In this document: in pieces, positions 1-61,178 of the stretch
How the letters are laid out: every line of letters begins with the position of its first letter
How positions within the stretch are numbered: position 1 is the stretch's first letter
Assembly (NCBI GenBank): GCA_038212405.1
Contig: JBBQUN010000002.1
Coordinates: 1 to 61,178, forward strand
Direction of reading: 5' to 3'
DNA: 61,178 bases
Source: Acidimicrobiales bacterium
GTDB lineage: Bacteria; Actinomycetota; Acidimicrobiia; Acidimicrobiales; SZUA-35
The notes under the pieces: model-generated
The model's database searches: none
The model's input: the letters and a program-made list of their open reading frames with translations, nothing else
Told to the model about the DNA's origin: nothing
Program-made: the position numbers and the translations under genes

Positions 1-2
1 AG

Positions 3-239
3 CGTCGACAACCCGCCCGCTTCGCCAACATCTACTTCGACGCGCCCCGACCACCGGTCCAGGCCGTCCTCTGGCCCCCAGGCATCGAACACCACTGCAT
101 GCAACGACCTTCAGAAGCCGATCGGTGGATCGAGGCTAAGGTGGAACCATGCGTGGCCTGGAATCGAAGTCAGATGAAGTGTCGAAGCGAACCTACCAGT
201 CGCCGAAGCTGGAAGTCCTTGGCTCGGTCTCTGCGTTGA
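3..239 (+). CDS. Possible 3' end of an upstream gene entering from the left edge (function unknown)
   Basis: Frame 3 is open from the window edge, with clear G/C third-position bias over about nt 3-100 (..FANIYFDAPRPPVQAVLWPPGIEHH..). There is no stop until TGA 237-239, which would overlap the precursor gene. The bias fades after about nt 100, so the real end is unclear. Confidence 0.2.
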   Translation, partial: RRQPARFANIYFDAPRPPVQAVLWPPGIEHHCMQRPSEADRWIEAKVEPCVAWNRSQMKCRSEPTSRRSWKSLARSLR

Positions 240-319
240 CCGCGAGCGGTTCGGCCAACCAAATGGAGAATGACATGTCAAATCCGCCGCGGGTTGGGCC
301 TACCTTCAACATGGCCTAG
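149..319 (+). CDS. Lasso-peptide precursor A1 (56 aa)
   Basis: Not in the ORF track because it is under 60 aa. ATG 149 follows an AAGGTGGA Shine-Dalgarno; stop is TAG 317-319. Translation: MRGLESKSDEVSKRTYQSPKLEVLGSVSALTA / SGSANQMENDMSNPPRVGPTFNMA. The leader fits YxxPxLxxxGxxxxxTx exactly (Y16 to T31, Thr at -2). Core Ser1..Glu8 allows an 8-residue macrolactam. Third-position G/C bias supports this frame. Confidence 0.8.
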   Translation: MRGLESKSDEVSKRTYQSPKLEVLGSVSALTASGSANQMENDMSNPPRVGPTFNMA

Positions 320-373
320 CGGCAGGCCCGGTTCCGACCTTCCGGTGGTGGTCTTCCGAAATCCGGTGCGTGA

Positions 374-985
374 TTGGTTATCAACATGTTGGGCAACTTG
401 AGTGTGCACGGAGCTGCAGTTGTCGTTAGCCGAAGGGCTTTGGTCTTTCTCGCCCCTTCCGGATGGGGAAAGTCGACCATTGCGGCTGCATTTCATCGTC
501 GCGGGTTCGAGATTCTGACTGACGATCGGTTGCGGCTCGAGGTCACGGCCGAAGGTCAACTTGTGGCAACCCCGATCGATCGCTGCCTGAGGTTGTGGCC
601 CGAAACCGCTTCGCAACTCATGCCGGGCGGGGCCTTCGCTGCAGTCACGGGCGAGAAGCATCGGTTGGAACTGGACATTGCAGGCAACCGATCGGCTGGG
701 CAGTCGGTGGCCGCAATCTTCACGTTGGGGAGCCCATGCTCGACTGTTTCATGCGAGTTCCGGCCGCTCTCGGCGTCGGTAGCGGTGGCGACGCTTGTCG
801 CGAACTGTTTCCGGCCCGATCCATACGACGCTGACACCGTTCAGCAAATCTTCCAAGCTTGCGTCGAGGTTGTGAACGTCGTGCCCGTCATCGAGCTCGA
901 CTACAAACGTGATCTGGCGTCGCTCGATCATGTGCATGGACGCGTGCTCGAATACGTCGATGCGCTGCTGGGGGCAACTCCCTGA
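374..985 (+). CDS. HPr-kinase-like (HprK C-terminal domain family) putative peptide kinase, copy 1
   Basis: 203-aa ORF (TTG 374, or ATG 386). Motif pattern: SVHGAAVVV..ALVFLAPSGWGKSTIAAAF..G..ILTDD (P-loop GxxGxGKST followed by DD). It starts 55 nt downstream of precursor A1 on the same strand. Confidence 0.8.
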   Translation: MVINMLGNLSVHGAAVVVSRRALVFLAPSGWGKSTIAAAFHRRGFEILTDDRLRLEVTAEGQLVATPIDRCLRLWPETASQLMPGGAFAAVTGEKHRLELDIAGNRSAGQSVAAIFTLGSPCSTVSCEFRPLSASVAVATLVANCFRPDPYDADTVQQIFQACVEVVNVVPVIELDYKRDLASLDHVHGRVLEYVDALLGATP

Positions 986-989
986 AAGA

Positions 990-1277
990 TCAGGAATGAG
1001 AAGACCCGTCAATTTCGAGCAAGCCATGCCCCATTAAGCTGCCGGCCAGTTCCAGAACATCTGAGTGGATCTGGTCGAGGGGGGCATCGAACTCGGCCTC
1101 GACGGCGGCGACGGCGGCGTCGACGGTGCCACCCTCCTGCCACACGCCGAACGCACACGCGGCAACAGGGTTGAGGCCGATGTAGGACTCCGACGCCATG
1201 TCGAGCAGCACGGTCTCGTCGGCCACGCGTCGGGCCGTCACCGAGTCTGGAATCCGAAATCGGGTTGTGCCGTCCAC
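990..1277 (-). CDS. PqqD-family RRE protein, copy 1 (candidate lasso B1)
   Basis: This is the C-terminal 95 codons of the 222-aa ORF 990..1658. GTG 1277 is preceded by GAAGGTGGAAC. Sequence RFRIPDSVTARRVADETVLLDMASESYIGLNPVAACAFGVWQEGGTVDAAVAAVEAEFDAPLDQIHSDVLELAGSLMGHGLLEI matches the PqqD pattern. The upstream part of the long ORF overlaps the methyltransferase start region and is rejected. Confidence 0.7.
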   Translation of the reverse strand: MDGTTRFRIPDSVTARRVADETVLLDMASESYIGLNPVAACAFGVWQEGGTVDAAVAAVEAEFDAPLDQIHSDVLELAGSLMGHGLLEIDGSSHS

Positions 1278-1322
1278 GTTCCACCTTCGATCGACGAGTG
1301 CGCCGAGGGTAGTGTGCCACCG

Positions 1323-2498
1323 ATGAGCCAGAGCGAGTTGACCGAGCACGCCTCGTACGTGGCCGACGAAGTGAAGGTCGAGGCCTACCGCCGAGCTCTC
1401 ACCAACCTGGTGAAGCCGGGTGACGTCGTGATCGACCTCGGGTGCGGCAGCGGACTGCTCGGACTCCTTGCGCTCGAAGCTGGGGCCGGGTGCGTCATCG
1501 CCGTCGACTCCGGACCGATCCTCGAGGTGGCCCGAGACACCTTCGCCGCCAACGGCGTGATCGATCGAGTGCGCTTCCACCGAGGCGACTCGTCCACACT
1601 CGGGCTGAGCGAACCGGCCGACGTGGTGGTGTGTGATCAGATCGGTGGGTTCGCCCACGAAGTCGGCCTCACCAAGGTCGTCCGTGATCTGTTCGATCGT
1701 GGGGTCGCGAAGCCCGACGCCATCGTCGTGCCCGGCGGCTTCGAACTGTTCGTTGCCCCGGTGGCGCTGACAGCGGGCGATCCTCTCACGCCGTGGTCCG
1801 ACAACTCGACCGGTTTCGACTTCTCGCCCTTCGGTCGTTCCGCCGCGAACACACCGTTCCGGCTGACGGTCGATGCCTCGTCATTGCTCGGACCCGGGGT
1901 GATGGCCTGGGAACTCGACGCAACCGACACGTCGGCGATCTCGTTCGAGCTCGACCTCCCGATTGCCCGCGGCGGCAGATTCACGGGCCTCGTCGGCTAC
2001 ATGCGGGCCCACCTCGACCGGCACAACGGTGTCGTGCTGACCAACGACCCGAACGACCCCGGGCGATTCCGGAGATGGCACCTCTACCACCCCCTGGCGA
2101 CACCCATCGACGTCGCAGCGGGGGAGCGGGTGCACGCTTCGTTCGTCATCAACCAGCTCGGTCAGATCACCAAGTGGACCGTCGAAGTCGCCGATCACCG
2201 GCAGTCGATGTCCTCGTTCATCGGCGACTTCATCGATCCACTCGTCATGTTCGACCCACCGGCGGAGCGGCTGCTCACACTCAACCGGCCGGGTTTGGCC
2301 CGCCGCACCGCTCTCGATGCAATCGGCGATGGTGTGCTGTTCCCCGAGCTCGTCGAGCGGTTGGCCGTCGAGTTCCCCGATCAGTTCCCTACGCCCGACG
2401 AAGCCCGGAGGTTCGTTCGCGATCTGATCGGGCGCTACTGCGAACCCGGTCAGGACGCAGTGTCGAGCCCGGATGGTCGCAAGGGGAGCAGCGGGTGA
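1323..2498 (+). CDS. Class I SAM-dependent methyltransferase with PRMT-like core and a PqqD-like C-terminal extension
   Basis: ATG 1323 lies inside ORF 1065..2498. Motif I is VIDLGCGSGLLGLLALEAGAGCVIAVD. The motif II / acidic-loop region ADVVVCDQIGGFAHEVG resembles the PRMT double-E loop, and VVPGGFELFVAPV follows as in PRMTs. The last ~75 aa (LTLNRPGLARRTALDAIGDGVLFPELVERLAVEFPDQFPTPDEARRFVRDLIGRY) have the PqqD/RRE pattern. Confidence 0.7.
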   Translation: MSQSELTEHASYVADEVKVEAYRRALTNLVKPGDVVIDLGCGSGLLGLLALEAGAGCVIAVDSGPILEVARDTFAANGVIDRVRFHRGDSSTLGLSEPADVVVCDQIGGFAHEVGLTKVVRDLFDRGVAKPDAIVVPGGFELFVAPVALTAGDPLTPWSDNSTGFDFSPFGRSAANTPFRLTVDASSLLGPGVMAWELDATDTSAISFELDLPIARGGRFTGLVGYMRAHLDRHNGVVLTNDPNDPGRFRRWHLYHPLATPIDVAAGERVHASFVINQLGQITKWTVEVADHRQSMSSFIGDFIDPLVMFDPPAERLLTLNRPGLARRTALDAIGDGVLFPELVERLAVEFPDQFPTPDEARRFVRDLIGRYCEPGQDAVSSPDGRKGSSG

Positions 2499-2920
2499 TC
2501 GAAGGGTGGATGCACGGCGGCAACGTCGATCGGCTCACCGATCGGAACGCCATCCAGCTCGACCCAGGCATGGGCCCGCCCGCCCGAACCAAACCCCGAT
2601 CCGGCCCCGAGCCACAGTCGAGGTGATCGGCCCGACGAGGCCAGCATCAGCCACACGAATTGGGAACGGGCGAGGCACGACGAATCGTGCCGCCCGATCA
2701 GATGCCCTGCCCGCTTGGCCGCTCGAGCGACCGCCTCGGCATCCGGGCGCAGGCGGCCCCGAGTGAGATCGATCGCGGCGAGGGTCGACACCGCCGTCGT
2801 CGTCCGGCGCAGTGACCAGCGATTGGCGAGATGCAGAACCGGCACGATCACGACCGCCAGCGTCGTCAGCACGATGTCCGACACGAGACTCGAGCGTTCG
2901 AAGGTCGAAGGACGCCGCAT
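2450..2920 (-). CDS. Lasso-peptide B2 leader peptidase (transglutaminase-like cysteine protease), copy 1
   Basis: 156 aa. It carries the Cys...His signature of lasso B2 proteins: SSCLARSQFVWLML ... GRAHAWVELDGVPIGEP. Its 3' end overlaps the converging methyltransferase gene by 49 nt. Confidence 0.8.
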   Translation of the reverse strand: MRRPSTFERSSLVSDIVLTTLAVVIVPVLHLANRWSLRRTTTAVSTLAAIDLTRGRLRPDAEAVARAAKRAGHLIGRHDSSCLARSQFVWLMLASSGRSPRLWLGAGSGFGSGGRAHAWVELDGVPIGEPIDVAAVHPPFDHPLLPLRPSGLDTAS

Positions 2921-3027
2921 CGGTTCAGTGTGGTTCCCCGGCGATCGGTCTGCACCTTCGTCGAGAGCGCAGCGGTCGAATGACCCACGTCGTTGTGACT
3001 GGGCCGGCGGTGCACCATCATGACGGC

Positions 3028-4731
3028 ATGAGGCGTGTCCTGGTCACCGCATTCCAGGTCACGTTTGCTTCCGCTCGCCGGCTGGTCGTCGTCTCCTTTG
3101 CGCTCGAAGTCGTCTCGGCGCTGGCGCTCGCCGTCCAGCTGTACCTGTTGTCGGTGTTGCTGCGCCGGGTGCTCGACACGGCGACTCCGTTCGATCGACT
3201 CGGTCTCGTGGTCTGGCCACTCTTGGGGGTCGTCGCCACGTTCCTCCTGAGCCGGGTGGCATCGGCCATCGTGCGGGAACTGCGGTGGACGATTTCCGAA
3301 ACGGTCGCCGCCGACATCGAACGGGGTGTCATCGCCAGAGCGGCCGCCGCACCGCTGATCGAGTTCGACGACCCCGAGTTCCACAACCGCATCGAACGAT
3401 GCCGCAACGATGCCGCAGACCAGGTGTGGATGGTCGTCTCGGGCTTCGTTGGGCTCACCCGAGGGCTGCTGTCGTCGATTGCGGTCGCCGTCGTGATGGC
3501 GAGCATCGCCATCGAGCTCCTTTTCATCGGTGCGCTGGCGTTGGTTCCGACCGCGCTCACGCTGTCGCTGGTCTCTCGTCGACGCTACGCCCTCTACACC
3601 GATCTGACGGAGAACCAGCGGGAGCGCGGCTACCTGGTCGATCTCCTCACACAGCGTGCCGGCGCCAAGGAAGCCCGCATCTACCGGACGGCGTGGTCGC
3701 TTCGACCGCGATACGACGCGCTGGTCACGAGCCGCATCGCGCAGCTCCGAGCCGACACACGCCGCCGGGTCGTGCTCATCGCCGCAGGCGACGTGATGGC
3801 CGTCGTCATTCTCACGGTCGCCTTGCTGGTCGCCCTCGGCTTCGTAGCCGACGGTCGCATCAGCACCAGTGACGGTGGTGTCGCCGTGGCTGCGCTGTTC
3901 CAGCTCGTCGGATTGCTCACCGCAGCGGGTTCGGGCGCCGCGTCACTGAGGGGATCCTCCTTCCACGTCGCCGACTACCAGGCCTTCATCGACGGCGCCC
4001 CACCTGCCCCCGAGCTGGAAAGGGGCGGCACATTCGAGACGCTCGAGTTCCGAGACGTGTCGTTCACCTACCCCGGTCGTGATCGGTCGGTCTTCCCGCC
4101 GCTGTCCTTCACACTGCGCCGGGGTGACCTGCTCCTCGTCCGCGGGCCCAACGGGTCTGGCAAGAGCACCCTCGTTGCCATGCTGTGTGGGCTGCTCGAA
4201 CCGAGCGAGGGCATGATCGTGCTCGACGGTGAACCTGTCGACGACCCCACCGAACTCGCACGACGGTGTTCATTGCTGTTTCAGGACTTCATCCGTTTCG
4301 AACTCGAGCTCGGGCACGGCATCGGCATCGAAGACCAGCAACCGGACCCGGCGCGACTGGCGTCCGCGCTCGAACGATCAAGAAGCGAAACGATCGTCGA
4401 CGCCTTTCCCGACGGCGTCCATCAGCGCCTCGGTCGCACCTTCGCCAGCGGCCAGGAGCTCTCGGGTGGGCAGTGGCAGCGGCTCGCGCTGGCCCGAGCC
4501 CTCTACCATCCGACCACCCCGGTGCTCGTTCTCGACGAGCCGACATCCATGCAGGACCGTGACAACACCGAGGTCATCCACGGCCTGATTCGCCGATTGA
4601 GCGGGGAACGGACGGTCGTTCTCGTCTCGCATCGAGACGTTGGCGAACTCCAAGCCGATCTCACCATCGAACTCGGTGTCGACGGTACCCGGGCTCGAAT
4701 GATCGAGAACGATCGGGGCGGGACGGCATGA
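3028..4731 (+). CDS. ABC transporter, fused permease/ATPase (lasso-type exporter), copy 1
   Basis: The N-terminal TM region is followed by Walker A GPNGSGKST, ABC signature LSGGQWQRLALARAL and Walker B VLVLDEPTS. I prefer start ATG 3028 (or 2980). The ORF-track start at 2812 overlaps the divergent B2 gene. Confidence 0.85.
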   Translation: MRRVLVTAFQVTFASARRLVVVSFALEVVSALALAVQLYLLSVLLRRVLDTATPFDRLGLVVWPLLGVVATFLLSRVASAIVRELRWTISETVAADIERGVIARAAAAPLIEFDDPEFHNRIERCRNDAADQVWMVVSGFVGLTRGLLSSIAVAVVMASIAIELLFIGALALVPTALTLSLVSRRRYALYTDLTENQRERGYLVDLLTQRAGAKEARIYRTAWSLRPRYDALVTSRIAQLRADTRRRVVLIAAGDVMAVVILTVALLVALGFVADGRISTSDGGVAVAALFQLVGLLTAAGSGAASLRGSSFHVADYQAFIDGAPPAPELERGGTFETLEFRDVSFTYPGRDRSVFPPLSFTLRRGDLLLVRGPNGSGKSTLVAMLCGLLEPSEGMIVLDGEPVDDPTELARRCSLLFQDFIRFELELGHGIGIEDQQPDPARLASALERSRSETIVDAFPDGVHQRLGRTFASGQELSGGQWQRLALARALYHPTTPVLVLDEPTSMQDRDNTEVIHGLIRRLSGERTVVLVSHRDVGELQADLTIELGVDGTRARMIENDRGGTA

Positions 4732-4761
4732 GCCCGGTCACCGTTCCGACGCCATGAGCCG

Positions 4762-5505
4762 ATGATCGCTCAGCCGTTCCTGCTCATCGTCCTCGTTGTG
4801 ATCGGTATCGCGGCCGGATGGCTCGACACCCGTCGTGCGCCGACCCGAGGGTTCACGGGCCTGATCACCGCGGTTGCATTCGGGCTCGGATTCGTGCTCA
4901 CCCGAAAGGCATTCCGTCTGTCGTTGATCGGGTTCCCCGTCATCGGTCTCGGTGCGTCGATGGTGGGCGGTCGGTGGCGGTGGGGCGGAATCCTCACGGC
5001 CGTCGCAGGTGTCGGCGTGGTGACTTTCGTGTTGGGGAACGAAGTGTCGCCCGCGGTGACCGTCCCCGGCTTCGCCGTCCTCCTCATCGTGGGCTCGGGT
5101 AGTCGGGCGGAGACCGGCCGCGCCCTTGGCCCGCTCGTCGCTTTCTCCCTGATTTGCAGCCAGCTCGGTCTCTATGTCGCCGTTCCCGACACCGAGGCCG
5201 CGGTTGCCTCGGGTGGTGTGGCCATCGGCCTTGCCATTGCCGCAGTGCTCTTCAAGAGCGAGTCGCCCACCATCACTGCGGTCTCGGTGATCATGCTGAC
5301 GGCAATGCTCGGCTCGGCACGATCCACCGAGACGCTTCTCGGGACGTCGCCAGTATTGGGGGTCTTCGCGGTGCTTGCGATGCCTTCGATCGGCGTACGG
5401 CTCGAAGCACGCTTGGTGGCGGACCGACGCAAGCAGATGGTTGCGGCCATCGTCCATCTCGCCGCTTGCTCGCTGCCCCGGTGGCTCATCGTTGGTCACG
5501 TCTGA
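4762..5505 (+). CDS. Integral membrane protein, unknown function
   Basis: 247 aa, almost entirely hydrophobic Gly/Ala/Val/Leu-rich segments forming several predicted TM helices. It starts 30 nt after the ABC gene on the same strand. I recognise no family motif. Confidence 0.5.
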   Translation: MIAQPFLLIVLVVIGIAAGWLDTRRAPTRGFTGLITAVAFGLGFVLTRKAFRLSLIGFPVIGLGASMVGGRWRWGGILTAVAGVGVVTFVLGNEVSPAVTVPGFAVLLIVGSGSRAETGRALGPLVAFSLICSQLGLYVAVPDTEAAVASGGVAIGLAIAAVLFKSESPTITAVSVIMLTAMLGSARSTETLLGTSPVLGVFAVLAMPSIGVRLEARLVADRRKQMVAAIVHLAACSLPRWLIVGHV

Positions 5506-5509
5506 CGGC

Positions 5510-5794
5510 TCATTCGTTGGAGACCACCGCACCGAGATCGACGAGGTCGGCCATCACCTGTTCCATGTCGCTTCGGACAACATCGAGCGTGACATCAAAG
5601 ATCTCGACCAGTTCCTCCGCCAATTGCTCGACCGACACCGGTCGCTCGAGAGACGACCACACGATCGCCATCGGCGCTCCGAAGTGATTGACCTGGTCTT
5701 GCCCCGGTGGAATGAGAGCGACACCCTCGAGGACACGACGCCACAACACGTCGACCCGTCGTTGATACAACGGCGGTGCGTCTCGCTCAGTCAT
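5510..5794 (-). CDS. PqqD-family RRE protein, copy 2
   Basis: Start at MTERDAPPLYQRRVDVLWRRVLEGVALIPPG..VSVEQLAEELVEIFDVTLDVVRSDMEQVMADLVDLGAVV (PqqD pattern). Its ATG overlaps the stop of the upstream nucleotidyltransferase gene by 8 nt. Confidence 0.7.
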   Translation of the reverse strand: MTERDAPPLYQRRVDVLWRRVLEGVALIPPGQDQVNHFGAPMAIVWSSLERPVSVEQLAEELVEIFDVTLDVVRSDMEQVMADLVDLGAVVSNE

Positions 5795-6959
5795 CGAGCT
5801 GACCCCGTAGCTGCCTGACAGCTCGGCGAAGGTGACCTCGCTCGGTCCAACCTCGACTCTCGAGGTACTCCGGGCTGGGCCTGACGAGGGCATGAAGGTA
5901 CCGAGCCCGAGTCCGGACGCCGGGAATCACTGCCAGGGACGCGAACTGCGGCCAGTAGCCGCGTCCCTGGGTCGTGTAGCTACGAAGGAAGAGGACTTGG
6001 CGCCACGGCACCGACACGTCTGCGAGCCGTCGGATCGGATGATCGTCGGCCAGATCGAACGCCGCGATCGTTTCGACGGCGGCACGCCGGATCACGGCCT
6101 GGGCCTGCCAACGCCCACCCATCTCGATCAGGTCGTCCAGATGTTCGGGCCACCGTTCGACCAACAGCATCAAATCGCGCAACGAACCGAGCCGTGGCGG
6201 ATGGTTGCCGAGCGCCGCATCGAAGCATCCATGGATCAGCAGCCCCGTCGGGGTCAGCGTCGGGAGGGCTGTCCCGCCAATCGAGAAAATGTCAGATCCC
6301 AGGAAGAGTTCCTCGGGATCCATCGTCAGACCAAAGGGGCCCCGAGCGAACGTTCGGTGCACATCGACCTCGAGATCATCGACGCGGATCGTCACGTCTT
6401 TCGCGAACTCGAGATCGAAGCCAGTACGAACCTGGGCCTCTGGGCGAACACCGTCGAGATCGGACAGCAGGACCCGGATCGCTTCGTCGAGGTCATCGGA
6501 TCGGATGAGGATGTCGAGATCGACGAAGATCCGGTGTGATGGCTCCCCATACAGAAAATGGGCGAGTGCCACACCTTTCAGCATTCGGAAAGGAATGCTT
6601 GCCGAACCGAGCGCAGCAGCAACACGAAGGGTGGTCCGCTCCAGACGGAGCGAATGCGAGAGCCAGATGAGCAGCCGGTCGGACAAGCGGTCCATCAGGT
6701 CGTCGTCGAGTTCCCATTCCCCCCGCTCGATCGCGTCGCCGAGCGCGCCAAGGGTGCGGCTCCGTTCACACCGGTCGAGCAATTCGTCGAACTCGGCTGC
6801 GGTGAACTTCGCCGGTGGCTCGGGTACACCGCCTTGCAGTGGCATGGCGGCGATTGCGAGGAGCAGGCGATCGAGATCAGACCGCGCTGCGGGCGATCGT
6901 GTTCCTCGGATGGTCGAGGCGCCCATCCGGTCGATCATACTCGTGTCAATTGGGACCAC
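5787..6959 (-). CDS. Nucleotidyltransferase family protein (NTP_transf_5-like), copy 1
   Basis: 390 aa. Signature FRMLKGVALAHFLYGEPSHRIFVDLDILIRSDDLDEAIRVL (KG..a...Y....R...D.D.L), as in the uncharacterised nucleotidyltransferase family found in lasso clusters. Confidence 0.75.
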   Translation of the reverse strand: MVPIDTSMIDRMGASTIRGTRSPAARSDLDRLLLAIAAMPLQGGVPEPPAKFTAAEFDELLDRCERSRTLGALGDAIERGEWELDDDLMDRLSDRLLIWLSHSLRLERTTLRVAAALGSASIPFRMLKGVALAHFLYGEPSHRIFVDLDILIRSDDLDEAIRVLLSDLDGVRPEAQVRTGFDLEFAKDVTIRVDDLEVDVHRTFARGPFGLTMDPEELFLGSDIFSIGGTALPTLTPTGLLIHGCFDAALGNHPPRLGSLRDLMLLVERWPEHLDDLIEMGGRWQAQAVIRRAAVETIAAFDLADDHPIRRLADVSVPWRQVLFLRSYTTQGRGYWPQFASLAVIPGVRTRARYLHALVRPSPEYLESRGWTERGHLRRAVRQLRGQLDD

Positions 6960-7010
6960 TCCTCAGACTCGCCTCGGACCAGCGAGTCCTGCCACCGACA
7001 TCACAACGGC

Positions 7011-7928
7011 TCAGAAGAGTTCGAGCGATCCGAGGCTGAGCGCCAGGTTGTCCAAGCTGGGCGTGTTCGCATTGGCGAGTGTCCGCCATGTGAGTCTCGG
7101 GCCCAGTGGTGGTGCGGGCACGAATCCGTCTCGGAGGCCGAGACCGGCACCGATGGCCACGTCCGCTCGTGCCTCTCGGAGTAGCGAACCGATCGGCAGC
7201 GACGGAGCAAACACATCGCAGATCGAGAGTTCTCGCACCGAACCCCGAGTGCGCAACCGCACCACGGCTTCATCGGTGAACCGGTAGCCAAGAGGAGAGA
7301 AGCCGTAGCGCCAAGCCAGGTAGTCAGCCGAGATGGGCGTATGCCACCCGCTCGGAGGGTTCCACCTGTCGGCCAGGGCGGCAAGGTCAGGCGAGTCGGT
7401 TCCGATGCCCGACGGTTCGCCCCACTTGCCAGCGGCGACTCTGCTTCGAAGCAGTCGTGGCAGGGCGGTGGCGCTGCGAGGCCGTACGGCGATCGGTGCC
7501 CGCCCGACATCGGTCCAGCCCATCTTCAGATAGCCGGGCCGAGACTGATCGTTCGGCGTGTTGAAAACGCCATCGAAGCCCTCGGCCGTCAAGCTCTCCA
7601 CTGCTGCCCTCGTGAGCTTCGTGAATATGCCCTTGCCCTGATGCGAGGGCAGTGTTGCGGTGTCGACGGCACGAACCATCTGGAGCGTTTGAGCTCCACG
7701 TGCGAGCTGCCAACGCATCATCACCCGCACGCCGACGATGTCATCGTGATCGACAGCGACCCAGATCGGCGAGGGCCCGAAGTGATTGTCGCGATGCTTC
7801 CACCGAAAGAAGTCGACGTTGGGGTCGCCCGGCTTCCAGCCGAGAGCAGCGCCACAGCAAGCGACAACTGCCTCGAACTCGTGGTCTTCGGCTTGTCGGA
7901 TCTCAACGTCGTCGGTCACGACCACCAT
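7011..7928 (-). CDS. GNAT-family N-acetyltransferase
   Basis: 305 aa. The acetyl-CoA binding region reads MVRAVDTATLPSHQGKGIFTKLTRAAVESL (Q/RxxGxG/A motif). It lies on the same strand upstream of nucleotidyltransferase 1. Confidence 0.7.
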   Translation of the reverse strand: MVVVTDDVEIRQAEDHEFEAVVACCGAALGWKPGDPNVDFFRWKHRDNHFGPSPIWVAVDHDDIVGVRVMMRWQLARGAQTLQMVRAVDTATLPSHQGKGIFTKLTRAAVESLTAEGFDGVFNTPNDQSRPGYLKMGWTDVGRAPIAVRPRSATALPRLLRSRVAAGKWGEPSGIGTDSPDLAALADRWNPPSGWHTPISADYLAWRYGFSPLGYRFTDEAVVRLRTRGSVRELSICDVFAPSLPIGSLLREARADVAIGAGLGLRDGFVPAPPLGPRLTWRTLANANTPSLDNLALSLGSLELF

Positions 7929-8064
7929 TCTCGCAGCAGACGAGGCAACCCTGCTCGCGTTGAGGTTCTCGTTCCGGTGCGGTTACGAGCAGAGCAAGCC
8001 ATGCCCTCGGTGCCAGCTCACTCGCTACCGGCGAAGCGAACCTCGAGCTGCATGTAGGGGATTC

Positions 8065-8616
8065 CTAGATCGGGGTACAGACCGCTACGTCGTCGTCGTC
8101 GGTACAGATGACGGTGAATCGGAACTGCGAGCTGGCGTTGCCACTCGACTTCAGCACGGTCGGCACGCTGATCGACACCGTGCCACCGGCGGGGTTGATT
8201 ACGGTATTCGTGGCAATCACCGAGCCGGCGCCGTTCCCCCCGGCCCGCTGGTAAATGCGGAGAATACAGCTGGCGTTCACGAAGCCAGTGGTGACGGTGA
8301 TGGTCGAGACCCCGTCTGCGCAGATACCGGAGGTCGTGACACCGGTAAGCCCATTCAAGTTTGCCATCAGCTTGGTGATCGTTGTGGTTTCGCTTGCGCC
8401 GCTGCCACAACTTCCTCCCTGATTGCTGGGCTCCCATGTCGAGTCGAACGACTGCACGGTGCCACTGCACACAGCGGCGTAGGCCGGACTGGTTCCGAGG
8501 ATTCCGACCCCGGGACCTGCCCATGCTGCAACGCCGACACCGGTTGCAACACCGAGTTTGAGTATCGACCGGCGGTCGGTCTGCTTCGCGTTCGATGACT
8601 CTGTCATTTCGTCCAC
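8065..8616 (-). CDS. Tat-signal secreted protein with six Cys, unknown function
   Basis: The N-terminus has the twin-arginine motif TDRRSILKLGVATGVGVAAWA and a likely AYA cleavage site. The mature part of about 135 aa is Thr/Ser/Gly-rich and beta-like, with 6 Cys. I recognise no family motif. Confidence 0.6.
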   Translation of the reverse strand: MDEMTESSNAKQTDRRSILKLGVATGVGVAAWAGPGVGILGTSPAYAAVCSGTVQSFDSTWEPSNQGGSCGSGASETTTITKLMANLNGLTGVTTSGICADGVSTITVTTGFVNASCILRIYQRAGGNGAGSVIATNTVINPAGGTVSISVPTVLKSSGNASSQFRFTVICTDDDDVAVCTPI

Positions 8617-8706
8617 CCCAGATTCTCCCGCCAGGCACAGCCACCTAGAGTGGCAAAGCTACTGCAGGAACAGTGGGGATGCAACGATCGGCTAGCGTCA
8701 AGCACA

Positions 8707-8994
8707 ATGACTCATGAGTATCGGCGAGTTGCCTCGCCATTTCGAGCGATCGACTCGATGGTCCTCGTCTACAGCCCCTCGCAACAAGAGGTCGTGGTTC
8801 TCTCTGAACTCGCCGCAGCAGTGTGGCAGCTGCTCGAAGTACCGCGAAGCAGCGAGCAGCTTGTCGCAGCAATCGACGGCGGCGGCATCGCCGGCCCCAC
8901 TACGCAGAGCGTCGGGTTGGTGCTCAATACCATCAAGTCCCAAGTCGATGGCGCGTTGAGGAACCTTCGGAAGGTCGGACTTGTCCACCCGTGA
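8707..8994 (+). CDS. PqqD-family RRE protein, copy 3
   Basis: ATG 8707 lies inside ORF 8650..8994. Sequence: MTHEYRRVASPFRAIDSMVLVYSPSQQEVVVLSELAAAVWQLLEVPRSSEQLVAAID...ALRNLRKVGLV. Its 3' end overlaps the next gene by 14 nt. Confidence 0.65.
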   Translation: MTHEYRRVASPFRAIDSMVLVYSPSQQEVVVLSELAAAVWQLLEVPRSSEQLVAAIDGGGIAGPTTQSVGLVLNTIKSQVDGALRNLRKVGLVHP

Positions 8995-10060
8995 ACAGCT
9001 CTTCGCCCTGGCGGCTCGAGCGGCGGTAGGTCATGTTGACCTGCCGATCTCGATCGATGACGCTGCGATACCGGCAATCGTCGCGCTGGCAGGAAACGAG
9101 CGGTTGCTGCCGCTCGCCGCTCACGGGTTGCAGCACCTTCCCGACGAGTGGAAGCCCGACGGCTGGGACGAGCTCGTGTTTGCAACAGCTCGTGATGCGG
9201 TCCTCATCGAGGCGAGCATGCTCGAAGCGCACGGCCTCTTGAGCGCCGACGGCATTCGGGTCATGGCGATCAAAGGCATCGCCACTGCGCATCTCGACTA
9301 CGACGACCCTGGTCTGCGCCAGGTCGGCGACGGCGATATCCTCGTCCCGTACCAGCAGCATCTCGATGCCATCGACATCTTGAGCGGTGCCGGATGGATT
9401 GCGCCATCGGCAACGCTGCCGAGTCACCGCGACGCAGTGCACGCCGTTCCGATGCGAGGCCCACTCGGCCGAGACGTCGACGTTCACCAGCATCTCGCGC
9501 CACGAGCGCTCGGTGTGCTTCTGGATCAAGCCGATTTTTTCGCCCACGCAACGACCTTCGAGTTGGGCGACACCCGACTCGGGGCGCCATCGGTGGCCCA
9601 TCGCCTCCTCCACGCCGCCGTGCATTACGAGGCATCGCCGGGTCGTTACAAGCGACTCTCCGGGCTGGTCGATGTCCTCTTGATAGCCCACCGTCACGCG
9701 GTCAACTCAAGCGAACTATGTGCGACCGCCGACGAGTTGGGATTGAGGTTCCTCCTCGAGCGTGCTCTGCGGCGAGCGTCGGCACTCAGCGGGCTCGCCC
9801 TGCCCGCCGAATGGGTCGACGCATTTGCTCGTCCGTGCGCAAAGCCGGATCGGCTCCTCGTCGCCGCTTACAACGGCGAGACACGGCGACCGGTACTTGA
9901 AGAACTGGCGTACATACGACTCGCCGGCGGTCCGGTCGACAAGGTCCGTTACCTCTCGGGCTACTTTCGAACCGATGCCGCCTACCGGGAACGATTCCAG
10001 CGAGGCGGGCTGTGGTCACAAGCTCGCTACCTGGCTTCTCGTGTGCGATCACGGTCTTGA
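8981..10060 (+). CDS. Nucleotidyltransferase family protein (NTP_transf_5-like), copy 2
   Basis: 359 aa with a TTG start. Signature VMAIKGIATAHLDYDDPGLRQVGDGDILVPYQQHLDAIDIL. Confidence 0.75.
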   Translation: MSTREQLFALAARAAVGHVDLPISIDDAAIPAIVALAGNERLLPLAAHGLQHLPDEWKPDGWDELVFATARDAVLIEASMLEAHGLLSADGIRVMAIKGIATAHLDYDDPGLRQVGDGDILVPYQQHLDAIDILSGAGWIAPSATLPSHRDAVHAVPMRGPLGRDVDVHQHLAPRALGVLLDQADFFAHATTFELGDTRLGAPSVAHRLLHAAVHYEASPGRYKRLSGLVDVLLIAHRHAVNSSELCATADELGLRFLLERALRRASALSGLALPAEWVDAFARPCAKPDRLLVAAYNGETRRPVLEELAYIRLAGGPVDKVRYLSGYFRTDAAYRERFQRGGLWSQARYLASRVRSRS

Positions 10061-10717
10061 ACCCGAGTTCGGGCGGAGCGCACCGTAGAGGTCCGGACCG
10101 AACTCGACCAGCGGTTCGAGCAGTGTCGCTGCGTCGATGCGGTGCTGGTGATCGCCATTGCTGATGCGCCTGGCGATGAGCCATATCCGTTGAGCCAGCG
10201 ATGCCGGGGCAGACAAAGGCACACCGGTGAGCAGCACGATCCTCGTCAACTCCAGATCGAGTCGGTGGAGTCTCATGTTCGGGTCGATGTCGAGCACGGT
10301 CGTCGGAAGCAACGCTGCACCCAACGAGGCCAGTCGACGCTCCGACGCCACGAAGTCCGATCCCACGGGCTCGAACCCCACGGCTCGATCACGCCACCGA
10401 ACCGAGCGCATCGCCAGCCTCGCATCAGGAGGTTGCGGCGGATCGGCGAGAACGTGCTCGACCAGCGATGCGAGCGTCATCCCGGCAGCAACGGCGTCTC
10501 GTTCCCTGGCTACCACGCGCCCGCGCCAGTCGAGGATCAAGAGCATCGCTGAGCGGCCGGATCCCGATCGCTGTACCGCGAAGGCGGTGAAGGCATCGTC
10601 ATCGATTCGTGGCGTCGCCTGCCCCTCGAGCCATATGGGTGCAGCCGTGTCGAACACTGCCGGATCCTCCGACACGACCTTGAGCGAGCCATTGGCGAGC
10701 TCGATTCGTTGCTGCAT
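10049..10717 (-). CDS. Hypothetical protein (last gene of the HprK2-PqqD4 operon)
   Basis: 222-aa ORF with good third-position bias and no recognisable motif. It starts 27 nt downstream of PqqD copy 4. Its 3' end overlaps converging nucleotidyltransferase 2 by 12 nt. Confidence 0.45.
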   Translation of the reverse strand: MQQRIELANGSLKVVSEDPAVFDTAAPIWLEGQATPRIDDDAFTAFAVQRSGSGRSAMLLILDWRGRVVARERDAVAAGMTLASLVEHVLADPPQPPDARLAMRSVRWRDRAVGFEPVGSDFVASERRLASLGAALLPTTVLDIDPNMRLHRLDLELTRIVLLTGVPLSAPASLAQRIWLIARRISNGDHQHRIDAATLLEPLVEFGPDLYGALRPNSGSRP

Positions 10718-10744
10718 GGACCCGACCGGGCCCTTCGCCAGCAG

Positions 10745-11095
10745 TCAAGGACTCGGCGGGTCGAAGAACGTCGGGTTGTCGGGCCACGCCCCTTCGATCG
10801 TTTCAGCGTCGGCGAGCAGACCTTCGAGACGGAGGAGTTGCTCCACACGAAGAACCTCGCCGATCGCCACATCTCTCATCACTCCTACCTCGGCGACGAC
10901 ATCGTTGACGAGGTCGCCCATTTGTCCTTCGCCGTCGAAGCAACGGGCGAGGATGGATGCGACAGGATCGAGAAGGACGGGCGCCGGTCGATTCGACGCC
11001 CACGCGATCGACTCGGTGTCGAACGCGCGCACCAGCACGTCCGTTGCCAACGTTGGAACAGCTCGATCCTCGAAGTTCGGTTTTCGGCGGTTCAT
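10745..11095 (-). CDS. PqqD-family RRE protein, copy 4
   Basis: 116 aa. Sequence ..VLLDPVASILARCFDGEGQMGDLVNDVAEVGVMRDVAIGEVLRVEQLLRLEGLL.. fits the PqqD pattern. It has an ATGA start/stop overlap with the upstream kinase gene (11092-11095). Confidence 0.6.
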   Translation of the reverse strand: MNRRKPNFEDRAVPTLATDVLVRAFDTESIAWASNRPAPVLLDPVASILARCFDGEGQMGDLVNDVVAEVGVMRDVAIGEVLRVEQLLRLEGLLADAETIEGAWPDNPTFFDPPSP

Positions 11096-12261
11096 CCTGT
11101 GCGCAATCCCTTCTGCTCGAGTTCGACGAGGAGTCGCTCTGTCCGTTCATCGGCCCCGCCGTCGCAGAACCTGACCCAATCACGTGTATGTTCCGCGTCG
11201 AGCGCAACGAACTGCATCGACGAGTCGATGAGGAGACTCGCCCCATCGATCTCGAGCATCGAGACACCCGCAGTTCGGCCGGTGGTCGAGGCCGCTCGCC
11301 ATTGGAGGGCTCCCGGGCGTCTCGGGCCAGACAGGTGGATCTCGAGCGCTTTCTCCACCGATTCGAGTGCACCTGAGCGAAGACGGATTGCGGTAGCCGC
11401 AGCCAAGAGACGACCGAGTGACAGCACACCGCCGAGGCCGGCGCGCTCAGCGTCCATCACGTGGTCCCGCATCACCTCGACCAACGCATCGATTGGGTGC
11501 GCGATCGACAGCTCCAAAGAATCAACACTGCCGGGCCCCGGTTGGAGTAGCACGATCAGCCCAACCGGGTGGTCATCGGCGCTGACGCGTCCCAGTGCAG
11601 AAGCTCGAACGAGTCGGCCCGCCCCGTGCTGTCGGATGGGAAGACCGTGATCGGCAAGTGTCGGCAGCAGATCGAGGGTGCCGGAGCGAAGGGCGACGGG
11701 TTTCGGGTAGGTCGAGATCTGCGGACTGTCCGAATCGATCGCCACCATCTCGTCCGACAGATAGCACCAGCCGGACTGGAGAAGGTGAGCGGACAGCGTC
11801 GACTTTCCCGTGCGCCGCTTGCCGAGCACCAGAGCGGCGGCGCCGCCACGAGCAAGCGCGGCGGCGTGAAGATGCATTCGCCCCTCATCAGATGCCAAGG
11901 AAAGGCGATTCACCTCTCGCGCAACAGCCCAGAGCGCGTCGGCAATCGAATCGACTTGACGCCAACACCCGTCGAACAAATCGACCATGACGGCCGAGTC
12001 GGCGACGTCGATCGTGGCCGTCGCCAACGGTTGCCGACTCATTGTGTCGGGGTGGCTCACGAGGTCACCGAATACGGCGATCGCCACCTCGACCACCGCT
12101 TGGTCGTTCGACGCAATCTCGAAGACGAACGCGGTCGACGCAAATGCCGGTGTGCGGCTCGGCCGGCTGTCAGGGGGCCTCATGGACCCAGCAATCGCTC
12201 GCAATAGTGTGCGACCATCGATGTCCCTGGCCGGTAGGTCCGAGCCCGGTCGCACGCACAA
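11092..12261 (-). CDS. HPr-kinase-like putative peptide kinase, copy 2 (long form)
   Basis: 389 aa. Motif pattern: LHAAALARGGAAALVLGKRRTGKSTLSAHLLQSGWCYLSDEMVAID (P-loop plus acidic pair). Confidence 0.75.
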   Translation of the reverse strand: MCVRPGSDLPARDIDGRTLLRAIAGSMRPPDSRPSRTPAFASTAFVFEIASNDQAVVEVAIAVFGDLVSHPDTMSRQPLATATIDVADSAVMVDLFDGCWRQVDSIADALWAVAREVNRLSLASDEGRMHLHAAALARGGAAALVLGKRRTGKSTLSAHLLQSGWCYLSDEMVAIDSDSPQISTYPKPVALRSGTLDLLPTLADHGLPIRQHGAGRLVRASALGRVSADDHPVGLIVLLQPGPGSVDSLELSIAHPIDALVEVMRDHVMDAERAGLGGVLSLGRLLAAATAIRLRSGALESVEKALEIHLSGPRRPGALQWRAASTTGRTAGVSMLEIDGASLLIDSSMQFVALDAEHTRDWVRFCDGGADERTERLLVELEQKGLRTG

Positions 12262-12268
12262 TCACCCG

Positions 12269-12871
12269 TCACAGCCGTCGACGAGACGCCATGAGTCCAC
12301 CGTACGTCCCAACCTCGGGGTACTCCATACCCGTATCCATACCCGTATCCCCTCTGGCGTCGAAGCGAAGACCCTCACCGCAGGCGTCGACCTTGCTGCG
12401 CTCGGATCGCGAGGCCGGCCCGCCTTCGGTCAAATCGATCACGTCGGGGAGGTGAACCATGGTCGAGCGGGTTCCTGCGCGATGAGTCGGCACCGTTGAT
12501 ATCCAGCCACTGCGGCCGGCGGGTCGGAGGGAGACCGACCCGATAGCCAGATCGAACACCAACAATGGCAGGAGTCGACGGGGAAACTGGAGCGGCACAC
12601 CACGTGTCGGTGTTCGTCCGAGCCACCCGATTCGATGGTCGCCGAGGGCGGGTTGCGTGGCAGCAATGCGGTGATAGCGGCCGATAGCCCTCAGGATGAT
12701 CACGATCGGCACAAGTAGCCAACCGGCGACGATGAGGCCGGCGGCGGCCACGGCAGCGTCGAAGACCGTCCAGAACGGCTTCGGTCGAGAGGGTGGAGTC
12801 TCCGCATGGGCGCGCAGCGTTATGACGACGCGGTCAGATACCTTTTGGGCTTGGTCTGGGCTCGGTTGCAC
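12269..12871 (-). CDS. Hypothetical membrane-anchored protein
   Basis: 200 aa with one clear hydrophobic helix (AAVAAAGLIVAGWLLVPIVIIL). It lies 7 nt upstream of kinase copy 2. It contains an in-frame 12-bp perfect tandem duplication (12326-12349, encoding DTGMDTGM). Confidence 0.45.
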   Translation of the reverse strand: MQPSPDQAQKVSDRVVITLRAHAETPPSRPKPFWTVFDAAVAAAGLIVAGWLLVPIVIILRAIGRYHRIAATQPALGDHRIGWLGRTPTRGVPLQFPRRLLPLLVFDLAIGSVSLRPAGRSGWISTVPTHRAGTRSTMVHLPDVIDLTEGGPASRSERSKVDACGEGLRFDARGDTGMDTGMEYPEVGTYGGLMASRRRL

Positions 12872-13063
12872 AACGCCTCTCCTCCGTTCCGCAAGCTAGC
12901 AAAGCCTCCCAGATATCGTGCGGATCGCATCGTGGTGGCACGGGCCTGCACGAGTGTTTCATTCAGCGACAACGACCAGAGGGCTCACAAGACAAACGAG
13001 CCCGCTCACGATCTGTCAGCGTCGACGCAATGTCTGGGATTTGGAGAATGAAGCACTCAACGC

Positions 13064-13092
13064 TTGATTGCGACCACGGAGCGTAGTACGGT
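13064..13092 (+). promoter_or_regulatory. Candidate sigma-70-type promoter for precursor A2
   Basis: TTGATT (13064-13069), a 17-nt spacer, then TACGGT (13087-13092, fits TANNNT). It sits about 30 nt upstream of the GGAGGG RBS and ATG 13124, in a comparatively A/T-rich intergenic region. Confidence 0.3.
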
Positions 13093-13123
13093 GCGTCAAA
13101 CCCAGAGCGGGAAGTTGGAGGGT

Positions 13124-13279
13124 ATGTCTATGAACTACGAATCACCATCAATCCGTGAGCTCGGCCGAATCGCCGAACTCACGCTTGGCCAAAACGGAAC
13201 ATCACTCGACGGCAATCGGTCGTACACGCAAACGGGTGGCGGCAACAATGAGGACGATCCGACGGACGACACGCCCTGA
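13124..13279 (+). CDS. Lasso-peptide precursor A2 (51 aa)
   Basis: ATG 13124 sits 3 nt after GGAGGG; the track shows a longer TTG-started 71-aa version. Translation: MSMNYESPSIRELGRIAELTL / GQNGTSLDGNRSYTQTGGGNNEDDPTDDTP. The leader fits YxxPxIxxxGxxxxxTx with the same spacing as A1. Core Gly1..Asp8 allows an 8-residue macrolactam. Confidence 0.8.
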   Translation: MSMNYESPSIRELGRIAELTLGQNGTSLDGNRSYTQTGGGNNEDDPTDDTP

Positions 13280-13287
13280 TCGCCGTC

Positions 13288-14982
13288 TCATGTGGCTCTG
13301 AGCCAACGATCGATCGAGACTAGCGAAGATGCCGGGATCACTGATCCCGGCATCTTCGCTTTTGCCGCATCGACGAGTCGATCCACCGCCTCGCCATCGA
13401 CCTCAGCAAGCTCGCGTACCGGGCCGTGTCGCGCCAACTCCAGCGTCCCCCCGGGCAGAGAAGCCCACGCCGTCGCCGAAAACTCGGCCTTCGTGGTGCG
13501 ATTACGGACGTTCTCGGGCAGCCGAGGACCAAAGGCAACGCGTTGGAGTGAGCGATCGGCGCCACACCTCCTCGGCCAGCCGGGAGGGAGACCGTAGGTC
13601 GCTTCGATGAGATCGATATCGAAGAAGGGGTGCGTGAGTCTGATGTCGAGGGGATCGGTGACGACGGCGAGGTCCTCCAATAGCCGAGTGATCCACCCAT
13701 CTCGAAGCATCTCGGACCGCCGGTCGATCGCGGGGTCACTCGTGTCACGGACCGCCGGACCGATCACCCGGCGCTCGATGCCGAGGTCTCGGCGGTACGC
13801 CGGCTCGAGCAGCGACAAGCCGAACGACGCGCTTCGTCGGCGCCACGCCAGCTCGGCGACCACCGGTCGTACCAGCAGGGGCCAGGTGGCTCGAGGGTGA
13901 GCGGTGATCCACCGGCCAAGCCGAGCGAGTTCCGCACGGTCGCCGGTACGAAGGGCGGAGAGAACTCGAGGGCCGACGAGTTGTGCGCCGAACGCATCGT
14001 CACCCCCCAAACCCGTGACCACCGTGGTGGCGCCCTGTTCTCGAAAACCGGAATGCAGCGATCGAGCCATCAAGCCGTTCGGTGGTGGAGGCGGTACTCG
14101 CCACTCAGCTACGAAAACATCGAGCCACGCCGGGCCGGCGAGAAACGGCGGAGCGTCGAGCAGCGGAAGGCCAAGGTGTCGGGCGACGGCATCGGAGTAC
14201 TTCCGCTCGTCCGCACGTTCGTCGTCGAAGACGATCCGGCCCAGGATCATGGCATCGGTCATCGAACTCGCGGTTGCCGCGACACTCGACGAGTCGAGTC
14301 CGCCGCTCACCTCGAATGCGGTCGTCTCGCCGATCGCCAGCCGCATGCGCACGGCGTCGTCGAGCAGGGAGCGGACTTCCTCGATGGCCTTCTCCCAGGA
14401 GATCGATCGTCGCTGGATCCGGGGTCGACGGGTTGCGCGGACCGATGGGATCGCGCTGCTGGGGACGGTGAGGGCGGTGCCCGGCAAGAGCCGCGTCACA
14501 CCGAGGTGGACGGTTCGGTCCTCGTGGCCGAGCGGGCCGGCCAGCATCTCGGCGATCGTGTGATGATCGGGACGTCGATCCACCCACGAGTTGGCGAGGA
14601 TGTCTCGTTGGAGGGGACTGGCGACCATTCGACCGCTGCCGGCAGCGAAGAAGCAGGGGCGAGCGCCGATCGGGTCTCGGGCAATCGTGATCGTCTCGGC
14701 GCGCCGGTCGGCGACGATCAGAACGAAGTCGCCCTTGATCGACTCGAGCCACGCACGTCGCCCGCAGACGCTCGACACCCAGGTGGCGTCGTCCGACGCA
14801 GCACCCGTCCGATGGATCGAACCGTCGACCAGAACCCATCGCTCGTCGTCCGCCGCAACATGAATCCATTTCGATGTCGAACGCCACGCAATGGTGGCCC
14901 AGCCGAGATCGATCGTTTCGTCGAGCCCGTCGGGAATGCGGTGCGTCCGGTCAGGTCCGACCTGGACGTACCAATCGCTCAT
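13288..14982 (-). CDS. Lasso-peptide cyclase (asparagine synthetase B-like, lasso C)
   Basis: Start MSDWYVQVGPD at 14982, an ATGA overlap with the B2 stop. The PP-loop motif is FEVSGGLDSSSVAA. The N-terminal glutaminase-like domain lacks the N-terminal Cys, as in lasso cyclases. This is the only such gene in the window. Confidence 0.85.
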   Translation of the reverse strand: MSDWYVQVGPDRTHRIPDGLDETIDLGWATIAWRSTSKWIHVAADDERWVLVDGSIHRTGAASDDATWVSSVCGRRAWLESIKGDFVLIVADRRAETITIARDPIGARPCFFAAGSGRMVASPLQRDILANSWVDRRPDHHTIAEMLAGPLGHEDRTVHLGVTRLLPGTALTVPSSAIPSVRATRRPRIQRRSISWEKAIEEVRSLLDDAVRMRLAIGETTAFEVSGGLDSSSVAATASSMTDAMILGRIVFDDERADERKYSDAVARHLGLPLLDAPPFLAGPAWLDVFVAEWRVPPPPPNGLMARSLHSGFREQGATTVVTGLGGDDAFGAQLVGPRVLSALRTGDRAELARLGRWITAHPRATWPLLVRPVVAELAWRRRSASFGLSLLEPAYRRDLGIERRVIGPAVRDTSDPAIDRRSEMLRDGWITRLLEDLAVVTDPLDIRLTHPFFDIDLIEATYGLPPGWPRRCGADRSLQRVAFGPRLPENVRNRTTKAEFSATAWASLPGGTLELARHGPVRELAEVDGEAVDRLVDAAKAKMPGSVIPASSLVSIDRWLRAT

Positions 14983-15440
14983 CGCAGATCCGATGGCAAC
15001 GTACCCAGGTCGGCGCCCGTCGCAATCACCGTGTAGCTGCCAACTGCTTCCGGATCGTCGTTGACCACGGTCGTACCGATCTGGACCCATGCGTGGGCTT
15101 CGACGCTGCCGGAAGTGTTTCGAACTCCGATGACCAGCTCGGCAGCGCTGCCGTGGCGTTCCAATTCGCGCAGTAGCGTCACGGAACGTCGCAGACAGGT
15201 CGGGTGCAGCGGCAGCAACGCGAACGCGCCGTCAATCCGCTCGGCCAGCTCGACGCCCTTGGCGGTCGTGCCGGGCGGCAGGGTCTCGTCGAGCTTCTCG
15301 AGGATCGGGCGCAGGCCTCCGCGCCGTAGCTCGAGCGACGTGCGGCCGGCCCTCCACGCCAACCGGAGCGTCTGCCGGTCGACGAAGGCTGCTGCGATCA
15401 GCGCCCGGAGAGTGGCAGGCAGCCCTGCCTCAGCTCCCAA
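14979..15440 (-). CDS. Lasso-peptide B2 leader peptidase (transglutaminase-like), copy 2
   Basis: 153 aa. Signature PTCLRRSVTLLRELERHG...GSVEAHAWVQIGTTVVND (Cys/His). Confidence 0.85.
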   Translation of the reverse strand: MGAEAGLPATLRALIAAAFVDRQTLRLAWRAGRTSLELRRGGLRPILEKLDETLPPGTTAKGVELAERIDGAFALLPLHPTCLRRSVTLLRELERHGSAAELVIGVRNTSGSVEAHAWVQIGTTVVNDDPEAVGSYTVIATGADLGTLPSDLR

Positions 15441-15690
15441 TCGCGAGTCCTCTCGCCAGTAACTCGGCGACGAGTTTGTCGAAGTCGGCGGCGAGGCGTT
15501 CCGGGTCGACGTCGGGAAAGCGCCCGGTGATGGTCGCGAGCGCTGTTTGACGATCGACGTGGGTCGTTCCGACTTCCCACATGAAGGCCGCAGTCGAGTT
15601 CAGTTCGAGATACATCTCGTTGTTGGAATCGAGTACGACCATCTCGTTGTTCACTCGCCGGGCAAAAACGCCTCTCGGTGCCGAAATCAT
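15430..15690 (-). CDS. PqqD-family RRE protein, copy 5 (lasso B1 of the C/B2 operon)
   Basis: Sequence: MISAPRGVFARRVNNEMVVLDSNNEMYLELNSTAAFMWEVGTTHVDRQTALATITGRFPDVDPERLAADFDKLVAELLARGLAI. ATG 15690 lies 8 nt after GGAGGGA; the maximal ORF reaches 15729. It overlaps the B2 start by 11 nt. Confidence 0.75.
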   Translation of the reverse strand: MISAPRGVFARRVNNEMVVLDSNNEMYLELNSTAAFMWEVGTTHVDRQTALATITGRFPDVDPERLAADFDKLVAELLARGLAIGS

Positions 15691-15768
15691 CGTTGTTCCC
15701 TCCATGTCTCCACCCGTCGGCCGTTTCACCCATCCATCAAGGAGTCACATGCCAGTATTCTCCGCCCT

Positions 15769-17556
15769 GTGACCGAGCACCAGACGACCAGTGTGTTCGA
15801 TGCGCTTCGGATGGCCTTGGGTTTCGTCTGGCGGAGCGCTCGCTGGACGCTGGTCATGCTCGCGCTTGCCCAGGTGCTCGCGGCGCTGGCGCTCCTCATG
15901 TTGCTGCTGTCGGTTCGATCGCTGATCGCCGGGCTCGAGGCCGGTGACCAACTGAGTTCGGTCACCTCGTCGGTCGTCGTCTCGTCGCTTGCGTTCCTCG
16001 TGATCGGTGTGGTGGGTGTCGGCTCACAGTCGCTGCAGCTCCTCATGGCGGAGAAGACGAACCGCATCGTGCAGCATGACATCATGCAGATCGCCGTTGG
16101 CGTGCCCTACTCGAGCTACGAAGATCCGGGCTTCCACGATCTGCTCGAGCGGACGACGCAGCGGACGGGAAACAGCTCCCTCCGACTGGTCGGCGGTGTG
16201 CTGACCATCCTCGAGTCGGTCGCCGGGATGTGTGCCGTTGCCATCGCGCTGGCGCGTACCGTGCCGGCGCTGCTTCCGATTCTGCTCGTGGTTGCGCTGC
16301 CGCTGCTCGTCGCTTCCCGAGTCGGCGCACGCATCAACTACCAGATGGCGCTCGAAGTGACCACCGACGATCGGCTGCGTCGATCGATGTTGCTTGCGCT
16401 CACGAGCAAACAGACGGCGCGGGAGGCCCGGACGCTCGGGTTGGGGGCATCACTCGGCACGCGGTGGGATCGGCTCTGGGATCAGCGCATCGCCCTCGTG
16501 CGATCGTTCGCGCTGCGCCGCATGTTCGTCTTGGCCGCGGCCGCCACGCTGTCGGCCTTGATGACCGGCGGCGTGCTCTTCGTGCTGGTGCGAGCAACGG
16601 CGAACGGGACGATCGGTCTCGCCGACGCCTCGGTGGCGGTGTTGGCGTTCCAGCAACTGCTGCAGCGCACCCGCTCCACCGCTCAGGCGACAGGGAACTT
16701 GCGGGAGTCCGCCCTCTTCCTCAGCGACTTCGAATCCCTCGACCAGTACCGGCGGCCCGCTCTTGACGACGGTCTGGCGCTCCCGACGCCCGAGGTGGTG
16801 TCGTTCGAGGATGTCTCGTTTCGATATCCGGGTGGACGGGGCGATGTGTTGGTCGGGACGAGCTTCGAGCTGCGCAGAGGCGAGATGACGGCGCTGGTGG
16901 GTGCCAGTGGGGCTGGCAAGTCGACCCTCGTCCACCTCTTGGCCGGCCTGTATCAGCCGATGACGGGACGGATCCTGTGGGACGGCGCCGACCTTGCCGG
17001 TGTGGACGATCGTGATCGTTGGCGGTCCACCGCGGTGACGTTCCAGGATTTCGGTCGCTTCGACCTCACCGCCAAGGAGAACGTCGAATTGGGAGACGCC
17101 GCTCGCAACGATGCCGAGGCGCTCCGGCACTCGATGGCGGTCGCCGGGATCAGCGACGTGGTCGAGCGTCTCCCCAGCGGCTTGGACACGTTCCTGAGCC
17201 GACTCTTTCCCGGGGGAACCGAGCTCTCTGTGGGGCAGTGGCAACGGCTGGCCGTGGCGCGAGCGCTGTATCGGCGCGCCGCGCTGTTGATCCTCGACGA
17301 GCCCTCGGCGGCCCTGGATGCCGAGTCCGAGGTCGAGTTGATCGATGCGTTGCGGGCCGAGTGCGACGAGCGAGTCGTGCTCGTCGTCTCTCATCGATTC
17401 AGCACGGTGCGTCGAGCAGACCGCATTCTGGTGCTCGACGCTGGTCGCATCGTGGAAGACGGCAGCCACGATGACTTGATGGGCCTCGACGGTCGCTACG
17501 CCCGACTGTTCCGACTCCAGATGGCCGAACCGCCGGCTGCAGTCGACCCTGGCTGA
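15769..17556 (+). CDS. ABC transporter, fused permease/ATPase (lasso-type exporter), copy 2
   Basis: GTG 15769 is in frame with ORF 15547..17556. TM domain, then Walker A GASGAGKST, signature LSVGQWQRLAVARAL and Walker B LLILDEPSA. Confidence 0.85.
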   Translation: MTEHQTTSVFDALRMALGFVWRSARWTLVMLALAQVLAALALLMLLLSVRSLIAGLEAGDQLSSVTSSVVVSSLAFLVIGVVGVGSQSLQLLMAEKTNRIVQHDIMQIAVGVPYSSYEDPGFHDLLERTTQRTGNSSLRLVGGVLTILESVAGMCAVAIALARTVPALLPILLVVALPLLVASRVGARINYQMALEVTTDDRLRRSMLLALTSKQTAREARTLGLGASLGTRWDRLWDQRIALVRSFALRRMFVLAAAATLSALMTGGVLFVLVRATANGTIGLADASVAVLAFQQLLQRTRSTAQATGNLRESALFLSDFESLDQYRRPALDDGLALPTPEVVSFEDVSFRYPGGRGDVLVGTSFELRRGEMTALVGASGAGKSTLVHLLAGLYQPMTGRILWDGADLAGVDDRDRWRSTAVTFQDFGRFDLTAKENVELGDAARNDAEALRHSMAVAGISDVVERLPSGLDTFLSRLFPGGTELSVGQWQRLAVARALYRRAALLILDEPSAALDAESEVELIDALRAECDERVVLVVSHRFSTVRRADRILVLDAGRIVEDGSHDDLMGLDGRYARLFRLQMAEPPAAVDPG

Positions 17557-18416
17557 CGCCGGAACACCCGGTCGAGCCCTGCCCTGACATCGCTCGGCGG
17601 CAGGAAGGCCAGGACGGCCACGATCATGATCGGCGTGAAGATGCCGACTCGGAGAAAGATCGCAAAGACGAGATGGAGCGCCACCGAGGTGGCGACGCCT
17701 ACACGTGGTCGAGTCACGAGCAGGATCGGCAGCACCAACTCGGTGAGCAGCACCAGGTAGGTCAGGGCGGTGGTGCCGAGGACGGTCTCACTGAGCAACG
17801 AGGGCATCGGCACCGACGCGACGCTCGGGTTGTGCAGCGCGGCATACACCGCTTCGCCCTGTCGCCACGTCGATCCTTGGAGCTTCCAGATCACGCTCGT
17901 GCAATAGACCACGATGACCTGGAGCCGGACCGATGCGACGAACAGCCGTGGTCGCTCGCGACCGGGAGCGGAGAGATTCCCGGTCAGGGTGGAGTGTGAA
18001 CCCAGGAACAGGGCAACGACGGCCCACATCAGGATCAGGCGGAGGAGCTGGTCGCCGGCGTTGATCGCGGCGGGCTGGAGTCGTTGGATCGACGTCACAC
18101 CGATGAACGCGATGACCACGCCGATCCGCGATGCTCGCCCGAGGGTCAGCGAGACACCGACGGCGGCGATGCCGAGGAGCACCAGAGTCACCCACCAGGC
18201 TGGGGAGCCGGCGAAGAACAGGGTCCAACTGAATCGACGGCCGGCTTCGGTGGGGAAGATCGACGAGTCGGAAAGGAGGGAGCGGGCGTCGAGGAGCCAC
18301 GAGAGTGACCACCAGCAGATCAACGCACCGAGGAGCGTTCTGACGAGCACCTCGGTATCTGGCTGCTCGGCGGCGAAGAATCGGCGGTGGAGCTGGCCGA
18401 GGATCGTGGTCGTCAC
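17496..18416 (-). CDS. HTTM-domain (vitamin-K-dependent gamma-carboxylase-like / SdpB-like) membrane protein
   Basis: 306 aa, polytopic. Pattern: LVRTLLGALICWWSLSWLLDARSLLSDSSIFP ... RLQVIVVYCTSVIWKLQGSTWRQGEAVYAAL ... LTELVLPILLV...ALHLVFAIFLRVGIFTPIMI, as in HTTM/SdpB-family proteins. Confidence 0.65.
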   Translation of the reverse strand: MTTTILGQLHRRFFAAEQPDTEVLVRTLLGALICWWSLSWLLDARSLLSDSSIFPTEAGRRFSWTLFFAGSPAWWVTLVLLGIAAVGVSLTLGRASRIGVVIAFIGVTSIQRLQPAAINAGDQLLRLILMWAVVALFLGSHSTLTGNLSAPGRERPRLFVASVRLQVIVVYCTSVIWKLQGSTWRQGEAVYAALHNPSVASVPMPSLLSETVLGTTALTYLVLLTELVLPILLVTRPRVGVATSVALHLVFAIFLRVGIFTPIMIVAVLAFLPPSDVRAGLDRVFRRQPGSTAAGGSAIWSRNSRA

Positions 18417-18991
18417 CCGTCGAACCCTCCCGCCGCCGGTTCCGCCTGCGAGTCGGTGGCCAGGATGCCCTCGTCGAGAGAGAAGATCGGTGTCGTGATT
18501 TCTGTCGGCTCACCATCGTTGCCTCGGCCAGGATCGAGGTTGGTGACTCGCACCAGGACGACGTCGACGACGTCCATGCCACGGTCCTCGGCATCGCTTG
18601 CCAGGTTCTCGGCCAACGGTTGCCAGAGCTCGTAGTTCTCGTTCGACACCATCTCCTTCGAGACCTTCTCCCAACGTCGGTCTCTCAAGAGCTGCCACTG
18701 CGGCGGAACGAGCGGTTCGTAGATCTCGATGGTGCCGTCGCTCGCGTGGAGCTCGACACGGAGATGTGGTGCGGTGGTTCCGGGGTTGGGAGCGAACATC
18801 GCCCAGCCCTGCACGCCGGCGGTCAGGTCGTAGAGCGGAGCCAGTCGGGCTTGTGCGGGGCGACCTACCCGCGGGTGAGGAAACGCGGCGAGGAGAGCTC
18901 CGACGACGAACGCCGCGTACACCAGTACCCGAAGACGGTCAGTCCTGGGCAACGAGTTGCTCCAGCAGACGACGGGCCGACTCCAATCCAT
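18413..18991 (-). CDS. Membrane-anchored protein, possibly SdpA/DUF5819-like partner of the HTTM protein
   Basis: It has an ATGA overlap with the HTTM gene start, one N-terminal TM helix (VLVYAAFVVGALLAAF) and the motif VQGWAMFAPNP. Start ATG 18991 is uncertain; GTG 18922 would avoid overlapping the upstream kinase gene. The family assignment is from memory and position only. Confidence 0.4.
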   Translation of the reverse strand: MDWSRPVVCWSNSLPRTDRLRVLVYAAFVVGALLAAFPHPRVGRPAQARLAPLYDLTAGVQGWAMFAPNPGTTAPHLRVELHASDGTIEIYEPLVPPQWQLLRDRRWEKVSKEMVSNENYELWQPLAENLASDAEDRGMDVVDVVLVRVTNLDPGRGNDGEPTEITTPIFSLDEGILATDSQAEPAAGGFDG

Positions 18992-19802
18992 CACGGCCCC
19001 GCCCGACGCAGAGTCGAACAGGGATTGTTTGCTCGACAACGGCACCGAGATGATCGAAGACGGCCGGTAGGGAGCCGCCCGCGTCGAGATCGGCATGAAA
19101 GGTGGCTCCGAAGAGCAACGCGTGGGCCCGGCCCCGACCGAGTTCGATCAGGCGAGACACCGAGGTGTCGTTCGGCTCGACGAAGACCAGTGCACCCAGC
19201 TCGATCGGTGCGTCGAGGAGGTCGAAGGTTCCGAGCCTGAGCCGGGACTTTCCGGCAATCGGCGTCGTGTCGGCAGCGCCCAGCAGCGCGACGCTTTGGT
19301 CGGTCAGTCGAATCGATGGGTAGGTGGCGTCGGCAAGCGGTGGTTTGTCGGCACTGATGACGATGCCATCGTCACCGCCGACCTGCCAGCCGCAGTAGGC
19401 GAGATGCGACACCAGAGTGGACTTTCCCGAGCCGGAGGGTCCGATCAGGGCAAAACCCTTCCCCGCCTTGGCTGCCAAGGCTGCGTGCACCACGAGGTGG
19501 TTGGTCCAGGCAAGCCAGAGCGGGAGGATGTGGTCGAGGACGATGTGCTCGAGCGACTGCTCGTCGAGCGTTCGGTTGAAGCGGACCTGGTTCCCGATGA
19601 CTTCGGCGCAGCCTGCCTCCATGAAGTCGACCACGAGGCGATCGCCGTCGGTCCAGTGGCGGCGCCACAGCGTTCCATCGAGGCGGCGGGACTCCACACC
19701 AGGCGGGTCCGGCACGACGATCGGACCGGGTGCGAGTACCTCGAGCTGACGCTCGCTGCGCACCTGGGTCCAGATGTCGGTGAAATTGCTGGATGTCGGC
19801 AT
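18939..19802 (-). CDS. HPr-kinase-like putative peptide kinase, copy 3
   Basis: 287 aa. Motif pattern: VVHAALAAKAGKGFALIGPSGSGKSTLVSHLAYCGWQVGGDDGIVI. Confidence 0.75.
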   Translation of the reverse strand: MPTSSNFTDIWTQVRSERQLEVLAPGPIVVPDPPGVESRRLDGTLWRRHWTDGDRLVVDFMEAGCAEVIGNQVRFNRTLDEQSLEHIVLDHILPLWLAWTNHLVVHAALAAKAGKGFALIGPSGSGKSTLVSHLAYCGWQVGGDDGIVISADKPPLADATYPSIRLTDQSVALLGAADTTPIAGKSRLRLGTFDLLDAPIELGALVFVEPNDTSVSRLIELGRGRAHALLFGATFHADLDAGGSLPAVFDHLGAVVEQTIPVRLCVGRGRDGLESARRLLEQLVAQD

Positions 19803-19889
19803 GACCCCTCCCTCCGAGCGAGCTTAGGGTTCCACCGATGTTTGGTACATGGGCATCGATCCCACCTCGATGCCGGTACAGGAGTGTGG

Positions 19890-20891
19890 TCAGCTGACGA
19901 TGAGCCTGCGAGATTGGTAGGCGAGATAGCGGAGTCGGTTTCGGGTGCTCGTCTGATTGGCGAGAACCGCGATGGTCTCGCGGGCGACGCTCCGACTCGT
20001 CCGCAGGTAGGCGCGGTTGATGGCGGACTTGGAGATTCGTGGCGGCGGTGGAGGCTCGGGGTTTCCGATGGCCACCGCCAGCCACCGAGCCACCGAGACC
20101 AGGTCGATGATGCCGAACAGGCGCGCCAGATCGTCGACGCGATCTTCGTCGAGGTCTTGGCGTGTTTGGATGAGGGCGACGTCGACCAGCGACGAAAGCC
20201 GTCGGTGCTCGGGCGGTGACAAGAAGAGGTGCCCGGCTGCGTGGACGAGCCGGCCTGCAGGGTCGAGCGCATGGCCCAACTCGTTCGGTAGCGGCATCAA
20301 CTGACCGTACAGCTCCTTCGAGCCGTGAGGCCCGAAGCGGAACAGGCGATGGTGCACATCGAGTTCGATGCCGCTCGGCGTTCGAAAGGTCTGCTCGACG
20401 AGGAGGTCGGTCGGTTCACCCGCCTTCAAGGGTTCGTAGTGTTGGCCGAGTGTCTGGCACGCCCGAGCGAAATCGCCGTCAGGCACGAGGAGGTCGACAT
20501 CACCAGTGTGGCGAACCGCGCCGGCGGGGTAGTCGAGGTGTGACGTGGCGAGACCCTTGAGGATCACTGCGTCGACGCCGATTTCCGCGAGTTGGTTGAC
20601 GGTTCGGCGGGCAGCCGAGGTGAGGTGGAGAGCGAGGACGGTGACGTTGTGGGCTTCGTCGGCGGTGTCACCGAGAGCGGTCAACAGCGATCGGATCCTG
20701 TGCCGTTCGGCAAAGGCGAGCAGAGGCGGTGTGAGCTGGAGGTCGAGCGTGGTCGCACCCGCCAGGTGATCGATGCAGGCGCGCACCAACTCTGCGCCGC
20801 CAACCGGGGCGGCCTCGTCGACGAGTCGGATTGGGTCGGTACGTATCTGCGGCGAAAGATGCACACTGCCAGGTCTTGTCGAGGAGGTCAT
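19890..20891 (-). CDS. Nucleotidyltransferase family protein (NTP_transf_5-like), copy 3
   Basis: 333 aa. Signature AVILKGLATSHLDYPAGAVRHTGDVDLLVPDGDFARACQTL. Its ATG overlaps the stop codon of the upstream sugar phosphotransferase gene (ATGA at 20888-20891). Confidence 0.75.
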   Translation of the reverse strand: MTSSTRPGSVHLSPQIRTDPIRLVDEAAPVGGAELVRACIDHLAGATTLDLQLTPPLLAFAERHRIRSLLTALGDTADEAHNVTVLALHLTSAARRTVNQLAEIGVDAVILKGLATSHLDYPAGAVRHTGDVDLLVPDGDFARACQTLGQHYEPLKAGEPTDLLVEQTFRTPSGIELDVHHRLFRFGPHGSKELYGQLMPLPNELGHALDPAGRLVHAAGHLFLSPPEHRRLSSLVDVALIQTRQDLDEDRVDDLARLFGIIDLVSVARWLAVAIGNPEPPPPPRISKSAINRAYLRTSRSVARETIAVLANQTSTRNRLRYLAYQSRRLIVS

Positions 20892-21526
20892 CGCCTTGGC
20901 GATTCGGCGCCCATGAACTCCTCGGCGCCGATGGACATGCCTTCAGCCGCAACGCCTTCGCCCTTGAGCACGACCTTCACGGTCTTGATGATGATCTGAA
21001 GGTCGAGTCGCAGGCAATGGCGCTCGACGTACTCGACATCCAGCGCGAAGCGGTCGTCCCACGACAAGTGGTTGCGGCCGCTCGTCTGCGCCAAACCGGT
21101 GAGACCGGGGCGAACCTCGTGGCGCCTTGCTTGTTCGGGTGTGTAGCGGTCGAGGTAGCGCATCAGTAACGGCCGGGGTCCAACGAGGCTCATGTCGCCC
21201 CGAAGGACGTTCAACAGCTCCGGCAACTCGTCGAGGCTCGTGCGACGCAATCGTTCGCCGAAGGGATGGGTTCGTTCGGCGTCGGGAAGTAGCTCACCGT
21301 CGGGTGCGACGGCCGAGGTCATGGTGCGGAACTTGAGGAGTTCGAAGGGTTCACCGTGCAGCCCCGGGCGGGTCTGGCGGAACAGCACCGGCGAGCCGAG
21401 CCGAGTTCGCACGAGTAGCCCTACCACCATCAGCACTGGCGCAGCAATCACGAGCGCTGCGCCGCTGACGACGATGTCGATCGCTCGTTTGAAAGCACGT
21501 TGTGCTGTTCGACCGGGTGACGACAT
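20888..21526 (-). CDS. Small monotopic phosphoglycosyl transferase (bacterial sugar transferase, PglC/WbaP-C-terminal type)
   Basis: ATG 21526 (MSSPGRTAQRAFKRAIDIVVSGAALVIAAPVL..). Motifs present: PVLFRQTRPG, LLKFRTM, RRTSLDELPELLNVLRGDMSLVGPRP and RPGLTGLAQ. The 94 Arg-rich codons upstream in the 306-aa ORF overlap the next gene and are rejected. Confidence 0.85.
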   Translation of the reverse strand: MSSPGRTAQRAFKRAIDIVVSGAALVIAAPVLMVVGLLVRTRLGSPVLFRQTRPGLHGEPFELLKFRTMTSAVAPDGELLPDAERTHPFGERLRRTSLDELPELLNVLRGDMSLVGPRPLLMRYLDRYTPEQARRHEVRPGLTGLAQTSGRNHLSWDDRFALDVEYVERHCLRLDLQIIIKTVKVVLKGEGVAAEGMSIGAEEFMGAESPRR

Positions 21527-21531
21527 CGGGG

Positions 21532-23484
21532 TCAGAGTATCTCGACGTTGTTGCCGACGAGTTTGACGTTGACGAAGGACTTGTTGCGATTCAGTGTGTC
21601 GACCTTGGCTTTCGAGGTGTCGAATCCCAGGATGTCGAAACCGTCTTCGACAGCCCGAATGGCGGCGGGAAGACTGACGTAGCCCCGACCGACGCTGAGG
21701 ATGCCCTCGGTGTCGCGCGCCTGAAGCAGTGCGTGTACGTCGAGCGTGCCGGTAGGCAGTTCCGAGCGGGTATGGGTGATTCGTTTGTGCTCGCGGTGCT
21801 CGACGCACTCCGAGGCAGCGACGAGGATTTCATGCATTTTCTCACCGGGCCGAAGGCCGGTGAACACGATCTCCACGTCGGTTCCCGAGTGGTCGATGAG
21901 TTGTTGCGCCAGGTCGAGGATCTTCACTGGCGATCCCATGTCGAGAATGAGGACTTCGCCCGGACGGCCGATCGCACCGGCCTGCAAGACGAGACGGACC
22001 GCTTCGGGGATCGTCATGAAATAGCGGGTGACGCCGGGGTGGGTGACGGTGATCGGGCCACCGAGTTCGATCTGTTGGCGGAAGGTGGGGAGCACGGATC
22101 CTCGTGAGCCGAGGACGTTGCCGAAGCGAACAGAGACGTATTTTCTCCCGGTCTCGGCCGCAAATCGGGCGGTTTCACGTTCAGCCAGGAGTTTGGTGGC
22201 GCCCAGCACGCTGGTGGGGTCGGCGGCCTTGTCGCTCGACACGTTGACGAAGTGCGAACATCCAACGTCGGTGGCCGCCTCGAGGAGGTTGCGCGTACCG
22301 AGCGTATTGGTCTTGACAGCCTCGCCGGGGTGCAGTTCGAGCAAGGTCAGGTGCTTCAAAGCCGCGGCGTGGAAGACCACCTGCGGTTTCCATCGGGCGA
22401 ACACTTCGCGCATGCGCTCGGCGTCGCGGATATCGGCAACGACCAGGTGGGGATCATCGAGCAGTGCCTTTCCCTCGATGGAGAGCTGCACGCTGTGTAG
22501 TGCTGTCTCGTCCCGGTCAAGCATGATCAAGTCGCTCGGGCCGAGCTGGTGCAGCTGTCTCGCCAGTTCGGAGCCGATCGACCCTCCGGCTCCGGTGACC
22601 AACACTCGCTTGCCTGCGATGTAGTCGAGAATTGACGGGAGGTCGACGTCGACCTCGGCCCGGCCCAGTAGGTCGGCTTCGGTGAGTTCTCGAATGTCGC
22701 CAACGCTGAGCTGGCCCATCATTTCGGCGGTAGTTGGCACGACCCGAATGTCGAGGCCCGCATGACGACCCAACTCGTCGACCTCCATCACGAGGGCGGC
22801 GCTGGCGGTCCGAATGGCGATGAGCAAGATCGACGCGTCGAGTGATTCCGCCCTGGCCGCGATTGTGGAACGGTTCCCTACGACGGCAACGCCGCAAAGG
22901 CGACGCTTCGACTTGTAGGGATCGTCGTCGATGATGCCGACGGGAAGATAGGGCGAGAGCGGATCGGTGAGCATGGCTCGCACCATTTCTGCGCCGGTGT
23001 CGCCGGCACCGAAGACGAGCACTCGGGTTCGATCGTCGTTCGATTGCAGCAGGCGGTAGTGCTCCGACACCATCCACCAGATCTGGCGAACACCGATCAT
23101 CGCCAGGCCGGCCATTGGCGCTCCGAGCACCAAAGCGGCGCCGGCCGAGGGGCGAGTGACGAGCGCCAGTTCGAGGGTCAGGGTCGACAGCAGCCACGAA
23201 CTGAGCAGCAGCGTTTGCTCGTCTCGGCTGCCGATGCGATGTCGCCCCAGATAGAGATCACGTGAGACACCGAAGAGGAGCTGCATACCAGCAGCGCCAC
23301 CGGCGATCGCAGCCACGAACTGCATCGAAGCACCAGGAGAAAGCACCAACGCCGCTATGGCTACCCCCGCGATCCACGAGAGTCCATCGAGGGTTGCCAA
23401 CGTGGCTCGGCGCCACCGCACCACGAAGTTGGGCACGGGCACGTGGGTTTGCAAGAAGTGTTCCGGAACGGTGGCTGCCGCCAT
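21532..23484 (-). CDS. Membrane-bound nucleotide-sugar 4,6-dehydratase (CapD/PglF/WbpM-like polysaccharide biosynthesis protein), copy 1
   Basis: 650 aa. N-terminal TM helices, a CoA-binding-like domain (VLVFGAGDTGAEMV) and an SDR domain (VLVTGAGGSIGSELARQL, FHAAALKHL, STDKAADPTSVLGATK). Confidence 0.85.
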   Translation of the reverse strand: MAAATVPEHFLQTHVPVPNFVVRWRRATLATLDGLSWIAGVAIAALVLSPGASMQFVAAIAGGAAGMQLLFGVSRDLYLGRHRIGSRDEQTLLLSSWLLSTLTLELALVTRPSAGAALVLGAPMAGLAMIGVRQIWWMVSEHYRLLQSNDDRTRVLVFGAGDTGAEMVRAMLTDPLSPYLPVGIIDDDPYKSKRRLCGVAVVGNRSTIAARAESLDASILLIAIRTASAALVMEVDELGRHAGLDIRVVPTTAEMMGQLSVGDIRELTEADLLGRAEVDVDLPSILDYIAGKRVLVTGAGGSIGSELARQLHQLGPSDLIMLDRDETALHSVQLSIEGKALLDDPHLVVADIRDAERMREVFARWKPQVVFHAAALKHLTLLELHPGEAVKTNTLGTRNLLEAATDVGCSHFVNVSSDKAADPTSVLGATKLLAERETARFAAETGRKYVSVRFGNVLGSRGSVLPTFRQQIELGGPITVTHPGVTRYFMTIPEAVRLVLQAGAIGRPGEVLILDMGSPVKILDLAQQLIDHSGTDVEIVFTGLRPGEKMHEILVAASECVEHREHKRITHTRSELPTGTLDVHALLQARDTEGILSVGRGYVSLPAAIRAVEDGFDILGFDTSKAKVDTLNRNKSFVNVKLVGNNVEIL

Positions 23485-23808
23485 TTGGCTCTCCTGGTAT
23501 TCGGTTGCTCCTGAGCCGATCGGCCCACGACCGACGCACTTGAGTACTCCGCCAACTTCCTGTGATCATCGAAGTGCCGAGAGTGAGGTCGTGCCCGACG
23601 ACCGACGCTCGATCCCCGAAAAGGGAAGACTCTGCGTTTGGTTGGCTATCGTTCTGCTCGCGGGTTTGTAGTCGAACAGGACCTTGGTCAAGGAGGCGTT
23701 GCGCGGCGGCTCAATTCTGCGGTCGTGGTGTCGATAGGCAATAGGTCGACCGATTCATCCGCAGCAGCGGCGCTCCACCGCTTACTCTCACCCTCAGCTC
23801 AGGACGAC

Positions 23809-25029
23809 ATGACGAATCTGAACAACGATCGGTCAAGAGTTGCGAGCCGGTCGAACGGCGATGTCGTGGCCGGCTCGTCCGTGAGCCCGGACCAGAACCG
23901 GGTCCTACTCTCGGCTCCCGACGTCGGCCCGGCCGAACGCGAAGCCTTGCTACGGGCGTTCGACAGCGGATGGATTGCTCCGCTTGGCCCCGAGGTCGAT
24001 GCGTTCGAGGCTGAGCTTGCCGGCTACGTGGGTGCGGAATCGTGCGTTGCCCTGGCCAGCGGTACCGCAGCGCTCCAGCTTGCGCTGATCGCGGTCGGCG
24101 TCAAGCCGGGCGACGAGGTGGTCGTGCAGTCAGCCACCTTCGCCGCATCCGCCTTTGCCGCCGTGCACGCCGGTGCCGTTCCTGTCTTCTGTGACAGCGA
24201 TCGCGCCACCTGGAACATGGACCCCGACGCTCTCGAATCGCTGCTCGAACAGCGTGCAGCGAGTGGTCGACTTCCTGCTGCCGTGATGCCGGTCGACCTC
24301 TATGGGATGCTGGCCGACTACGAGCGAATCGAAGCCATCTGTGCCCGGTTCGACGTGCCTCTGGTGGAGGATGCGGCCGAAGCGCTGGGATCGATCGGAA
24401 ACGATGGTCGCTTTGGCGGAACGTACGGGAACTGCGGCGCGGTGTCGTTCAACGGCAACAAGATCATCACCACGAGTGGGGGAGGAGCGCTCTTCGGCCC
24501 GCCCGAGATCACCGAACGTGTCCGGTTCCTCGCCACCCAAGCGCGTCAACCCGAGCTGCACTACGAACACCTCGAGATCGGTCACAATGCTCGGCTCTCG
24601 AATCTGCTTGCTGGTATCGGCCGAGCGCAGCTCGTCAGCCTCGAGAGCAAGATCGAGCGCCGGACTGCTGTCTTCGACACATACCACGAGGCCTTTCCCC
24701 AGATCGAGTGGATGCCCGCGGGTGTGACGAGTCGCCCCAATCGTTGGTTGAGCGTCGGATTGTTGCCCGAGGGCATCAGCCCCGCGGCAGTTTGCAAGGC
24801 TTTGGAAGAGCACGATGTCGAGGCTCGACCGGCTTGGAAGCCAATGCACGCACAACCGATTTTTGCTTCCAACCAGGCCGAAGTGTTGGCGGTTGCCAAC
24901 GAGATCTTCGCCCGCGGCATCTGTCTTCCTTCTGGCTCGGCGATGACGGATACCGATATCGAGCGAGTCGTCGTTGCGCTCCGGCTTGCCCTCGAAGCTG
25001 CTCCACAACGCGTGTCTGCGGCGTCATGA
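23809..25029 (+). CDS. DegT/DnrJ/EryC1-family PLP-dependent sugar aminotransferase (PglE-like)
   Basis: ATG 23809 lies inside ORF 23638..25029. Pattern: LSAPDVGPAEREALLRAFDSGWIAPLGPEVDAFE..., SGTAALQLAL, GAVSFNGNKIITTSGGGAL (catalytic Lys region). Confidence 0.85.
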   Translation: MTNLNNDRSRVASRSNGDVVAGSSVSPDQNRVLLSAPDVGPAEREALLRAFDSGWIAPLGPEVDAFEAELAGYVGAESCVALASGTAALQLALIAVGVKPGDEVVVQSATFAASAFAAVHAGAVPVFCDSDRATWNMDPDALESLLEQRAASGRLPAAVMPVDLYGMLADYERIEAICARFDVPLVEDAAEALGSIGNDGRFGGTYGNCGAVSFNGNKIITTSGGGALFGPPEITERVRFLATQARQPELHYEHLEIGHNARLSNLLAGIGRAQLVSLESKIERRTAVFDTYHEAFPQIEWMPAGVTSRPNRWLSVGLLPEGISPAAVCKALEEHDVEARPAWKPMHAQPIFASNQAEVLAVANEIFARGICLPSGSAMTDTDIERVVVALRLALEAAPQRVSAAS

Positions 25030-25265
25030 CGCAGGATCACACCATCGGCTATCTCGACTTCCTCGGGCTTCAGGCTGAAGCACGCGTGGTGCTCCCCGAT
25101 TCGGGTGGCCTCCAGGAGGAAACGACCGCTCTCGGTGTGCCGTGTCTCTCCTTGTGGCCAAGCACCGAGCGGCCCATCACGATCACCGAGGGCACGAATC
25201 GTCTCGTCGTTGCTGCAGCACTCTTCAAGCTGGAGAGCCTGCACCCGACCGACCTCACGAACTGA
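25026..25265 (+). pseudogene. wecB: C-terminal fragment of UDP-N-acetylglucosamine 2-epimerase (about the last 80 aa only)
   Basis: Translation MTQDHTIGYLDFLGLQAEARVVLPDSGGLQEETTALGVPCLSLWPSTERPITITEGTNRLV matches the conserved WecB block YL.F..L...A..vLTDSGGiQEE...LG.P.L..R..TERPE....GT..LVG. The N-terminal ~260 aa of a normal epimerase are absent. ATGA overlap with the aminotransferase stop. Confidence 0.65.
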
Positions 25266-25268
25266 ACG

Positions 25269-25913
25269 ATGGACTCAAACCCCATGAGCTCGGTGACGAT
25301 TCTCGGTGGCGGCGGACATGGCAGCGATGTACTTGCGGTGATCGAAGCGCTGGCCGGTGGCAGCCGCTTCGATCACGTGCTCGTCGCCGACGATCAGTTC
25401 GCCAGACGTGAGCGATTCGAGGACCGATCGGTGGAGTTGGTCGACGGATTGGCCAATGCACTCGACCGCTGCCCTCGATTCGTCTCCGGCATCGGTGATC
25501 CGAGCCTGCGCCGTCTGACATGCGAGAAGGTCGGTGCTTCCGGCCTCGCAGTCGACGTCCTCGTGCATCGTTCGGCCGACATCGGTGCCGGGTTTCGTGC
25601 GGGCGCGGGCTCGGTGGTCTTCGGGCAGGTATGGGTTTCGCCACGAGTCCAGATGGGGATGCACGTTCACGTGTCTTACGGAACGACGATCGGGCATGAC
25701 TCGCTGATCGGCGACTTCACGGGCGTCATGCCGGGGTGCGGAATCGCCGGCGACGTCGACATCGGCACCGGTGTGATGGTGGGTGCGGGAGCGATGATCT
25801 TGCAAGGCCTGCGTCTTGGTGATGGTGCGGTGATCGGCGCAGGCGCCGTGGTGACCAAGAATGTTGCGCCGGGTGCCACCGTCGTTGGTGTGCCTGCTAG
25901 GCAAGTGGGATGA
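25269..25913 (+). CDS. Sugar N-acetyltransferase, NeuD/PglD family (left-handed beta-helix)
   Basis: 214 aa. N-terminal ILGGGGHGSDVLAVIE, then C-terminal hexapeptide repeats GVMPGCGIAGDVDIGTGVMVGAGAMILQGLRLGDGAVIGAGAVVTKNVAPGATVVGVPAR. Confidence 0.8.
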   Translation: MDSNPMSSVTILGGGGHGSDVLAVIEALAGGSRFDHVLVADDQFARRERFEDRSVELVDGLANALDRCPRFVSGIGDPSLRRLTCEKVGASGLAVDVLVHRSADIGAGFRAGAGSVVFGQVWVSPRVQMGMHVHVSYGTTIGHDSLIGDFTGVMPGCGIAGDVDIGTGVMVGAGAMILQGLRLGDGAVIGAGAVVTKNVAPGATVVGVPARQVG

Positions 25914-27094
25914 GTCGCCGTGTGCTCGTTCTCAACCAGTTCGCCCTGCCGCTCAGCGGCGGTGGTGGGACCCGTCATGTGGAAATCTTCGGTCGTTTGA
26001 GGGATTGGGACGTAGAGATCGTTGCGGCCGACAAGCACTACTTCGACCAGAGCCCCGTCCGGTCAGAGGGAATCCTGCACACCGTTCCCGTCACTCGGTT
26101 CAGCGGAAACGGACTGTCTCGCATCATCAACTGGGCCAGCTTCTCCGGGATGGCCTTGGTCTACGGGCTTTGGCGGCCCAAGCCCGACGTGGTCTACGGC
26201 TCATCGCCGCACCTCGGTGCGGCACTTGCCGGTCTCATCATCGCCAAGCTCCGTCGGGCTGGTGTCGTGCTCGAGGTTCGTGACCTGTGGCCACAGATCC
26301 TGGTTGACTCGGGGATGATGTCAGCCGAGTCGAAGGTCTTTCGGCTGCTCCGGTGGCTCGAGCGCTTTCTTTACTGCTCAGCCGATCGCATCGTGATTCT
26401 TGCCGAAGGGAGCCGGGGGCCGATCGTCTCTCTCGGTATCGCCGATGACAAGATCGTCTTCATCCCCAATGGTGCCGACCCCGACGATTTCATTCCGACT
26501 GCCGATCGGGTCGTTCTGCGTGAACGCTACGGATTCGATTCGTTCACTGCCGTCTATGCGGGAGCGCACGGCCCGGCCAATGGGCTTGACCTGGTCCTCG
26601 ATGCCGCTGCCGAGCTCAAAGTGATGGGTAGTGACATCACGATTTGCCTCGTCGGCGATGGTGTCGTCAAGGCCGACCTCGTCGATCGAGCAAGGCGCGA
26701 TGGGCTGAGCAACGTGAAGTTCATGGATCCGATACCGAAGACCGAAATGGCCGACCTACTCGGCGCGGCCGATGTTGGGCTTCACAGTCTCGCCGATATC
26801 GAACTCTTCAAAACGGGAGTGAGCCCGAACAAGTTGTACGACTACATGGCGGCCGGACTGCCGGCATTGACCAACACCGGCGGCGACGTTGCCGGGATGG
26901 TCCGAGAAGCCGGTTCTGGAATCGCCGTCGAACCAACGGGCATCGCTGAGGGTTTGATGGAGCTGTCGTCGATCGATGACGAAGCCCGAGCGGCCATGTG
27001 CTCGAACGGGCGAGCCTTCATGGAAGCCGAACGTTCGAGATCGGCGATGGCCCAAAGAGTTGAGACCGTTCTCGACGCCGTGTCGAAACGATGA
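25910..27094 (+). CDS. GT4-family glycosyltransferase (WbuB-like)
   Basis: 394 aa. N-terminus VLVLNQFALPLSGGGGTRHVEIF. The C-terminal GT-B domain has SPNKLYDYMAAGLPAL. ATGA-type overlap with the neighbouring genes. Confidence 0.75.
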   Translation: MSRRVLVLNQFALPLSGGGGTRHVEIFGRLRDWDVEIVAADKHYFDQSPVRSEGILHTVPVTRFSGNGLSRIINWASFSGMALVYGLWRPKPDVVYGSSPHLGAALAGLIIAKLRRAGVVLEVRDLWPQILVDSGMMSAESKVFRLLRWLERFLYCSADRIVILAEGSRGPIVSLGIADDKIVFIPNGADPDDFIPTADRVVLRERYGFDSFTAVYAGAHGPANGLDLVLDAAAELKVMGSDITICLVGDGVVKADLVDRARRDGLSNVKFMDPIPKTEMADLLGAADVGLHSLADIELFKTGVSPNKLYDYMAAGLPALTNTGGDVAGMVREAGSGIAVEPTGIAEGLMELSSIDDEARAAMCSNGRAFMEAERSRSAMAQRVETVLDAVSKR

Positions 27095-28956
27095 GCGCTT
27101 TGATTCGGCGAATCAAACTGCTGCCGTTATACGTGGACGTCGTACGCCGACTCGGTATCGGGTGGGTGCTCTTTCGCATTCGCTACGCACTCGAGCTTCG
27201 AACCGGTGTGCATGTTCGACGATCGCCGATGAAACCGTGGCCGGTGTCCATTCCTACGTCGGACCGTCCACCCAGCGTGATCTCGCCCGAAACACTCGCG
27301 CCATGGCTTCGCGAGCACTACACCGATGAGCAGAAGGCCGAACTGCAGCAGCACGTGGACGACCTCCGCGTACGGCGCTTCGACGTGTTCGGTACGAAGG
27401 TCGACCTCGCATCGTGGCACGACGACCCTTACTCCGGGGTCACGTACCCAAGGGGTCTGCACTGGTCAAGGGTTCCCGAATTCGAAGAGGCTGACATCAA
27501 GCGGGTATGGGAACCGAGCCGCTTCGGCTGGGTGTTCGACCTCGTTCGAGCCCACCACCTCCTACCCGAGAGTGGCGCCGGCGAGCTCTTCTGGGAGCTC
27601 TTCGGGGAGTGGTGTGAGCAGAATCCGCCGAATGAGGGAGTCAATTGGAAGTGTGGCCAGGAAGCCAGCATCCGCCTCATGGCCATCACTTGCGCGGTCC
27701 AGGGAATGCCGGAAACGCTCACTGATACTCGCGCCGGAATGATTCGCACATTTGCCGAGGTGACGGGAGCACGAGTCGAGTCCAACATCGCCTACGCCAG
27801 GAGCCAGAAGAACAACCACCATGCCAGCGAAGCGGTTGGGCTTTTGACGGCGGGCTACTGGACTGGTGAGCGGATCGGCCAACGGCGGATCAAACTAGGC
27901 CTTCACCACATGATCGACGTTTCAGAGACGTTAATCTTTTCCGATGGTGGATCATCGCAGTACTCGCTGAACTATCACCGGGTCTTTGTGCATAACTTGA
28001 TGTGGGCAGTTCTTCTCATCGAGACACTTCCGTCACTGGTCCCTACGGAAATCGCAGGTGCGCTAGAACGAGCGGCTGGATTCATGGCAGCGATGGTCGA
28101 ACCAATTTCGGGTGAGGCTCCGTTCTTTGGACCCGATGACGGCACCCGTCTCCTCCCTCTCGATCGAGTGACGCATCGACATTTGAATGAGGACGCTTTG
28201 GTTGCGCTCGCCGTCGGAGCACCGACAAAGATGCCTGCGGGTCTGAAAGCTATGCAGGTTGAAGGAACACATTGGTTCGACAAGCAGGGCCCATCCGAGA
28301 CTGATGACAAGATCCCAGAAGTCGTCGCCCGGTCTTTCCCTGATATGGGAATCCACCTCCTTGCTGTCGGGGCGAATCGGGCATACGTCCGTTGTGGATC
28401 TTATAGATTTAGGCCTCACGAAGAGGACCAACTTCATTGCGATATTTGGGTCCACGGATCCAATATCGCACCTGACGCGGGAACCGGCAGCTACAAGCCA
28501 CAAGATGGCCAGACTGCAAAGGGTGACACGGTCGCTGAACACAACTCTGTATCGTGCTCGGGAAAGGGTCAAATGCAACATCTGGGACGATTTCTCTGGG
28601 CGCGATGGCCAACAGGAATTGGTCGAGTCAGCGGCGAACCGTTGAGAGCCACAGGTCAGTTTACCGCCAGTAGGTTTGGGGTCTATTCACTCAACCGAAG
28701 AGTGTCGATCACCCCAGGTGAAATCCGGGTCACGGACTCAGAGGACTTTGGCCGACCGTTAGAAATTCGATGGAACCTTTCATCAGATTCTCTACCAGAG
28801 GTGAGTTCTCCGAACCCGACTTCAGTCATAGTAAGGCCCGCCAGCCTCCGCAGCCTCGGCTACGGAACGGGTCAATTGTCCGTGCAACTAGCTGCATCGG
28901 GCTTGGGACCGATCAGCGCCGTCTTTTGCCCGACTCTGCCCGGGCCACGAACGTGA
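27091..28956 (+). CDS. Heparinase II/III-like family protein
   Basis: 621 aa. Blocks WEPSRFGWVFDLVRAHHLL, NPPNEGVNWKCGQEASIRLMAI and KNNHHASEAVGLLTAG resemble the heparinase II/III-like proteins commonly found next to WbuB-type GTs in O-antigen and EPS loci. Assignment is from memory of the family. Confidence 0.55.
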   Translation: MSALIRRIKLLPLYVDVVRRLGIGWVLFRIRYALELRTGVHVRRSPMKPWPVSIPTSDRPPSVISPETLAPWLREHYTDEQKAELQQHVDDLRVRRFDVFGTKVDLASWHDDPYSGVTYPRGLHWSRVPEFEEADIKRVWEPSRFGWVFDLVRAHHLLPESGAGELFWELFGEWCEQNPPNEGVNWKCGQEASIRLMAITCAVQGMPETLTDTRAGMIRTFAEVTGARVESNIAYARSQKNNHHASEAVGLLTAGYWTGERIGQRRIKLGLHHMIDVSETLIFSDGGSSQYSLNYHRVFVHNLMWAVLLIETLPSLVPTEIAGALERAAGFMAAMVEPISGEAPFFGPDDGTRLLPLDRVTHRHLNEDALVALAVGAPTKMPAGLKAMQVEGTHWFDKQGPSETDDKIPEVVARSFPDMGIHLLAVGANRAYVRCGSYRFRPHEEDQLHCDIWVHGSNIAPDAGTGSYKPQDGQTAKGDTVAEHNSVSCSGKGQMQHLGRFLWARWPTGIGRVSGEPLRATGQFTASRFGVYSLNRRVSITPGEIRVTDSEDFGRPLEIRWNLSSDSLPEVSSPNPTSVIVRPASLRSLGYGTGQLSVQLAASGLGPISAVFCPTLPGPRT

Positions 28957-29177
28957 GCAGGTGCAGCCAGCCCGGTAAGACGTGCGGCATCGTTCCACTC
29001 CTGCCTTCCGCTGATGCGGGATTGAGTCCGTACGGTCGGGCTGGGGTTGCTTGGATGATCACTCGCCCCTGTTCCGGGACACATGTAGACCCAAGTAGTG
29101 CATAGCGCTCGAATTCCGAGCTATGAGTCGATCATTTGAGCACATGGTGTCGGAGGCCAAGCAATCGAACCGTCGAT

Positions 29178-30401
29178 TCAATCTGAGCGGTGCTGTCGAC
29201 GTAAACGCCAGGCAAGAACGAACGCTATTATCGACTCCGATACCACCGTCGTGAGAGCCGCTCCAGGCGCGCCCCAATTCGGGATTGCCACCAAGTTGAG
29301 AGGGACATTGACTAGAGCTCCGCTGAGGACGGCGGCAGAGCGGTAACCCGCTCCTCCGTCGGCCACCACTGCCCAGCCCAGGATCCTCCATTGAATCCCT
29401 ATCACGAGCGAGAGCGACAGGAGTAGCGAAGTCGAGACTACGGCCTCCGCCTCGCCCAGACCGGAGTAGTGACTAACCGCCGCCAGCCCGACACTCGCAA
29501 ACAGGCAACCAACAGCGGTCTGTTTTGTCACGCGACGTCGCAAATGTCTTCGATGGCGAGATCGGTTGTGCCAATTTAGATCCAGTTGCCCGGCGATATT
29601 TCTGTCTAGAGCAGCCCCTGGAATTAGTAAAACAAATGAGAAAACCCTGACAGCAATGGCGTAAAATCCGAGTTCATTGACTCGACCAAGCCGTTCAAAC
29701 ATTAGTTGGTCGGATGTGGAGTTGACCGACTCAGCGAACGTGCCCGCGGAGTACTTCCAGCCCACCTTACTACGATCTGCTATCGAGGCCAAAGAGGGTA
29801 GCATCCAGCCAACATGGATGCGGTGAATAGCAATCATCGCTATCGCCGACGCCAATGCACCCGTTCCGTAGAGGGCACTGGCAGAGAGGAAATCCGCCGG
29901 CTTGTCTATCACACCAATTAATAGCAAAGGAGACAATCCGAAGGCGCGAGAGACCTCGTACGAAGCAGCCCGGAGCTCATGGTCTGCCGCAAGTGCGCAA
30001 GAAGCCACCGCTGTGTGCACCGAATTCAGCAACAGTCCGGTAGTGAGGACCATTGCCAGACCAGCAAATTGTGCTCCGGGCAGAAGGTAATTGGCAAGGA
30101 GTAGTGCGGGCGTACCTAGGAATAGAGCAGTCACGAGCATCGTTCCCATGGCGAGCCCACTCGCCTCTCGGGCGGCGTTATCGGACTTCTCGGGTTGACC
30201 AAGAAGTTGAACGGTTAGCGGATAAGTTCCCATGTTGACCACGCCAGCAATCAAACCCGTCATTGCAACCATCGCTGAGAAACGTCCTATATCGCTTCCT
30301 GTGAGAATCCGAGCGAGATTTAGAAAAACCAGGCCTTGGAGACCTGCTCGAAAAAACGAAGCAAGGCTGAGCCAACGGGCGGGCTTAATTTCTGGCGACA
30401 C
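29178..30401 (-). CDS. Wzx-like flippase (MOP-superfamily polysaccharide biosynthesis protein), copy 1
   Basis: 407 aa, polytopic. N-terminus WLSLASFFRAGLQGLVFLNLARILTGSDIGRFSAMVAM is typical of Wzx-type proteins. It lies in the A/T-rich core. Confidence 0.6.
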   Translation of the reverse strand: MSPEIKPARWLSLASFFRAGLQGLVFLNLARILTGSDIGRFSAMVAMTGLIAGVVNMGTYPLTVQLLGQPEKSDNAAREASGLAMGTMLVTALFLGTPALLLANYLLPGAQFAGLAMVLTTGLLLNSVHTAVASCALAADHELRAASYEVSRAFGLSPLLLIGVIDKPADFLSASALYGTGALASAIAMIAIHRIHVGWMLPSLASIADRSKVGWKYSAGTFAESVNSTSDQLMFERLGRVNELGFYAIAVRVFSFVLLIPGAALDRNIAGQLDLNWHNRSRHRRHLRRRVTKQTAVGCLFASVGLAAVSHYSGLGEAEAVVSTSLLLSLSLVIGIQWRILGWAVVADGGAGYRSAAVLSGALVNVPLNLVAIPNWGAPGAALTTVVSESIIAFVLAWRLRRQHRSD

Positions 30402-31455
30402 GAAGATGGTGAAGAAGAAGATCGATCACGGGCTGGCCAAGACCAGATCCATCACTGACGAGGCCGCCAAGATTGATCGCTTCCGCGATCGACACAGCAT
30501 CGCGCCCTGCTAATTCAACTCCCAAAGGGCGTGGTGAAACGTCAGATGCAACTACCCGCAAGCCCGCAGTCAGTGCTTCTCGGACAAACATCGAGTCACC
30601 ATCAGTTGATGTGGCGCGGATCAACAAATCGTAGGCGCTTAGTCTCGTGATTGAATCTGCGGGAGCCCACTGGCTGACGAACTGGACCCAACCCTCGGCG
30701 AACGCATCAGAGTGCCCTGATGGGTACTGTGCGGAGGGCCGAACCGGGAGGTCAGCCAATGAGGATATTGAGCCCACTTCTCCAGGCCAGCCATATGCAA
30801 CTATGTCGAGCGAGGCCTCCCCGCCCTTCGAGCGAACATGTCTTACAGCTTGAATTGCATAGTCCAGTCCGTAAACTTCAACTGCGTTCTTATTGCCAAG
30901 ATACGCAGAAGTTATGCATCTAATATTGGCACCATAGTTCGGCTCCCTAGCTACTGATGCCCTCCGGGGCGTGGCGCTCGATACAGGCGTGAAACAAGAT
31001 GCCTCTATCGACTCTATCCGAATGTCGTCGAGCGCCTGGCGAACTTTGCTGCCGTTGGAGTACACGATCGGGAAAACATGTTGAGATATGTGATGGAGAA
31101 GCGGGAAGGGTGACCGCAGTCCAGCTCGTCCAAGTGACTCGCCCGTCGTATGCACAAAGAGGCACGACTCTCCGCGACAAATGGCAGCCAAGACAGTATG
31201 TGCCTTGGCTGATCTAATCGAGCTCGCCCAGAACACATTGTAAGGCGCAGATGTGCGATCGGTAACCGATTTCAAGACCGCTAGTGGCGAGCTCAGGTTC
31301 ACGAGCGCAACTTCGTCGACTGCGTCAGAAGCGAGGAGACCGTGGGCTAGCGAGCGAGCAGATGAGCTCACGCCCCCATCGCTTCCGAGCTTGCTCCAGA
31401 TGCGAATACTTGGTCGTGAACTCGGCGATTCTCTTCCTGAATGTTTTGCTCTCAC
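30385..31455 (-). CDS. GT-B fold glycosyltransferase (GT4-like)
   Basis: 356 aa. IRIWSKLGSDGGVSSSARSLAHGL at the N-terminus, and ATSTDGDSMFVREALTAGLRVVASDVSPRP in the C-terminal domain. Confidence 0.6.
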   Translation of the reverse strand: MRAKHSGRESPSSRPSIRIWSKLGSDGGVSSSARSLAHGLLASDAVDEVALVNLSSPLAVLKSVTDRTSAPYNVFWASSIRSAKAHTVLAAICRGESCLFVHTTGESLGRAGLRSPFPLLHHISQHVFPIVYSNGSKVRQALDDIRIESIEASCFTPVSSATPRRASVAREPNYGANIRCITSAYLGNKNAVEVYGLDYAIQAVRHVRSKGGEASLDIVAYGWPGEVGSISSLADLPVRPSAQYPSGHSDAFAEGWVQFVSQWAPADSITRLSAYDLLIRATSTDGDSMFVREALTAGLRVVASDVSPRPLGVELAGRDAVSIAEAINLGGLVSDGSGLGQPVIDLLLHHLRVARN

Positions 31456-32072
31456 AGCGAGTCGTCATGCGGATCGCGAGCGTTCGGAGCGCCGCCGAAC
31501 GCTGTTGCGAGCTGATCCGGATTCAGCCGGAAAATGTCGCCTTTTAGAATGGTTCGTCGAACATCTTCGCTCAATGTTCTTTGTCCGACGGTGCGTGCTG
31601 GGACGCCAGCTACTATCTGGAAGGCCTCCACAGGTCGAGTCACAATGGCTCCAGCTCCTATCACCGCTCCTGATCCAATACTTGCGCCCTGCAGAACCAC
31701 CGAATTTGCTCCGATCCAGACGTCGTCGCCAATCAGTGGCGGGTTGGGGAACTGCTCGTATGAAAGCGGATAGAAGCTTGAAGTGCCCACGCGACTGGAC
31801 AAGATCGGATGATTGTGAGGGTGCGTGGGCGGACCTATTATCGAGTTGTAGCCAATCGAGCAGTACCGGCCAAGTGTTCCTGAAAATACGCGAGCTCCAC
31901 CGTTGATGTAGCTATAGTCTCCGATGGCTGCGGACTGGCCAATATAAGTCCCATCCATGATCCAAACATGCATGCCAATAGTGGCACCCGGTGCGATGCC
32001 GCTACTACGAATCGTGAGATCTCGACGGATTAATCGTAGTCGTACGCTGTTGGCGAAAGTCCGGGCTCCCAT
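31452..32072 (-). CDS. Hexapeptide-repeat O-acetyltransferase (LbH)
   Basis: 206 aa. Repeats GDDVWIGANSVVLQGASIGSGAVIGAGAIVTRPVEAFQIVAGVPARTV. ATGA overlap with the downstream GT. Confidence 0.75.
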   Translation of the reverse strand: MGARTFANSVRLRLIRRDLTIRSSGIAPGATIGMHVWIMDGTYIGQSAAIGDYSYINGGARVFSGTLGRYCSIGYNSIIGPPTHPHNHPILSSRVGTSSFYPLSYEQFPNPPLIGDDVWIGANSVVLQGASIGSGAVIGAGAIVTRPVEAFQIVAGVPARTVGQRTLSEDVRRTILKGDIFRLNPDQLATAFGGAPNARDPHDDSL

Positions 32073-33457
32073 GGTGCAACTCCCTTCTCGTCAGATTTAG
32101 TGAATGCTTCGCCGGCGATTGCACCAGCGTTTTTTGGTCGACTGGCAGCGATCATGATTGTGGCCAAGGCAAATGTGTATGACGCTTCCCTGAGGCTGAA
32201 ATTGATCCTATTTAAATCGAGACTCATGAATACGAGAACTGCGCCCTGCGCTCTGAAATGCTTTCCAACACGCATGGCATCTACGGCGCAGAAGGTGAGT
32301 CCTACCAGAGCGCCACCGACAAATGCGTAGTAGATCGAAAAGTTGTAGGCAGCTTCGGCAGCAGGGTGGAAACCATAGCCGGAACCACTGGAGTTGCCGT
32401 TAACCGCGTCTGCGAAATCCCGTCCTAGCGTTGTGGGCGGGAAAGACGGAATTGCAGAGAGCAATCCCCGGATGTATGTCGTGCCGACTAGTGGAAATTG
32501 GCTGGAAAGATCACTGTTTGTGGAGCTTTTGATGGAAAAGAGAGACATTGCAGGTCCAGCGAACTCGTGGCTGCTGGGGTAATAGAGCGGTCTATCTTGC
32601 CCGGCTTCCTGAGTGGTCTGCACTGCCTGATCGATGGTGATTGAGCCATTCAAGAGTTCAGGTATCGCCCACCGATACCTAGCGAAAAGGAGTAAGACTA
32701 GGACTAGACTGCCAAGTGCCATCAGGCTTCGGACTCGCCCCAGTCGTTTTTGAAGAGATCCCCCGAAACTCCAGTCGAATGGTGTCTCTGCGATACCGAT
32801 GAGCAGGGCGAGCCCCACGAACCTTCTGTCACCATTCACTGCCGATGCTGCTGCGAGTACACCGGCGATCAGTATGACGTAGCGTTTTAGGCGCCTGCGC
32901 GCTCTCGCATCACTCGTGCCACCGAGCTCTGTTAGAGCGATTGCGAGTGCAGTCATCATCGCGCCATAGAGAAGGAAGATGCTCGACCCGTAGCCCGACC
33001 GGTCACCGCGTCTGCTTGCTAGGACAGTGGAGATACCTACCGTTGACGCCAAGTAGACAATGGCTCCGGCAGCTATCAATGATGTTATAAAGAGTAGGCG
33101 TCCAGGGCTAATGGTCGGCTGTGTCGTGCGCTTAGAGAGTTCGATTTCATTGTTGAGTTTTCTTCGGTAGGGAGCCCCGACAGTCTGAACAGTTGCTACC
33201 ACCCCGACATAGAACGACGTGGCCGCTATAGCGGCCGATGTTCTGCCAATTTGAAACCCTCCCCGATCGAGGATTTCGACAAATCGGACATTGCTGAGAT
33301 CTGTTCGCAACCCCATTTCGAGGAGGATGGGGCCTGTGTAGACAGCGTAAACTATCAAGAAAAGGTCAGCGGCCGATTTCCGACCAGAGTGTTGTTGGCG
33401 CTTGATTAAAACCAACAGTGTCATGGTGATTGTGAATCCACAGATGGCCGCAGTCAC
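32030..33457 (-). CDS. Wzy-like O-antigen/EPS repeat-unit polymerase, copy 1
   Basis: 475 aa with more than 10 hydrophobic segments and low sequence complexity. A/T-rich codon usage, and positioned next to wzx, as is typical for wzy. The call rests on architecture and context only. Confidence 0.5.
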   Translation of the reverse strand: MTAAICGFTITMTLLVLIKRQQHSGRKSAADLFLIVYAVYTGPILLEMGLRTDLSNVRFVEILDRGGFQIGRTSAAIAATSFYVGVVATVQTVGAPYRRKLNNEIELSKRTTQPTISPGRLLFITSLIAAGAIVYLASTVGISTVLASRRGDRSGYGSSIFLLYGAMMTALAIALTELGGTSDARARRRLKRYVILIAGVLAAASAVNGDRRFVGLALLIGIAETPFDWSFGGSLQKRLGRVRSLMALGSLVLVLLLFARYRWAIPELLNGSITIDQAVQTTQEAGQDRPLYYPSSHEFAGPAMSLFSIKSSTNSDLSSQFPLVGTTYIRGLLSAIPSFPPTTLGRDFADAVNGNSSGSGYGFHPAAEAAYNFSIYYAFVGGALVGLTFCAVDAMRVGKHFRAQGAVLVFMSLDLNRINFSLREASYTFALATIMIAASRPKNAGAIAGEAFTKSDEKGVAPWEPGLSPTAYDYD

Positions 33458-33532
33458 TGGGCATCAGCCTTTCGGATCGGCTGTCGTCGCGAGAGTCTGG
33501 ATGTAGTCGTGACTCGTGTGAGAATCATTGTC

Positions 33533-35608
33533 TTAGCCGAGGGCGCTAAGAGCAGCGTGAGTTGTGACACTGGCATCGTGCTGGGTTCGCAACAAACGAA
33601 GTTGGCGCATGCCTTGTTGATGCCCTTTTCCCTGATCGACCTTCTGCTTTTCACCGTTGATCGTGAGCTGGCGAAAGTTGTCGAGCACGATGGTTTGGCC
33701 TCGGCCGTTTGCTTCGATCAGTTCCTTGGGCGTCGCGGGGTTCGAGTCGGCGCAGTAGAGAATTGATGCGGTCGATCCATCCTCGTAGCCAATGAGGAGA
33801 TGGTGAGTGTCGTGATGATCGACCCCCGGAGTGAGTGAATGGACCGCGGTTACTTCTTGATCGCCGGCGAGGTAGTGGCAGGTGTCGATGAAGTGGCAGA
33901 CCTCGCCGAGGAGGCGCCCTCCCTCTCGTCGGTCGCTGTACCAGTGACTGGTTGCAAGCGGCCCCGCATTGACCCGGTAGGTCACGTGGATCGGTCCGGA
34001 CCCGGATTCGAGCGACGTGCGGGCAGCAACGGCCATGGGGGAGTATCGACGGTTGAAGCCGACGTACAGCCTGCCGTCGTTGCGTTCGATCGCTGCTTCC
34101 ACCGCCTCGAGCTGCTCCCAGGAAATGGCGAGAGGTTTCTCGCAGTACACGTGCTTGCCAGCATCGAGTCCTGCGATGACGTACTCGGCATGCGACGAGT
34201 GCGGGGTGGCGACGACGAGCACATCGACGTCGGGGTCATTGATCACGGCGTAAGCGTCACTCGAAGCCTTCGGAATCGACTCGCGTTCGGCGACACGCGT
34301 GGCGGAAACGCCGGAAGCCGAGGCGATGTGTACGACCGAGCCGTAGCCGGCTTCCTTGAGTGAAGGAATGATGACGCCACGTACGAAGTTGCCGGCGCCG
34401 AGGATGCCGACTCGGGGAGCGTTCGGCATCGGCTTCGTCGACCGCAAGGGTGCTGACGTGCGGACTGTGCGCTCGAGTTTGGCGGTGCGCGAATACGTGA
34501 GGACCACGCCGATCGGGTGCGCGTCCTTCGCGTCGAGAACGTCATAGGCCTTCTCGGCTTGGGCAATGTCGAAGCGATGCGTTACAAGATCGTCGACTGC
34601 GAGCCGAGCTGATGACATCAGGTCGATGACTGCCTCGAGGTTGCGGCCTTCGGTCCATCGGACGTGCCCGATGGGATAGTCGACGCCCCAATCCTCGTAG
34701 CTGCGGTCGTAACGCCCAGGTCCGTAGCTGCGTGCGAGTTTGAGATCGAGTTCCTTCATGTAGAAATCATTGCGATTGAGATCGAGCCCGATGTCGCCCA
34801 CAGCCACCACGGTTGCTCGGTCCCGGCAACGATCGGGAACAGCCTTGATGATGCCCGAGTTGCCGGTGGCGCCTGCCGTGATGATCACGGTGTCGGCGCC
34901 GCGCCCTCGGCTCCAGTCGATGACTGCTGCGGTGGTGTCAGACCCTCGCTCGATGCTGCCGTTCACGCCGTGCATTGCGGCCATGTCGATGAGTCGCTGA
35001 TCAAAATCGATACCGAACACGTCGCATCCGGAGGCGACCGCCATGCGGGCCGTGAGCTGACCGATGAGGCCCAATCCGACCACCAGGACCTTCGAACCCA
35101 GACGAGTGTCGGCTTGGCGAAGGCCGTGCAGCCCGACGGAGGCGACCGTGGCGAACGATGCCTGTTCGAAGCTGACGTTGTCGGGGAGCTTCGCTGCAAG
35201 AACCCAGGGGACCGTCTGGAACTCGGCGTGTGAGGCGAAACCGCCGCCGCCGGTGGCCACTCGGTCGCCGATCTGTAGGCCTCGCACTGCGGAACCGGCT
35301 TCGATGATCGTGCCGGAACCGGAATAGCCCAGTGCCAAATCGTCGGCCAGGCGGCTGCGCACGGCTGCGATGGTCGGCTTCAGGCCGTCGGTCTTCACCT
35401 TTGAAATGACCTGCTTGACCAGGTCGGGGCGAGCCTTCGCCTTCTCCAGGAGGCTTGACTGAGCCAGCTTGGTGACGGCCCGTTCGGTTCCTGCCGAGAT
35501 CAAGGTGGCCTCGGTCTGCACCAAAACCGACACGCTGTTCATGAGCGGGGCCGGAGCCTCCACCACCGCAACAGGGCCGCCGCCGGCCGATTGCACTACC
35601 TGTTTCAC
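33533..35608 (-). CDS. Bi-domain oxidoreductase (MDR zinc-ADH-like N-domain + Gfo/Idh/MocA C-domain)
   Basis: GTG 35608 (VKQVVQSAGGGPVAVVEAPAP..) is preceded by AAGGGAG. The MDR part has SAGTERA, GYSGSGTIIEAGS, VLVVGLGLIGQL. The Gfo/Idh/MocA part has RVGILGAGNFVRG..VLVVATPHSSHAEY..AGKHVYCEKPLA. The 169 codons upstream in the 860-aa ORF are rejected. Confidence 0.8.
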   Translation of the reverse strand: MKQVVQSAGGGPVAVVEAPAPLMNSVSVLVQTEATLISAGTERAVTKLAQSSLLEKAKARPDLVKQVISKVKTDGLKPTIAAVRSRLADDLALGYSGSGTIIEAGSAVRGLQIGDRVATGGGGFASHAEFQTVPWVLAAKLPDNVSFEQASFATVASVGLHGLRQADTRLGSKVLVVGLGLIGQLTARMAVASGCDVFGIDFDQRLIDMAAMHGVNGSIERGSDTTAAVIDWSRGRGADTVIITAGATGNSGIIKAVPDRCRDRATVVAVGDIGLDLNRNDFYMKELDLKLARSYGPGRYDRSYEDWGVDYPIGHVRWTEGRNLEAVIDLMSSARLAVDDLVTHRFDIAQAEKAYDVLDAKDAHPIGVVLTYSRTAKLERTVRTSAPLRSTKPMPNAPRVGILGAGNFVRGVIIPSLKEAGYGSVVHIASASGVSATRVAERESIPKASSDAYAVINDPDVDVLVVATPHSSHAEYVIAGLDAGKHVYCEKPLAISWEQLEAVEAAIERNDGRLYVGFNRRYSPMAVAARTSLESGSGPIHVTYRVNAGPLATSHWYSDRREGGRLLGEVCHFIDTCHYLAGDQEVTAVHSLTPGVDHHDTHHLLIGYEDGSTASILYCADSNPATPKELIEANGRGQTIVLDNFRQLTINGEKQKVDQGKGHQQGMRQLRLLRTQHDASVTTHAALSALG

Positions 35609-36019
35609 GAATGAGACTCCCTTGAGTTGTCGCCCCTGCGGTGAAGGCGGGACAACGCTGCTCGTATCCCAGTCGGACCGGGCAGCCCGATCGATAGTAG
35701 TTCTGACTACGCTGCTTCGGGCGATTCGACGAGGTCTGTGGCAGTTTGCCCAGGAATCCAGCACATCTGCCTGTTCTGGACGGGACGAACACCTGCGAGG
35801 ATCGGCGACCAGCCGACAACAGTGTTGGCAACGGCGACGAGATAGGGCAATGGTGGGCGACGACGAGACGATGGCGACGTACGCTCGATGCTCGCGTCCT
35901 GAGAGTTCGCGACCATTGGCGCCTCTCAAACGTCTGGGTGGCGTGGCTGTGGTCGGCGAGCTGGGTCTTGCGGACCGAACCGGTGTCACGTGAGAGCATC
36001 GAAGGAACCTGCGCAGACT

Positions 36020-37200
36020 ATGAGAATCGGCTTTTTGACATCGGTGCCGCTCACGGTCGAGGCATTTTTTCTCGATTGGCTGGCGGAGTGGCAGGAGCGC
36101 GGCTGGGACGTTCACGTTGCTGCCGGTGGTCTTCGACCGGCCGATCTGACCTGCACTCGTACACCCACTTGAAGCGGATGTCTCAGAACCCCTCGCTCGA
36201 CTCGGTTGCGGCTGTTTACGAGCTGAGCAAGTGGCGAGCTGGCAAGAATCTCGACCTGGTGATCGTCAACACCGCAACCGTCTCGGCCGCCTACCGTTTA
36301 CTGCCCAAGGACGATGATGTGGCCTCGGTGTACTTCTGTCACGGCCTGCACTTCGATGGCCACACCGACAGCATCGGCGACAAACTGCTCGCCCGAGCCG
36401 AAGAGCTGTTGACCCATCGAACTGACGCTGCGGTCTGCATGAATGGTTTCGATCATGGGTTCTTCCTGGATCGCATGCCCGGGCATCGTGTGCTCCGACT
36501 GCCTGCGGGCGTCGGCCTGAACGCTGATTCGTGGATCCCGTTCATCAGGCCGTCGCTCACGAGTAGTCGGCCGGATCGCCCACTCCGGATTGTCTGGATG
36601 GGCTACTTCGTAGGGCGCAAGCGTCCGCTCGATGCCATCCGTGTGCTTGCCCGCCTGAGGGCCACCCCAGGGGTTGGCTACTCGGTTCTCCACGCTCAGC
36701 TGGAAATGTTGGGCGAGGGGCCGTTGATGGACGAGGCCAGGGCGCTGGCCGAACAACTCGACCTCCACAACGCCGTCTCGTTCCGGGGCCACGTCGACCC
36801 TCGTTCCTCTATGCAGCACGCTGATGTACTGCTGCACACGGCGAACTGGGAGGGCTACTGCCGCACCCTCATGGAAGCGGCCTACATCAAGCTTCCTGCC
36901 GTGTCCTACGCGGTCAAAGGCTGCGTCGATGTGGATGGCACGGTGGCGGTTGGTCAACCTGGCGACATCACGGCCCTGACCAATGCGCTCGTCGCCATTG
37001 CTGACGGGGAGTGCTTCGAGCCTCGGCGAGTCGACGCGTCGTGGGAAGCAGCATTCGAAACGGTGACTGCCTTCCTGCTTCGAGAATTCGGTGACCAGAC
37101 GACGATCGACCTACGCGACATCATCGAACTCGATCGACGAATCGTTGATCTGGATCTTGTGGAATCGCAAGAACCGGAAGGCTCGAGCGGGCGCGGCTAG
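36020..37200 (+). pseudogene. GT4 glycosyltransferase interrupted by a frameshift near nt 36110-36175
   Basis: The N-terminus MRIGFLTSVPLTVEAFFLDWLAEWQERGWDVHVAAGG is read from ATG 36020 and stops at TGA 36170-36172. The rest of a typical GT4 continues in another frame to 37200: LDLVIVNTATVSA, RIVWMGYFVGRKRPLDAI, LLHTANWEGYCRTLMEAAYIKLPAV. Confidence 0.65.
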
Positions 37201-37396
37201 CACACCGGTCTGGGTTTTGTTGCGAGCACGTTGCGGTCTGGTGGTTGCGTAGCCGTCGGCGGATCTGAACCGAGCGGAGGAGATCGTGGTGTCGCAAGGC
37301 GGGGACGCCATGTTCTCTTCCAAACCTGGGTGAGGTAGACCGTTGGTTGCTGGGTGCTTCTGCTCCAGATGACGAGACATCGAGTCTCTACTATCA

Positions 37397-39361
37397 ATGT
37401 TTGATCAGCTCACCGAGAAGTCGGTGTCCATCCACCCCATGTCCATCGTTGTCGACGAAGGTGTTGGCACATGGGCGATCACCACTGCAGTGAATGAACA
37501 GCAAGAAATGATTGGCGGTCCCATGAACGAATTCCCAGCTTGGATCAAGAAGAGTCGGCCCCTCGGGCTCGGACTTCTCGGGGCCGCCGCATGGCTGGCC
37601 GCCCTCGGCATGGCAACAGCCACCCGGCTCTCCATCGCGGACACTGGCGTCATGTGGCGGCCGCTGATCGGTCTGGCCCTCATTGCGGCGCTCACCCAGG
37701 CCGCGTGTGACACCTGGCAGCGTGGCCTGCTCGGAGCCTTCCGGATCGGGTCGGTCGATGAGGCCATGTCGGTCATCAAGACCTGGTCGATCACCTCAGT
37801 GGTGGTTGCTTTCTCCAACTACTTCCTCCTCGGTCGCCCAGTTCCAACGATCGCACTGGCGCTGTCGCTGCCGCTGGCGCTCACCACCATGCTCGGTGCT
37901 CGCTTTGCCTGGAGCCTCTTCCAGCGCTCGCTGCGGCGCCCGTCGATCGATTCACGGTCGAAGAAGGTCATCGTGTTCGGCGCCGGCGAAGGCGGCGACC
38001 AGATCATTCGGGCCATGCTCAATGATCGCTCCAGCCGCTACGTGCCGGTCGCCCTCATCGACGACGACCCGGCGAAAGCCCGTCGCCAAATCATGGGCGT
38101 GCACGTGAAGGGCACCAGCAAGGACCTGGTCGCGGTCAAGAGCGTGACCGGTGCCGAGGTGTTGCTGATCGCCATTCCCTCGGCCAAGGCGTCGCTGATC
38201 TCCCAGGTCGATGAGCTCGGGCAGAAGGCCGGGCTCGACGTCCGAGTGCTGCCTTCGACAACCGAACTGGTGGGTTTGCTCTCGGCTGGTGACATCCGCG
38301 AACTCACCGAGGCCGATCTGCTCGGCCGAGACGAGGTCGACGTCGACATGGTCTCGATCCGCTCCTACCTTTCGGGCAAGCGGGTGCTGGTGACCGGCGC
38401 CGGTGGTTCGATCGGTAGCGAACTGGCCCGTCAGCTGGCCCAGCTCGACTGTGAATCGCTCATCATGCTCGATCGAGACGAGTCTGGCCTTCATGGCACA
38501 CAGCTCGCCATCGAAGGCAAGGCGCTGCTCGACACTCGCTGCCTGGTGGTAGCCGACATTCGTGACCGTGAGCGAGTGTTCGAAGTGTTCGCGGAGCACC
38601 AGCCGCATGTGGTGTTCCACACCGCCGCTCTCAAGCACCTCACGCTGCTCGAGCAGTACCCGGAAGAAGGTCGCAAGACCAACGTCGAGGGCTCACGCAA
38701 CCTGCTCGACGCCGCCGAGGCGGTCGGCGTCGAATGCTACGTGAACGTCAGCACCGACAAAGCCGCTGACCCGACCAGCGTGCTCGGTCGAACCAAGCTC
38801 GAAGCCGAGAAGCTCACCGCAGCGAAAGCGTCGACTGCCGACGGCAAGTTCGTTTCGGTCCGCTTCGGCAATGTGCTCGGTTCCCGTGGTTCGGTGCTCC
38901 CCATCTTCCGCCACCAGATCCAAAAGGGCGGACCGATCACCGTCACCCACCCTGACGTCACCCGCTACTTCATGACGATCCCCGAAGCGGTTCGACTGGT
39001 GCTCCAGGCTGGCGCCATCGGCAGACCGGCCGAGGTCATGATCCTCGACATGGGCGAGCCGGTGAAGATCGTCGATCTGGCCAACCAACTGATCCGGCAT
39101 TTCGGTGCCGACGTCGACATCGTGTTCACCGGTCTGCGCCCCGGTGAGAAGATGGACGAGATCCTCATCTCACAGACCGAGATCGCGGTCACCCGCGAAC
39201 ACCCCCGGATCATGCACGCCATGCCCCATGACGGGCGGACGGCCTCTTCTGTTGAGGCAAGCACTTCTGGCCAGGGCGCAACCGACGATGACATCGTTCA
39301 GGCCGGAACGACGGCCGGCAAGCCGCCTCCCGCTTGCACCGGGTTGACCACAGTGGTGTAG
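37397..39361 (+). CDS. Membrane-bound nucleotide-sugar 4,6-dehydratase (CapD/PglF/WbpM-like), copy 2
   Basis: Up to 654 aa; the start is uncertain and may be MNEFPAWIKK. It has the same domain order and long identical peptide blocks as copy 1: VLVTGAGGSIGSELARQL, IMLDRDE, AALKHLTLLE, VSVRFGNVLGSRGSVLP, ITVTHP.VTRYFMTIPEAVRLVLQAGAIGRP. Confidence 0.85.
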   Translation: MFDQLTEKSVSIHPMSIVVDEGVGTWAITTAVNEQQEMIGGPMNEFPAWIKKSRPLGLGLLGAAAWLAALGMATATRLSIADTGVMWRPLIGLALIAALTQAACDTWQRGLLGAFRIGSVDEAMSVIKTWSITSVVVAFSNYFLLGRPVPTIALALSLPLALTTMLGARFAWSLFQRSLRRPSIDSRSKKVIVFGAGEGGDQIIRAMLNDRSSRYVPVALIDDDPAKARRQIMGVHVKGTSKDLVAVKSVTGAEVLLIAIPSAKASLISQVDELGQKAGLDVRVLPSTTELVGLLSAGDIRELTEADLLGRDEVDVDMVSIRSYLSGKRVLVTGAGGSIGSELARQLAQLDCESLIMLDRDESGLHGTQLAIEGKALLDTRCLVVADIRDRERVFEVFAEHQPHVVFHTAALKHLTLLEQYPEEGRKTNVEGSRNLLDAAEAVGVECYVNVSTDKAADPTSVLGRTKLEAEKLTAAKASTADGKFVSVRFGNVLGSRGSVLPIFRHQIQKGGPITVTHPDVTRYFMTIPEAVRLVLQAGAIGRPAEVMILDMGEPVKIVDLANQLIRHFGADVDIVFTGLRPGEKMDEILISQTEIAVTREHPRIMHAMPHDGRTASSVEASTSGQGATDDDIVQAGTTAGKPPPACTGLTTVV

Positions 39362-39391
39362 TGGATCGGTGTCGCGGTGCGGTGTCGCGAT

Positions 39392-39414
39392 CCAAGTGGC
39401 CGCCGCACACTTGG
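39392..39414. terminator. Candidate hairpin between the convergent capD-like and regulator genes
   Basis: CCAAGTG (39392-39398), a 9-nt loop, then CACTTGG (39408-39414). It lies in the 102-bp gap between two converging stops. There is no U-tract. Confidence 0.25.
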
Positions 39415-39463
39415 ACCGCTCCCAAAAGTTAGAGACTCCAAGCAACAGCGTTGCAACGACGCC

Positions 39464-42400
39464 TCAGCGAAGGCTGATGATGCGCTTTTGCCACAACACC
39501 GAGCCTGAGCGTTGTGCCAGCTCGGCGGCGGCGTCGAGCAGGACTGAGCGTTCAGCCGAGCCCTCTGGCAGTAATCTGGCCAACGAGACGTCGGCTGGCC
39601 CACGGTCGATGACCCCGGTACCGAGAATGACGATGGTGCCCGACAGCGGCTGAAGGACGCGGGAGATTTCGTTGGCGATCGAGCGATCACCACGATCCCT
39701 GGCAGCGACAGCGATGTCGACCAACGAGGCCGCCATCGTCGGGCCGAGCGAATGCCGCCACGACTCCATCGTTGCCACCGGCGGTCGTGTGCGCTCGATG
39801 GCCTCGTCGACGCGACCAGCGCCCATCAGAGCGCTGGCGATGGCCGACTGGACTGGCCCGTGCGCCAACGCGCCGGGTACCTGGAGGAGCTTGGGGAGGA
39901 GAGACCCATGGGTCCCGTCGATCCAGTGGGCGAAGAACAACTGAGCGAGCCGGGCTTCGTCGGCGCCGACAAGGGCGAAACGCCGGCCAAGAGCGTGCGC
40001 CTCGCTCGAGCGACGTTCGGCTTCCACGCGGTCGTCGTTGGCCATGGACAGCATCGAACGAACGAGCCCGGCATGCCACTGCGCCCTCACCGATTCGAGC
40101 TTGACGCCAAGATGTTCGAAGACCTCGAGCGCTTCGACTGCCCGTTCTGTTTGCCCCAGCACATAGAGCTCGGCCATCTCGAGTTGACTGGCAACCAACT
40201 GTTGATCATCGGTCAGGGACGACGCCGAGGAGGTGAGGGCGGCTCGAATTCGGTCGAGTCGGTCGGTGGGGTGGGCGAACACATTGACGAAGTGCTCGGC
40301 CCGGGCCAATTCGTGCCGGTCGAGCGGATCGGTCGACTCGTGCGCCTCGGCCAGGTAGCGCTCGGAACAGGGCCGATCGCCGATATCGGCGGCCAGGATC
40401 GACAGGGCAATCGCTCGTTGGCCACGCGACCGTGGGCCGAGTCGATCGCTCGGAATGCGCTCGAGTAAGCCGAGCCGTTCGGGTTGGCCGTATCGGGCAG
40501 TGTCATCATGCTGACCCGCGAGCACCAGATCGAGCGCCAACTCCCAATCGTCGACCTCAGCAGCCAGCGCGAAGGCGGCGGCACGCGCCGTGTCGGCCTC
40601 GTCATGCTGGCCAACGCGACTGAGGCACACCGCCATCTGACCCCGGGCAACAGCCCCGAGCGATCCGTCAGCCAGCTTGTCGGCGGTGCGTAGATCGCTG
40701 AGCGCGTTGCTGACCGACCCGTGGCGAAGGTGATCCTGGGCCGATGCTTCCAACGCAGCCAGCACCACGGCCTCGTCGAACGCTGGCGCAGCCGCCAGGA
40801 GATGGTGGGCCCGGGCATGTGACGACGTTGCCGATGCGACGGCAGAAGCGTGCATGGTCCGAAGCTGGGAACGAGTGACGGCATTCTTGAACGCCAGCGC
40901 AGCAGGGGAGTGCTGCACTCGATAGGCATCGAACCGAGGGCCGTCGATCAACAAGCCCCGGTCGGTCAGACGGTCGAGCGATTCGAGTGTTTCGTCGATC
41001 GTGTGGCCAGAAACCGTGGCGATCGCAGACAACCGGGCAGACTCGCTGACGCCCTGTCCGAGCACCGACACCGCCGAGCCGACGAGTACATCTTGGTCGT
41101 GGAGTCCGTTCAGCAGCGAGGTCACCACGTCGTCGGGCGAACCGAGGGAGGACGGAGGTTCGAACGTCACCGGATCGGTGGCATCGAAGACCGCATGCAG
41201 GAGACTGGGGAGACCGCCCGAGAGATGCAAGGCGGCCTCGGCCAGTGGAGCGACGGCGGCTGCTGAAGCAGTCGGAAAGGCCAGCTTGACGGACTGGGTG
41301 ACGGCTTCCAGGTCGAGCGGTTCGAGCACGATGGTCGAGCGATTGTGCCCATCAGTACCGGCGAGCACCGCCGGCGTTTGGCCTCGAAGGGATGCAGTCA
41401 ACAACGTCAGATTGCGTACCGAACTTCCGCGGACGAGGAACCCGAGGAGTTGGGCACTTGGCGTGTCGAGGTGCTCGGCGTCATCCACGACCAACACCAA
41501 CGGTCGATCTGACACCGACCGTTCGACCAGGTCAGCGGCACGGCTCCATAAAACGGTCTGATGGATGGCGTACGTCGTGGAGTGGTCGTCGACACCGGTG
41601 TGTGTGGGTCCATGGTGCTCAGCCAGCCGTTCGGCCAAGGTTTCCAGGGCAGGTCGAAGTTCGGGGAGAGCGGCGAGCGCGTCTTCATAGGCAAGCGAGG
41701 AGGGGCTGGCGTTGACGAAGCGGACGGCTGCTCCTCCGTCGAACAACACTCTGGCAACCCGGGCCAGGAAGCGGCTCTTGCCTGCCGCCCAGTCGCCCTC
41801 GATCGCCAAATGTCGAGTTGAGGTGGCTGCCCTCAACCATTCGACGGCGTTGCCAAGCTGGGCGTCACGTCGCACAGCAGCTTCGGAGGCAGCGACCGTC
41901 AGCTGCTCAGGGAACCGCCGGGCGAGGTCGGCGGGTTGGGCAGAGCGACTCGTGGTCGGGAGACGACGCGCAGCAAGGGAGTCGGCGAACTCGTCGAGTG
42001 AGCGGCACGCCGCGTTACCCAGCTCGTGGCGAAGGATCGCGCTGTTGGTTTCGACCGTGGCCATGGCGCGGGCTCGCTCGCCGGCATTGGCGTCGGCGGT
42101 TGCGGACAACGTGGTGAGGTGCTCGTCGAACGGATCGGCGAGGGCGGAGGACCGCATGACGTCTCTGATCGCGACCGACACTGGACCGTGCTGCTCGGTC
42201 ACGAAGGCGTCGAGCACTCGCCTGCGTGCGGCGAGGATCTGATTGGTCGACTGGGCCAGTCGATCGCTCGGATCGACCCCTTCGTAGGGAACGGTCGGCT
42301 CCAGAAGCCAAACGAGGTCGTCGGTCCATTCGGTTGCGGTGCGTGGGGCCAGGAGCAGCCAGGCGTCGACATCGGCCGGGGCGAGATCGAGGCGGCACAC

Positions 42401-42682
42401 CCCGCCCCTGGTTGGGACCTCGGCCGGAGCCAGCATGATCCGGAGCCGGGAAAGGTGGTTGCGTAGCGAGGCCGACCACGACGTAGGCAGCGTGTCGCCC
42501 CATAACTCGTTGGCGACCGAGTCGATGGGAAGACCACTGGGGCCGGCGGCCACGAGCACAGCCAACAGATGACGGTGTACCCGAGACAGCGAATGATGGG
42601 TGCCATCTGGCCCATCAACCGCAATTGGCCCCAATACTCGTAACACCCTGCTTACTCCCTCGTCGTGATGGCGGTTGCTCAA
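39464..42682 (-). CDS. Large SARP/AfsR-like regulator (winged-helix DNA-binding + BTAD + P-loop NTPase + helical repeats)
   Basis: 1072 aa. The N-terminus LRVLGPIAVDGPDGTHHSLSRVHRHLLAVLV...SVANELWGD...SLRNHLSRLR has the OmpR/SARP pattern, followed by a BTAD-like helix region. Walker A is EGDWAAGKSRF and Walker B LVLVVDDAEHLD. The C-terminal half is long and Ala/Leu-rich, TPR-like. Confidence 0.75.
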   Translation of the reverse strand: MSNRHHDEGVSRVLRVLGPIAVDGPDGTHHSLSRVHRHLLAVLVAAGPSGLPIDSVANELWGDTLPTSWSASLRNHLSRLRIMLAPAEVPTRGGVCRLDLAPADVDAWLLLAPRTATEWTDDLVWLLEPTVPYEGVDPSDRLAQSTNQILAARRRVLDAFVTEQHGPVSVAIRDVMRSSALADPFDEHLTTLSATADANAGERARAMATVETNSAILRHELGNAACRSLDEFADSLAARRLPTTSRSAQPADLARRFPEQLTVAASEAAVRRDAQLGNAVEWLRAATSTRHLAIEGDWAAGKSRFLARVARVLFDGGAAVRFVNASPSSLAYEDALAALPELRPALETLAERLAEHHGPTHTGVDDHSTTYAIHQTVLWSRAADLVERSVSDRPLVLVVDDAEHLDTPSAQLLGFLVRGSSVRNLTLLTASLRGQTPAVLAGTDGHNRSTIVLEPLDLEAVTQSVKLAFPTASAAAVAPLAEAALHLSGGLPSLLHAVFDATDPVTFEPPSSLGSPDDVVTSLLNGLHDQDVLVGSAVSVLGQGVSESARLSAIATVSGHTIDETLESLDRLTDRGLLIDGPRFDAYRVQHSPAALAFKNAVTRSQLRTMHASAVASATSSHARAHHLLAAAPAFDEAVVLAALEASAQDHLRHGSVSNALSDLRTADKLADGSLGAVARGQMAVCLSRVGQHDEADTARAAAFALAAEVDDWELALDLVLAGQHDDTARYGQPERLGLLERIPSDRLGPRSRGQRAIALSILAADIGDRPCSERYLAEAHESTDPLDRHELARAEHFVNVFAHPTDRLDRIRAALTSSASSLTDDQQLVASQLEMAELYVLGQTERAVEALEVFEHLGVKLESVRAQWHAGLVRSMLSMANDDRVEAERRSSEAHALGRRFALVGADEARLAQLFFAHWIDGTHGSLLPKLLQVPGALAHGPVQSAIASALMGAGRVDEAIERTRPPVATMESWRHSLGPTMAASLVDIAVAARDRGDRSIANEISRVLQPLSGTIVILGTGVIDRGPADVSLARLLPEGSAERSVLLDAAAELAQRSGSVLWQKRIISLR

Positions 42683-43229
42683 ACTCCTTGCGACGCTGCC
42701 AGGCCATCAAGGCAGAGGAAGGCGGCCGCAACGCTAGCACCTGACATCGGTTGTGCGAGTTGTCTGAACGAGCAGGTCGCGACGTCCTCGAGAACCACCG
42801 TTGCCACAACGAAGTTGAGCAGTCCGCCGCCAAACGAAGACTCGATTCGACCAGATGAACGACTCGACCGTGTCCACGGAGTTGCCGAGTGGAGGAATAT
42901 CGACGATTTCTCGTTTCTCGACAGGCGTCGTATTAACGTTCGGGTATCGGACGTTTTCATTTCTTGCCTAAAAAAGAGCTGCGCTACTTGCCAGACCGGC
43001 GTGTTCCGTCTTGGGTGGCGGCCACACCTCCTGCGATCGCCGCGCCAATCGGTGCACCCCGACCTATCGAGCGAGCCGAGGCCGACTCGCTGCGAGAACT
43101 GTTGTTCGTTCCGTTCATCGACCTGCGCGATCAACGTCACACCCCAATCGCTGGTGATGCGTCGGTCAGTCCCTTCGACAGCTTCGAGTCGAGCCACGAT
43201 GCTGATCGCGCATCGACGGCCGGTCGCTC

Positions 43230-45029
43230 CTAGCTGCTCCGCAGCTTGTCCTTCGAGGCGCTCTTACCTTCGACGGCGGCGTTGCCATTGGAAGGCGCGG
43301 TCGGGCGGAGGTCGATGTCCAGCGGCTGGATGGCAACCAAACCGGGGGTCGCCTTGCTGTCACGGCTCGAGCCCAACAGTCGCCCCTTGCGCTTCTTCGT
43401 GTTCTTGCCGGCACCCTTGCCGCTGTAGTTGGAGTAGCCGGCCTCGGGCTTGGTGCCAACAAGTACGATTCCCAACACGTTGCCGCCTGCTTGGCGCAGG
43501 CTGTTGATCGCTCGGGTGAGTTCGTCGACCGTCGTGCCGCCGGCGAGCGCGGTCACGATGGTGGCGTCGCTGCGGCGGCTGAGCGCCATGGCATCCGACA
43601 CCGGCAACACCGGCGGAGCATCGAGAATGAGAAGATCGCTGGCTTCGTTCGCCATGACGAGCGCCGTGCTGAACCCATCGGAGACCACGAAGTCGGCTGG
43701 GCTCGGCGGCAAGGGTCCTGCCGGGATCACCCGGATCGTGGCCACCGGACTGGCAACGTCACATGCCAGTTCCCGCACTGGCGTGCTATCGAGCGCAGCG
43801 TTGGTGATGCCGCACTCAGTGCTGAGCCCAAAGACTTCGGCCAGGCGTGGTCGGTGGAAGTCGACGTCGACGAGGAGCACGTCTCGACCGAGCGCTGCCA
43901 TGGCCCAGGCCAGGTTCGATGCGGTGGTGGTCTTGCCCTCGGCCGGGTTGGCGCTGGTGATCACGATGGACGACACCGCCTCGCCGGCAAAGATGAACTG
44001 CAACGAGGATCGGAGCCGGTGGTAACCGTCGGCGATCTCGCTGGTCTCGGGATTGGCAGCGGCCAGGGCCGGGTCGACCGAGTCCGAGGTTGCGAGCCCA
44101 CGGGGAATGCTGGCCAGTACCGGAACGTCGAAGCTTCGCTCGATGTCTTCACGGGTCTTGATGGTCTGATCGAGGCTCTCTGCCGCCAGCGCCAGCGCCA
44201 CACCGAGAACGGAGCCGGCAACGAGTCCGAGCAGCACGGTGCGCCACAGTGGGGCGTTGCTCGACGACGCGGGAGGGGAGGCCTGCGAAATGACTCGGGC
44301 GGTACCCTCCGAAGCGAGCTGGCCGTCGAGTTGGAGTTTGGTGATGCTGGAGGAGATGGAGGTGATCTCGGCATCGATCAGGGTGAGTTCGGGAGCGATC
44401 GCCGTTTCGGTTCGCCGATACTCACGGTCGAGCTGGGTCTGGCGGGGGCTGCCTTCTTCGGCTGCGGCCAAACGGTCTTCGATGGCGATCAATGGCTCGA
44501 CAACGGCCTCTCGCTCGACTCGCAGCTCGACCAAGCGATTACGGAACTGTTCGATGGCGCTCGTGATCGAGTCTGATGCTCGTTCTTGCTTGATCTCGAC
44601 GTAGGTGGCTGCTGCTGCATTCGCATTGAGCGCAGCACGGTCGGCCTCGCTCGCTGTGCCGGTGAAGCGAAGCACATCGCTGTCGGGGGCGGCAACGACA
44701 CTGAAGCTGACACCGAAGTCGGCCCGCTCGGCGAGTCGGGTGTTGAACTCGTCGGAGGAGGTGAGGGAGATCTCGTTCTCGATGTCTCGGTTCCGCACCT
44801 GAATGTTCTGCGACGCCTGATCGACTGCCTCCTGGGCAGCTGAGTCAGCCAGAAGGACCTCGGCCGTCGCCTGGAACGATGGTGCAGCGCGCAAGGACAT
44901 CGCCGATGCGATGCCACCGAAGACGAGAATCGAAACGAGAACCCAACCCCAGCGTCGTTTCAAGATCGCCAGGTAGTCGCCGAGATCGAGTTCTTCAGGT
45001 GTGATTCTCGCCTTCGTCATGGCTGACAA
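43230..45029 (-). CDS. Polysaccharide co-polymerase / BY-type tyrosine kinase (Wzz domain + CpsD-like ATPase), copy 1
   Basis: 599 aa. Wzz N-terminus LDLGDYLAILKRRWGWVLVSILVFG, a coiled-coil periplasmic region and a second TM. Walker A ITSANPAEGKTTTASNLA and Walker A' LLVDVDFHRP. The C-terminal tail carries GYSNYS. Confidence 0.8.
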   Translation of the reverse strand: MSAMTKARITPEELDLGDYLAILKRRWGWVLVSILVFGGIASAMSLRAAPSFQATAEVLLADSAAQEAVDQASQNIQVRNRDIENEISLTSSDEFNTRLAERADFGVSFSVVAAPDSDVLRFTGTASEADRAALNANAAAATYVEIKQERASDSITSAIEQFRNRLVELRVEREAVVEPLIAIEDRLAAAEEGSPRQTQLDREYRRTETAIAPELTLIDAEITSISSSITKLQLDGQLASEGTARVISQASPPASSSNAPLWRTVLLGLVAGSVLGVALALAAESLDQTIKTREDIERSFDVPVLASIPRGLATSDSVDPALAAANPETSEIADGYHRLRSSLQFIFAGEAVSSIVITSANPAEGKTTTASNLAWAMAALGRDVLLVDVDFHRPRLAEVFGLSTECGITNAALDSTPVRELACDVASPVATIRVIPAGPLPPSPADFVVSDGFSTALVMANEASDLLILDAPPVLPVSDAMALSRRSDATIVTALAGGTTVDELTRAINSLRQAGGNVLGIVLVGTKPEAGYSNYSGKGAGKNTKKRKGRLLGSSRDSKATPGLVAIQPLDIDLRPTAPSNGNAAVEGKSASKDKLRSS

Positions 45030-45093
45030 CGGTAACCTCCCAAGCGGCTGCGCATAGTGGTCAATACACCCAACGGAATGCCCGTATGCGCCT

Positions 45094-45528
45094 ATGGTCG
45101 AGAGTTCTTCTACTCAAGAGATCGACGTGAGCGGACAGTACCGTGGTCGTCACCCGGAGCGACGGATGAAGGCGGAGATGATGAGCAGCAAGCAGCGGCC
45201 CAAGCAGAACGAAGTCATAGACCTCAAAGAAGTCCGAGACCAGGGTCGAGACGTCGATCGGACAAACAAATCAGGGCTGAGCCGCAAGAGCCCTCGCCAC
45301 TCACCGCCGCGACGCTCTGGACAGCACCTGACCATTCTCGTGGGTGAGGAGGCCGTGGAGTTACAGGACCAGGGAGCCGAGCCAATGGAGCTGCGACGCT
45401 CGATGTTCGAATCGGAACAACGGGTCATCAGCGTGAAGACCGTCGACTTCCACTCGGGGCCAGCTGATAGGTCGCTCGGGAAACCCAACGGCACGATTTG
45501 GCAGCGACTGCTGAAGCGTCGCTCGTAG
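45094..45528 (+). CDS. Hypothetical charged protein
   Basis: 144-aa ORF with moderate third-position bias, divergent from BY-kinase 1. No motif recognised. It may be spurious. Confidence 0.25.
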   Translation: MVESSSTQEIDVSGQYRGRHPERRMKAEMMSSKQRPKQNEVIDLKEVRDQGRDVDRTNKSGLSRKSPRHSPPRRSGQHLTILVGEEAVELQDQGAEPMELRRSMFESEQRVISVKTVDFHSGPADRSLGKPNGTIWQRLLKRRS

Positions 45529-45759
45529 CAATCGCATCGTGATGCACGAACGCACGCCCCCTTCCGGCGAGGATCTTGCTAGCACAAGAGCGGCCGAGCC
45601 CGTGACCGCCGACGACGTGCGCAGCGCCCTGTTCACCCAGCGACGACCGCTGATCAAGCCGCTGTTCGAGCCAAACCGGCCCGCCGGCGTTGCCTTCGAG
45701 CACCCACCAAAAGCCCCTGACTCATTCCTCGGACGGCTCATCGCGTTTTTCTCGCGCTG

Positions 45760-46181
45760 AGAGACCACATCGTGCAGATGCACCTCGGCGAATGGGCAGC
45801 CGGCAAGTCCGGACTTGGGGATCGCGGGGCCGATCTCGACGCCGGGCCGGTCCGACTCGATCAGGAACGCGGTTTGGGCCCAGACCCGATGGCCGAGCCG
45901 TTGACCAGCGACGGCATCCACCGCTCGAGTTGCTGCGCCGAACCCGCACTCTCGAGTGCACGCTGCATGGCGAACACCTGCGAAGCAATGGCGAACACGG
46001 TGCCATGCGAATCAGTGCCCAATCCCAACCCCTCGAAGGCCAGGAGCGCCTCGACGATGGATCGGCCCTGGCCGCCGTGGGCCGGATCGACCAACAGCCC
46101 GAGGATGCCGTGCGATGCCGCAAGCGCCCAGGCATCGGCATCGAACGTGACCGTGTCGGCGGGAAGCGCGAAGCAGAGCAT
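45760..46181 (-). pseudogene. Acyl-CoA dehydrogenase remnant (frameshifted and internally deleted)
   Basis: One frame reads DADAWALAASHGILGLLVDPAHGGQGRSIVEALLAFEGLGLG...GSAQQLERWMPSLVNGSAIG, the ACAD N-domain pattern. It then stops, and another frame continues HRVWAQTAFLIESDRPGVEIGPAIPKSGLAGCPFAEVHLHDV, the ACAD middle-domain pattern. The TEPxAGSD block and the C-terminal domain are missing. Confidence 0.5.
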
Positions 46182-46483
46182 CTCCCCGCGCAGCGGGCCT
46201 TGCGTGAGTTGGGCCACGTACACCCGGTCACGATCAGCGCGAGCGGGCGCGACATCGGGTTGATTGCCCGAAGTAACCCGCTCCAAGCGAAGTTCCCGGC
46301 CGCGCTGGATGCCGACACCCGAGGCTGGGACACTGCCCGAGTCGCCAGAACCCCTCAACTGGCAAAACACCGAAACGTAAGGGAAATACATTCCCGCTGC
46401 GCCCCCATTACCAGTCGTTACGCGACACCCCCCAACAAGACTCGGGGTCGAGCCTTGATTCGGGAACTCGCCCGAGCCGAGGC

Positions 46484-49189
46484 TCAGGCCCAGGGCCGCT
46501 GCTCGGTGCCGACCTCTGTCGGTTCTTCGACTGCGGCTGGCGCACGTACGCCCGGGTCGCGACGTAGTGCCACGCAGTACGACTCGAAGATCCGTTGCTC
46601 CACCTGGCCCCAAGAGAAGTGGCGAAGCACACGGTCTCGGGCTCGCGAAGCCTCTACGGCGAGCAGTGCCGGGTCCGACTGACGTTGCATCACGGCACGA
46701 AGCAGCGCCGGGATGTCGGGCACCACGGCGCCCGCCGACTGGTCGCCGATGCCGATGGAATCGATCATGCCGGCCACATCGGTGGCCACGACCGGCGTGC
46801 CGCTGGCGAGCGCCTCCAACGTGACGAGCGACAATCCCTCCCATGCCGAGGGCTGGATGACCAGGTCGGCCGCACGAAGCCAGCGTTCCGGCTCGTCGGT
46901 GGACCCCCGGTACAACACACCCTTTGGTTCCAGTGCTGCAAGTCGATGACGCGACTCGTGGGTCGCGGGACCGACGATCACCAGCTTCCAGGTGGATTCC
47001 GACAGCGGCGAGGCCGCCCATGCGTCGGCCAGCTCGAGCTGTTGTTTCTGCTGCGAGACTCTGCCGAGGCAGAGGACAAACGGCGACGGGACGCCGAGGT
47101 CGTGGAGGTCGTCGTGAGCCCGATCAACATCGGGCCGGAACCGCTCGGTATCGACGGCCGATCCCACCATGTGGAACTCGCCCCTCAGGCCGGCCGCAAT
47201 TGCCTCGCGGCGCTCGCCCTTGGAGAGTACGAGCACGTGTTGATGGCGTCGGATCGCCCAGCGTTCCGACGCCAATGCCAGTATCGACGCCGGCCCGCTG
47301 CGGTTGAACGACCACGCGTGCGGCTGATAGACGGTCTTGGCACTATGGCGCTTGTCGAAGGCAACGGCGAGACCGGCAAAGTACGAATGAGCGTGCACCA
47401 CATCTGGGCCCACCGAATCGATCACCTGCGAAAGATGCCTCGCATAGCGGCGAAGCGACACCGGCGTTCTGCGGTCGAGTGAAGCCGCAATGGTGCTGGC
47501 ACCGGTGGCGAAGTCCAGCGGGCCAGCCACATGCACGTCGAGCCCGGCGCGCATCTGCTCGACAGCGAGATCGGCCACATAGTGTGGAACGCCGCCGTTG
47601 TCCGGCTCGTAAATGTGAAGGACCGTGAGCCGTCCCGGATTGGTTCGCAGATCGATGGTCACGTTCGATGATTCGGTTATGCGACCTCCGCGGCCGTTCG
47701 ACTTGCCAAGTTGTTCCTTCACGAGGTCGTGCGATTCGGTGGCATGTCGCTGACGGACGAGGGCCCACGCTGTTTTCAGCATGATTTGGAGGTCTCCGGA
47801 CAAGGTCCACTGATCGATGTACAAGTTGTCGTACTTGACGCGTTCCTCGATCGAGGTGTCACCGCGTAGTCCAACGACCTGAGCGAGCCCGGTCAGCCCA
47901 ACCGGCATGCGATGACGATCGGCGTAGCCGGGAAGCTCCTGTGCGAATTTCTTCGCGAACTCGAGCCGTTCGGGTCGAGGACCAACCAGCGACATGTCGC
48001 CGACGAGCACATTGAACAACTGCGGCAGTTCGTCGATCGCCGTTGCCCGCATCAGTCGACCGATCGGTGTGACCCGAGACGGGTCTGTCCAGCCCTGATG
48101 TTCGATGTCCGACACCGTCATGGAACGGAACTTGTTGATGACGATCGTTTGTCCGTTCCTGCCCAAGCGCTCCTGGCGGAAGAGGATCGGGCCCCGAGTC
48201 GTGAGCTTCACTGCAAGTGCGGTCCCCACCAGCGCCGGCAGCAGAAGCACAATGGCGATGAATGACGCCACCACGTCGATCACTCGCTTGAGGACCAAGG
48301 TGATCTTGGGGTGCGCCGACGGCTGAAGTCGCACCAGGGGAAAGCCGCGAATCCGATCGGGCGACATCGAATCGAGACCCAGGCCGAGTTCGTAGAACCG
48401 CGGCACGACAAAAACGGGCAGACCGACACCATTGGCCCAGCGCAGAGCATCGACCAGTTCGGGTATCGGACGTTCGAACGGCGTTACCACCAATCGATCG
48501 GCGCCCGAGGACGCCACGGCTGCGGCGAGGTCGTCGAGGCCCTCGAAGATCGGCCACGCCGCGGAATCTCTAGAGAAGTCACCGGATGACGCGCCGGACC
48601 CTGGCGAAGTGGACGAGACAAAGCCGACGATGTCGACGCCGTAATTCGGTCGGACGGCCAACTCCAACGCGAATTCTTCGGCCAACCGGCCGGTTCCGAG
48701 CACGAGGGCCTTCGACCGGAGCCTACCCCTCAACCAGATCGAGCGGAGCACGGCTCCACTCACCATGAGCGCCAACACTGCAGCCCCGCACTGGACGAAT
48801 GCCAGGGCCACGATCGAACCCAATTCCGGCGTCTGCGCATTCACCACGGTGGCCGCTATGACGCCTCCGGCGATACCGAAGGCGGTGGCCACCGCAATCG
48901 ATGTCAGATGCGACGTGACATCGGGCACCATCCGAGTCCGCAGGACCCCTCTGGCACCCATCGACAACAGTGAGAAAAGGCCACAAGTGACTCCGAAAGC
49001 GGGACGATTCGTCCAGATGCCCCAACCGATCGAGGCGATCAGGAGACAGAGCAGCATCGCCGTCGCGTGAATGAAGCTCCCGGCCCATGCCTTACTGGAA
49101 GTCCGGAAAGACGATACCGCAACTCGGAAAATGGATTCACCGCTCAATTCGTCTCGCGCCAATGACGAGGGGCTCGTCTTCTTTGTCAC
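46484..49189 (-). CDS. Fusion protein: WbaP-type polyprenyl-phosphate glycosylphosphotransferase (N) + GT4 glycosyltransferase (C)
   Basis: One uninterrupted frame; the maximal ORF reaches 49381, and I prefer GTG 49189, 5 nt after GGAGGAA. The N-terminal part has TM helices and LVLGTGRLAEEF, then the PGT motifs KRVIDVVASFIAIVLLLP, PILFRQERLG, INKFRSM, IDELPQLFNVLVGDMSLVGPRP and PVGLTGLAQV. After a linker of about 40 aa comes a full GT4 with VLHIYEPDNGGVPHYVADLA, VVHAHSYFAG, VIQPSAWEGLSLVTLEALASGTPVVATDV. Confidence 0.8.
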   Translation of the reverse strand: MTKKTSPSSLARDELSGESIFRVAVSSFRTSSKAWAGSFIHATAMLLCLLIASIGWGIWTNRPAFGVTCGLFSLLSMGARGVLRTRMVPDVTSHLTSIAVATAFGIAGGVIAATVVNAQTPELGSIVALAFVQCGAAVLALMVSGAVLRSIWLRGRLRSKALVLGTGRLAEEFALELAVRPNYGVDIVGFVSSTSPGSGASSGDFSRDSAAWPIFEGLDDLAAAVASSGADRLVVTPFERPIPELVDALRWANGVGLPVFVVPRFYELGLGLDSMSPDRIRGFPLVRLQPSAHPKITLVLKRVIDVVASFIAIVLLLPALVGTALAVKLTTRGPILFRQERLGRNGQTIVINKFRSMTVSDIEHQGWTDPSRVTPIGRLMRATAIDELPQLFNVLVGDMSLVGPRPERLEFAKKFAQELPGYADRHRMPVGLTGLAQVVGLRGDTSIEERVKYDNLYIDQWTLSGDLQIMLKTAWALVRQRHATESHDLVKEQLGKSNGRGGRITESSNVTIDLRTNPGRLTVLHIYEPDNGGVPHYVADLAVEQMRAGLDVHVAGPLDFATGASTIAASLDRRTPVSLRRYARHLSQVIDSVGPDVVHAHSYFAGLAVAFDKRHSAKTVYQPHAWSFNRSGPASILALASERWAIRRHQHVLVLSKGERREAIAAGLRGEFHMVGSAVDTERFRPDVDRAHDDLHDLGVPSPFVLCLGRVSQQKQQLELADAWAASPLSESTWKLVIVGPATHESRHRLAALEPKGVLYRGSTDEPERWLRAADLVIQPSAWEGLSLVTLEALASGTPVVATDVAGMIDSIGIGDQSAGAVVPDIPALLRAVMQRQSDPALLAVEASRARDRVLRHFSWGQVEQRIFESYCVALRRDPGVRAPAAVEEPTEVGTEQRPWA

Positions 49190-49612
49190 AGTTTCCTCCA
49201 CTGCTGGATGCTTACCCACGCCTAGTCCCAGCCTGGACGAGTACACCACAGTTGGGCGACTTCGTCGATGAGCGCATGTGCCCTCGAGCGCGTCTGCCGC
49301 ACCGTGGCGAGATCTGGTCGCGTTCAAAGGGTGGTCGCTCCACCATTTCCAGTTGATCCAAACCAACGTCTCGAGATTCATCCCACCGTTGACTACGCGG
49401 TAGTCGGGAACTCATTTCTCAATTCAAATCGACATGTTCGTTGGGTGAAGCGGCCCTGGTGCTCCCACGATCGTGAGCTATCCTTGGCTGCTTATGTCAT
49501 CATCGTGCAAGCCTGTCGCCCTGAGGCCTCATGGGATTAGTGGAGCGGCGGGAAGCGTCGGCCGAGACGGCCGATCCATTCCCTGGCGCTTCCATGCGAA
49601 GGGTTCGGCGTC

Positions 49613-51025
49613 GTGATCGGGCCACTGGTGGCGGTTTGCCTCGTCGCCATCATGGTTTTCGGGGCGTTCAAACTGCCCCTTTCGCGGACCAATCCCATCA
49701 CCGTTCTCTTCCTGTCTTTCGGTGCCTTCTACGGCATGCGCCTGATGCTCATCGGCTTCTCGCTCGACGACCCCTTTCCCGAGAGCCAGTTTGCCGATCG
49801 CGACGTCGACGACATGCTGGCCCGCACCGGGATAGTTTTGGTGATTTTCATCGCGGCTATCTTCGTGGGTCTCGCGGTTTCACCAAGGAACTCCGGCGAG
49901 CAGCGCGACAAGAAAGGCTGGGTTTTCCTCGATCGCGAGCCGAATCCCAAGTTTCACCTCCTAGTGCTCTTGGCGATCACCGCCGTGGCATCGCTCGTGT
50001 CGTTTGCTCTCCTCGTGCGCTTCGGTGGGCCCTCGGCCATGATCCAGTCGGCGAAAGTCGACAAGCAACTGGCCGGGCTGTTCCCGCTGCGCGTCCCGGC
50101 AACGCTGGGTACGGCACTCGCCAGTGCCCTTGTGATCGATGCCGTAAGGCGGAAGAACTGGTTTCTCCTCTCTATGGCGGTTACGTCTACCGTCCTGAAC
50201 GGGTTGTCCGTCATGCTGTGGGGCGCGCGTTCCGCCATAGTCACCGGTCTGGCCATCGTTGTCATCGGCCTGATGTTCCCGCCCGGTTCACAGCAGAAGA
50301 AGACCAACAGCCGTGTGCTCCTCAAGTTCGCCGCCGTGGGCCTGCTCGTGGTCAGCGCGGCGTTTGGCCTTCGAGCTGTGAGAGAACTCTCCTTGAACGG
50401 CCAACTGCTGTTTCAGGAAGAAAGCCTCTACCGCCGGGTCTCACTGGCCACCAACTCGATCTATCTCGATGCGAGCCTGCTCGTCGTCGACGATTTCGAC
50501 GAGGTCTACGAGTTCCGCGATGGAGAGGACTTCTTGAACGGCGTCTTCGGCATGGTGCCCAGAGCCGTCTGGTCGGGCAAACCCACCTCGATCGTACCGG
50601 GCGTCTGGATCCGGCAGAACTATGAACCCGATGCGCGCAACGGCTGGCCGGTGGGCGCTCCGATCATGTGGTACGTCAACTTCGGCCTGGCTGGGGTGGC
50701 GATTGGGGGCGTGATCACCGGCATGGTGTTCCGCTGGATCGGGCTCCAGTACGAACGCGCCGCGCCCTCCGGTCTGAACATCTCGCTTTCGGTGACACTG
50801 GCCATCGGGGTCTTTCATCTCGGCGTCGAAGCAGAGACACCCTCGCGGATCGTGGTCATCGCACTGCCGTTGTTGCTCACGAGCAAGGTCATCGAACGAC
50901 TGTCTTATCCCTCCGTGCGCGACGCTGACGACGACAAGGCGCCGGTACCTCCGATCGAGCGCTCCGAAGCGGACGTAGGACGAACGGCCCTCGAGTCGTT
51001 GAGCGCGGGTCCGCACGTCATCTAG
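49613..51025 (+). CDS. Wzy-like repeat-unit polymerase, copy 2
   Basis: 470 aa with a GTG start, polytopic membrane protein. It has a large loop containing FRDGEDFLNGVFGMVPRAVWSGKP, reminiscent of oligosaccharide repeat-unit polymerases. Confidence 0.55.
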   Translation: MIGPLVAVCLVAIMVFGAFKLPLSRTNPITVLFLSFGAFYGMRLMLIGFSLDDPFPESQFADRDVDDMLARTGIVLVIFIAAIFVGLAVSPRNSGEQRDKKGWVFLDREPNPKFHLLVLLAITAVASLVSFALLVRFGGPSAMIQSAKVDKQLAGLFPLRVPATLGTALASALVIDAVRRKNWFLLSMAVTSTVLNGLSVMLWGARSAIVTGLAIVVIGLMFPPGSQQKKTNSRVLLKFAAVGLLVVSAAFGLRAVRELSLNGQLLFQEESLYRRVSLATNSIYLDASLLVVDDFDEVYEFRDGEDFLNGVFGMVPRAVWSGKPTSIVPGVWIRQNYEPDARNGWPVGAPIMWYVNFGLAGVAIGGVITGMVFRWIGLQYERAAPSGLNISLSVTLAIGVFHLGVEAETPSRIVVIALPLLLTSKVIERLSYPSVRDADDDKAPVPPIERSEADVGRTALESLSAGPHVI

Positions 51026-51049
51026 TTCGCGGGTCCGCACGTCATCTAG
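51004..51049 (+). repeat. Perfect 22-bp direct repeat (period 24 bp) duplicating the wzy copy 2 stop region
   Basis: cgcgggtccgcacgtcatctag occurs at 51004-51025 and again at 51028-51049. Both copies end in the same in-frame TAG (..AGPHVI* then FAGPHVI*). Confidence 0.9.
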
Positions 51050-51181
51050 GTGCGGATCCGTCGGTCTTCCAGGATCCGGTCGACGGGCCGAAACCGAATA
51101 CCCCTTGCACCAGATTGGACTGGGTGGCGATACCCGTGAGTCCGATCGCCCATAAGATGTGCCCGAGATGCCTATCAGCCC

Positions 51182-53002
51182 GTGACTATCCTTCTAAGGG
51201 TGAACCACGAACCAGACTTGAGCCTTAAACAGTTCCTGGCAGTCCTTCGACGTCGAATGGTGTGGGTCCTGGTGCCCGTTCTCCTCCTGAACTTGCTGGT
51301 GCTCGTTTACGGAGTGACCAAGACCTCGAATTACCGTGCCACCGCCCGAGTCCTGATCGGTAATTCCGCTGCACAGCAAGTTGTGCTCGGCTCCGACCAG
51401 AACGCCTCGCTGGCGGCTCGGCAGATTGCGAACGAAATCACCTACGCCCAGTCTGATGTGGTCGTCGCCGCCGCCAAAGACAGAATTGGCGAGTTGTGGC
51501 CCGTCAGGGTGGTTGCCGGTGCTTCCGGTGACCAGCTTGAGTTCGTTGCCACTGCCGGCAGCCCTGCGGCCGCAGCCGACGTGGCCAATGCCTGGGCCGG
51601 TGCATACGTCGAGGCCAAGCGGGTCGACGCGGCGGTGAGTATCGACGCGGCAGTCGCTGAGCTCACCGGACAACTTCGCGATCTTCGAGTCGAGCGTCAG
51701 GAATTGCGAGCGCCGCTCGACGAGATGCGCGCCGCTGCGGCGACCGAGGTCGATCCCGATAGGCGGTTCCTCGCCGACCAGCAGATCGCTTTGCTGACCG
51801 AGGACCTGGCCGCCGAGTTGAACCTGCTCGACGTTCAGCAAGAGTCCATCGGTGGTGCGGTGGCCGAACTGCAATTGCGAGGGCAATTGGCGACCACCGG
51901 TTCGGCACGCGTCGTCAACGAGGCACTCCCGCCTCTGACCCCCGCCAACGACACGCTAGCACGCGACATCATCCTGGGAATCGTGGCCGGGACGATCCTG
52001 GGCTTGACCCTGGCCTTCACCCGGGACACACTCGATTCCTCGGTGAGCGATCTCGACGAGCTTGCCCGACTGACCGGCGTGCCTGTGCTCGGCACCATTC
52101 CCGTGGTGCCGAAAGCCATGCGTGTGCCTGGCAACGAGTTGGTCACCAAGGACCGTCCGAACACCCCGTATGCCGACGCCTACACCCGTGTCCGGGCCTC
52201 GGTCGACTTCTTCAAGCTGAGTCAGAACCTTCATTCGCTCTTGATCACGAGCCCCAACCAGGGCGATGGCAAAACTGTTGTGGCGACGAACCTCGGCTGG
52301 GCGATGACGGCCCGCAACGACAACGTGATTATCGCTGACTGTGATCTGCGGCGTCCGCGAGTCGGCCGGATATTCGGACTCGAGCATGCCGACGGGATCA
52401 CCGACCACCTGCTCGACAACGTTACCGTCGACGATCTCATCAACCCGGTGTCTATCGACGAACGAACACTCGGGATCATAACGGCCGGTGACATTCCACC
52501 GAATCCTGCTGACCTCATCTTGGCCGACGCCTTCGTCGCCCTCATCGAGAAGCTGCGCACGACGGCCGATCCACTCATCCTCGACGGACCGCCCGTCTTG
52601 GCGGTTAGCGATGCGCTGCAGCTCGGCCGTATGGTCGACGGCGTCATCGTCGTTCTTCGGTGGGGATCGACCTCGCGCCAGGATCTTGTCGCCGCGATGG
52701 ACGAGCTCGCGACGGTTGGGGCCAATGTCATCGGCACCGTCGTCGTCGGGGCACGCGCCCGCGGCGCCAACGACTACTACGAGGCCGATCCGCAGAAGAC
52801 GCGTCGTCGTTCGATTCGTCGATACTCATGGATGGCGAGCGCCCGTCCGTCGGTGACTGCCAAACCATTGGCCGCACCAACGACGACGTTCACACCGTCG
52901 AAGGTTGTGGAGCCGCAGACGACGGCATCTATGGCTGTACCGTCGAAGGTCAAGTCGCCGAAGGGCGAGCCATCGCGCGATCACGACCGTGGCCGAGGCT
53001 AG
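51182..53002 (+). CDS. Polysaccharide co-polymerase / BY-type tyrosine kinase, copy 2
   Basis: 606 aa with a GTG start. Wzz N-terminus LSLKQFLAVLRRRMVWVLVPVLLLN. Walker A ITSPNQGDGKTVVATNLG and Walker A' IIADCDLRRP. The tail carries DYYEAD. Confidence 0.8.
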   Translation: MTILLRVNHEPDLSLKQFLAVLRRRMVWVLVPVLLLNLLVLVYGVTKTSNYRATARVLIGNSAAQQVVLGSDQNASLAARQIANEITYAQSDVVVAAAKDRIGELWPVRVVAGASGDQLEFVATAGSPAAAADVANAWAGAYVEAKRVDAAVSIDAAVAELTGQLRDLRVERQELRAPLDEMRAAAATEVDPDRRFLADQQIALLTEDLAAELNLLDVQQESIGGAVAELQLRGQLATTGSARVVNEALPPLTPANDTLARDIILGIVAGTILGLTLAFTRDTLDSSVSDLDELARLTGVPVLGTIPVVPKAMRVPGNELVTKDRPNTPYADAYTRVRASVDFFKLSQNLHSLLITSPNQGDGKTVVATNLGWAMTARNDNVIIADCDLRRPRVGRIFGLEHADGITDHLLDNVTVDDLINPVSIDERTLGIITAGDIPPNPADLILADAFVALIEKLRTTADPLILDGPPVLAVSDALQLGRMVDGVIVVLRWGSTSRQDLVAAMDELATVGANVIGTVVVGARARGANDYYEADPQKTRRRSIRRYSWMASARPSVTAKPLAAPTTTFTPSKVVEPQTTASMAVPSKVKSPKGEPSRDHDRGRG

Positions 53003-53257
53003 CGTAGCCAGCATCGACCTTTTTTGACCCCTATCCATGAATCGGTGAGCCTCGATCGATGGTCGAACAGAACGATTCGATTACCTCGCCGATCTATCAT
53101 CGCTGCCGCACCCATACCGGCAGCAAACACCGGCGAGGGTTGCAGCCCAGGCGCTCGAACTCCAGCAAACAGTCAAGCACGGTCCGATCCGTCTGGAACC
53201 GCTCGCCGATGTCATATAGGGCCTCGCTATCCAGAGATCCCCGACGGCGAGAAGGGC

Positions 53258-53440
53258 ATGAGATGGTGGCCACAGACAAACGGCGAGGCCGAGCGGTTCA
53301 TCCGGACTCTGCACGAGGAGTGCGCCTGCGCGAAGGCGTTTCTGTCAGACGATGAACGCTTTGCAGCGCGAGACGAGTTACTTCGTCTCTGCGATCATCG
53401 TCGGCATTCCACCTTTATCCGCAGCCGCCAGCGAGCAGAG
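53258..53440 (+). mobile_element. Remnant of a DDE transposase (rve integrase core C-terminus, IS481/IS3-like)
   Basis: MRWWPQTNGEAERFIRTLHEECACAKAFLSDDERFAARDELLRLCDHRRHSTF matches the conserved P.TNGK.ERF..TL..E......S..ER...L..W...YN..RPH block. No upstream catalytic region or terminal repeats are visible. Confidence 0.55.
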
Positions 53441-53529
53441 TGGATCAACCCTGTGCCAATTCATCGAGAGCGGGTCGTACTCGAGGAGTTGAGCCGCGTC
53501 ACCGCCAAACCCTGGTGACGACCCCACCA

Positions 53530-54717
53530 CTACGGCGGGTTCGTGATCGCTGACTCGTAGATCTCGATATGGCGATCGACGACTCGTTCGTGGCGGAACG
53601 AGCCGTCATAAGCGGCTCGTGCTGCCCGGCGACGTACCGCCGAATCGGTCGGCAACTCTTGCGCCAAGGCCTCGGCCAGACGGCGGAGATCGACGGCATC
53701 ACCGCTGCGAAAGACCTCACCGCCCCCGGTGCGGGCCCACTCGGCGAAGTCGCCGGCATCGCTCGCCAACACGGGCGTACCCGAAGCCAATGCCTCGATC
53801 CAGGTGAGCCCGAGTCCCTCGGGCCACTCGGACGGAAATACGAGGAACGCTGAGTCGGCAACGACTTGGAGAGCTTCATGGTGGGGTAGGCGCCCGAGGT
53901 GCTCGATGTTCGTATGCGCTCGTGTGGCACGCTGGACCTCGCCGGTGAGCGAGCCGTCGCCCACGATTACCAGTCTGACATCGGGTAGCCGGCCAAAGGC
54001 CTCGAGCATCGTGGCGATGCCCTTCTCCTTCTCGAGTCGGCCGACGAAACAGAACTGGTGCCGTCGGCTCGGTGCGGGATCACCCGGATCATCGACCGAG
54101 TGGGGGACGACGACGATGCGGTCGGGATCGATCCCCTCGGATTCGAGAATCGATTTGTGCATGTCGGTGAGGGCGATATGCGTGGTGATCCGCCGCGAGA
54201 ATGCCCCGCTCGCCCAGCCGACCGCCTGTCCCAGCGAAACTGCAGTGCTCCGGACGACCGACCCGTGATAGCAGCGATGGCGGATCCCGGGCGTACGCAG
54301 GGTGGACCCGACGCACATGTGGCAAGGTGCGTCGTCTCTCGTAAGCGTCCCGGCGATGCAGGACATACGGAACGCATGATGGGTCATCACCAAAGGGATT
54401 CCTTTGCGTTGCACCGCAATGATCACCGATGAGCTCAATAGGGGGAAGGGCGTGTGCAGGTGCACCACGTCGGGCTGGAACGCTGTGAGTTCGGCCTCGA
54501 GTGAACGGGCCGCGCTCCGGTTCCACACGGGTTGAGTCATCGCAGCGAGTCGTCCCCCCGGTTGCTGCGCGTCGAGCATGTCGACGGTGGACGGAGCCCA
54601 CAGGCCAACCTTCCACCCGGCGCCGGTCAGGAGTTTCGTCAATCGCTCGATCACCACGTCGGCCCCGCCGATCGCCGATTGGCGGTTGTGGACCATTAGA
54701 ACACGCAGGCCGGTCAT
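53530..54717 (-). CDS. GT4-family glycosyltransferase
   Basis: 395 aa. LRVLMVHNRQSAIGGADVVIERL, VVHLHTPFPLLS, FLVFPSEWPEGLGLTWIEALASGTPVLASD. Confidence 0.8.
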   Translation of the reverse strand: MTGLRVLMVHNRQSAIGGADVVIERLTKLLTGAGWKVGLWAPSTVDMLDAQQPGGRLAAMTQPVWNRSAARSLEAELTAFQPDVVHLHTPFPLLSSSVIIAVQRKGIPLVMTHHAFRMSCIAGTLTRDDAPCHMCVGSTLRTPGIRHRCYHGSVVRSTAVSLGQAVGWASGAFSRRITTHIALTDMHKSILESEGIDPDRIVVVPHSVDDPGDPAPSRRHQFCFVGRLEKEKGIATMLEAFGRLPDVRLVIVGDGSLTGEVQRATRAHTNIEHLGRLPHHEALQVVADSAFLVFPSEWPEGLGLTWIEALASGTPVLASDAGDFAEWARTGGGEVFRSGDAVDLRRLAEALAQELPTDSAVRRRAARAAYDGSFRHERVVDRHIEIYESAITNPP

Positions 54718-56009
54718 CGTCGTAGGGGTCCCAATCGGAAGATGTCGGCACGAACGCCGAGCTTGGTCTTGACAGTGAGGGCCAGGGCGAGACTGGAAGT
54801 GGCGGCGACGATCGTGTTTGCTGCCGCGACCCCGATGCCGCCGAACTCGTTCCCAAGAATGAAGCCCAGCGGGATGAAGCTGATGAATGCGCCGATGTTC
54901 ACCGTGACAGCGGCTCGGGCTGAACCATCGGAGTTCAGGACGAATCCGGCGATACCCGTTGTGGAATTGCTCGCGAACCCGAGGGCAAGGACGACCAGGA
55001 TGGCGAACCCGTCACGAAACGCCGGGCTGCCGAACACGGTTTCGAGCAGCCAGCCACCGAGTGCGGCGTTCAGCGACACGAGCACCACAGCGGGAGCGGC
55101 CGAAACGAAAGCAGCACGCCACAGGAGGTTGTCGAGCGCCTGGCGGTCGTGGGCTTTGAGCAGTGCCGACGCCTCTCGGGCGTGGGCCAATGAGCTCACC
55201 TGAAGGAAGAACGTGCTTTGCATGGCGAGGAGCCGAGCCGCGCTGTAAGCGGCGAATTCACTGGGGTCGAGAAGCCAGCCGGCCACGGCGATGTCGACGA
55301 ATTGCATCAGCTGCGAGACCAGTTGACTGGCCCACAACCATCGGCTCCGAAGGAACAACACGAGGAAGGACTGAGACGCGGGGCGGATCACGAAATCGCG
55401 GCGGCGTCGCATCGTCGCCGCCATGCCGATGCTCGCGATCACGACGAATGAGGTCAGCACGGCGCCGAGGCTGCGCTGCAGGTTCCAGTCGACCGGTGCG
55501 AACAACATCATGCTCGCAAGCAGCAGAGCCGCTGGCCCGCCCATGCGCCCGGTGAGAGCCTCGGCCGTCACGACGTGACCGTCGGCGCGGGCTGCGTCGC
55601 CGAGAAAAGTGATGACGGCCCCCGCCACGCCGGACAGGCCGAGTACGGCGGCGGCCGTGCCATTTTTGGTCTGCAGGGCGAAGTAGCCACCGGCAGCGAG
55701 GGCGATGATCGTCGCGAATCCCGTGACCAACCCAAGACGGGACCGGTAGTCACCGACCGCAGCCTCGAAGCTTGCATCCGCGAGCGCCAGCCGTCCCTGT
55801 CCCGCAGAACCCACCACCGCCGCCAGGCCAATGATGGCCAGCGCCAAGTTGAACTCGCCGAATTCCTCGATCGACATCCGCCGGCCAGCGAGGGCACTCA
55901 GCCCGATGACGAGCAGGCTTTGCGCCACGCGGCCGGAGGCGGCGACCAGCAAGGAGCGATGGGATCGGACGAGTGAACGCCCTCGCCCGTCCGTCGACAT
56001 CACCTTCAT
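54714..56009 (-). CDS. Wzx-like flippase (MOP superfamily), copy 2
   Basis: 431 aa, polytopic. N-terminus LLVAASGRVAQSLLVIGLSALAGRRMSIEEFGEFNLALAI. ATGA-type overlaps with both neighbouring genes. Confidence 0.6.
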   Translation of the reverse strand: MKVMSTDGRGRSLVRSHRSLLVAASGRVAQSLLVIGLSALAGRRMSIEEFGEFNLALAIIGLAAVVGSAGQGRLALADASFEAAVGDYRSRLGLVTGFATIIALAAGGYFALQTKNGTAAAVLGLSGVAGAVITFLGDAARADGHVVTAEALTGRMGGPAALLLASMMLFAPVDWNLQRSLGAVLTSFVVIASIGMAATMRRRRDFVIRPASQSFLVLFLRSRWLWASQLVSQLMQFVDIAVAGWLLDPSEFAAYSAARLLAMQSTFFLQVSSLAHAREASALLKAHDRQALDNLLWRAAFVSAAPAVVLVSLNAALGGWLLETVFGSPAFRDGFAILVVLALGFASNSTTGIAGFVLNSDGSARAAVTVNIGAFISFIPLGFILGNEFGGIGVAAANTIVAATSSLALALTVKTKLGVRADIFRLGPLRR

Positions 56010-56947
56010 ACGAGGTCGCCCGATGGCATCACTCCGGCGGCATCGATCTTTCCCATGAGGTCGAGCTCGCGCTCGAACGACGACCGCAAGTGGTTGCGTG
56101 TTTCTGCAGAAGCCGAGGCATCGGCCAGGTTCATACCGCGAATGCGGTCACGGACGTGCAGGGGGAGCGCCTGCTTCACCAGCTTCTGCACTGGTGCTAG
56201 TTGCGCGGCCCCGGCGATCGCCCGTTGCACGATGGCCGACCGGGGCGCACCCGACGCATTCAGTTTCCGGTTCGTAGTGAAGGTCGCCGCCGGTAGGTGC
56301 ATCCACTCGCAGATCTGGTTCATCACGAATTCGGGTTCAGCGGTGAGCCGCCGAAACGACACGCAGAGCAGGCGGTCGCCGAGGTGGCCGACCCCGAATG
56401 CTTGGTGAAAGGCGTCGAGCTGTGTTCCGTACCGGCTCATGGCCTCGTAGTGCCACAGGTGCTGCCATCCGTCGGTGATGCGCTGCGGCTCCTCAGCCAG
56501 TGCCAGCTCGAACGTGCTGGCCGTCTCGAATCCCCGGTTGGACAAGTAGGTGTAGGCGCTGTGGGCCCGATCCACGGGATCGCGTAGTACGGCGACGAGG
56601 CGCACATCATCGGTGCAGTACTGCCGGATGCGCCGGATCGACCGCTCGTGGAAGTACATCGTCGACACCGACGACTCGAGGACGAACAGCTCGGGTCCCT
56701 CACCCAGCGACGCCCACCACTCCGCAGGCGTCCGGCGCATTTCGCGGCCGATCGTCGAGGCATCACCCGGACCCGTCGGTGCGAAGTCGTGCTCGCCGAG
56801 CCCAAGAAAATGCGTCTCCTTCGGAACCGACAACCGCACCTGTGGGTGCTGGCCCAGCAGATCGGCGAGGTAGGTGGAACCGGCGCGAGCGGCGCCGATG
56901 ATCAGTACGTTTGGTTGCGTCACGCGTATCCGTTCAGGATCGTCCAT
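56006..56947 (-). CDS. PAPS-dependent sulfotransferase
   Basis: 313 aa. The 5'-PSB-like loop is VLIIGAARAGSTYLADLL and the 3'-PB-like motif is VAVLRDPVDRAHSAYTY. Confidence 0.75.
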   Translation of the reverse strand: MDDPERIRVTQPNVLIIGAARAGSTYLADLLGQHPQVRLSVPKETHFLGLGEHDFAPTGPGDASTIGREMRRTPAEWWASLGEGPELFVLESSVSTMYFHERSIRRIRQYCTDDVRLVAVLRDPVDRAHSAYTYLSNRGFETASTFELALAEEPQRITDGWQHLWHYEAMSRYGTQLDAFHQAFGVGHLGDRLLCVSFRRLTAEPEFVMNQICEWMHLPAATFTTNRKLNASGAPRSAIVQRAIAGAAQLAPVQKLVKQALPLHVRDRIRGMNLADASASAETRNHLRSSFERELDLMGKIDAAGVMPSGDLV

Positions 56948-56953
56948 CGGATG

Positions 56954-58378
56954 TCAAGCGCCTCGCTCAGAAGCCTGAGGGCGATGTCGATCTGCCAAGT
57001 CGACGAGGTCGTCGAGGAGCGAGCTCGTGACGACGCGGGCATCGAACACGTCGAGGAAGCGCTGCCTTGCAGCGCGACCCATGGCGATTCGGCGGGCGTC
57101 GTCGGTCAGCAGGCCCCGGCAGTGCTCGACGAAGTCGTCCATCGAATCGGCGACGTAGCCCGTGACCCCGTCGTCGATCACCTCGTTGGCGCCGCCGGGG
57201 CATCTCGTCATGACGGTCGGAATGGCCACCGCAGACGCCTCGATGCCGACGATGGACGAGTGATCGAACCGCGTGGGGTGGACCAGGAGGTCCATCTGCG
57301 GCAGCAGTTCCTCGACGAGTTGGCGATTGTCGACCGCTCCGTGGACGTAGACCGACTCGTGTGCGATGGCCGGGGCGTTTGCCGACACGATGTGGAGGTC
57401 ACATATGTCTCGGAGCTCGGCGAGGTAGTGCTCGAGTAACCGGTCTCCGCCCTTGCGATGCCAGTCGGTGCCAATGAAAATGATCTGGCGTCGATTACGG
57501 GAGTTGCGCAGGACCGACGTACGTTCCACTGTCTCCTCGTTGGGTCCATAGACGTTGAAGGGACGTATGGAGATGGAGCTCGGCCGGAGGTCGTACTCTT
57601 GGAGAGCGGCGTTGCGGGCCCATTCACTGGTTGCCCCCAGCAGCGATGCCGATTCGAAAATGGAACGCTCGGCGCGAAGTTTGCGCTGTCGTTCGGAGTC
57701 CATTCCGTGGATATCGATGGCTTGAGAGGCGGTCCCATCGAACATGATGGACAACGGGAGATGCCCGAGGTACCGCATCGCACCCATTGCGACCAGGTGT
57801 CCAGCAGCATGGACCACTTCGACGCCGCCGTCGTTCTGGAGCGCTCGACCAACTCGGCGGCTCTCCCGCGCCAAATTGATGCGCCGGAGCGGCACCCTCA
57901 AACGGGGACTGGATACCGTGCGCATGACCCCGCCCCCCTGGGTGACGTGAAGCCGTGCTAGGACATCTGGGCGTTCGGCGAGCGCGCGAACGACGGTCGA
58001 AACGTTCGTCGACCAGCCGAGCTGGCCGCGTAAAAGGAACGCGACCCTGGCTGTGCGATCAGAAATTGTCCGGTCCAAGATCTCGTAACCCCGCAATTGA
58101 CTCGTCTGACGACTGTAGGTGCCCACCACCAGCCATCGCGATGGGTAGATCGACCAGCGTTGGGCCGAATGGGTGATGAGTGCTTGTCGAAGCACGCACA
58201 ACGCCGGGCGGCGACCAGTCGGGTCGGCCGGGACGAGCAGGGTGGGGATCCGGTAGTTACGGAACGAGTCGGACCCGAACGCGACACGCTTGACCCTCTT
58301 GTTCAGATGATCGCGCCCCGGGTCGGGCAATTCGAAATGTGCGCCGGATGCCATGCCGCCGAGGGTCTCGTTCTGCAC
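56954..58378 (-). CDS. Glycosyltransferase (GT-B, GT4-like C-terminal domain) with a non-canonical N-terminal region
   Basis: Up to 474 aa. The C-terminal domain reads IIFIGTDWHRKGGDRLL..LLVHPTRFDHSSIVGIEASAVAIPTVMTRCPGGANEVIDDGVTGY. The start is uncertain. Confidence 0.65.
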   Translation of the reverse strand: MQNETLGGMASGAHFELPDPGRDHLNKRVKRVAFGSDSFRNYRIPTLLVPADPTGRRPALCVLRQALITHSAQRWSIYPSRWLVVGTYSRQTSQLRGYEILDRTISDRTARVAFLLRGQLGWSTNVSTVVRALAERPDVLARLHVTQGGGVMRTVSSPRLRVPLRRINLARESRRVGRALQNDGGVEVVHAAGHLVAMGAMRYLGHLPLSIMFDGTASQAIDIHGMDSERQRKLRAERSIFESASLLGATSEWARNAALQEYDLRPSSISIRPFNVYGPNEETVERTSVLRNSRNRRQIIFIGTDWHRKGGDRLLEHYLAELRDICDLHIVSANAPAIAHESVYVHGAVDNRQLVEELLPQMDLLVHPTRFDHSSIVGIEASAVAIPTVMTRCPGGANEVIDDGVTGYVADSMDDFVEHCRGLLTDDARRIAMGRAARQRFLDVFDARVVTSSLLDDLVDLADRHRPQASERGA

Positions 58379-58572
58379 TCGGGCGACGGACTTCGTCGAG
58401 TCGCTGGTTGGCGAGCTTCAACAGATGAAACGCTCGGCGGTGTGAGCGACTCGACATGGCTACCGAGGTCCATGCTCAATCAGGTCCACGCTCAATTGGT
58501 GGTACGACACCGTTGACTCGTCCCTGGACTGAACCTAACGTGCGCTCCGTGCGGTCGGAACGAGGCGGAAAA

Positions 58573-61178
58573 ATGAGAACAGGGCTGTTTTCGATGTGGG
58601 CAAAGGACGACGTTCGAGAGTCCTTCGGAGCCCGAGGAACACTTTGGCCCGAAGCTCCAAGTGGTGGGGTGGCAATTCGACCTTGGGTTGCCTTCGTGGC
58701 AACGCTCGTCGCCGCGGCCATGCTCGTCGCAATCCCGGTCCGGCCGGCGGCGGCGGCCGAATCGGTGTCGTTCGGGTCGAGCGGGTTGACGGGAACCTCG
58801 CTGTTCCGGCCAACATCGCTCCAGTGGGGACCGGATGACCGTCTCTACGTGGCTCAGCAGGACGGCACCATCCAGATCTACTCCGTCCAGCGAAACGGCG
58901 CCAACGACTACTCGGTAACCAACTCCGAGGTCATCACTTCCGTCAAGCAGATGGCCAACTACAACGACGACGGCTCGCTGGTAAACCTCGGCAAGCGGCA
59001 GGTGACGGGCATCTACGTCACCGGCACCGCAACCCAGCCCGAGATCTACGTGGCCTCGAGCGATCCCCGCATCGGTGGAGGCGCTGCCGCCAACGACACC
59101 AACCTCGACACCAACTCGGGGATATTGTCGGTGCTCACCAAGACTGCCGGCGGCTGGACCAAGACCGACCTCATCCGGGGCCTACCCCGCAACGAGGAGA
59201 ACCACGCCAGCAATGGAATCGTCATCGACGGCACCACTCTTTACCTCGCACAGGGTGGCCACACCAACATGGGTGGCACTTCGAACAATTTCGCGTTCCA
59301 GCAGGAGTACGCCCTCTCCGCCGCGATCTTGGCCATCGACCTCTCGTCCATCACCTCACCGCCCTACGACCTGCCTACGCTCGACGACCCAGGTCGTGCC
59401 GGCGTCGCCGACGCCAACGATCCCTTCGGTGGTAACAACGGGTTGAACCAGGCGATCCTCGACCCCAACGGCCCCGTGCAGATCTACTCGCCAGGCTATC
59501 GCAACGCCTACGACGTGATCATCACCGAGTCGGGCCGGATGTACACGTTCGACAACGGCTCCAATGCCGGCTGGGGTGACATCCCGATCGGGAACGGGCC
59601 TGACGGCCTGTGCACCGCCGAGATCAGCGAGCCGGGGGTGACCCACCCCGACAGCCTGCACCTGGTGACCGGACCCGGCTACTACGCCGGGCACCCGAAC
59701 CCGACCCGCGGCAACCAGGCGAACACGTTCAACGGTGTCTCTCCTGTTCCCGCAGCGAACCCCGTGGAGTGCGACTACCGGACACCCGGTGTCGACAACG
59801 GCGCACTCATGACGATCAACTCATCGACCAACGGGCTTGCTGAGTACACCGCCTCGAATTTCGGTGGTGCCATGAAAGGCGACATCCTCGCCGCGGCATG
59901 GAGCGGCTGGGTGCACCGCATCAAGCTGAATGCTTCCGGCGACGCCGTCATCTTCGACGAGAAACTCTTCTCGAACTTCGGCATCAAGCCCCTCGACGTG
60001 GTGGCCCAAGGCGACAACGATCCCTTCCCGGGAACGGTCTGGGCAGCCGTCTACGGCGCACAGACGTTCGAACCCGCCATCCAGATCTTCGAACCGAGTG
60101 ACTTCGGCGGCGCCACCGGCCCCACCTGCACCGGAGCCGATGATGCCAGCCTCGACGAGGACGGCGACTTCTACGACAACGCCGACGAAATCCTCAACGG
60201 TACGAATCCGTGCTCGGCCGCCGACCAACCGCCCGACAACGATGGCGACTTCGAGTCCGATCTCGTCGATGCCGACGACGACAACGACGGCCTCGCCGAC
60301 ACTGTCGATCGCTTTGCCGTCGACCCTGCCAACGGCACCACGACCCGCCTCCCCGTCTCCTACACCTGGGACAATGACGCCGCCAACCCCGGCGGTCTGC
60401 TCGAACTCGGATTCACCGGGCTCATGACCAATGGTGTCGACGACTACCTGAACCTCTTCGATCCCGGCAACATGACCGGTGGTGGCGCTGCGGGTGTCAC
60501 CACCGTCGACATCGTGCCGACCGGTGATGCGATCGGGGCACAGAACGACCAGCAGTACGGGTTCCAGTTCGGCGTCGACCCCGGCAACAACGACATCTTC
60601 ACTGCTCATACGGTCATCCAGGCGCCGTTCGCCGGGGTGCCGTCGCTGGCCGGTCAGTCGATGGGTCTTTTCATCGGTACCGGTGACCAGGACGACTACG
60701 TGAAGATCGTGACGTCCGCCGCCAACGGTGGAGCCATCGTGGCGCAGATCGAAACAGGCGGCATCGCCGCCACCCCGATCTCGGCTCCGGTGGCACTGCC
60801 CGGTCCATCGAGGGTCGACCTGTATCTCACCGTCGATCGGACTGCTTCGACCGTGGTGGCGAATTACTCCATCGACGGCGGCCAGTTGATTCCGGTGGGA
60901 ACCCCCCAATCGGTGCCCGCCTCTTGGTTCGACGGTCCCGAGGCCGTTGCCGTCGGCGTCATCTCCACCGCAGGTCCCGACGGAGCGTCGTTCCCGGCGA
61001 CCTGGGGACTCATCGAGGCGCAACCGGGGTTCCCGACCCCGCCCGTGCCGGGTGAGGTGTTGTATCGGGTGAATGCTGGTGGTGCGGCGCTGGGTTCGTT
61101 GGATGCTGATATGGGCTGGTCGGCGGATCTGAAGGGTTCGCCGTCGCCGTATGTGAACGCGGCTGCGACGGGTGACAA
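58573..61178 (+). CDS. Large secreted protein, 5' partial: signal peptide, GSDH-like beta-propeller, TSP3-like Asp-rich calcium repeats, start of a malectin-like domain
   Basis: Not in the track because it runs off the right edge. ATG 58573. Signal peptide VAFVATLVAAAMLVAIPVRPAAAAES. The propeller-like region has PTSLQWGPDDRLYVAQQDGTIQIY, NHASNGIVIDG, GYRNAYDVIITESGRMYTFDNG. The Asp repeats read DEDGDFYDNAD and DNDGDFESDLVDADDDNDGLADTVD. The final segment VLYRVNAGGAALGS..W.AD resembles a malectin domain start. Confidence 0.7.
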   Translation, partial: MRTGLFSMWAKDDVRESFGARGTLWPEAPSGGVAIRPWVAFVATLVAAAMLVAIPVRPAAAAESVSFGSSGLTGTSLFRPTSLQWGPDDRLYVAQQDGTIQIYSVQRNGANDYSVTNSEVITSVKQMANYNDDGSLVNLGKRQVTGIYVTGTATQPEIYVASSDPRIGGGAAANDTNLDTNSGILSVLTKTAGGWTKTDLIRGLPRNEENHASNGIVIDGTTLYLAQGGHTNMGGTSNNFAFQQEYALSAAILAIDLSSITSPPYDLPTLDDPGRAGVADANDPFGGNNGLNQAILDPNGPVQIYSPGYRNAYDVIITESGRMYTFDNGSNAGWGDIPIGNGPDGLCTAEISEPGVTHPDSLHLVTGPGYYAGHPNPTRGNQANTFNGVSPVPAANPVECDYRTPGVDNGALMTINSSTNGLAEYTASNFGGAMKGDILAAAWSGWVHRIKLNASGDAVIFDEKLFSNFGIKPLDVVAQGDNDPFPGTVWAAVYGAQTFEPAIQIFEPSDFGGATGPTCTGADDASLDEDGDFYDNADEILNGTNPCSAADQPPDNDGDFESDLVDADDDNDGLADTVDRFAVDPANGTTTRLPVSYTWDNDAANPGGLLELGFTGLMTNGVDDYLNLFDPGNMTGGGAAGVTTVDIVPTGDAIGAQNDQQYGFQFGVDPGNNDIFTAHTVIQAPFAGVPSLAGQSMGLFIGTGDQDDYVKIVTSAANGGAIVAQIETGGIAATPISAPVALPGPSRVDLYLTVDRTASTVVANYSIDGGQLIPVGTPQSVPASWFDGPEAVAVGVISTAGPDGASFPATWGLIEAQPGFPTPPVPGEVLYRVNAGGAALGSLDADMGWSADLKGSPSPYVNAAATGD

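Follow-up and report, generated by a model that had tools for sequence, protein, structure and literature searches.

A lasso peptide tailoring block joined to a surface-glycan locus by a four-nucleotide overlap in an Acidimicrobiia-like bacterium

Among described systems, the closest to the locus reported here is that of pseudomycoidin, in which PsmK phosphorylates a C-terminal Ser and the phosphate then gains one or two hexoses, a step that requires PsmN (PMC6993621). The genetics place the kinase first and the NTase-dependent addition of hexose to the phosphate second, and phosphodiester or pyrophosphate linkages occur in the products. For PsmN, ANT(2'') served as the modelling template; the protein was inactivated by D134A/D136A, and was functional in E. 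coli without a cluster-encoded phosphoglycosyl transferase (PGT). The study left undecided whether the protein is itself a novel type of glycosyltransferase or makes a substrate for host enzymes (PMC6993621). A preliminary description of the DNA studied here had presented this system as a kinase and an NTP_transf_5-type protein that phosphorylate and then glycosylate the peptide, in agreement with the primary study and with a review (PMC8498205). Literature searches on PF14907/NTP_transf_5, and on lasso peptides together with phosphoglycosyl transferases, returned nothing relevant. Here we describe a window (the whole stretch analysed, 61,178 nucleotides) in which a gene of the NTP_transf_5 family overlaps a PGT gene at the edge of a lasso peptide cluster.

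The minus strand of the window carries a string of six genes encoding, in order, a PglF-like dehydratase, a PGT, the third NTP_transf_5 protein of the window (NTase3), an HprK/ScmC-type kinase, a 192-aa protein and an HTTM protein (Table 1). The PglF-like ORF ends with TGA, five nucleotides (ccccg) ahead of the PGT start, and the TGA of the PGT gene (20890-20888) shares its bases with the start of NTase3 in an ATGA overlap. Gene order, the coordinates of the first three genes, gap and overlap had all been given in the preliminary description, and a direct reading of the sequence confirmed them. No more than 27 nt can separate the NTase3 start from the PGT stop, because a conserved N-terminal motif at residues 19-26 (PIRLVDE, against PIDYLE in homologues) precedes every later start codon. 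Further along, GGAGGGAGG stands ahead of the kinase ATG at 19802, the 192-aa ORF overlaps the end of the kinase gene, and the HTTM gene starts by a GTGA overlap, so that the spacers along the string measure 5, -4, 87, about -14 to -53, and -4 nt.

Table 1. Positions of the features discussed, numbered along the 61-kb window
Feature	Position	Strand	Basis
Lasso precursor, leader/core	13124..13279	+	Sequence read
Lasso core: B1/PqqD (15729-15430), B2 (15440-14979), cyclase C (15090-13288)	13288..15729	-	Pfam and comparison with L036
Convergent lasso ABC exporter (D); true start probably downstream of 15547	15547..17556	+	Pfam ABC_tran 7e-28
HTTM/SdpB-like polytopic membrane protein (306 aa), closing the string	17496..18416	-	Pfam HTTM 33 bits (cut-off 27.7), 6e-8
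192-aa partner of the HTTM protein, with a single membrane helix at its N terminus; stop at 18413	18413..18991	-	Start at 18991 (ATG) or 18952 (TTG)
HprK/ScmC-type P-loop kinase, copy 3, 287 aa	18939..19802	-	Weak profile matches and precomputed family
NTase3-kinase spacer, 87 nt, with GGAGG ribosome-binding site	19803..19889	-	Read from sequence
NTase3, NTP_transf_5 copy 3, 333 aa, ATG start at 20891	19890..20891	-	Pfam PF14907, 74.4 bits (cut-off 31.2)
ATGA overlap, PGT stop/NTase3 start	20888..20891	-	Read from sequence and translations
Small monotopic PGT, 212 aa, EpsL/PglC type, ATG start at 21526	20888..21526	-	Pfam Bac_transf 200 bits, 2.9e-59
UDP-sugar (ManNAc/Glc-type) dehydrogenase relic, first ~50 codons (coordinates approximate)	21565..21715	-	Pfam, BLASTP and PDB matches
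PglF-like UDP-HexNAc 4,6-dehydratase (650 aa), heading the string	21532..23484	-	Pfam Polysacc_synt_2 337 bits, 1.2e-100
Divergent intergenic region between the PglF-like and PglE-like genes; probable promoter region of the string	23485..23808		Sequence read
PglE-like aminotransferase, likely ATG at 23809	23809..25029	+	Pfam DegT 2e-87
PglD-like acetyltransferase	25269..25913	+	Hexapep; PglD_N 22.5 bits, just below cut-off 23.4
GT4 glycosyltransferase	25910..27094	+	Glyco_trans_4_4 and Glyco_trans_1_4

From the PglF-like gene to the HTTM gene, the string keeps to one strand with short or negative spacers and no terminator-like site, as a single operon would. The preliminary description had named a separating promoter or terminator as evidence against coupling; no sigma-70-like or terminator-like site was seen at the PGT/NTase3 or the NTase3/kinase junction, and neither a consensus promoter nor a consensus terminator was found in the 87-nt spacer. 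The junction RNAs did not fold better than shuffled sequences (z = -1.4 for the 87-nt spacer, and -1.8) and have no U-tract. The spacer may still hold an internal promoter for the kinase, with TAAGCT about 20 nt upstream of its ATG; a 10-codon ORF in the same spacer was considered as a precursor gene and rejected as too short. The six genes most likely form one transcript starting in the divergent region at 23.5-23.8 kb. At its far end the string converges on the plus-strand ABC exporter, the two 3' ends overlapping by 61 nt, and the lasso core genes therefore lie outside its transcript.

The lasso cluster itself encodes an RRE/PqqD protein (B1), a transglutaminase-type protease (B2; Transglut_core3, 1.2e-21) and an Asn-synthetase-type cyclase (C; Asn_synthase, 3.6e-24), and B1 shares 59% identity with the protein that Pfam annotates as PqqD in the related locus L036. 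An antisense ORF of 339 aa without a Pfam match (16450-17469) was rejected in favour of the plus-strand ABC gene on third-position GC and homology. The precursor reads MSMNYESPSIRELGRIAELTL (leader) and GQNGTSLDGNRSYTQTGGGNNEDDPTDDTP (core); in its cleavage region, AELTL/GQNGTSLD, Thr occupies position -2, Gly opens the core and an Asp falls within core positions 7-9, features conserved in L036, L037 and L039, and a Gly1-Asp8 ring is possible. The L036 peptide, MSYETPEIRELGLMSELTLGQNGTSLDGNRSFTQTGGGNDTDDPTDDNP, is almost identical, and related peptides occur in L037, L039, L001 and L041. The core ends in DDTP (DDNP in the L036 orthologue) and not in Ser, so the acceptor rule of pseudomycoidin does not hold here and an internal Ser or Thr would be needed. 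In total the window has three NTase, two recognisable kinase (that of the string and one at 12261-11092) and four PqqD copies.

Upstream of NTase3, the setting is that of a glycan locus. Glycan genes occupy about 40 kb of the window, including two PGTs, two PglF-like dehydratases, two Wzz-type co-polymerases and several Wzx/Wzy candidates; because they dominate the contig, the proximity of a glycan gene to lasso genes could be incidental. A PglF-type dehydratase, a DegT aminotransferase, a PglD-type acetyltransferase and a small monotopic PGT, the set of a UDP-diNAcBac-type pathway, are encoded together. The likely start of the PglE-like gene follows from the Pfam DegT domain, which begins at residue 98 of an ORF opening at 23638. 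Together with the GT4, the PglF-, PglE- and PglD-like proteins are predicted to supply a UDP-2,4-diamino-2,4,6-trideoxyhexose-type sugar and to extend the glycan.

Two features of this region bear on how the join arose. The PglF-like ORF resembles membrane PglF-type enzymes in carrying a CoA_binding_3 region at its N terminus, and is 61% identical to the second PglF-like copy (37397-39361), only up to residue 571. Its last ~60 codons are the relic of another gene, fused in frame: residues 596-637 match Pfam UDPG_MGDP_dh_N (E = 1.6e-5), and BLASTP aligned the relic with residues 2-50 of a dehydrogenase in the Acidimicrobiales MAG L047 (57% over 49 aa, E = 1e-17) and with a dehydrogenase in L005 (36% over 53 aa). 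In the PDB, the matches are the N-termini of Cap5O and UDP-ManNAcA dehydrogenase. The GxGxxG motif of the relic has decayed to GRGYVS. The relic marks a second breakpoint, a deletion scar just upstream of the PGT gene, and its presence there speaks for a recent rearrangement beside the PGT. The PGT itself, with a DE dyad (SLDELPEL) and an N-terminal hydrophobic helix, has more than 8000 homologues, the best of them 76% identical and located in glycan loci; it appears to be an ordinary glycan-initiating enzyme that primes a glycan on undecaprenyl phosphate. The possibility that its last 20 residues are read-through of a former spacer was dismissed, as the C-terminal tail AAEGMSIGAEEFMG is conserved among orthologues and only about five residues are extra.

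Comparison with relatives located the seam. The block of kinase, 192-aa protein and HTTM protein, which recurs in five loci, belongs to the conserved content of the Acidimicrobiia-type lasso cluster. L036 carries the same block (kinase 54.5%, 180-aa protein 66% and HTTM protein 61% identical) with a convergent ABC gene (61.5%), past which it continues with B1, B2, C and the precursor; kinase, ~180-aa protein and HTTM protein also stand together in L041, L042 and the P0027 contig. What lies upstream of the kinase varies: in L036 a 289-nt divergent intergenic region takes the place of the 87-nt spacer and is followed by a divergent NTase gene whose product is only 33% identical to NTase3, the P0027 contig has a divergent truncated ORF, and L041 and L042 have a different co-directional gene. 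Ahead of the closest kinase orthologue (L040) lies a partial ORF of 44 aa, for which no NTase identity could be established, and positions 1-555 of L036 contain no ORF. On the other side, the orthologues of the PGT (75-76% identical; L047 and L048) belong to glycan loci of Wzy/GT4 content, where the next gene encodes a DegT aminotransferase and not an NTase.

The earlier impression that no boundary is visible between the glycan and lasso loci is therefore not borne out, since the block belongs to one and the PGT, by orthology, to the other. Conservation of the PGT-NTase3 adjacency, to which the preliminary description had attached weight, is likewise missing among the nearest relatives of both partners (L047 and L048 for the PGT; L036, L041, L042 and the P0027 contig for the kinase). 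Because the block belongs to the lasso cluster and PGT orthologues precede DegT, we regard the junction as a genome-specific rearrangement; the join is real yet restricted to this genome. Lone PGT/NTase pairs elsewhere (L016, L032, L046) had raised the option that the PGT is a member of the lasso block, which would put the seam at the dehydrogenase relic. For the PGT of the window we rejected this, because the nearest PGT relatives are the glycan-locus enzymes before DegT, whereas identity to the NTase-adjacent PGTs is 36-48%.

That the join is an assembly chimera of two unrelated loci is extremely improbable. The window does match a single metagenome-type contig, with no duplicate in the protein database (member sequences = 1, contigs = 1), but both ORFs are intact, with an exact 4-nt overlap and without a repeat where they meet, GC content stays even over 18-24 kb (0.63-0.65), and the orthologous lasso cluster of L036 has glycan genes beside it as well. 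A neutral juxtaposition is a more serious alternative, though we hold it to be somewhat unlikely: a deletion within a variable glycan island would have put the NTase3 block against the PGT gene, possibly giving co-transcription, without any sharing of substrates. The restriction of the junction to this contig, the deletion scar beside the PGT, the standard and highly conserved nature of that enzyme and the sheer extent of glycan genes, which makes a glycan neighbour likely by position alone, all fit such an event. It does not, however, predict the recurrence of sugar genes, in rearranged, non-orthologous forms, beside NTP_transf_5 genes and lasso clusters of this family (L001, L002, L016, L032, L036, L037, L041, L046), and a 4-nt overlap that spares both reading frames suggests that coupled expression has been selected for.

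NTase3 is predicted to be a Pol-beta-fold nucleotidyltransferase-type enzyme: its catalytic centre (DxD...D.H) is intact, with D131, D133, D178 and H180 invariant among homologues, and a structure search with its AlphaFold2 model (pLDDT 89, pTM 0.90) gave MenT1, ANT(2'')-Ia, LnuA and FKRP as the nearest solved folds. A scan of GTDB genomes with an alignment of the NTase3 subfamily found no relatives; so far the branch appears in metagenome assemblies only. The kinase is presumed, on weak similarity, to act on Ser or Thr of the lasso precursor. It matches TIGR04352 HprK_rel_A below the cut-off (E = 9e-9; 34.8 bits against 200), other P-loop profiles weakly and an HPr kinase in the PDB at E = 0.03; its precomputed family is PF27840 (ScmC), and the motifs GxSGxGKST (here GPSGSGKST) and GGDDG are invariant. 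For the 192-aa protein, we abandoned the label SdpA-like used in the preliminary description, which had gene position as its sole support: there is no SdpA match in Pfam, and DUF5819 appears only at E = 0.12. The HTTM protein matches TIGR04033 export_SdpB at 5e-11 with a score of 42.7, far under the cut-off of 178.

Beyond this window, NTP_transf_5 genes recurrently adjoin sugar-transfer genes, a wider habit that has not been described. In a census of 29 NTP_transf_5 genes, 17 of the 68 flanking ORFs fell into sugar-transfer or sugar-nucleotide families (GlcNAc-GT, 5; Bac_transf, 4; HPAT, 4; GT25, 2; Epimerase_2, 1; GT1, 1). By a rough estimate on a provisional background, about 0.05-0.2 PGT neighbours would be expected by chance among ~30 NTase genes, against the four seen. 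The gene for the closest homologue of NTase3 (52% identical) follows a UDP-GlcNAc 2-epimerase gene (Epimerase/Epimerase_2) after only 3 nt, at the edge of a lasso cluster, and the next homologues are found at lasso/glycan interfaces or within glycosyltransferase/sulfotransferase/flippase clusters. The proposed tie between the NTase and sugar chemistry has in this way gained support, of a contextual kind.

Which substrate these enzymes act on allows other readings. The preliminary description had also offered the lipid-linked glycan: kinase and NTase3 would place a phosphate-linked substituent on an undecaprenyl-pyrophosphate-linked sugar or on the polymer, as LicD/FKRP-type NTase-fold enzymes do. 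FKRP is indeed among the structural neighbours of NTase3, NTase3 has no adjoining PqqD-type peptide-binding partner whereas NTase1 and NTase2 of the window each have one, and NTP_transf_5 genes occur in glycan clusters without a recognisable lasso cyclase (L004, L005, L006). We nevertheless consider this improbable. Wherever enough flanking DNA was recovered, the kinase orthologues (54-62% identical) adjoin lasso genes, with a PGT nearby or not (L036, L037, L039, L041, L043-L046 and the P0027 contig); lasso clusters also house the closest homologues of NTase3; L005 retains a PqqD gene that overlaps its NTase gene; and the substrate of PsmN is a peptide (PMC6993621).

Another reading would draw the PGT into peptide chemistry. 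The kinase would yield a phospho-peptide and the NTase an NDP-peptide, which the PGT would pass to undecaprenyl phosphate or a lipid-linked sugar; or the PGT would transfer sugar-1-phosphate onto the phospho-peptide, in either case giving a lipid- or glycan-anchored lasso peptide. PGTs use NDP-X donors and phosphate acceptors, as established for PglC, which would suit this scheme, as would the phosphodiester or pyrophosphate linkages of the pseudomycoidin products. Small PGTs directly adjoin NTP_transf_5 genes with no surrounding glycan locus in L016, L032 and L046. These PGTs are not orthologous to that of the window, which is 76% identical to the L047 enzyme and an orthologue of ordinary glycan PGTs; PsmN worked with no PGT from its cluster; and we know of no precedent for NDP-peptide/PGT chemistry, so that we judge the scheme quite improbable. 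Its broader form, in which NTP_transf_5 proteins and small PGTs are functional pairs that attach a phosphorylated ribosomal peptide to a polyprenyl-linked sugar or surface glycan by way of a phosphodiester or pyrophosphate bridge, is a long shot. If it were true, the lasso peptide would be displayed on, or built from, a surface-glycan pathway and not simply secreted, and such chemistry would have left its mark independently in the fusion of this window and in the non-orthologous PGT/NTase neighbours of L016, L032 and L046.

The reading we prefer, at a probability of roughly 0.5, is that a lineage-specific rearrangement docked the tailoring block (NTase3, the HprK/ScmC-type kinase, the DUF5819-like protein and the HTTM/SdpB-like protein) behind the PglF-like and PGT genes of a Wzx/Wzy-type surface-glycan locus, and that kinase and NTase3 phospho-glycosylate the lasso peptide while co-expressed with a supply of UDP-amino-sugar. 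By analogy with pseudomycoidin, the kinase would phosphorylate a Ser or Thr of the precursor or of the lasso peptide, and NTase3 would build a sugar-phosphate (phosphodiester) decoration at that site with a UDP-sugar as donor. Co-transcription with the PglF-like gene would tie the NTase3 step to the pool of UDP-4-keto/4-amino-6-deoxy-HexNAc, and the PglE- and PglD-like genes would be transcribed divergently out of the same region, while the PGT would keep its ordinary priming role. A functional coupling of peptide tailoring and amino-sugar supply is plausible. An NTase translationally coupled to a defined UDP-amino-sugar pathway would be a concrete test case for PsmN-type chemistry and predicts a specific adduct mass, on a peptide whose sequence is known. 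More widely, the PGT, GlcNAc-transferase, HPAT-like GT, GT25 and UDP-sugar enzyme genes beside NTP_transf_5 genes, often with PqqD, suggest that Acidimicrobiia and marine bacteria make many more phospho-glycosylated ribosomal peptides, a set still unexplored. Should the fusion be positional only, it would be a well-documented operon capture at a deletion scar and nothing beyond.

Set against the known systems, the locus shares parts with each. The clusters of pseudomycoidin (psm, Bacillus pseudomycoides) and paeninodin (pade, Paenibacillus dendritiformis) likewise have split B1/B2, C, D, an HprK-type kinase and an "uncharacterised NTP transferase", and NTase3 resembles PsmN in motif and fold, keeping the DxD pair essential in PsmN and the common ANT(2'')-like fold. 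The window differs in that its host is an Acidimicrobiia-like actinobacterium; that it has three NTase, two recognisable kinase and four PqqD copies; that its precursor, unlike theirs, does not end in Ser; that NTase3 stands behind a sugar-pathway operon and not between B2 and D; and that it carries an HTTM/DUF5819-like pair. The davasins are glycosylated lasso peptides, as is proposed here, but their description (PMC11912497) assigns the sugar to a classical glycosyltransferase, IgtG, acting on Ser of the mature lasso, with neither a kinase/NTase pair nor a phosphodiester. With sdpABC of Bacillus subtilis (SdpA/SdpB) the window has in common a polytopic HTTM protein weakly matching SdpB, a small upstream partner and a peptide-maturation setting, whereas the small partner does not match SdpA and the SdpB score is far too low. 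The Campylobacter-type pgl system for UDP-diNAcBac (PglF, PglE, PglD and PglC) has the same four enzyme types that lie side by side here, including a monotopic PGT of ~200 aa and an acetyltransferase with a PglD_N-like start; the locus of the window differs in running on as a Wzx/Wzy/Wzz polysaccharide cluster, in a dehydratase ORF that bears the relic of a foreign gene, and in an operon that runs into RiPP genes.

Reading of the minus strand bore out all coordinates reported for the gene string in the preliminary description, together with its Polysacc_synt_2, Bac_transf, NTP_transf_5 and HTTM assignments. The TGA stop of the small phosphoglycosyl transferase (PGT) gene and the ATG of the third NTP_transf_5 gene (NTase3) share an ATGA overlap, and NTase3 must start close to this ATG because a motif at residues 19–26 is kept among homologues. 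Between NTase3 and the kinase lie 87 nt that include a GGAGG site. No promoter-like or terminator-like sites were detected in the string, and its junction RNAs folded no better than shuffled sequences. The "SdpA-like" label of the 192-aa protein was supported by position only, its sole match being DUF5819 (E 0.12), and the kinase matched HprK_rel_A at E 9e-9, below the cut-off, with PF27840 "ScmC" as its precomputed family. Since the string converges on a plus-strand ABC gene, the lasso core genes and the precursor form separate transcription units. The 3′ ends of the HTTM and ABC genes overlap by 61 nt (17496-17556); convergent overlaps of 10–22 nt also occur in four related loci (L036, L041, L042 and the P0027 contig).

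Features of the gene string, the lasso region and the glycan side
Feature	Coordinates	Strand	Remarks
NTase1	6959-5787	-	overlaps PqqD-like gene 5893-5510
GNAT	7928-7011	-	
TAT-signal protein	8616-8065	-	
PqqD-like gene	8650-8994	+	overlaps NTase2 8981-10060
Further ORFs, second tailoring region	10717-10049; 12871-12269	-	
PqqD-like gene	11095-10745	-	overlaps HprK_rel_A-type kinase 12261-11092
Lasso precursor	13124-13279	+	
Lasso core B1, B2, C	15729-13288	-	
ABC exporter gene	15547-17556	+	convergent with end of string
HTTM ORF	18416-17496	-	HTTM 33 bits; GTGA overlap at start
192-aa ORF	between kinase and HTTM	-	overlaps kinase end
P-loop kinase	19802-18939	-	weakly HprK-like
NTase3	20891-19890	-	74 bits, cut-off 31
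Small PGT	21526-20888	-	Bac_transf 200 bits
PglF-like ORF	23484-21532	-	Polysacc_synt_2 337 bits; 5-nt gap, then PGT
Dehydrogenase relic	21565-21715	-	
AAA_16 protein	39464-42682	-	
PGT–GT4 fusion	49381-46484		

Among 43 kinase homologues, the nearest with genomic context keep a block of kinase, ~180-aa protein, HTTM and convergent ABC genes, with kinase identities of 62% (P0027 contig), 57% (L041 and L042) and 54% (L036). L036 and the window are orthologous throughout (ABC 61.5%, HTTM 61%, 180-aa protein 66%, PqqD 59%, B2 54%, C 42%), and its precursor is nearly identical to that of the window (...LTLGQNGTSLDGNRSFTQTGGGNDTDDPTDDNP). The kinase/~180-aa/HTTM block thus belongs to the lasso cluster. 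The L036 kinase gene likewise adjoins an NTP_transf_5 gene, but a divergent one with only 33% identity to NTase3, and the glycan genes there (Wzy_C, Wzz and a PGT) flank the opposite side of the lasso cluster. Because this block accompanies the lasso genes both with and without a PGT, the alternative raised in the preliminary description, that the kinase and NTase act on the lipid-linked glycan, is very improbable.

Close homologues of the PGT run into the thousands, and the best (75–76% identity) are those of L047, an Acidimicrobiales MAG locus, and L048; both lie in Wzy/GT4/PglD/Epimerase_2 glycan loci with a DegT aminotransferase gene following the PGT. Since these orthologues share its C-terminal tail, the gene is intact, and by homology the window PGT is an ordinary glycan enzyme. 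With the relatives of kinase and PGT traced separately, the seam falls exactly at the ATGA, where no boundary between glycan and lasso loci had been thought visible; the junction, checked in relatives, is not conserved and is specific to this contig. A chimeric assembly that joined the two sides is extremely improbable. Upstream of the seam, the PglF-like ORF closes with ~60 codons that represent a relic of a UDP-sugar dehydrogenase gene, namely of its first 50 codons (Pfam E 1.6e-5; 57% identical across 49 aa to residues 2–50 of the L047 dehydrogenase, E 1e-17), with a decayed GxGxxG glycine motif. This relic is a deletion scar and marks a second breakpoint immediately upstream of the PGT; the locus around the PGT has been reshaped by deletion. 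The operon fusion is real yet lineage-specific.

A unique junction and a deletion scar are what the main alternative, neutral juxtaposition within a glycan-rich island, would lead one to expect, but sugar-gene neighbours recur independently, and we consider it rather unlikely. The closest NTase3 homologue (L001, 52%) stands at the margin of a lasso cluster, 3 nt behind Epimerase/Epimerase_2 genes; the next homologues occur where lasso and glycan genes meet (L002) or within clusters of GT, sulfotransferase and flippase genes (L004, L005, L006). A small PGT directly adjoins NTP_transf_5 in three other loci that lack an obvious glycan locus around them: L016 (a divergent PGT/NTase pair flanked on the opposite side by SufBD), L032 (PGT divergent from B2-NTase-PqqD) and the Actinomycetota MAG locus L046 (PqqD-kinase-B2-C-ABC, then PGT, then a convergent NTase). 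In L046 (JALZKD010000023.1, 3685-17743) two lasso clusters stand back to back, the second adjoining the lone PGT, around which no further glycan genes are visible. These adjacencies are probably independent, as the PGTs and NTases come from different sub-branches. Immediate PGT neighbours number 4 among ~30 NTase genes, far above an expectation of 0.05–0.2, our rough estimate assuming 3–10 PGT genes per genome. That PGT and NTase work as direct partners on a phospho-peptide is very improbable.

A Pfam census of 68 ORFs flanking 29 NTP_transf_5 genes recovered ABC_tran (7 ORFs), GlcNAc-GT and PqqD (5 each), Bac_transf and HPAT (4 each), GT25 (2), and Epimerase_2 and GT1 (1 each), indicating that sugar-transfer genes are as typical neighbours as lasso hallmarks. 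In a group of marine-metagenome loci (L008, L012, L017–L020 and also L028), the NTase gene overlaps a downstream 320-aa ORF, which Pfam assigns to the GlcNAc-type glycosyltransferases (PF11397) in L019 and in four other loci of the census. Alongside it in L019 (4619-15656) are an HPAT-like GT, a prolyl-4-hydroxylase-like 2OG oxygenase, a P-loop protein and an epimerase. This gene set, in which no lasso cyclase was detected, resembles a peptide-directed hydroxyproline-glycosylation system. The lasso clusters of L001 (3861-6327) and L041 (1216-3508), which hold the closest NTase3 homologues, carry PhyH and GT25 next to PqqD, with a 2OG-Fe(II) oxygenase in L001 and not L041, hinting at a peptide hydroxylated and then O-glycosylated. 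The sugar-gene neighbourhood therefore recurs in non-orthologous forms, although the exact junction is not conserved.

Left of the string, the lasso region adds two NTP_transf_5 genes, three PqqD-like genes and one HprK-type kinase gene to those of the string and the core, and also contains genes for a GNAT, a PrmA-like methyltransferase and a second ABC protein. Within it, 5510-12871 forms a second tailoring region beside the lasso core, from which a second cyclase and a second precursor are absent; the PrmA-like and second ABC exporter genes lie at 1065-4731 (+). A PrmA-type gene also occurs inside relatives' lasso operons, as ABC-NTase-PqqD-PrmA-kinase-B2-C in L039 and in L043–L045. On the right, glycan biosynthesis genes extend from the PGT to 58 kb or beyond and encode PglE- and PglD-like enzymes, a GT4, a heparinase II/III-like protein, two Polysacc_synt (Wzx-type) flippase candidates, one Wzy-family polymerase match, two Wzz/BY-kinase co-polymerases, a second PglF-like protein (61% identical to the string's copy), a sulfotransferase, a GT4-fused second PGT and additional GTs. 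Two glycan systems run in parallel at 27000-58400, and a GC drop to 0.55 at 28–34 kb suggests that the glycan core there was horizontally acquired. A large AAA_16 protein (1072 aa) is encoded in the glycan region and, in L047 (6988-9927), a 979-aa AAA_16-domain protein by the gene that immediately precedes the orthologous PGT; these proteins may be a regulator of such glycan loci.

Kinase/NTase-tailored lasso clusters and lasso glycosylation are already known (PMC6993621, PMC11912497). Our literature search found no paper tying lasso clusters or PF14907 to PGTs or sugar-nucleotide operons, and the operon fusion yields a testable prediction on the chemistry of PsmN-type enzymes. AlphaFold2 models NTase3 with confidence (pLDDT 89), and the nearest solved folds are MenT1, ANT(2'')-Ia, LnuA and FKRP. 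Of these, FKRP uses CDP-ribitol to make phosphodiesters. NTase3 has the invariant DxD...D.H residues. The aminoglycoside nucleotidyltransferase ANT(2'')-Ia was the template used for PsmN, the NTase of the Bacillus pseudomycoides pseudomycoidin cluster, whose D134A/D136A mutant is inactive; deletion of the kinase gene psmK abolishes all pseudomycoidin modification, and deletion of psmN loses solely the hexose on the phosphate (PMC6993621).

By analogy, the window kinase would act first on the peptide, followed by NTase3-dependent sugar-phosphate decoration, with the co-expressed PglF/PglE/PglD-type pathway as the putative UDP-sugar source and the PGT retaining its ordinary priming role. The window departs from the pseudomycoidin model in its weak kinase assignment, in an NTase3 without an adjacent PqqD partner, and in a peptide that ends in ...DDTP rather than Ser, so that the acceptor must be internal.
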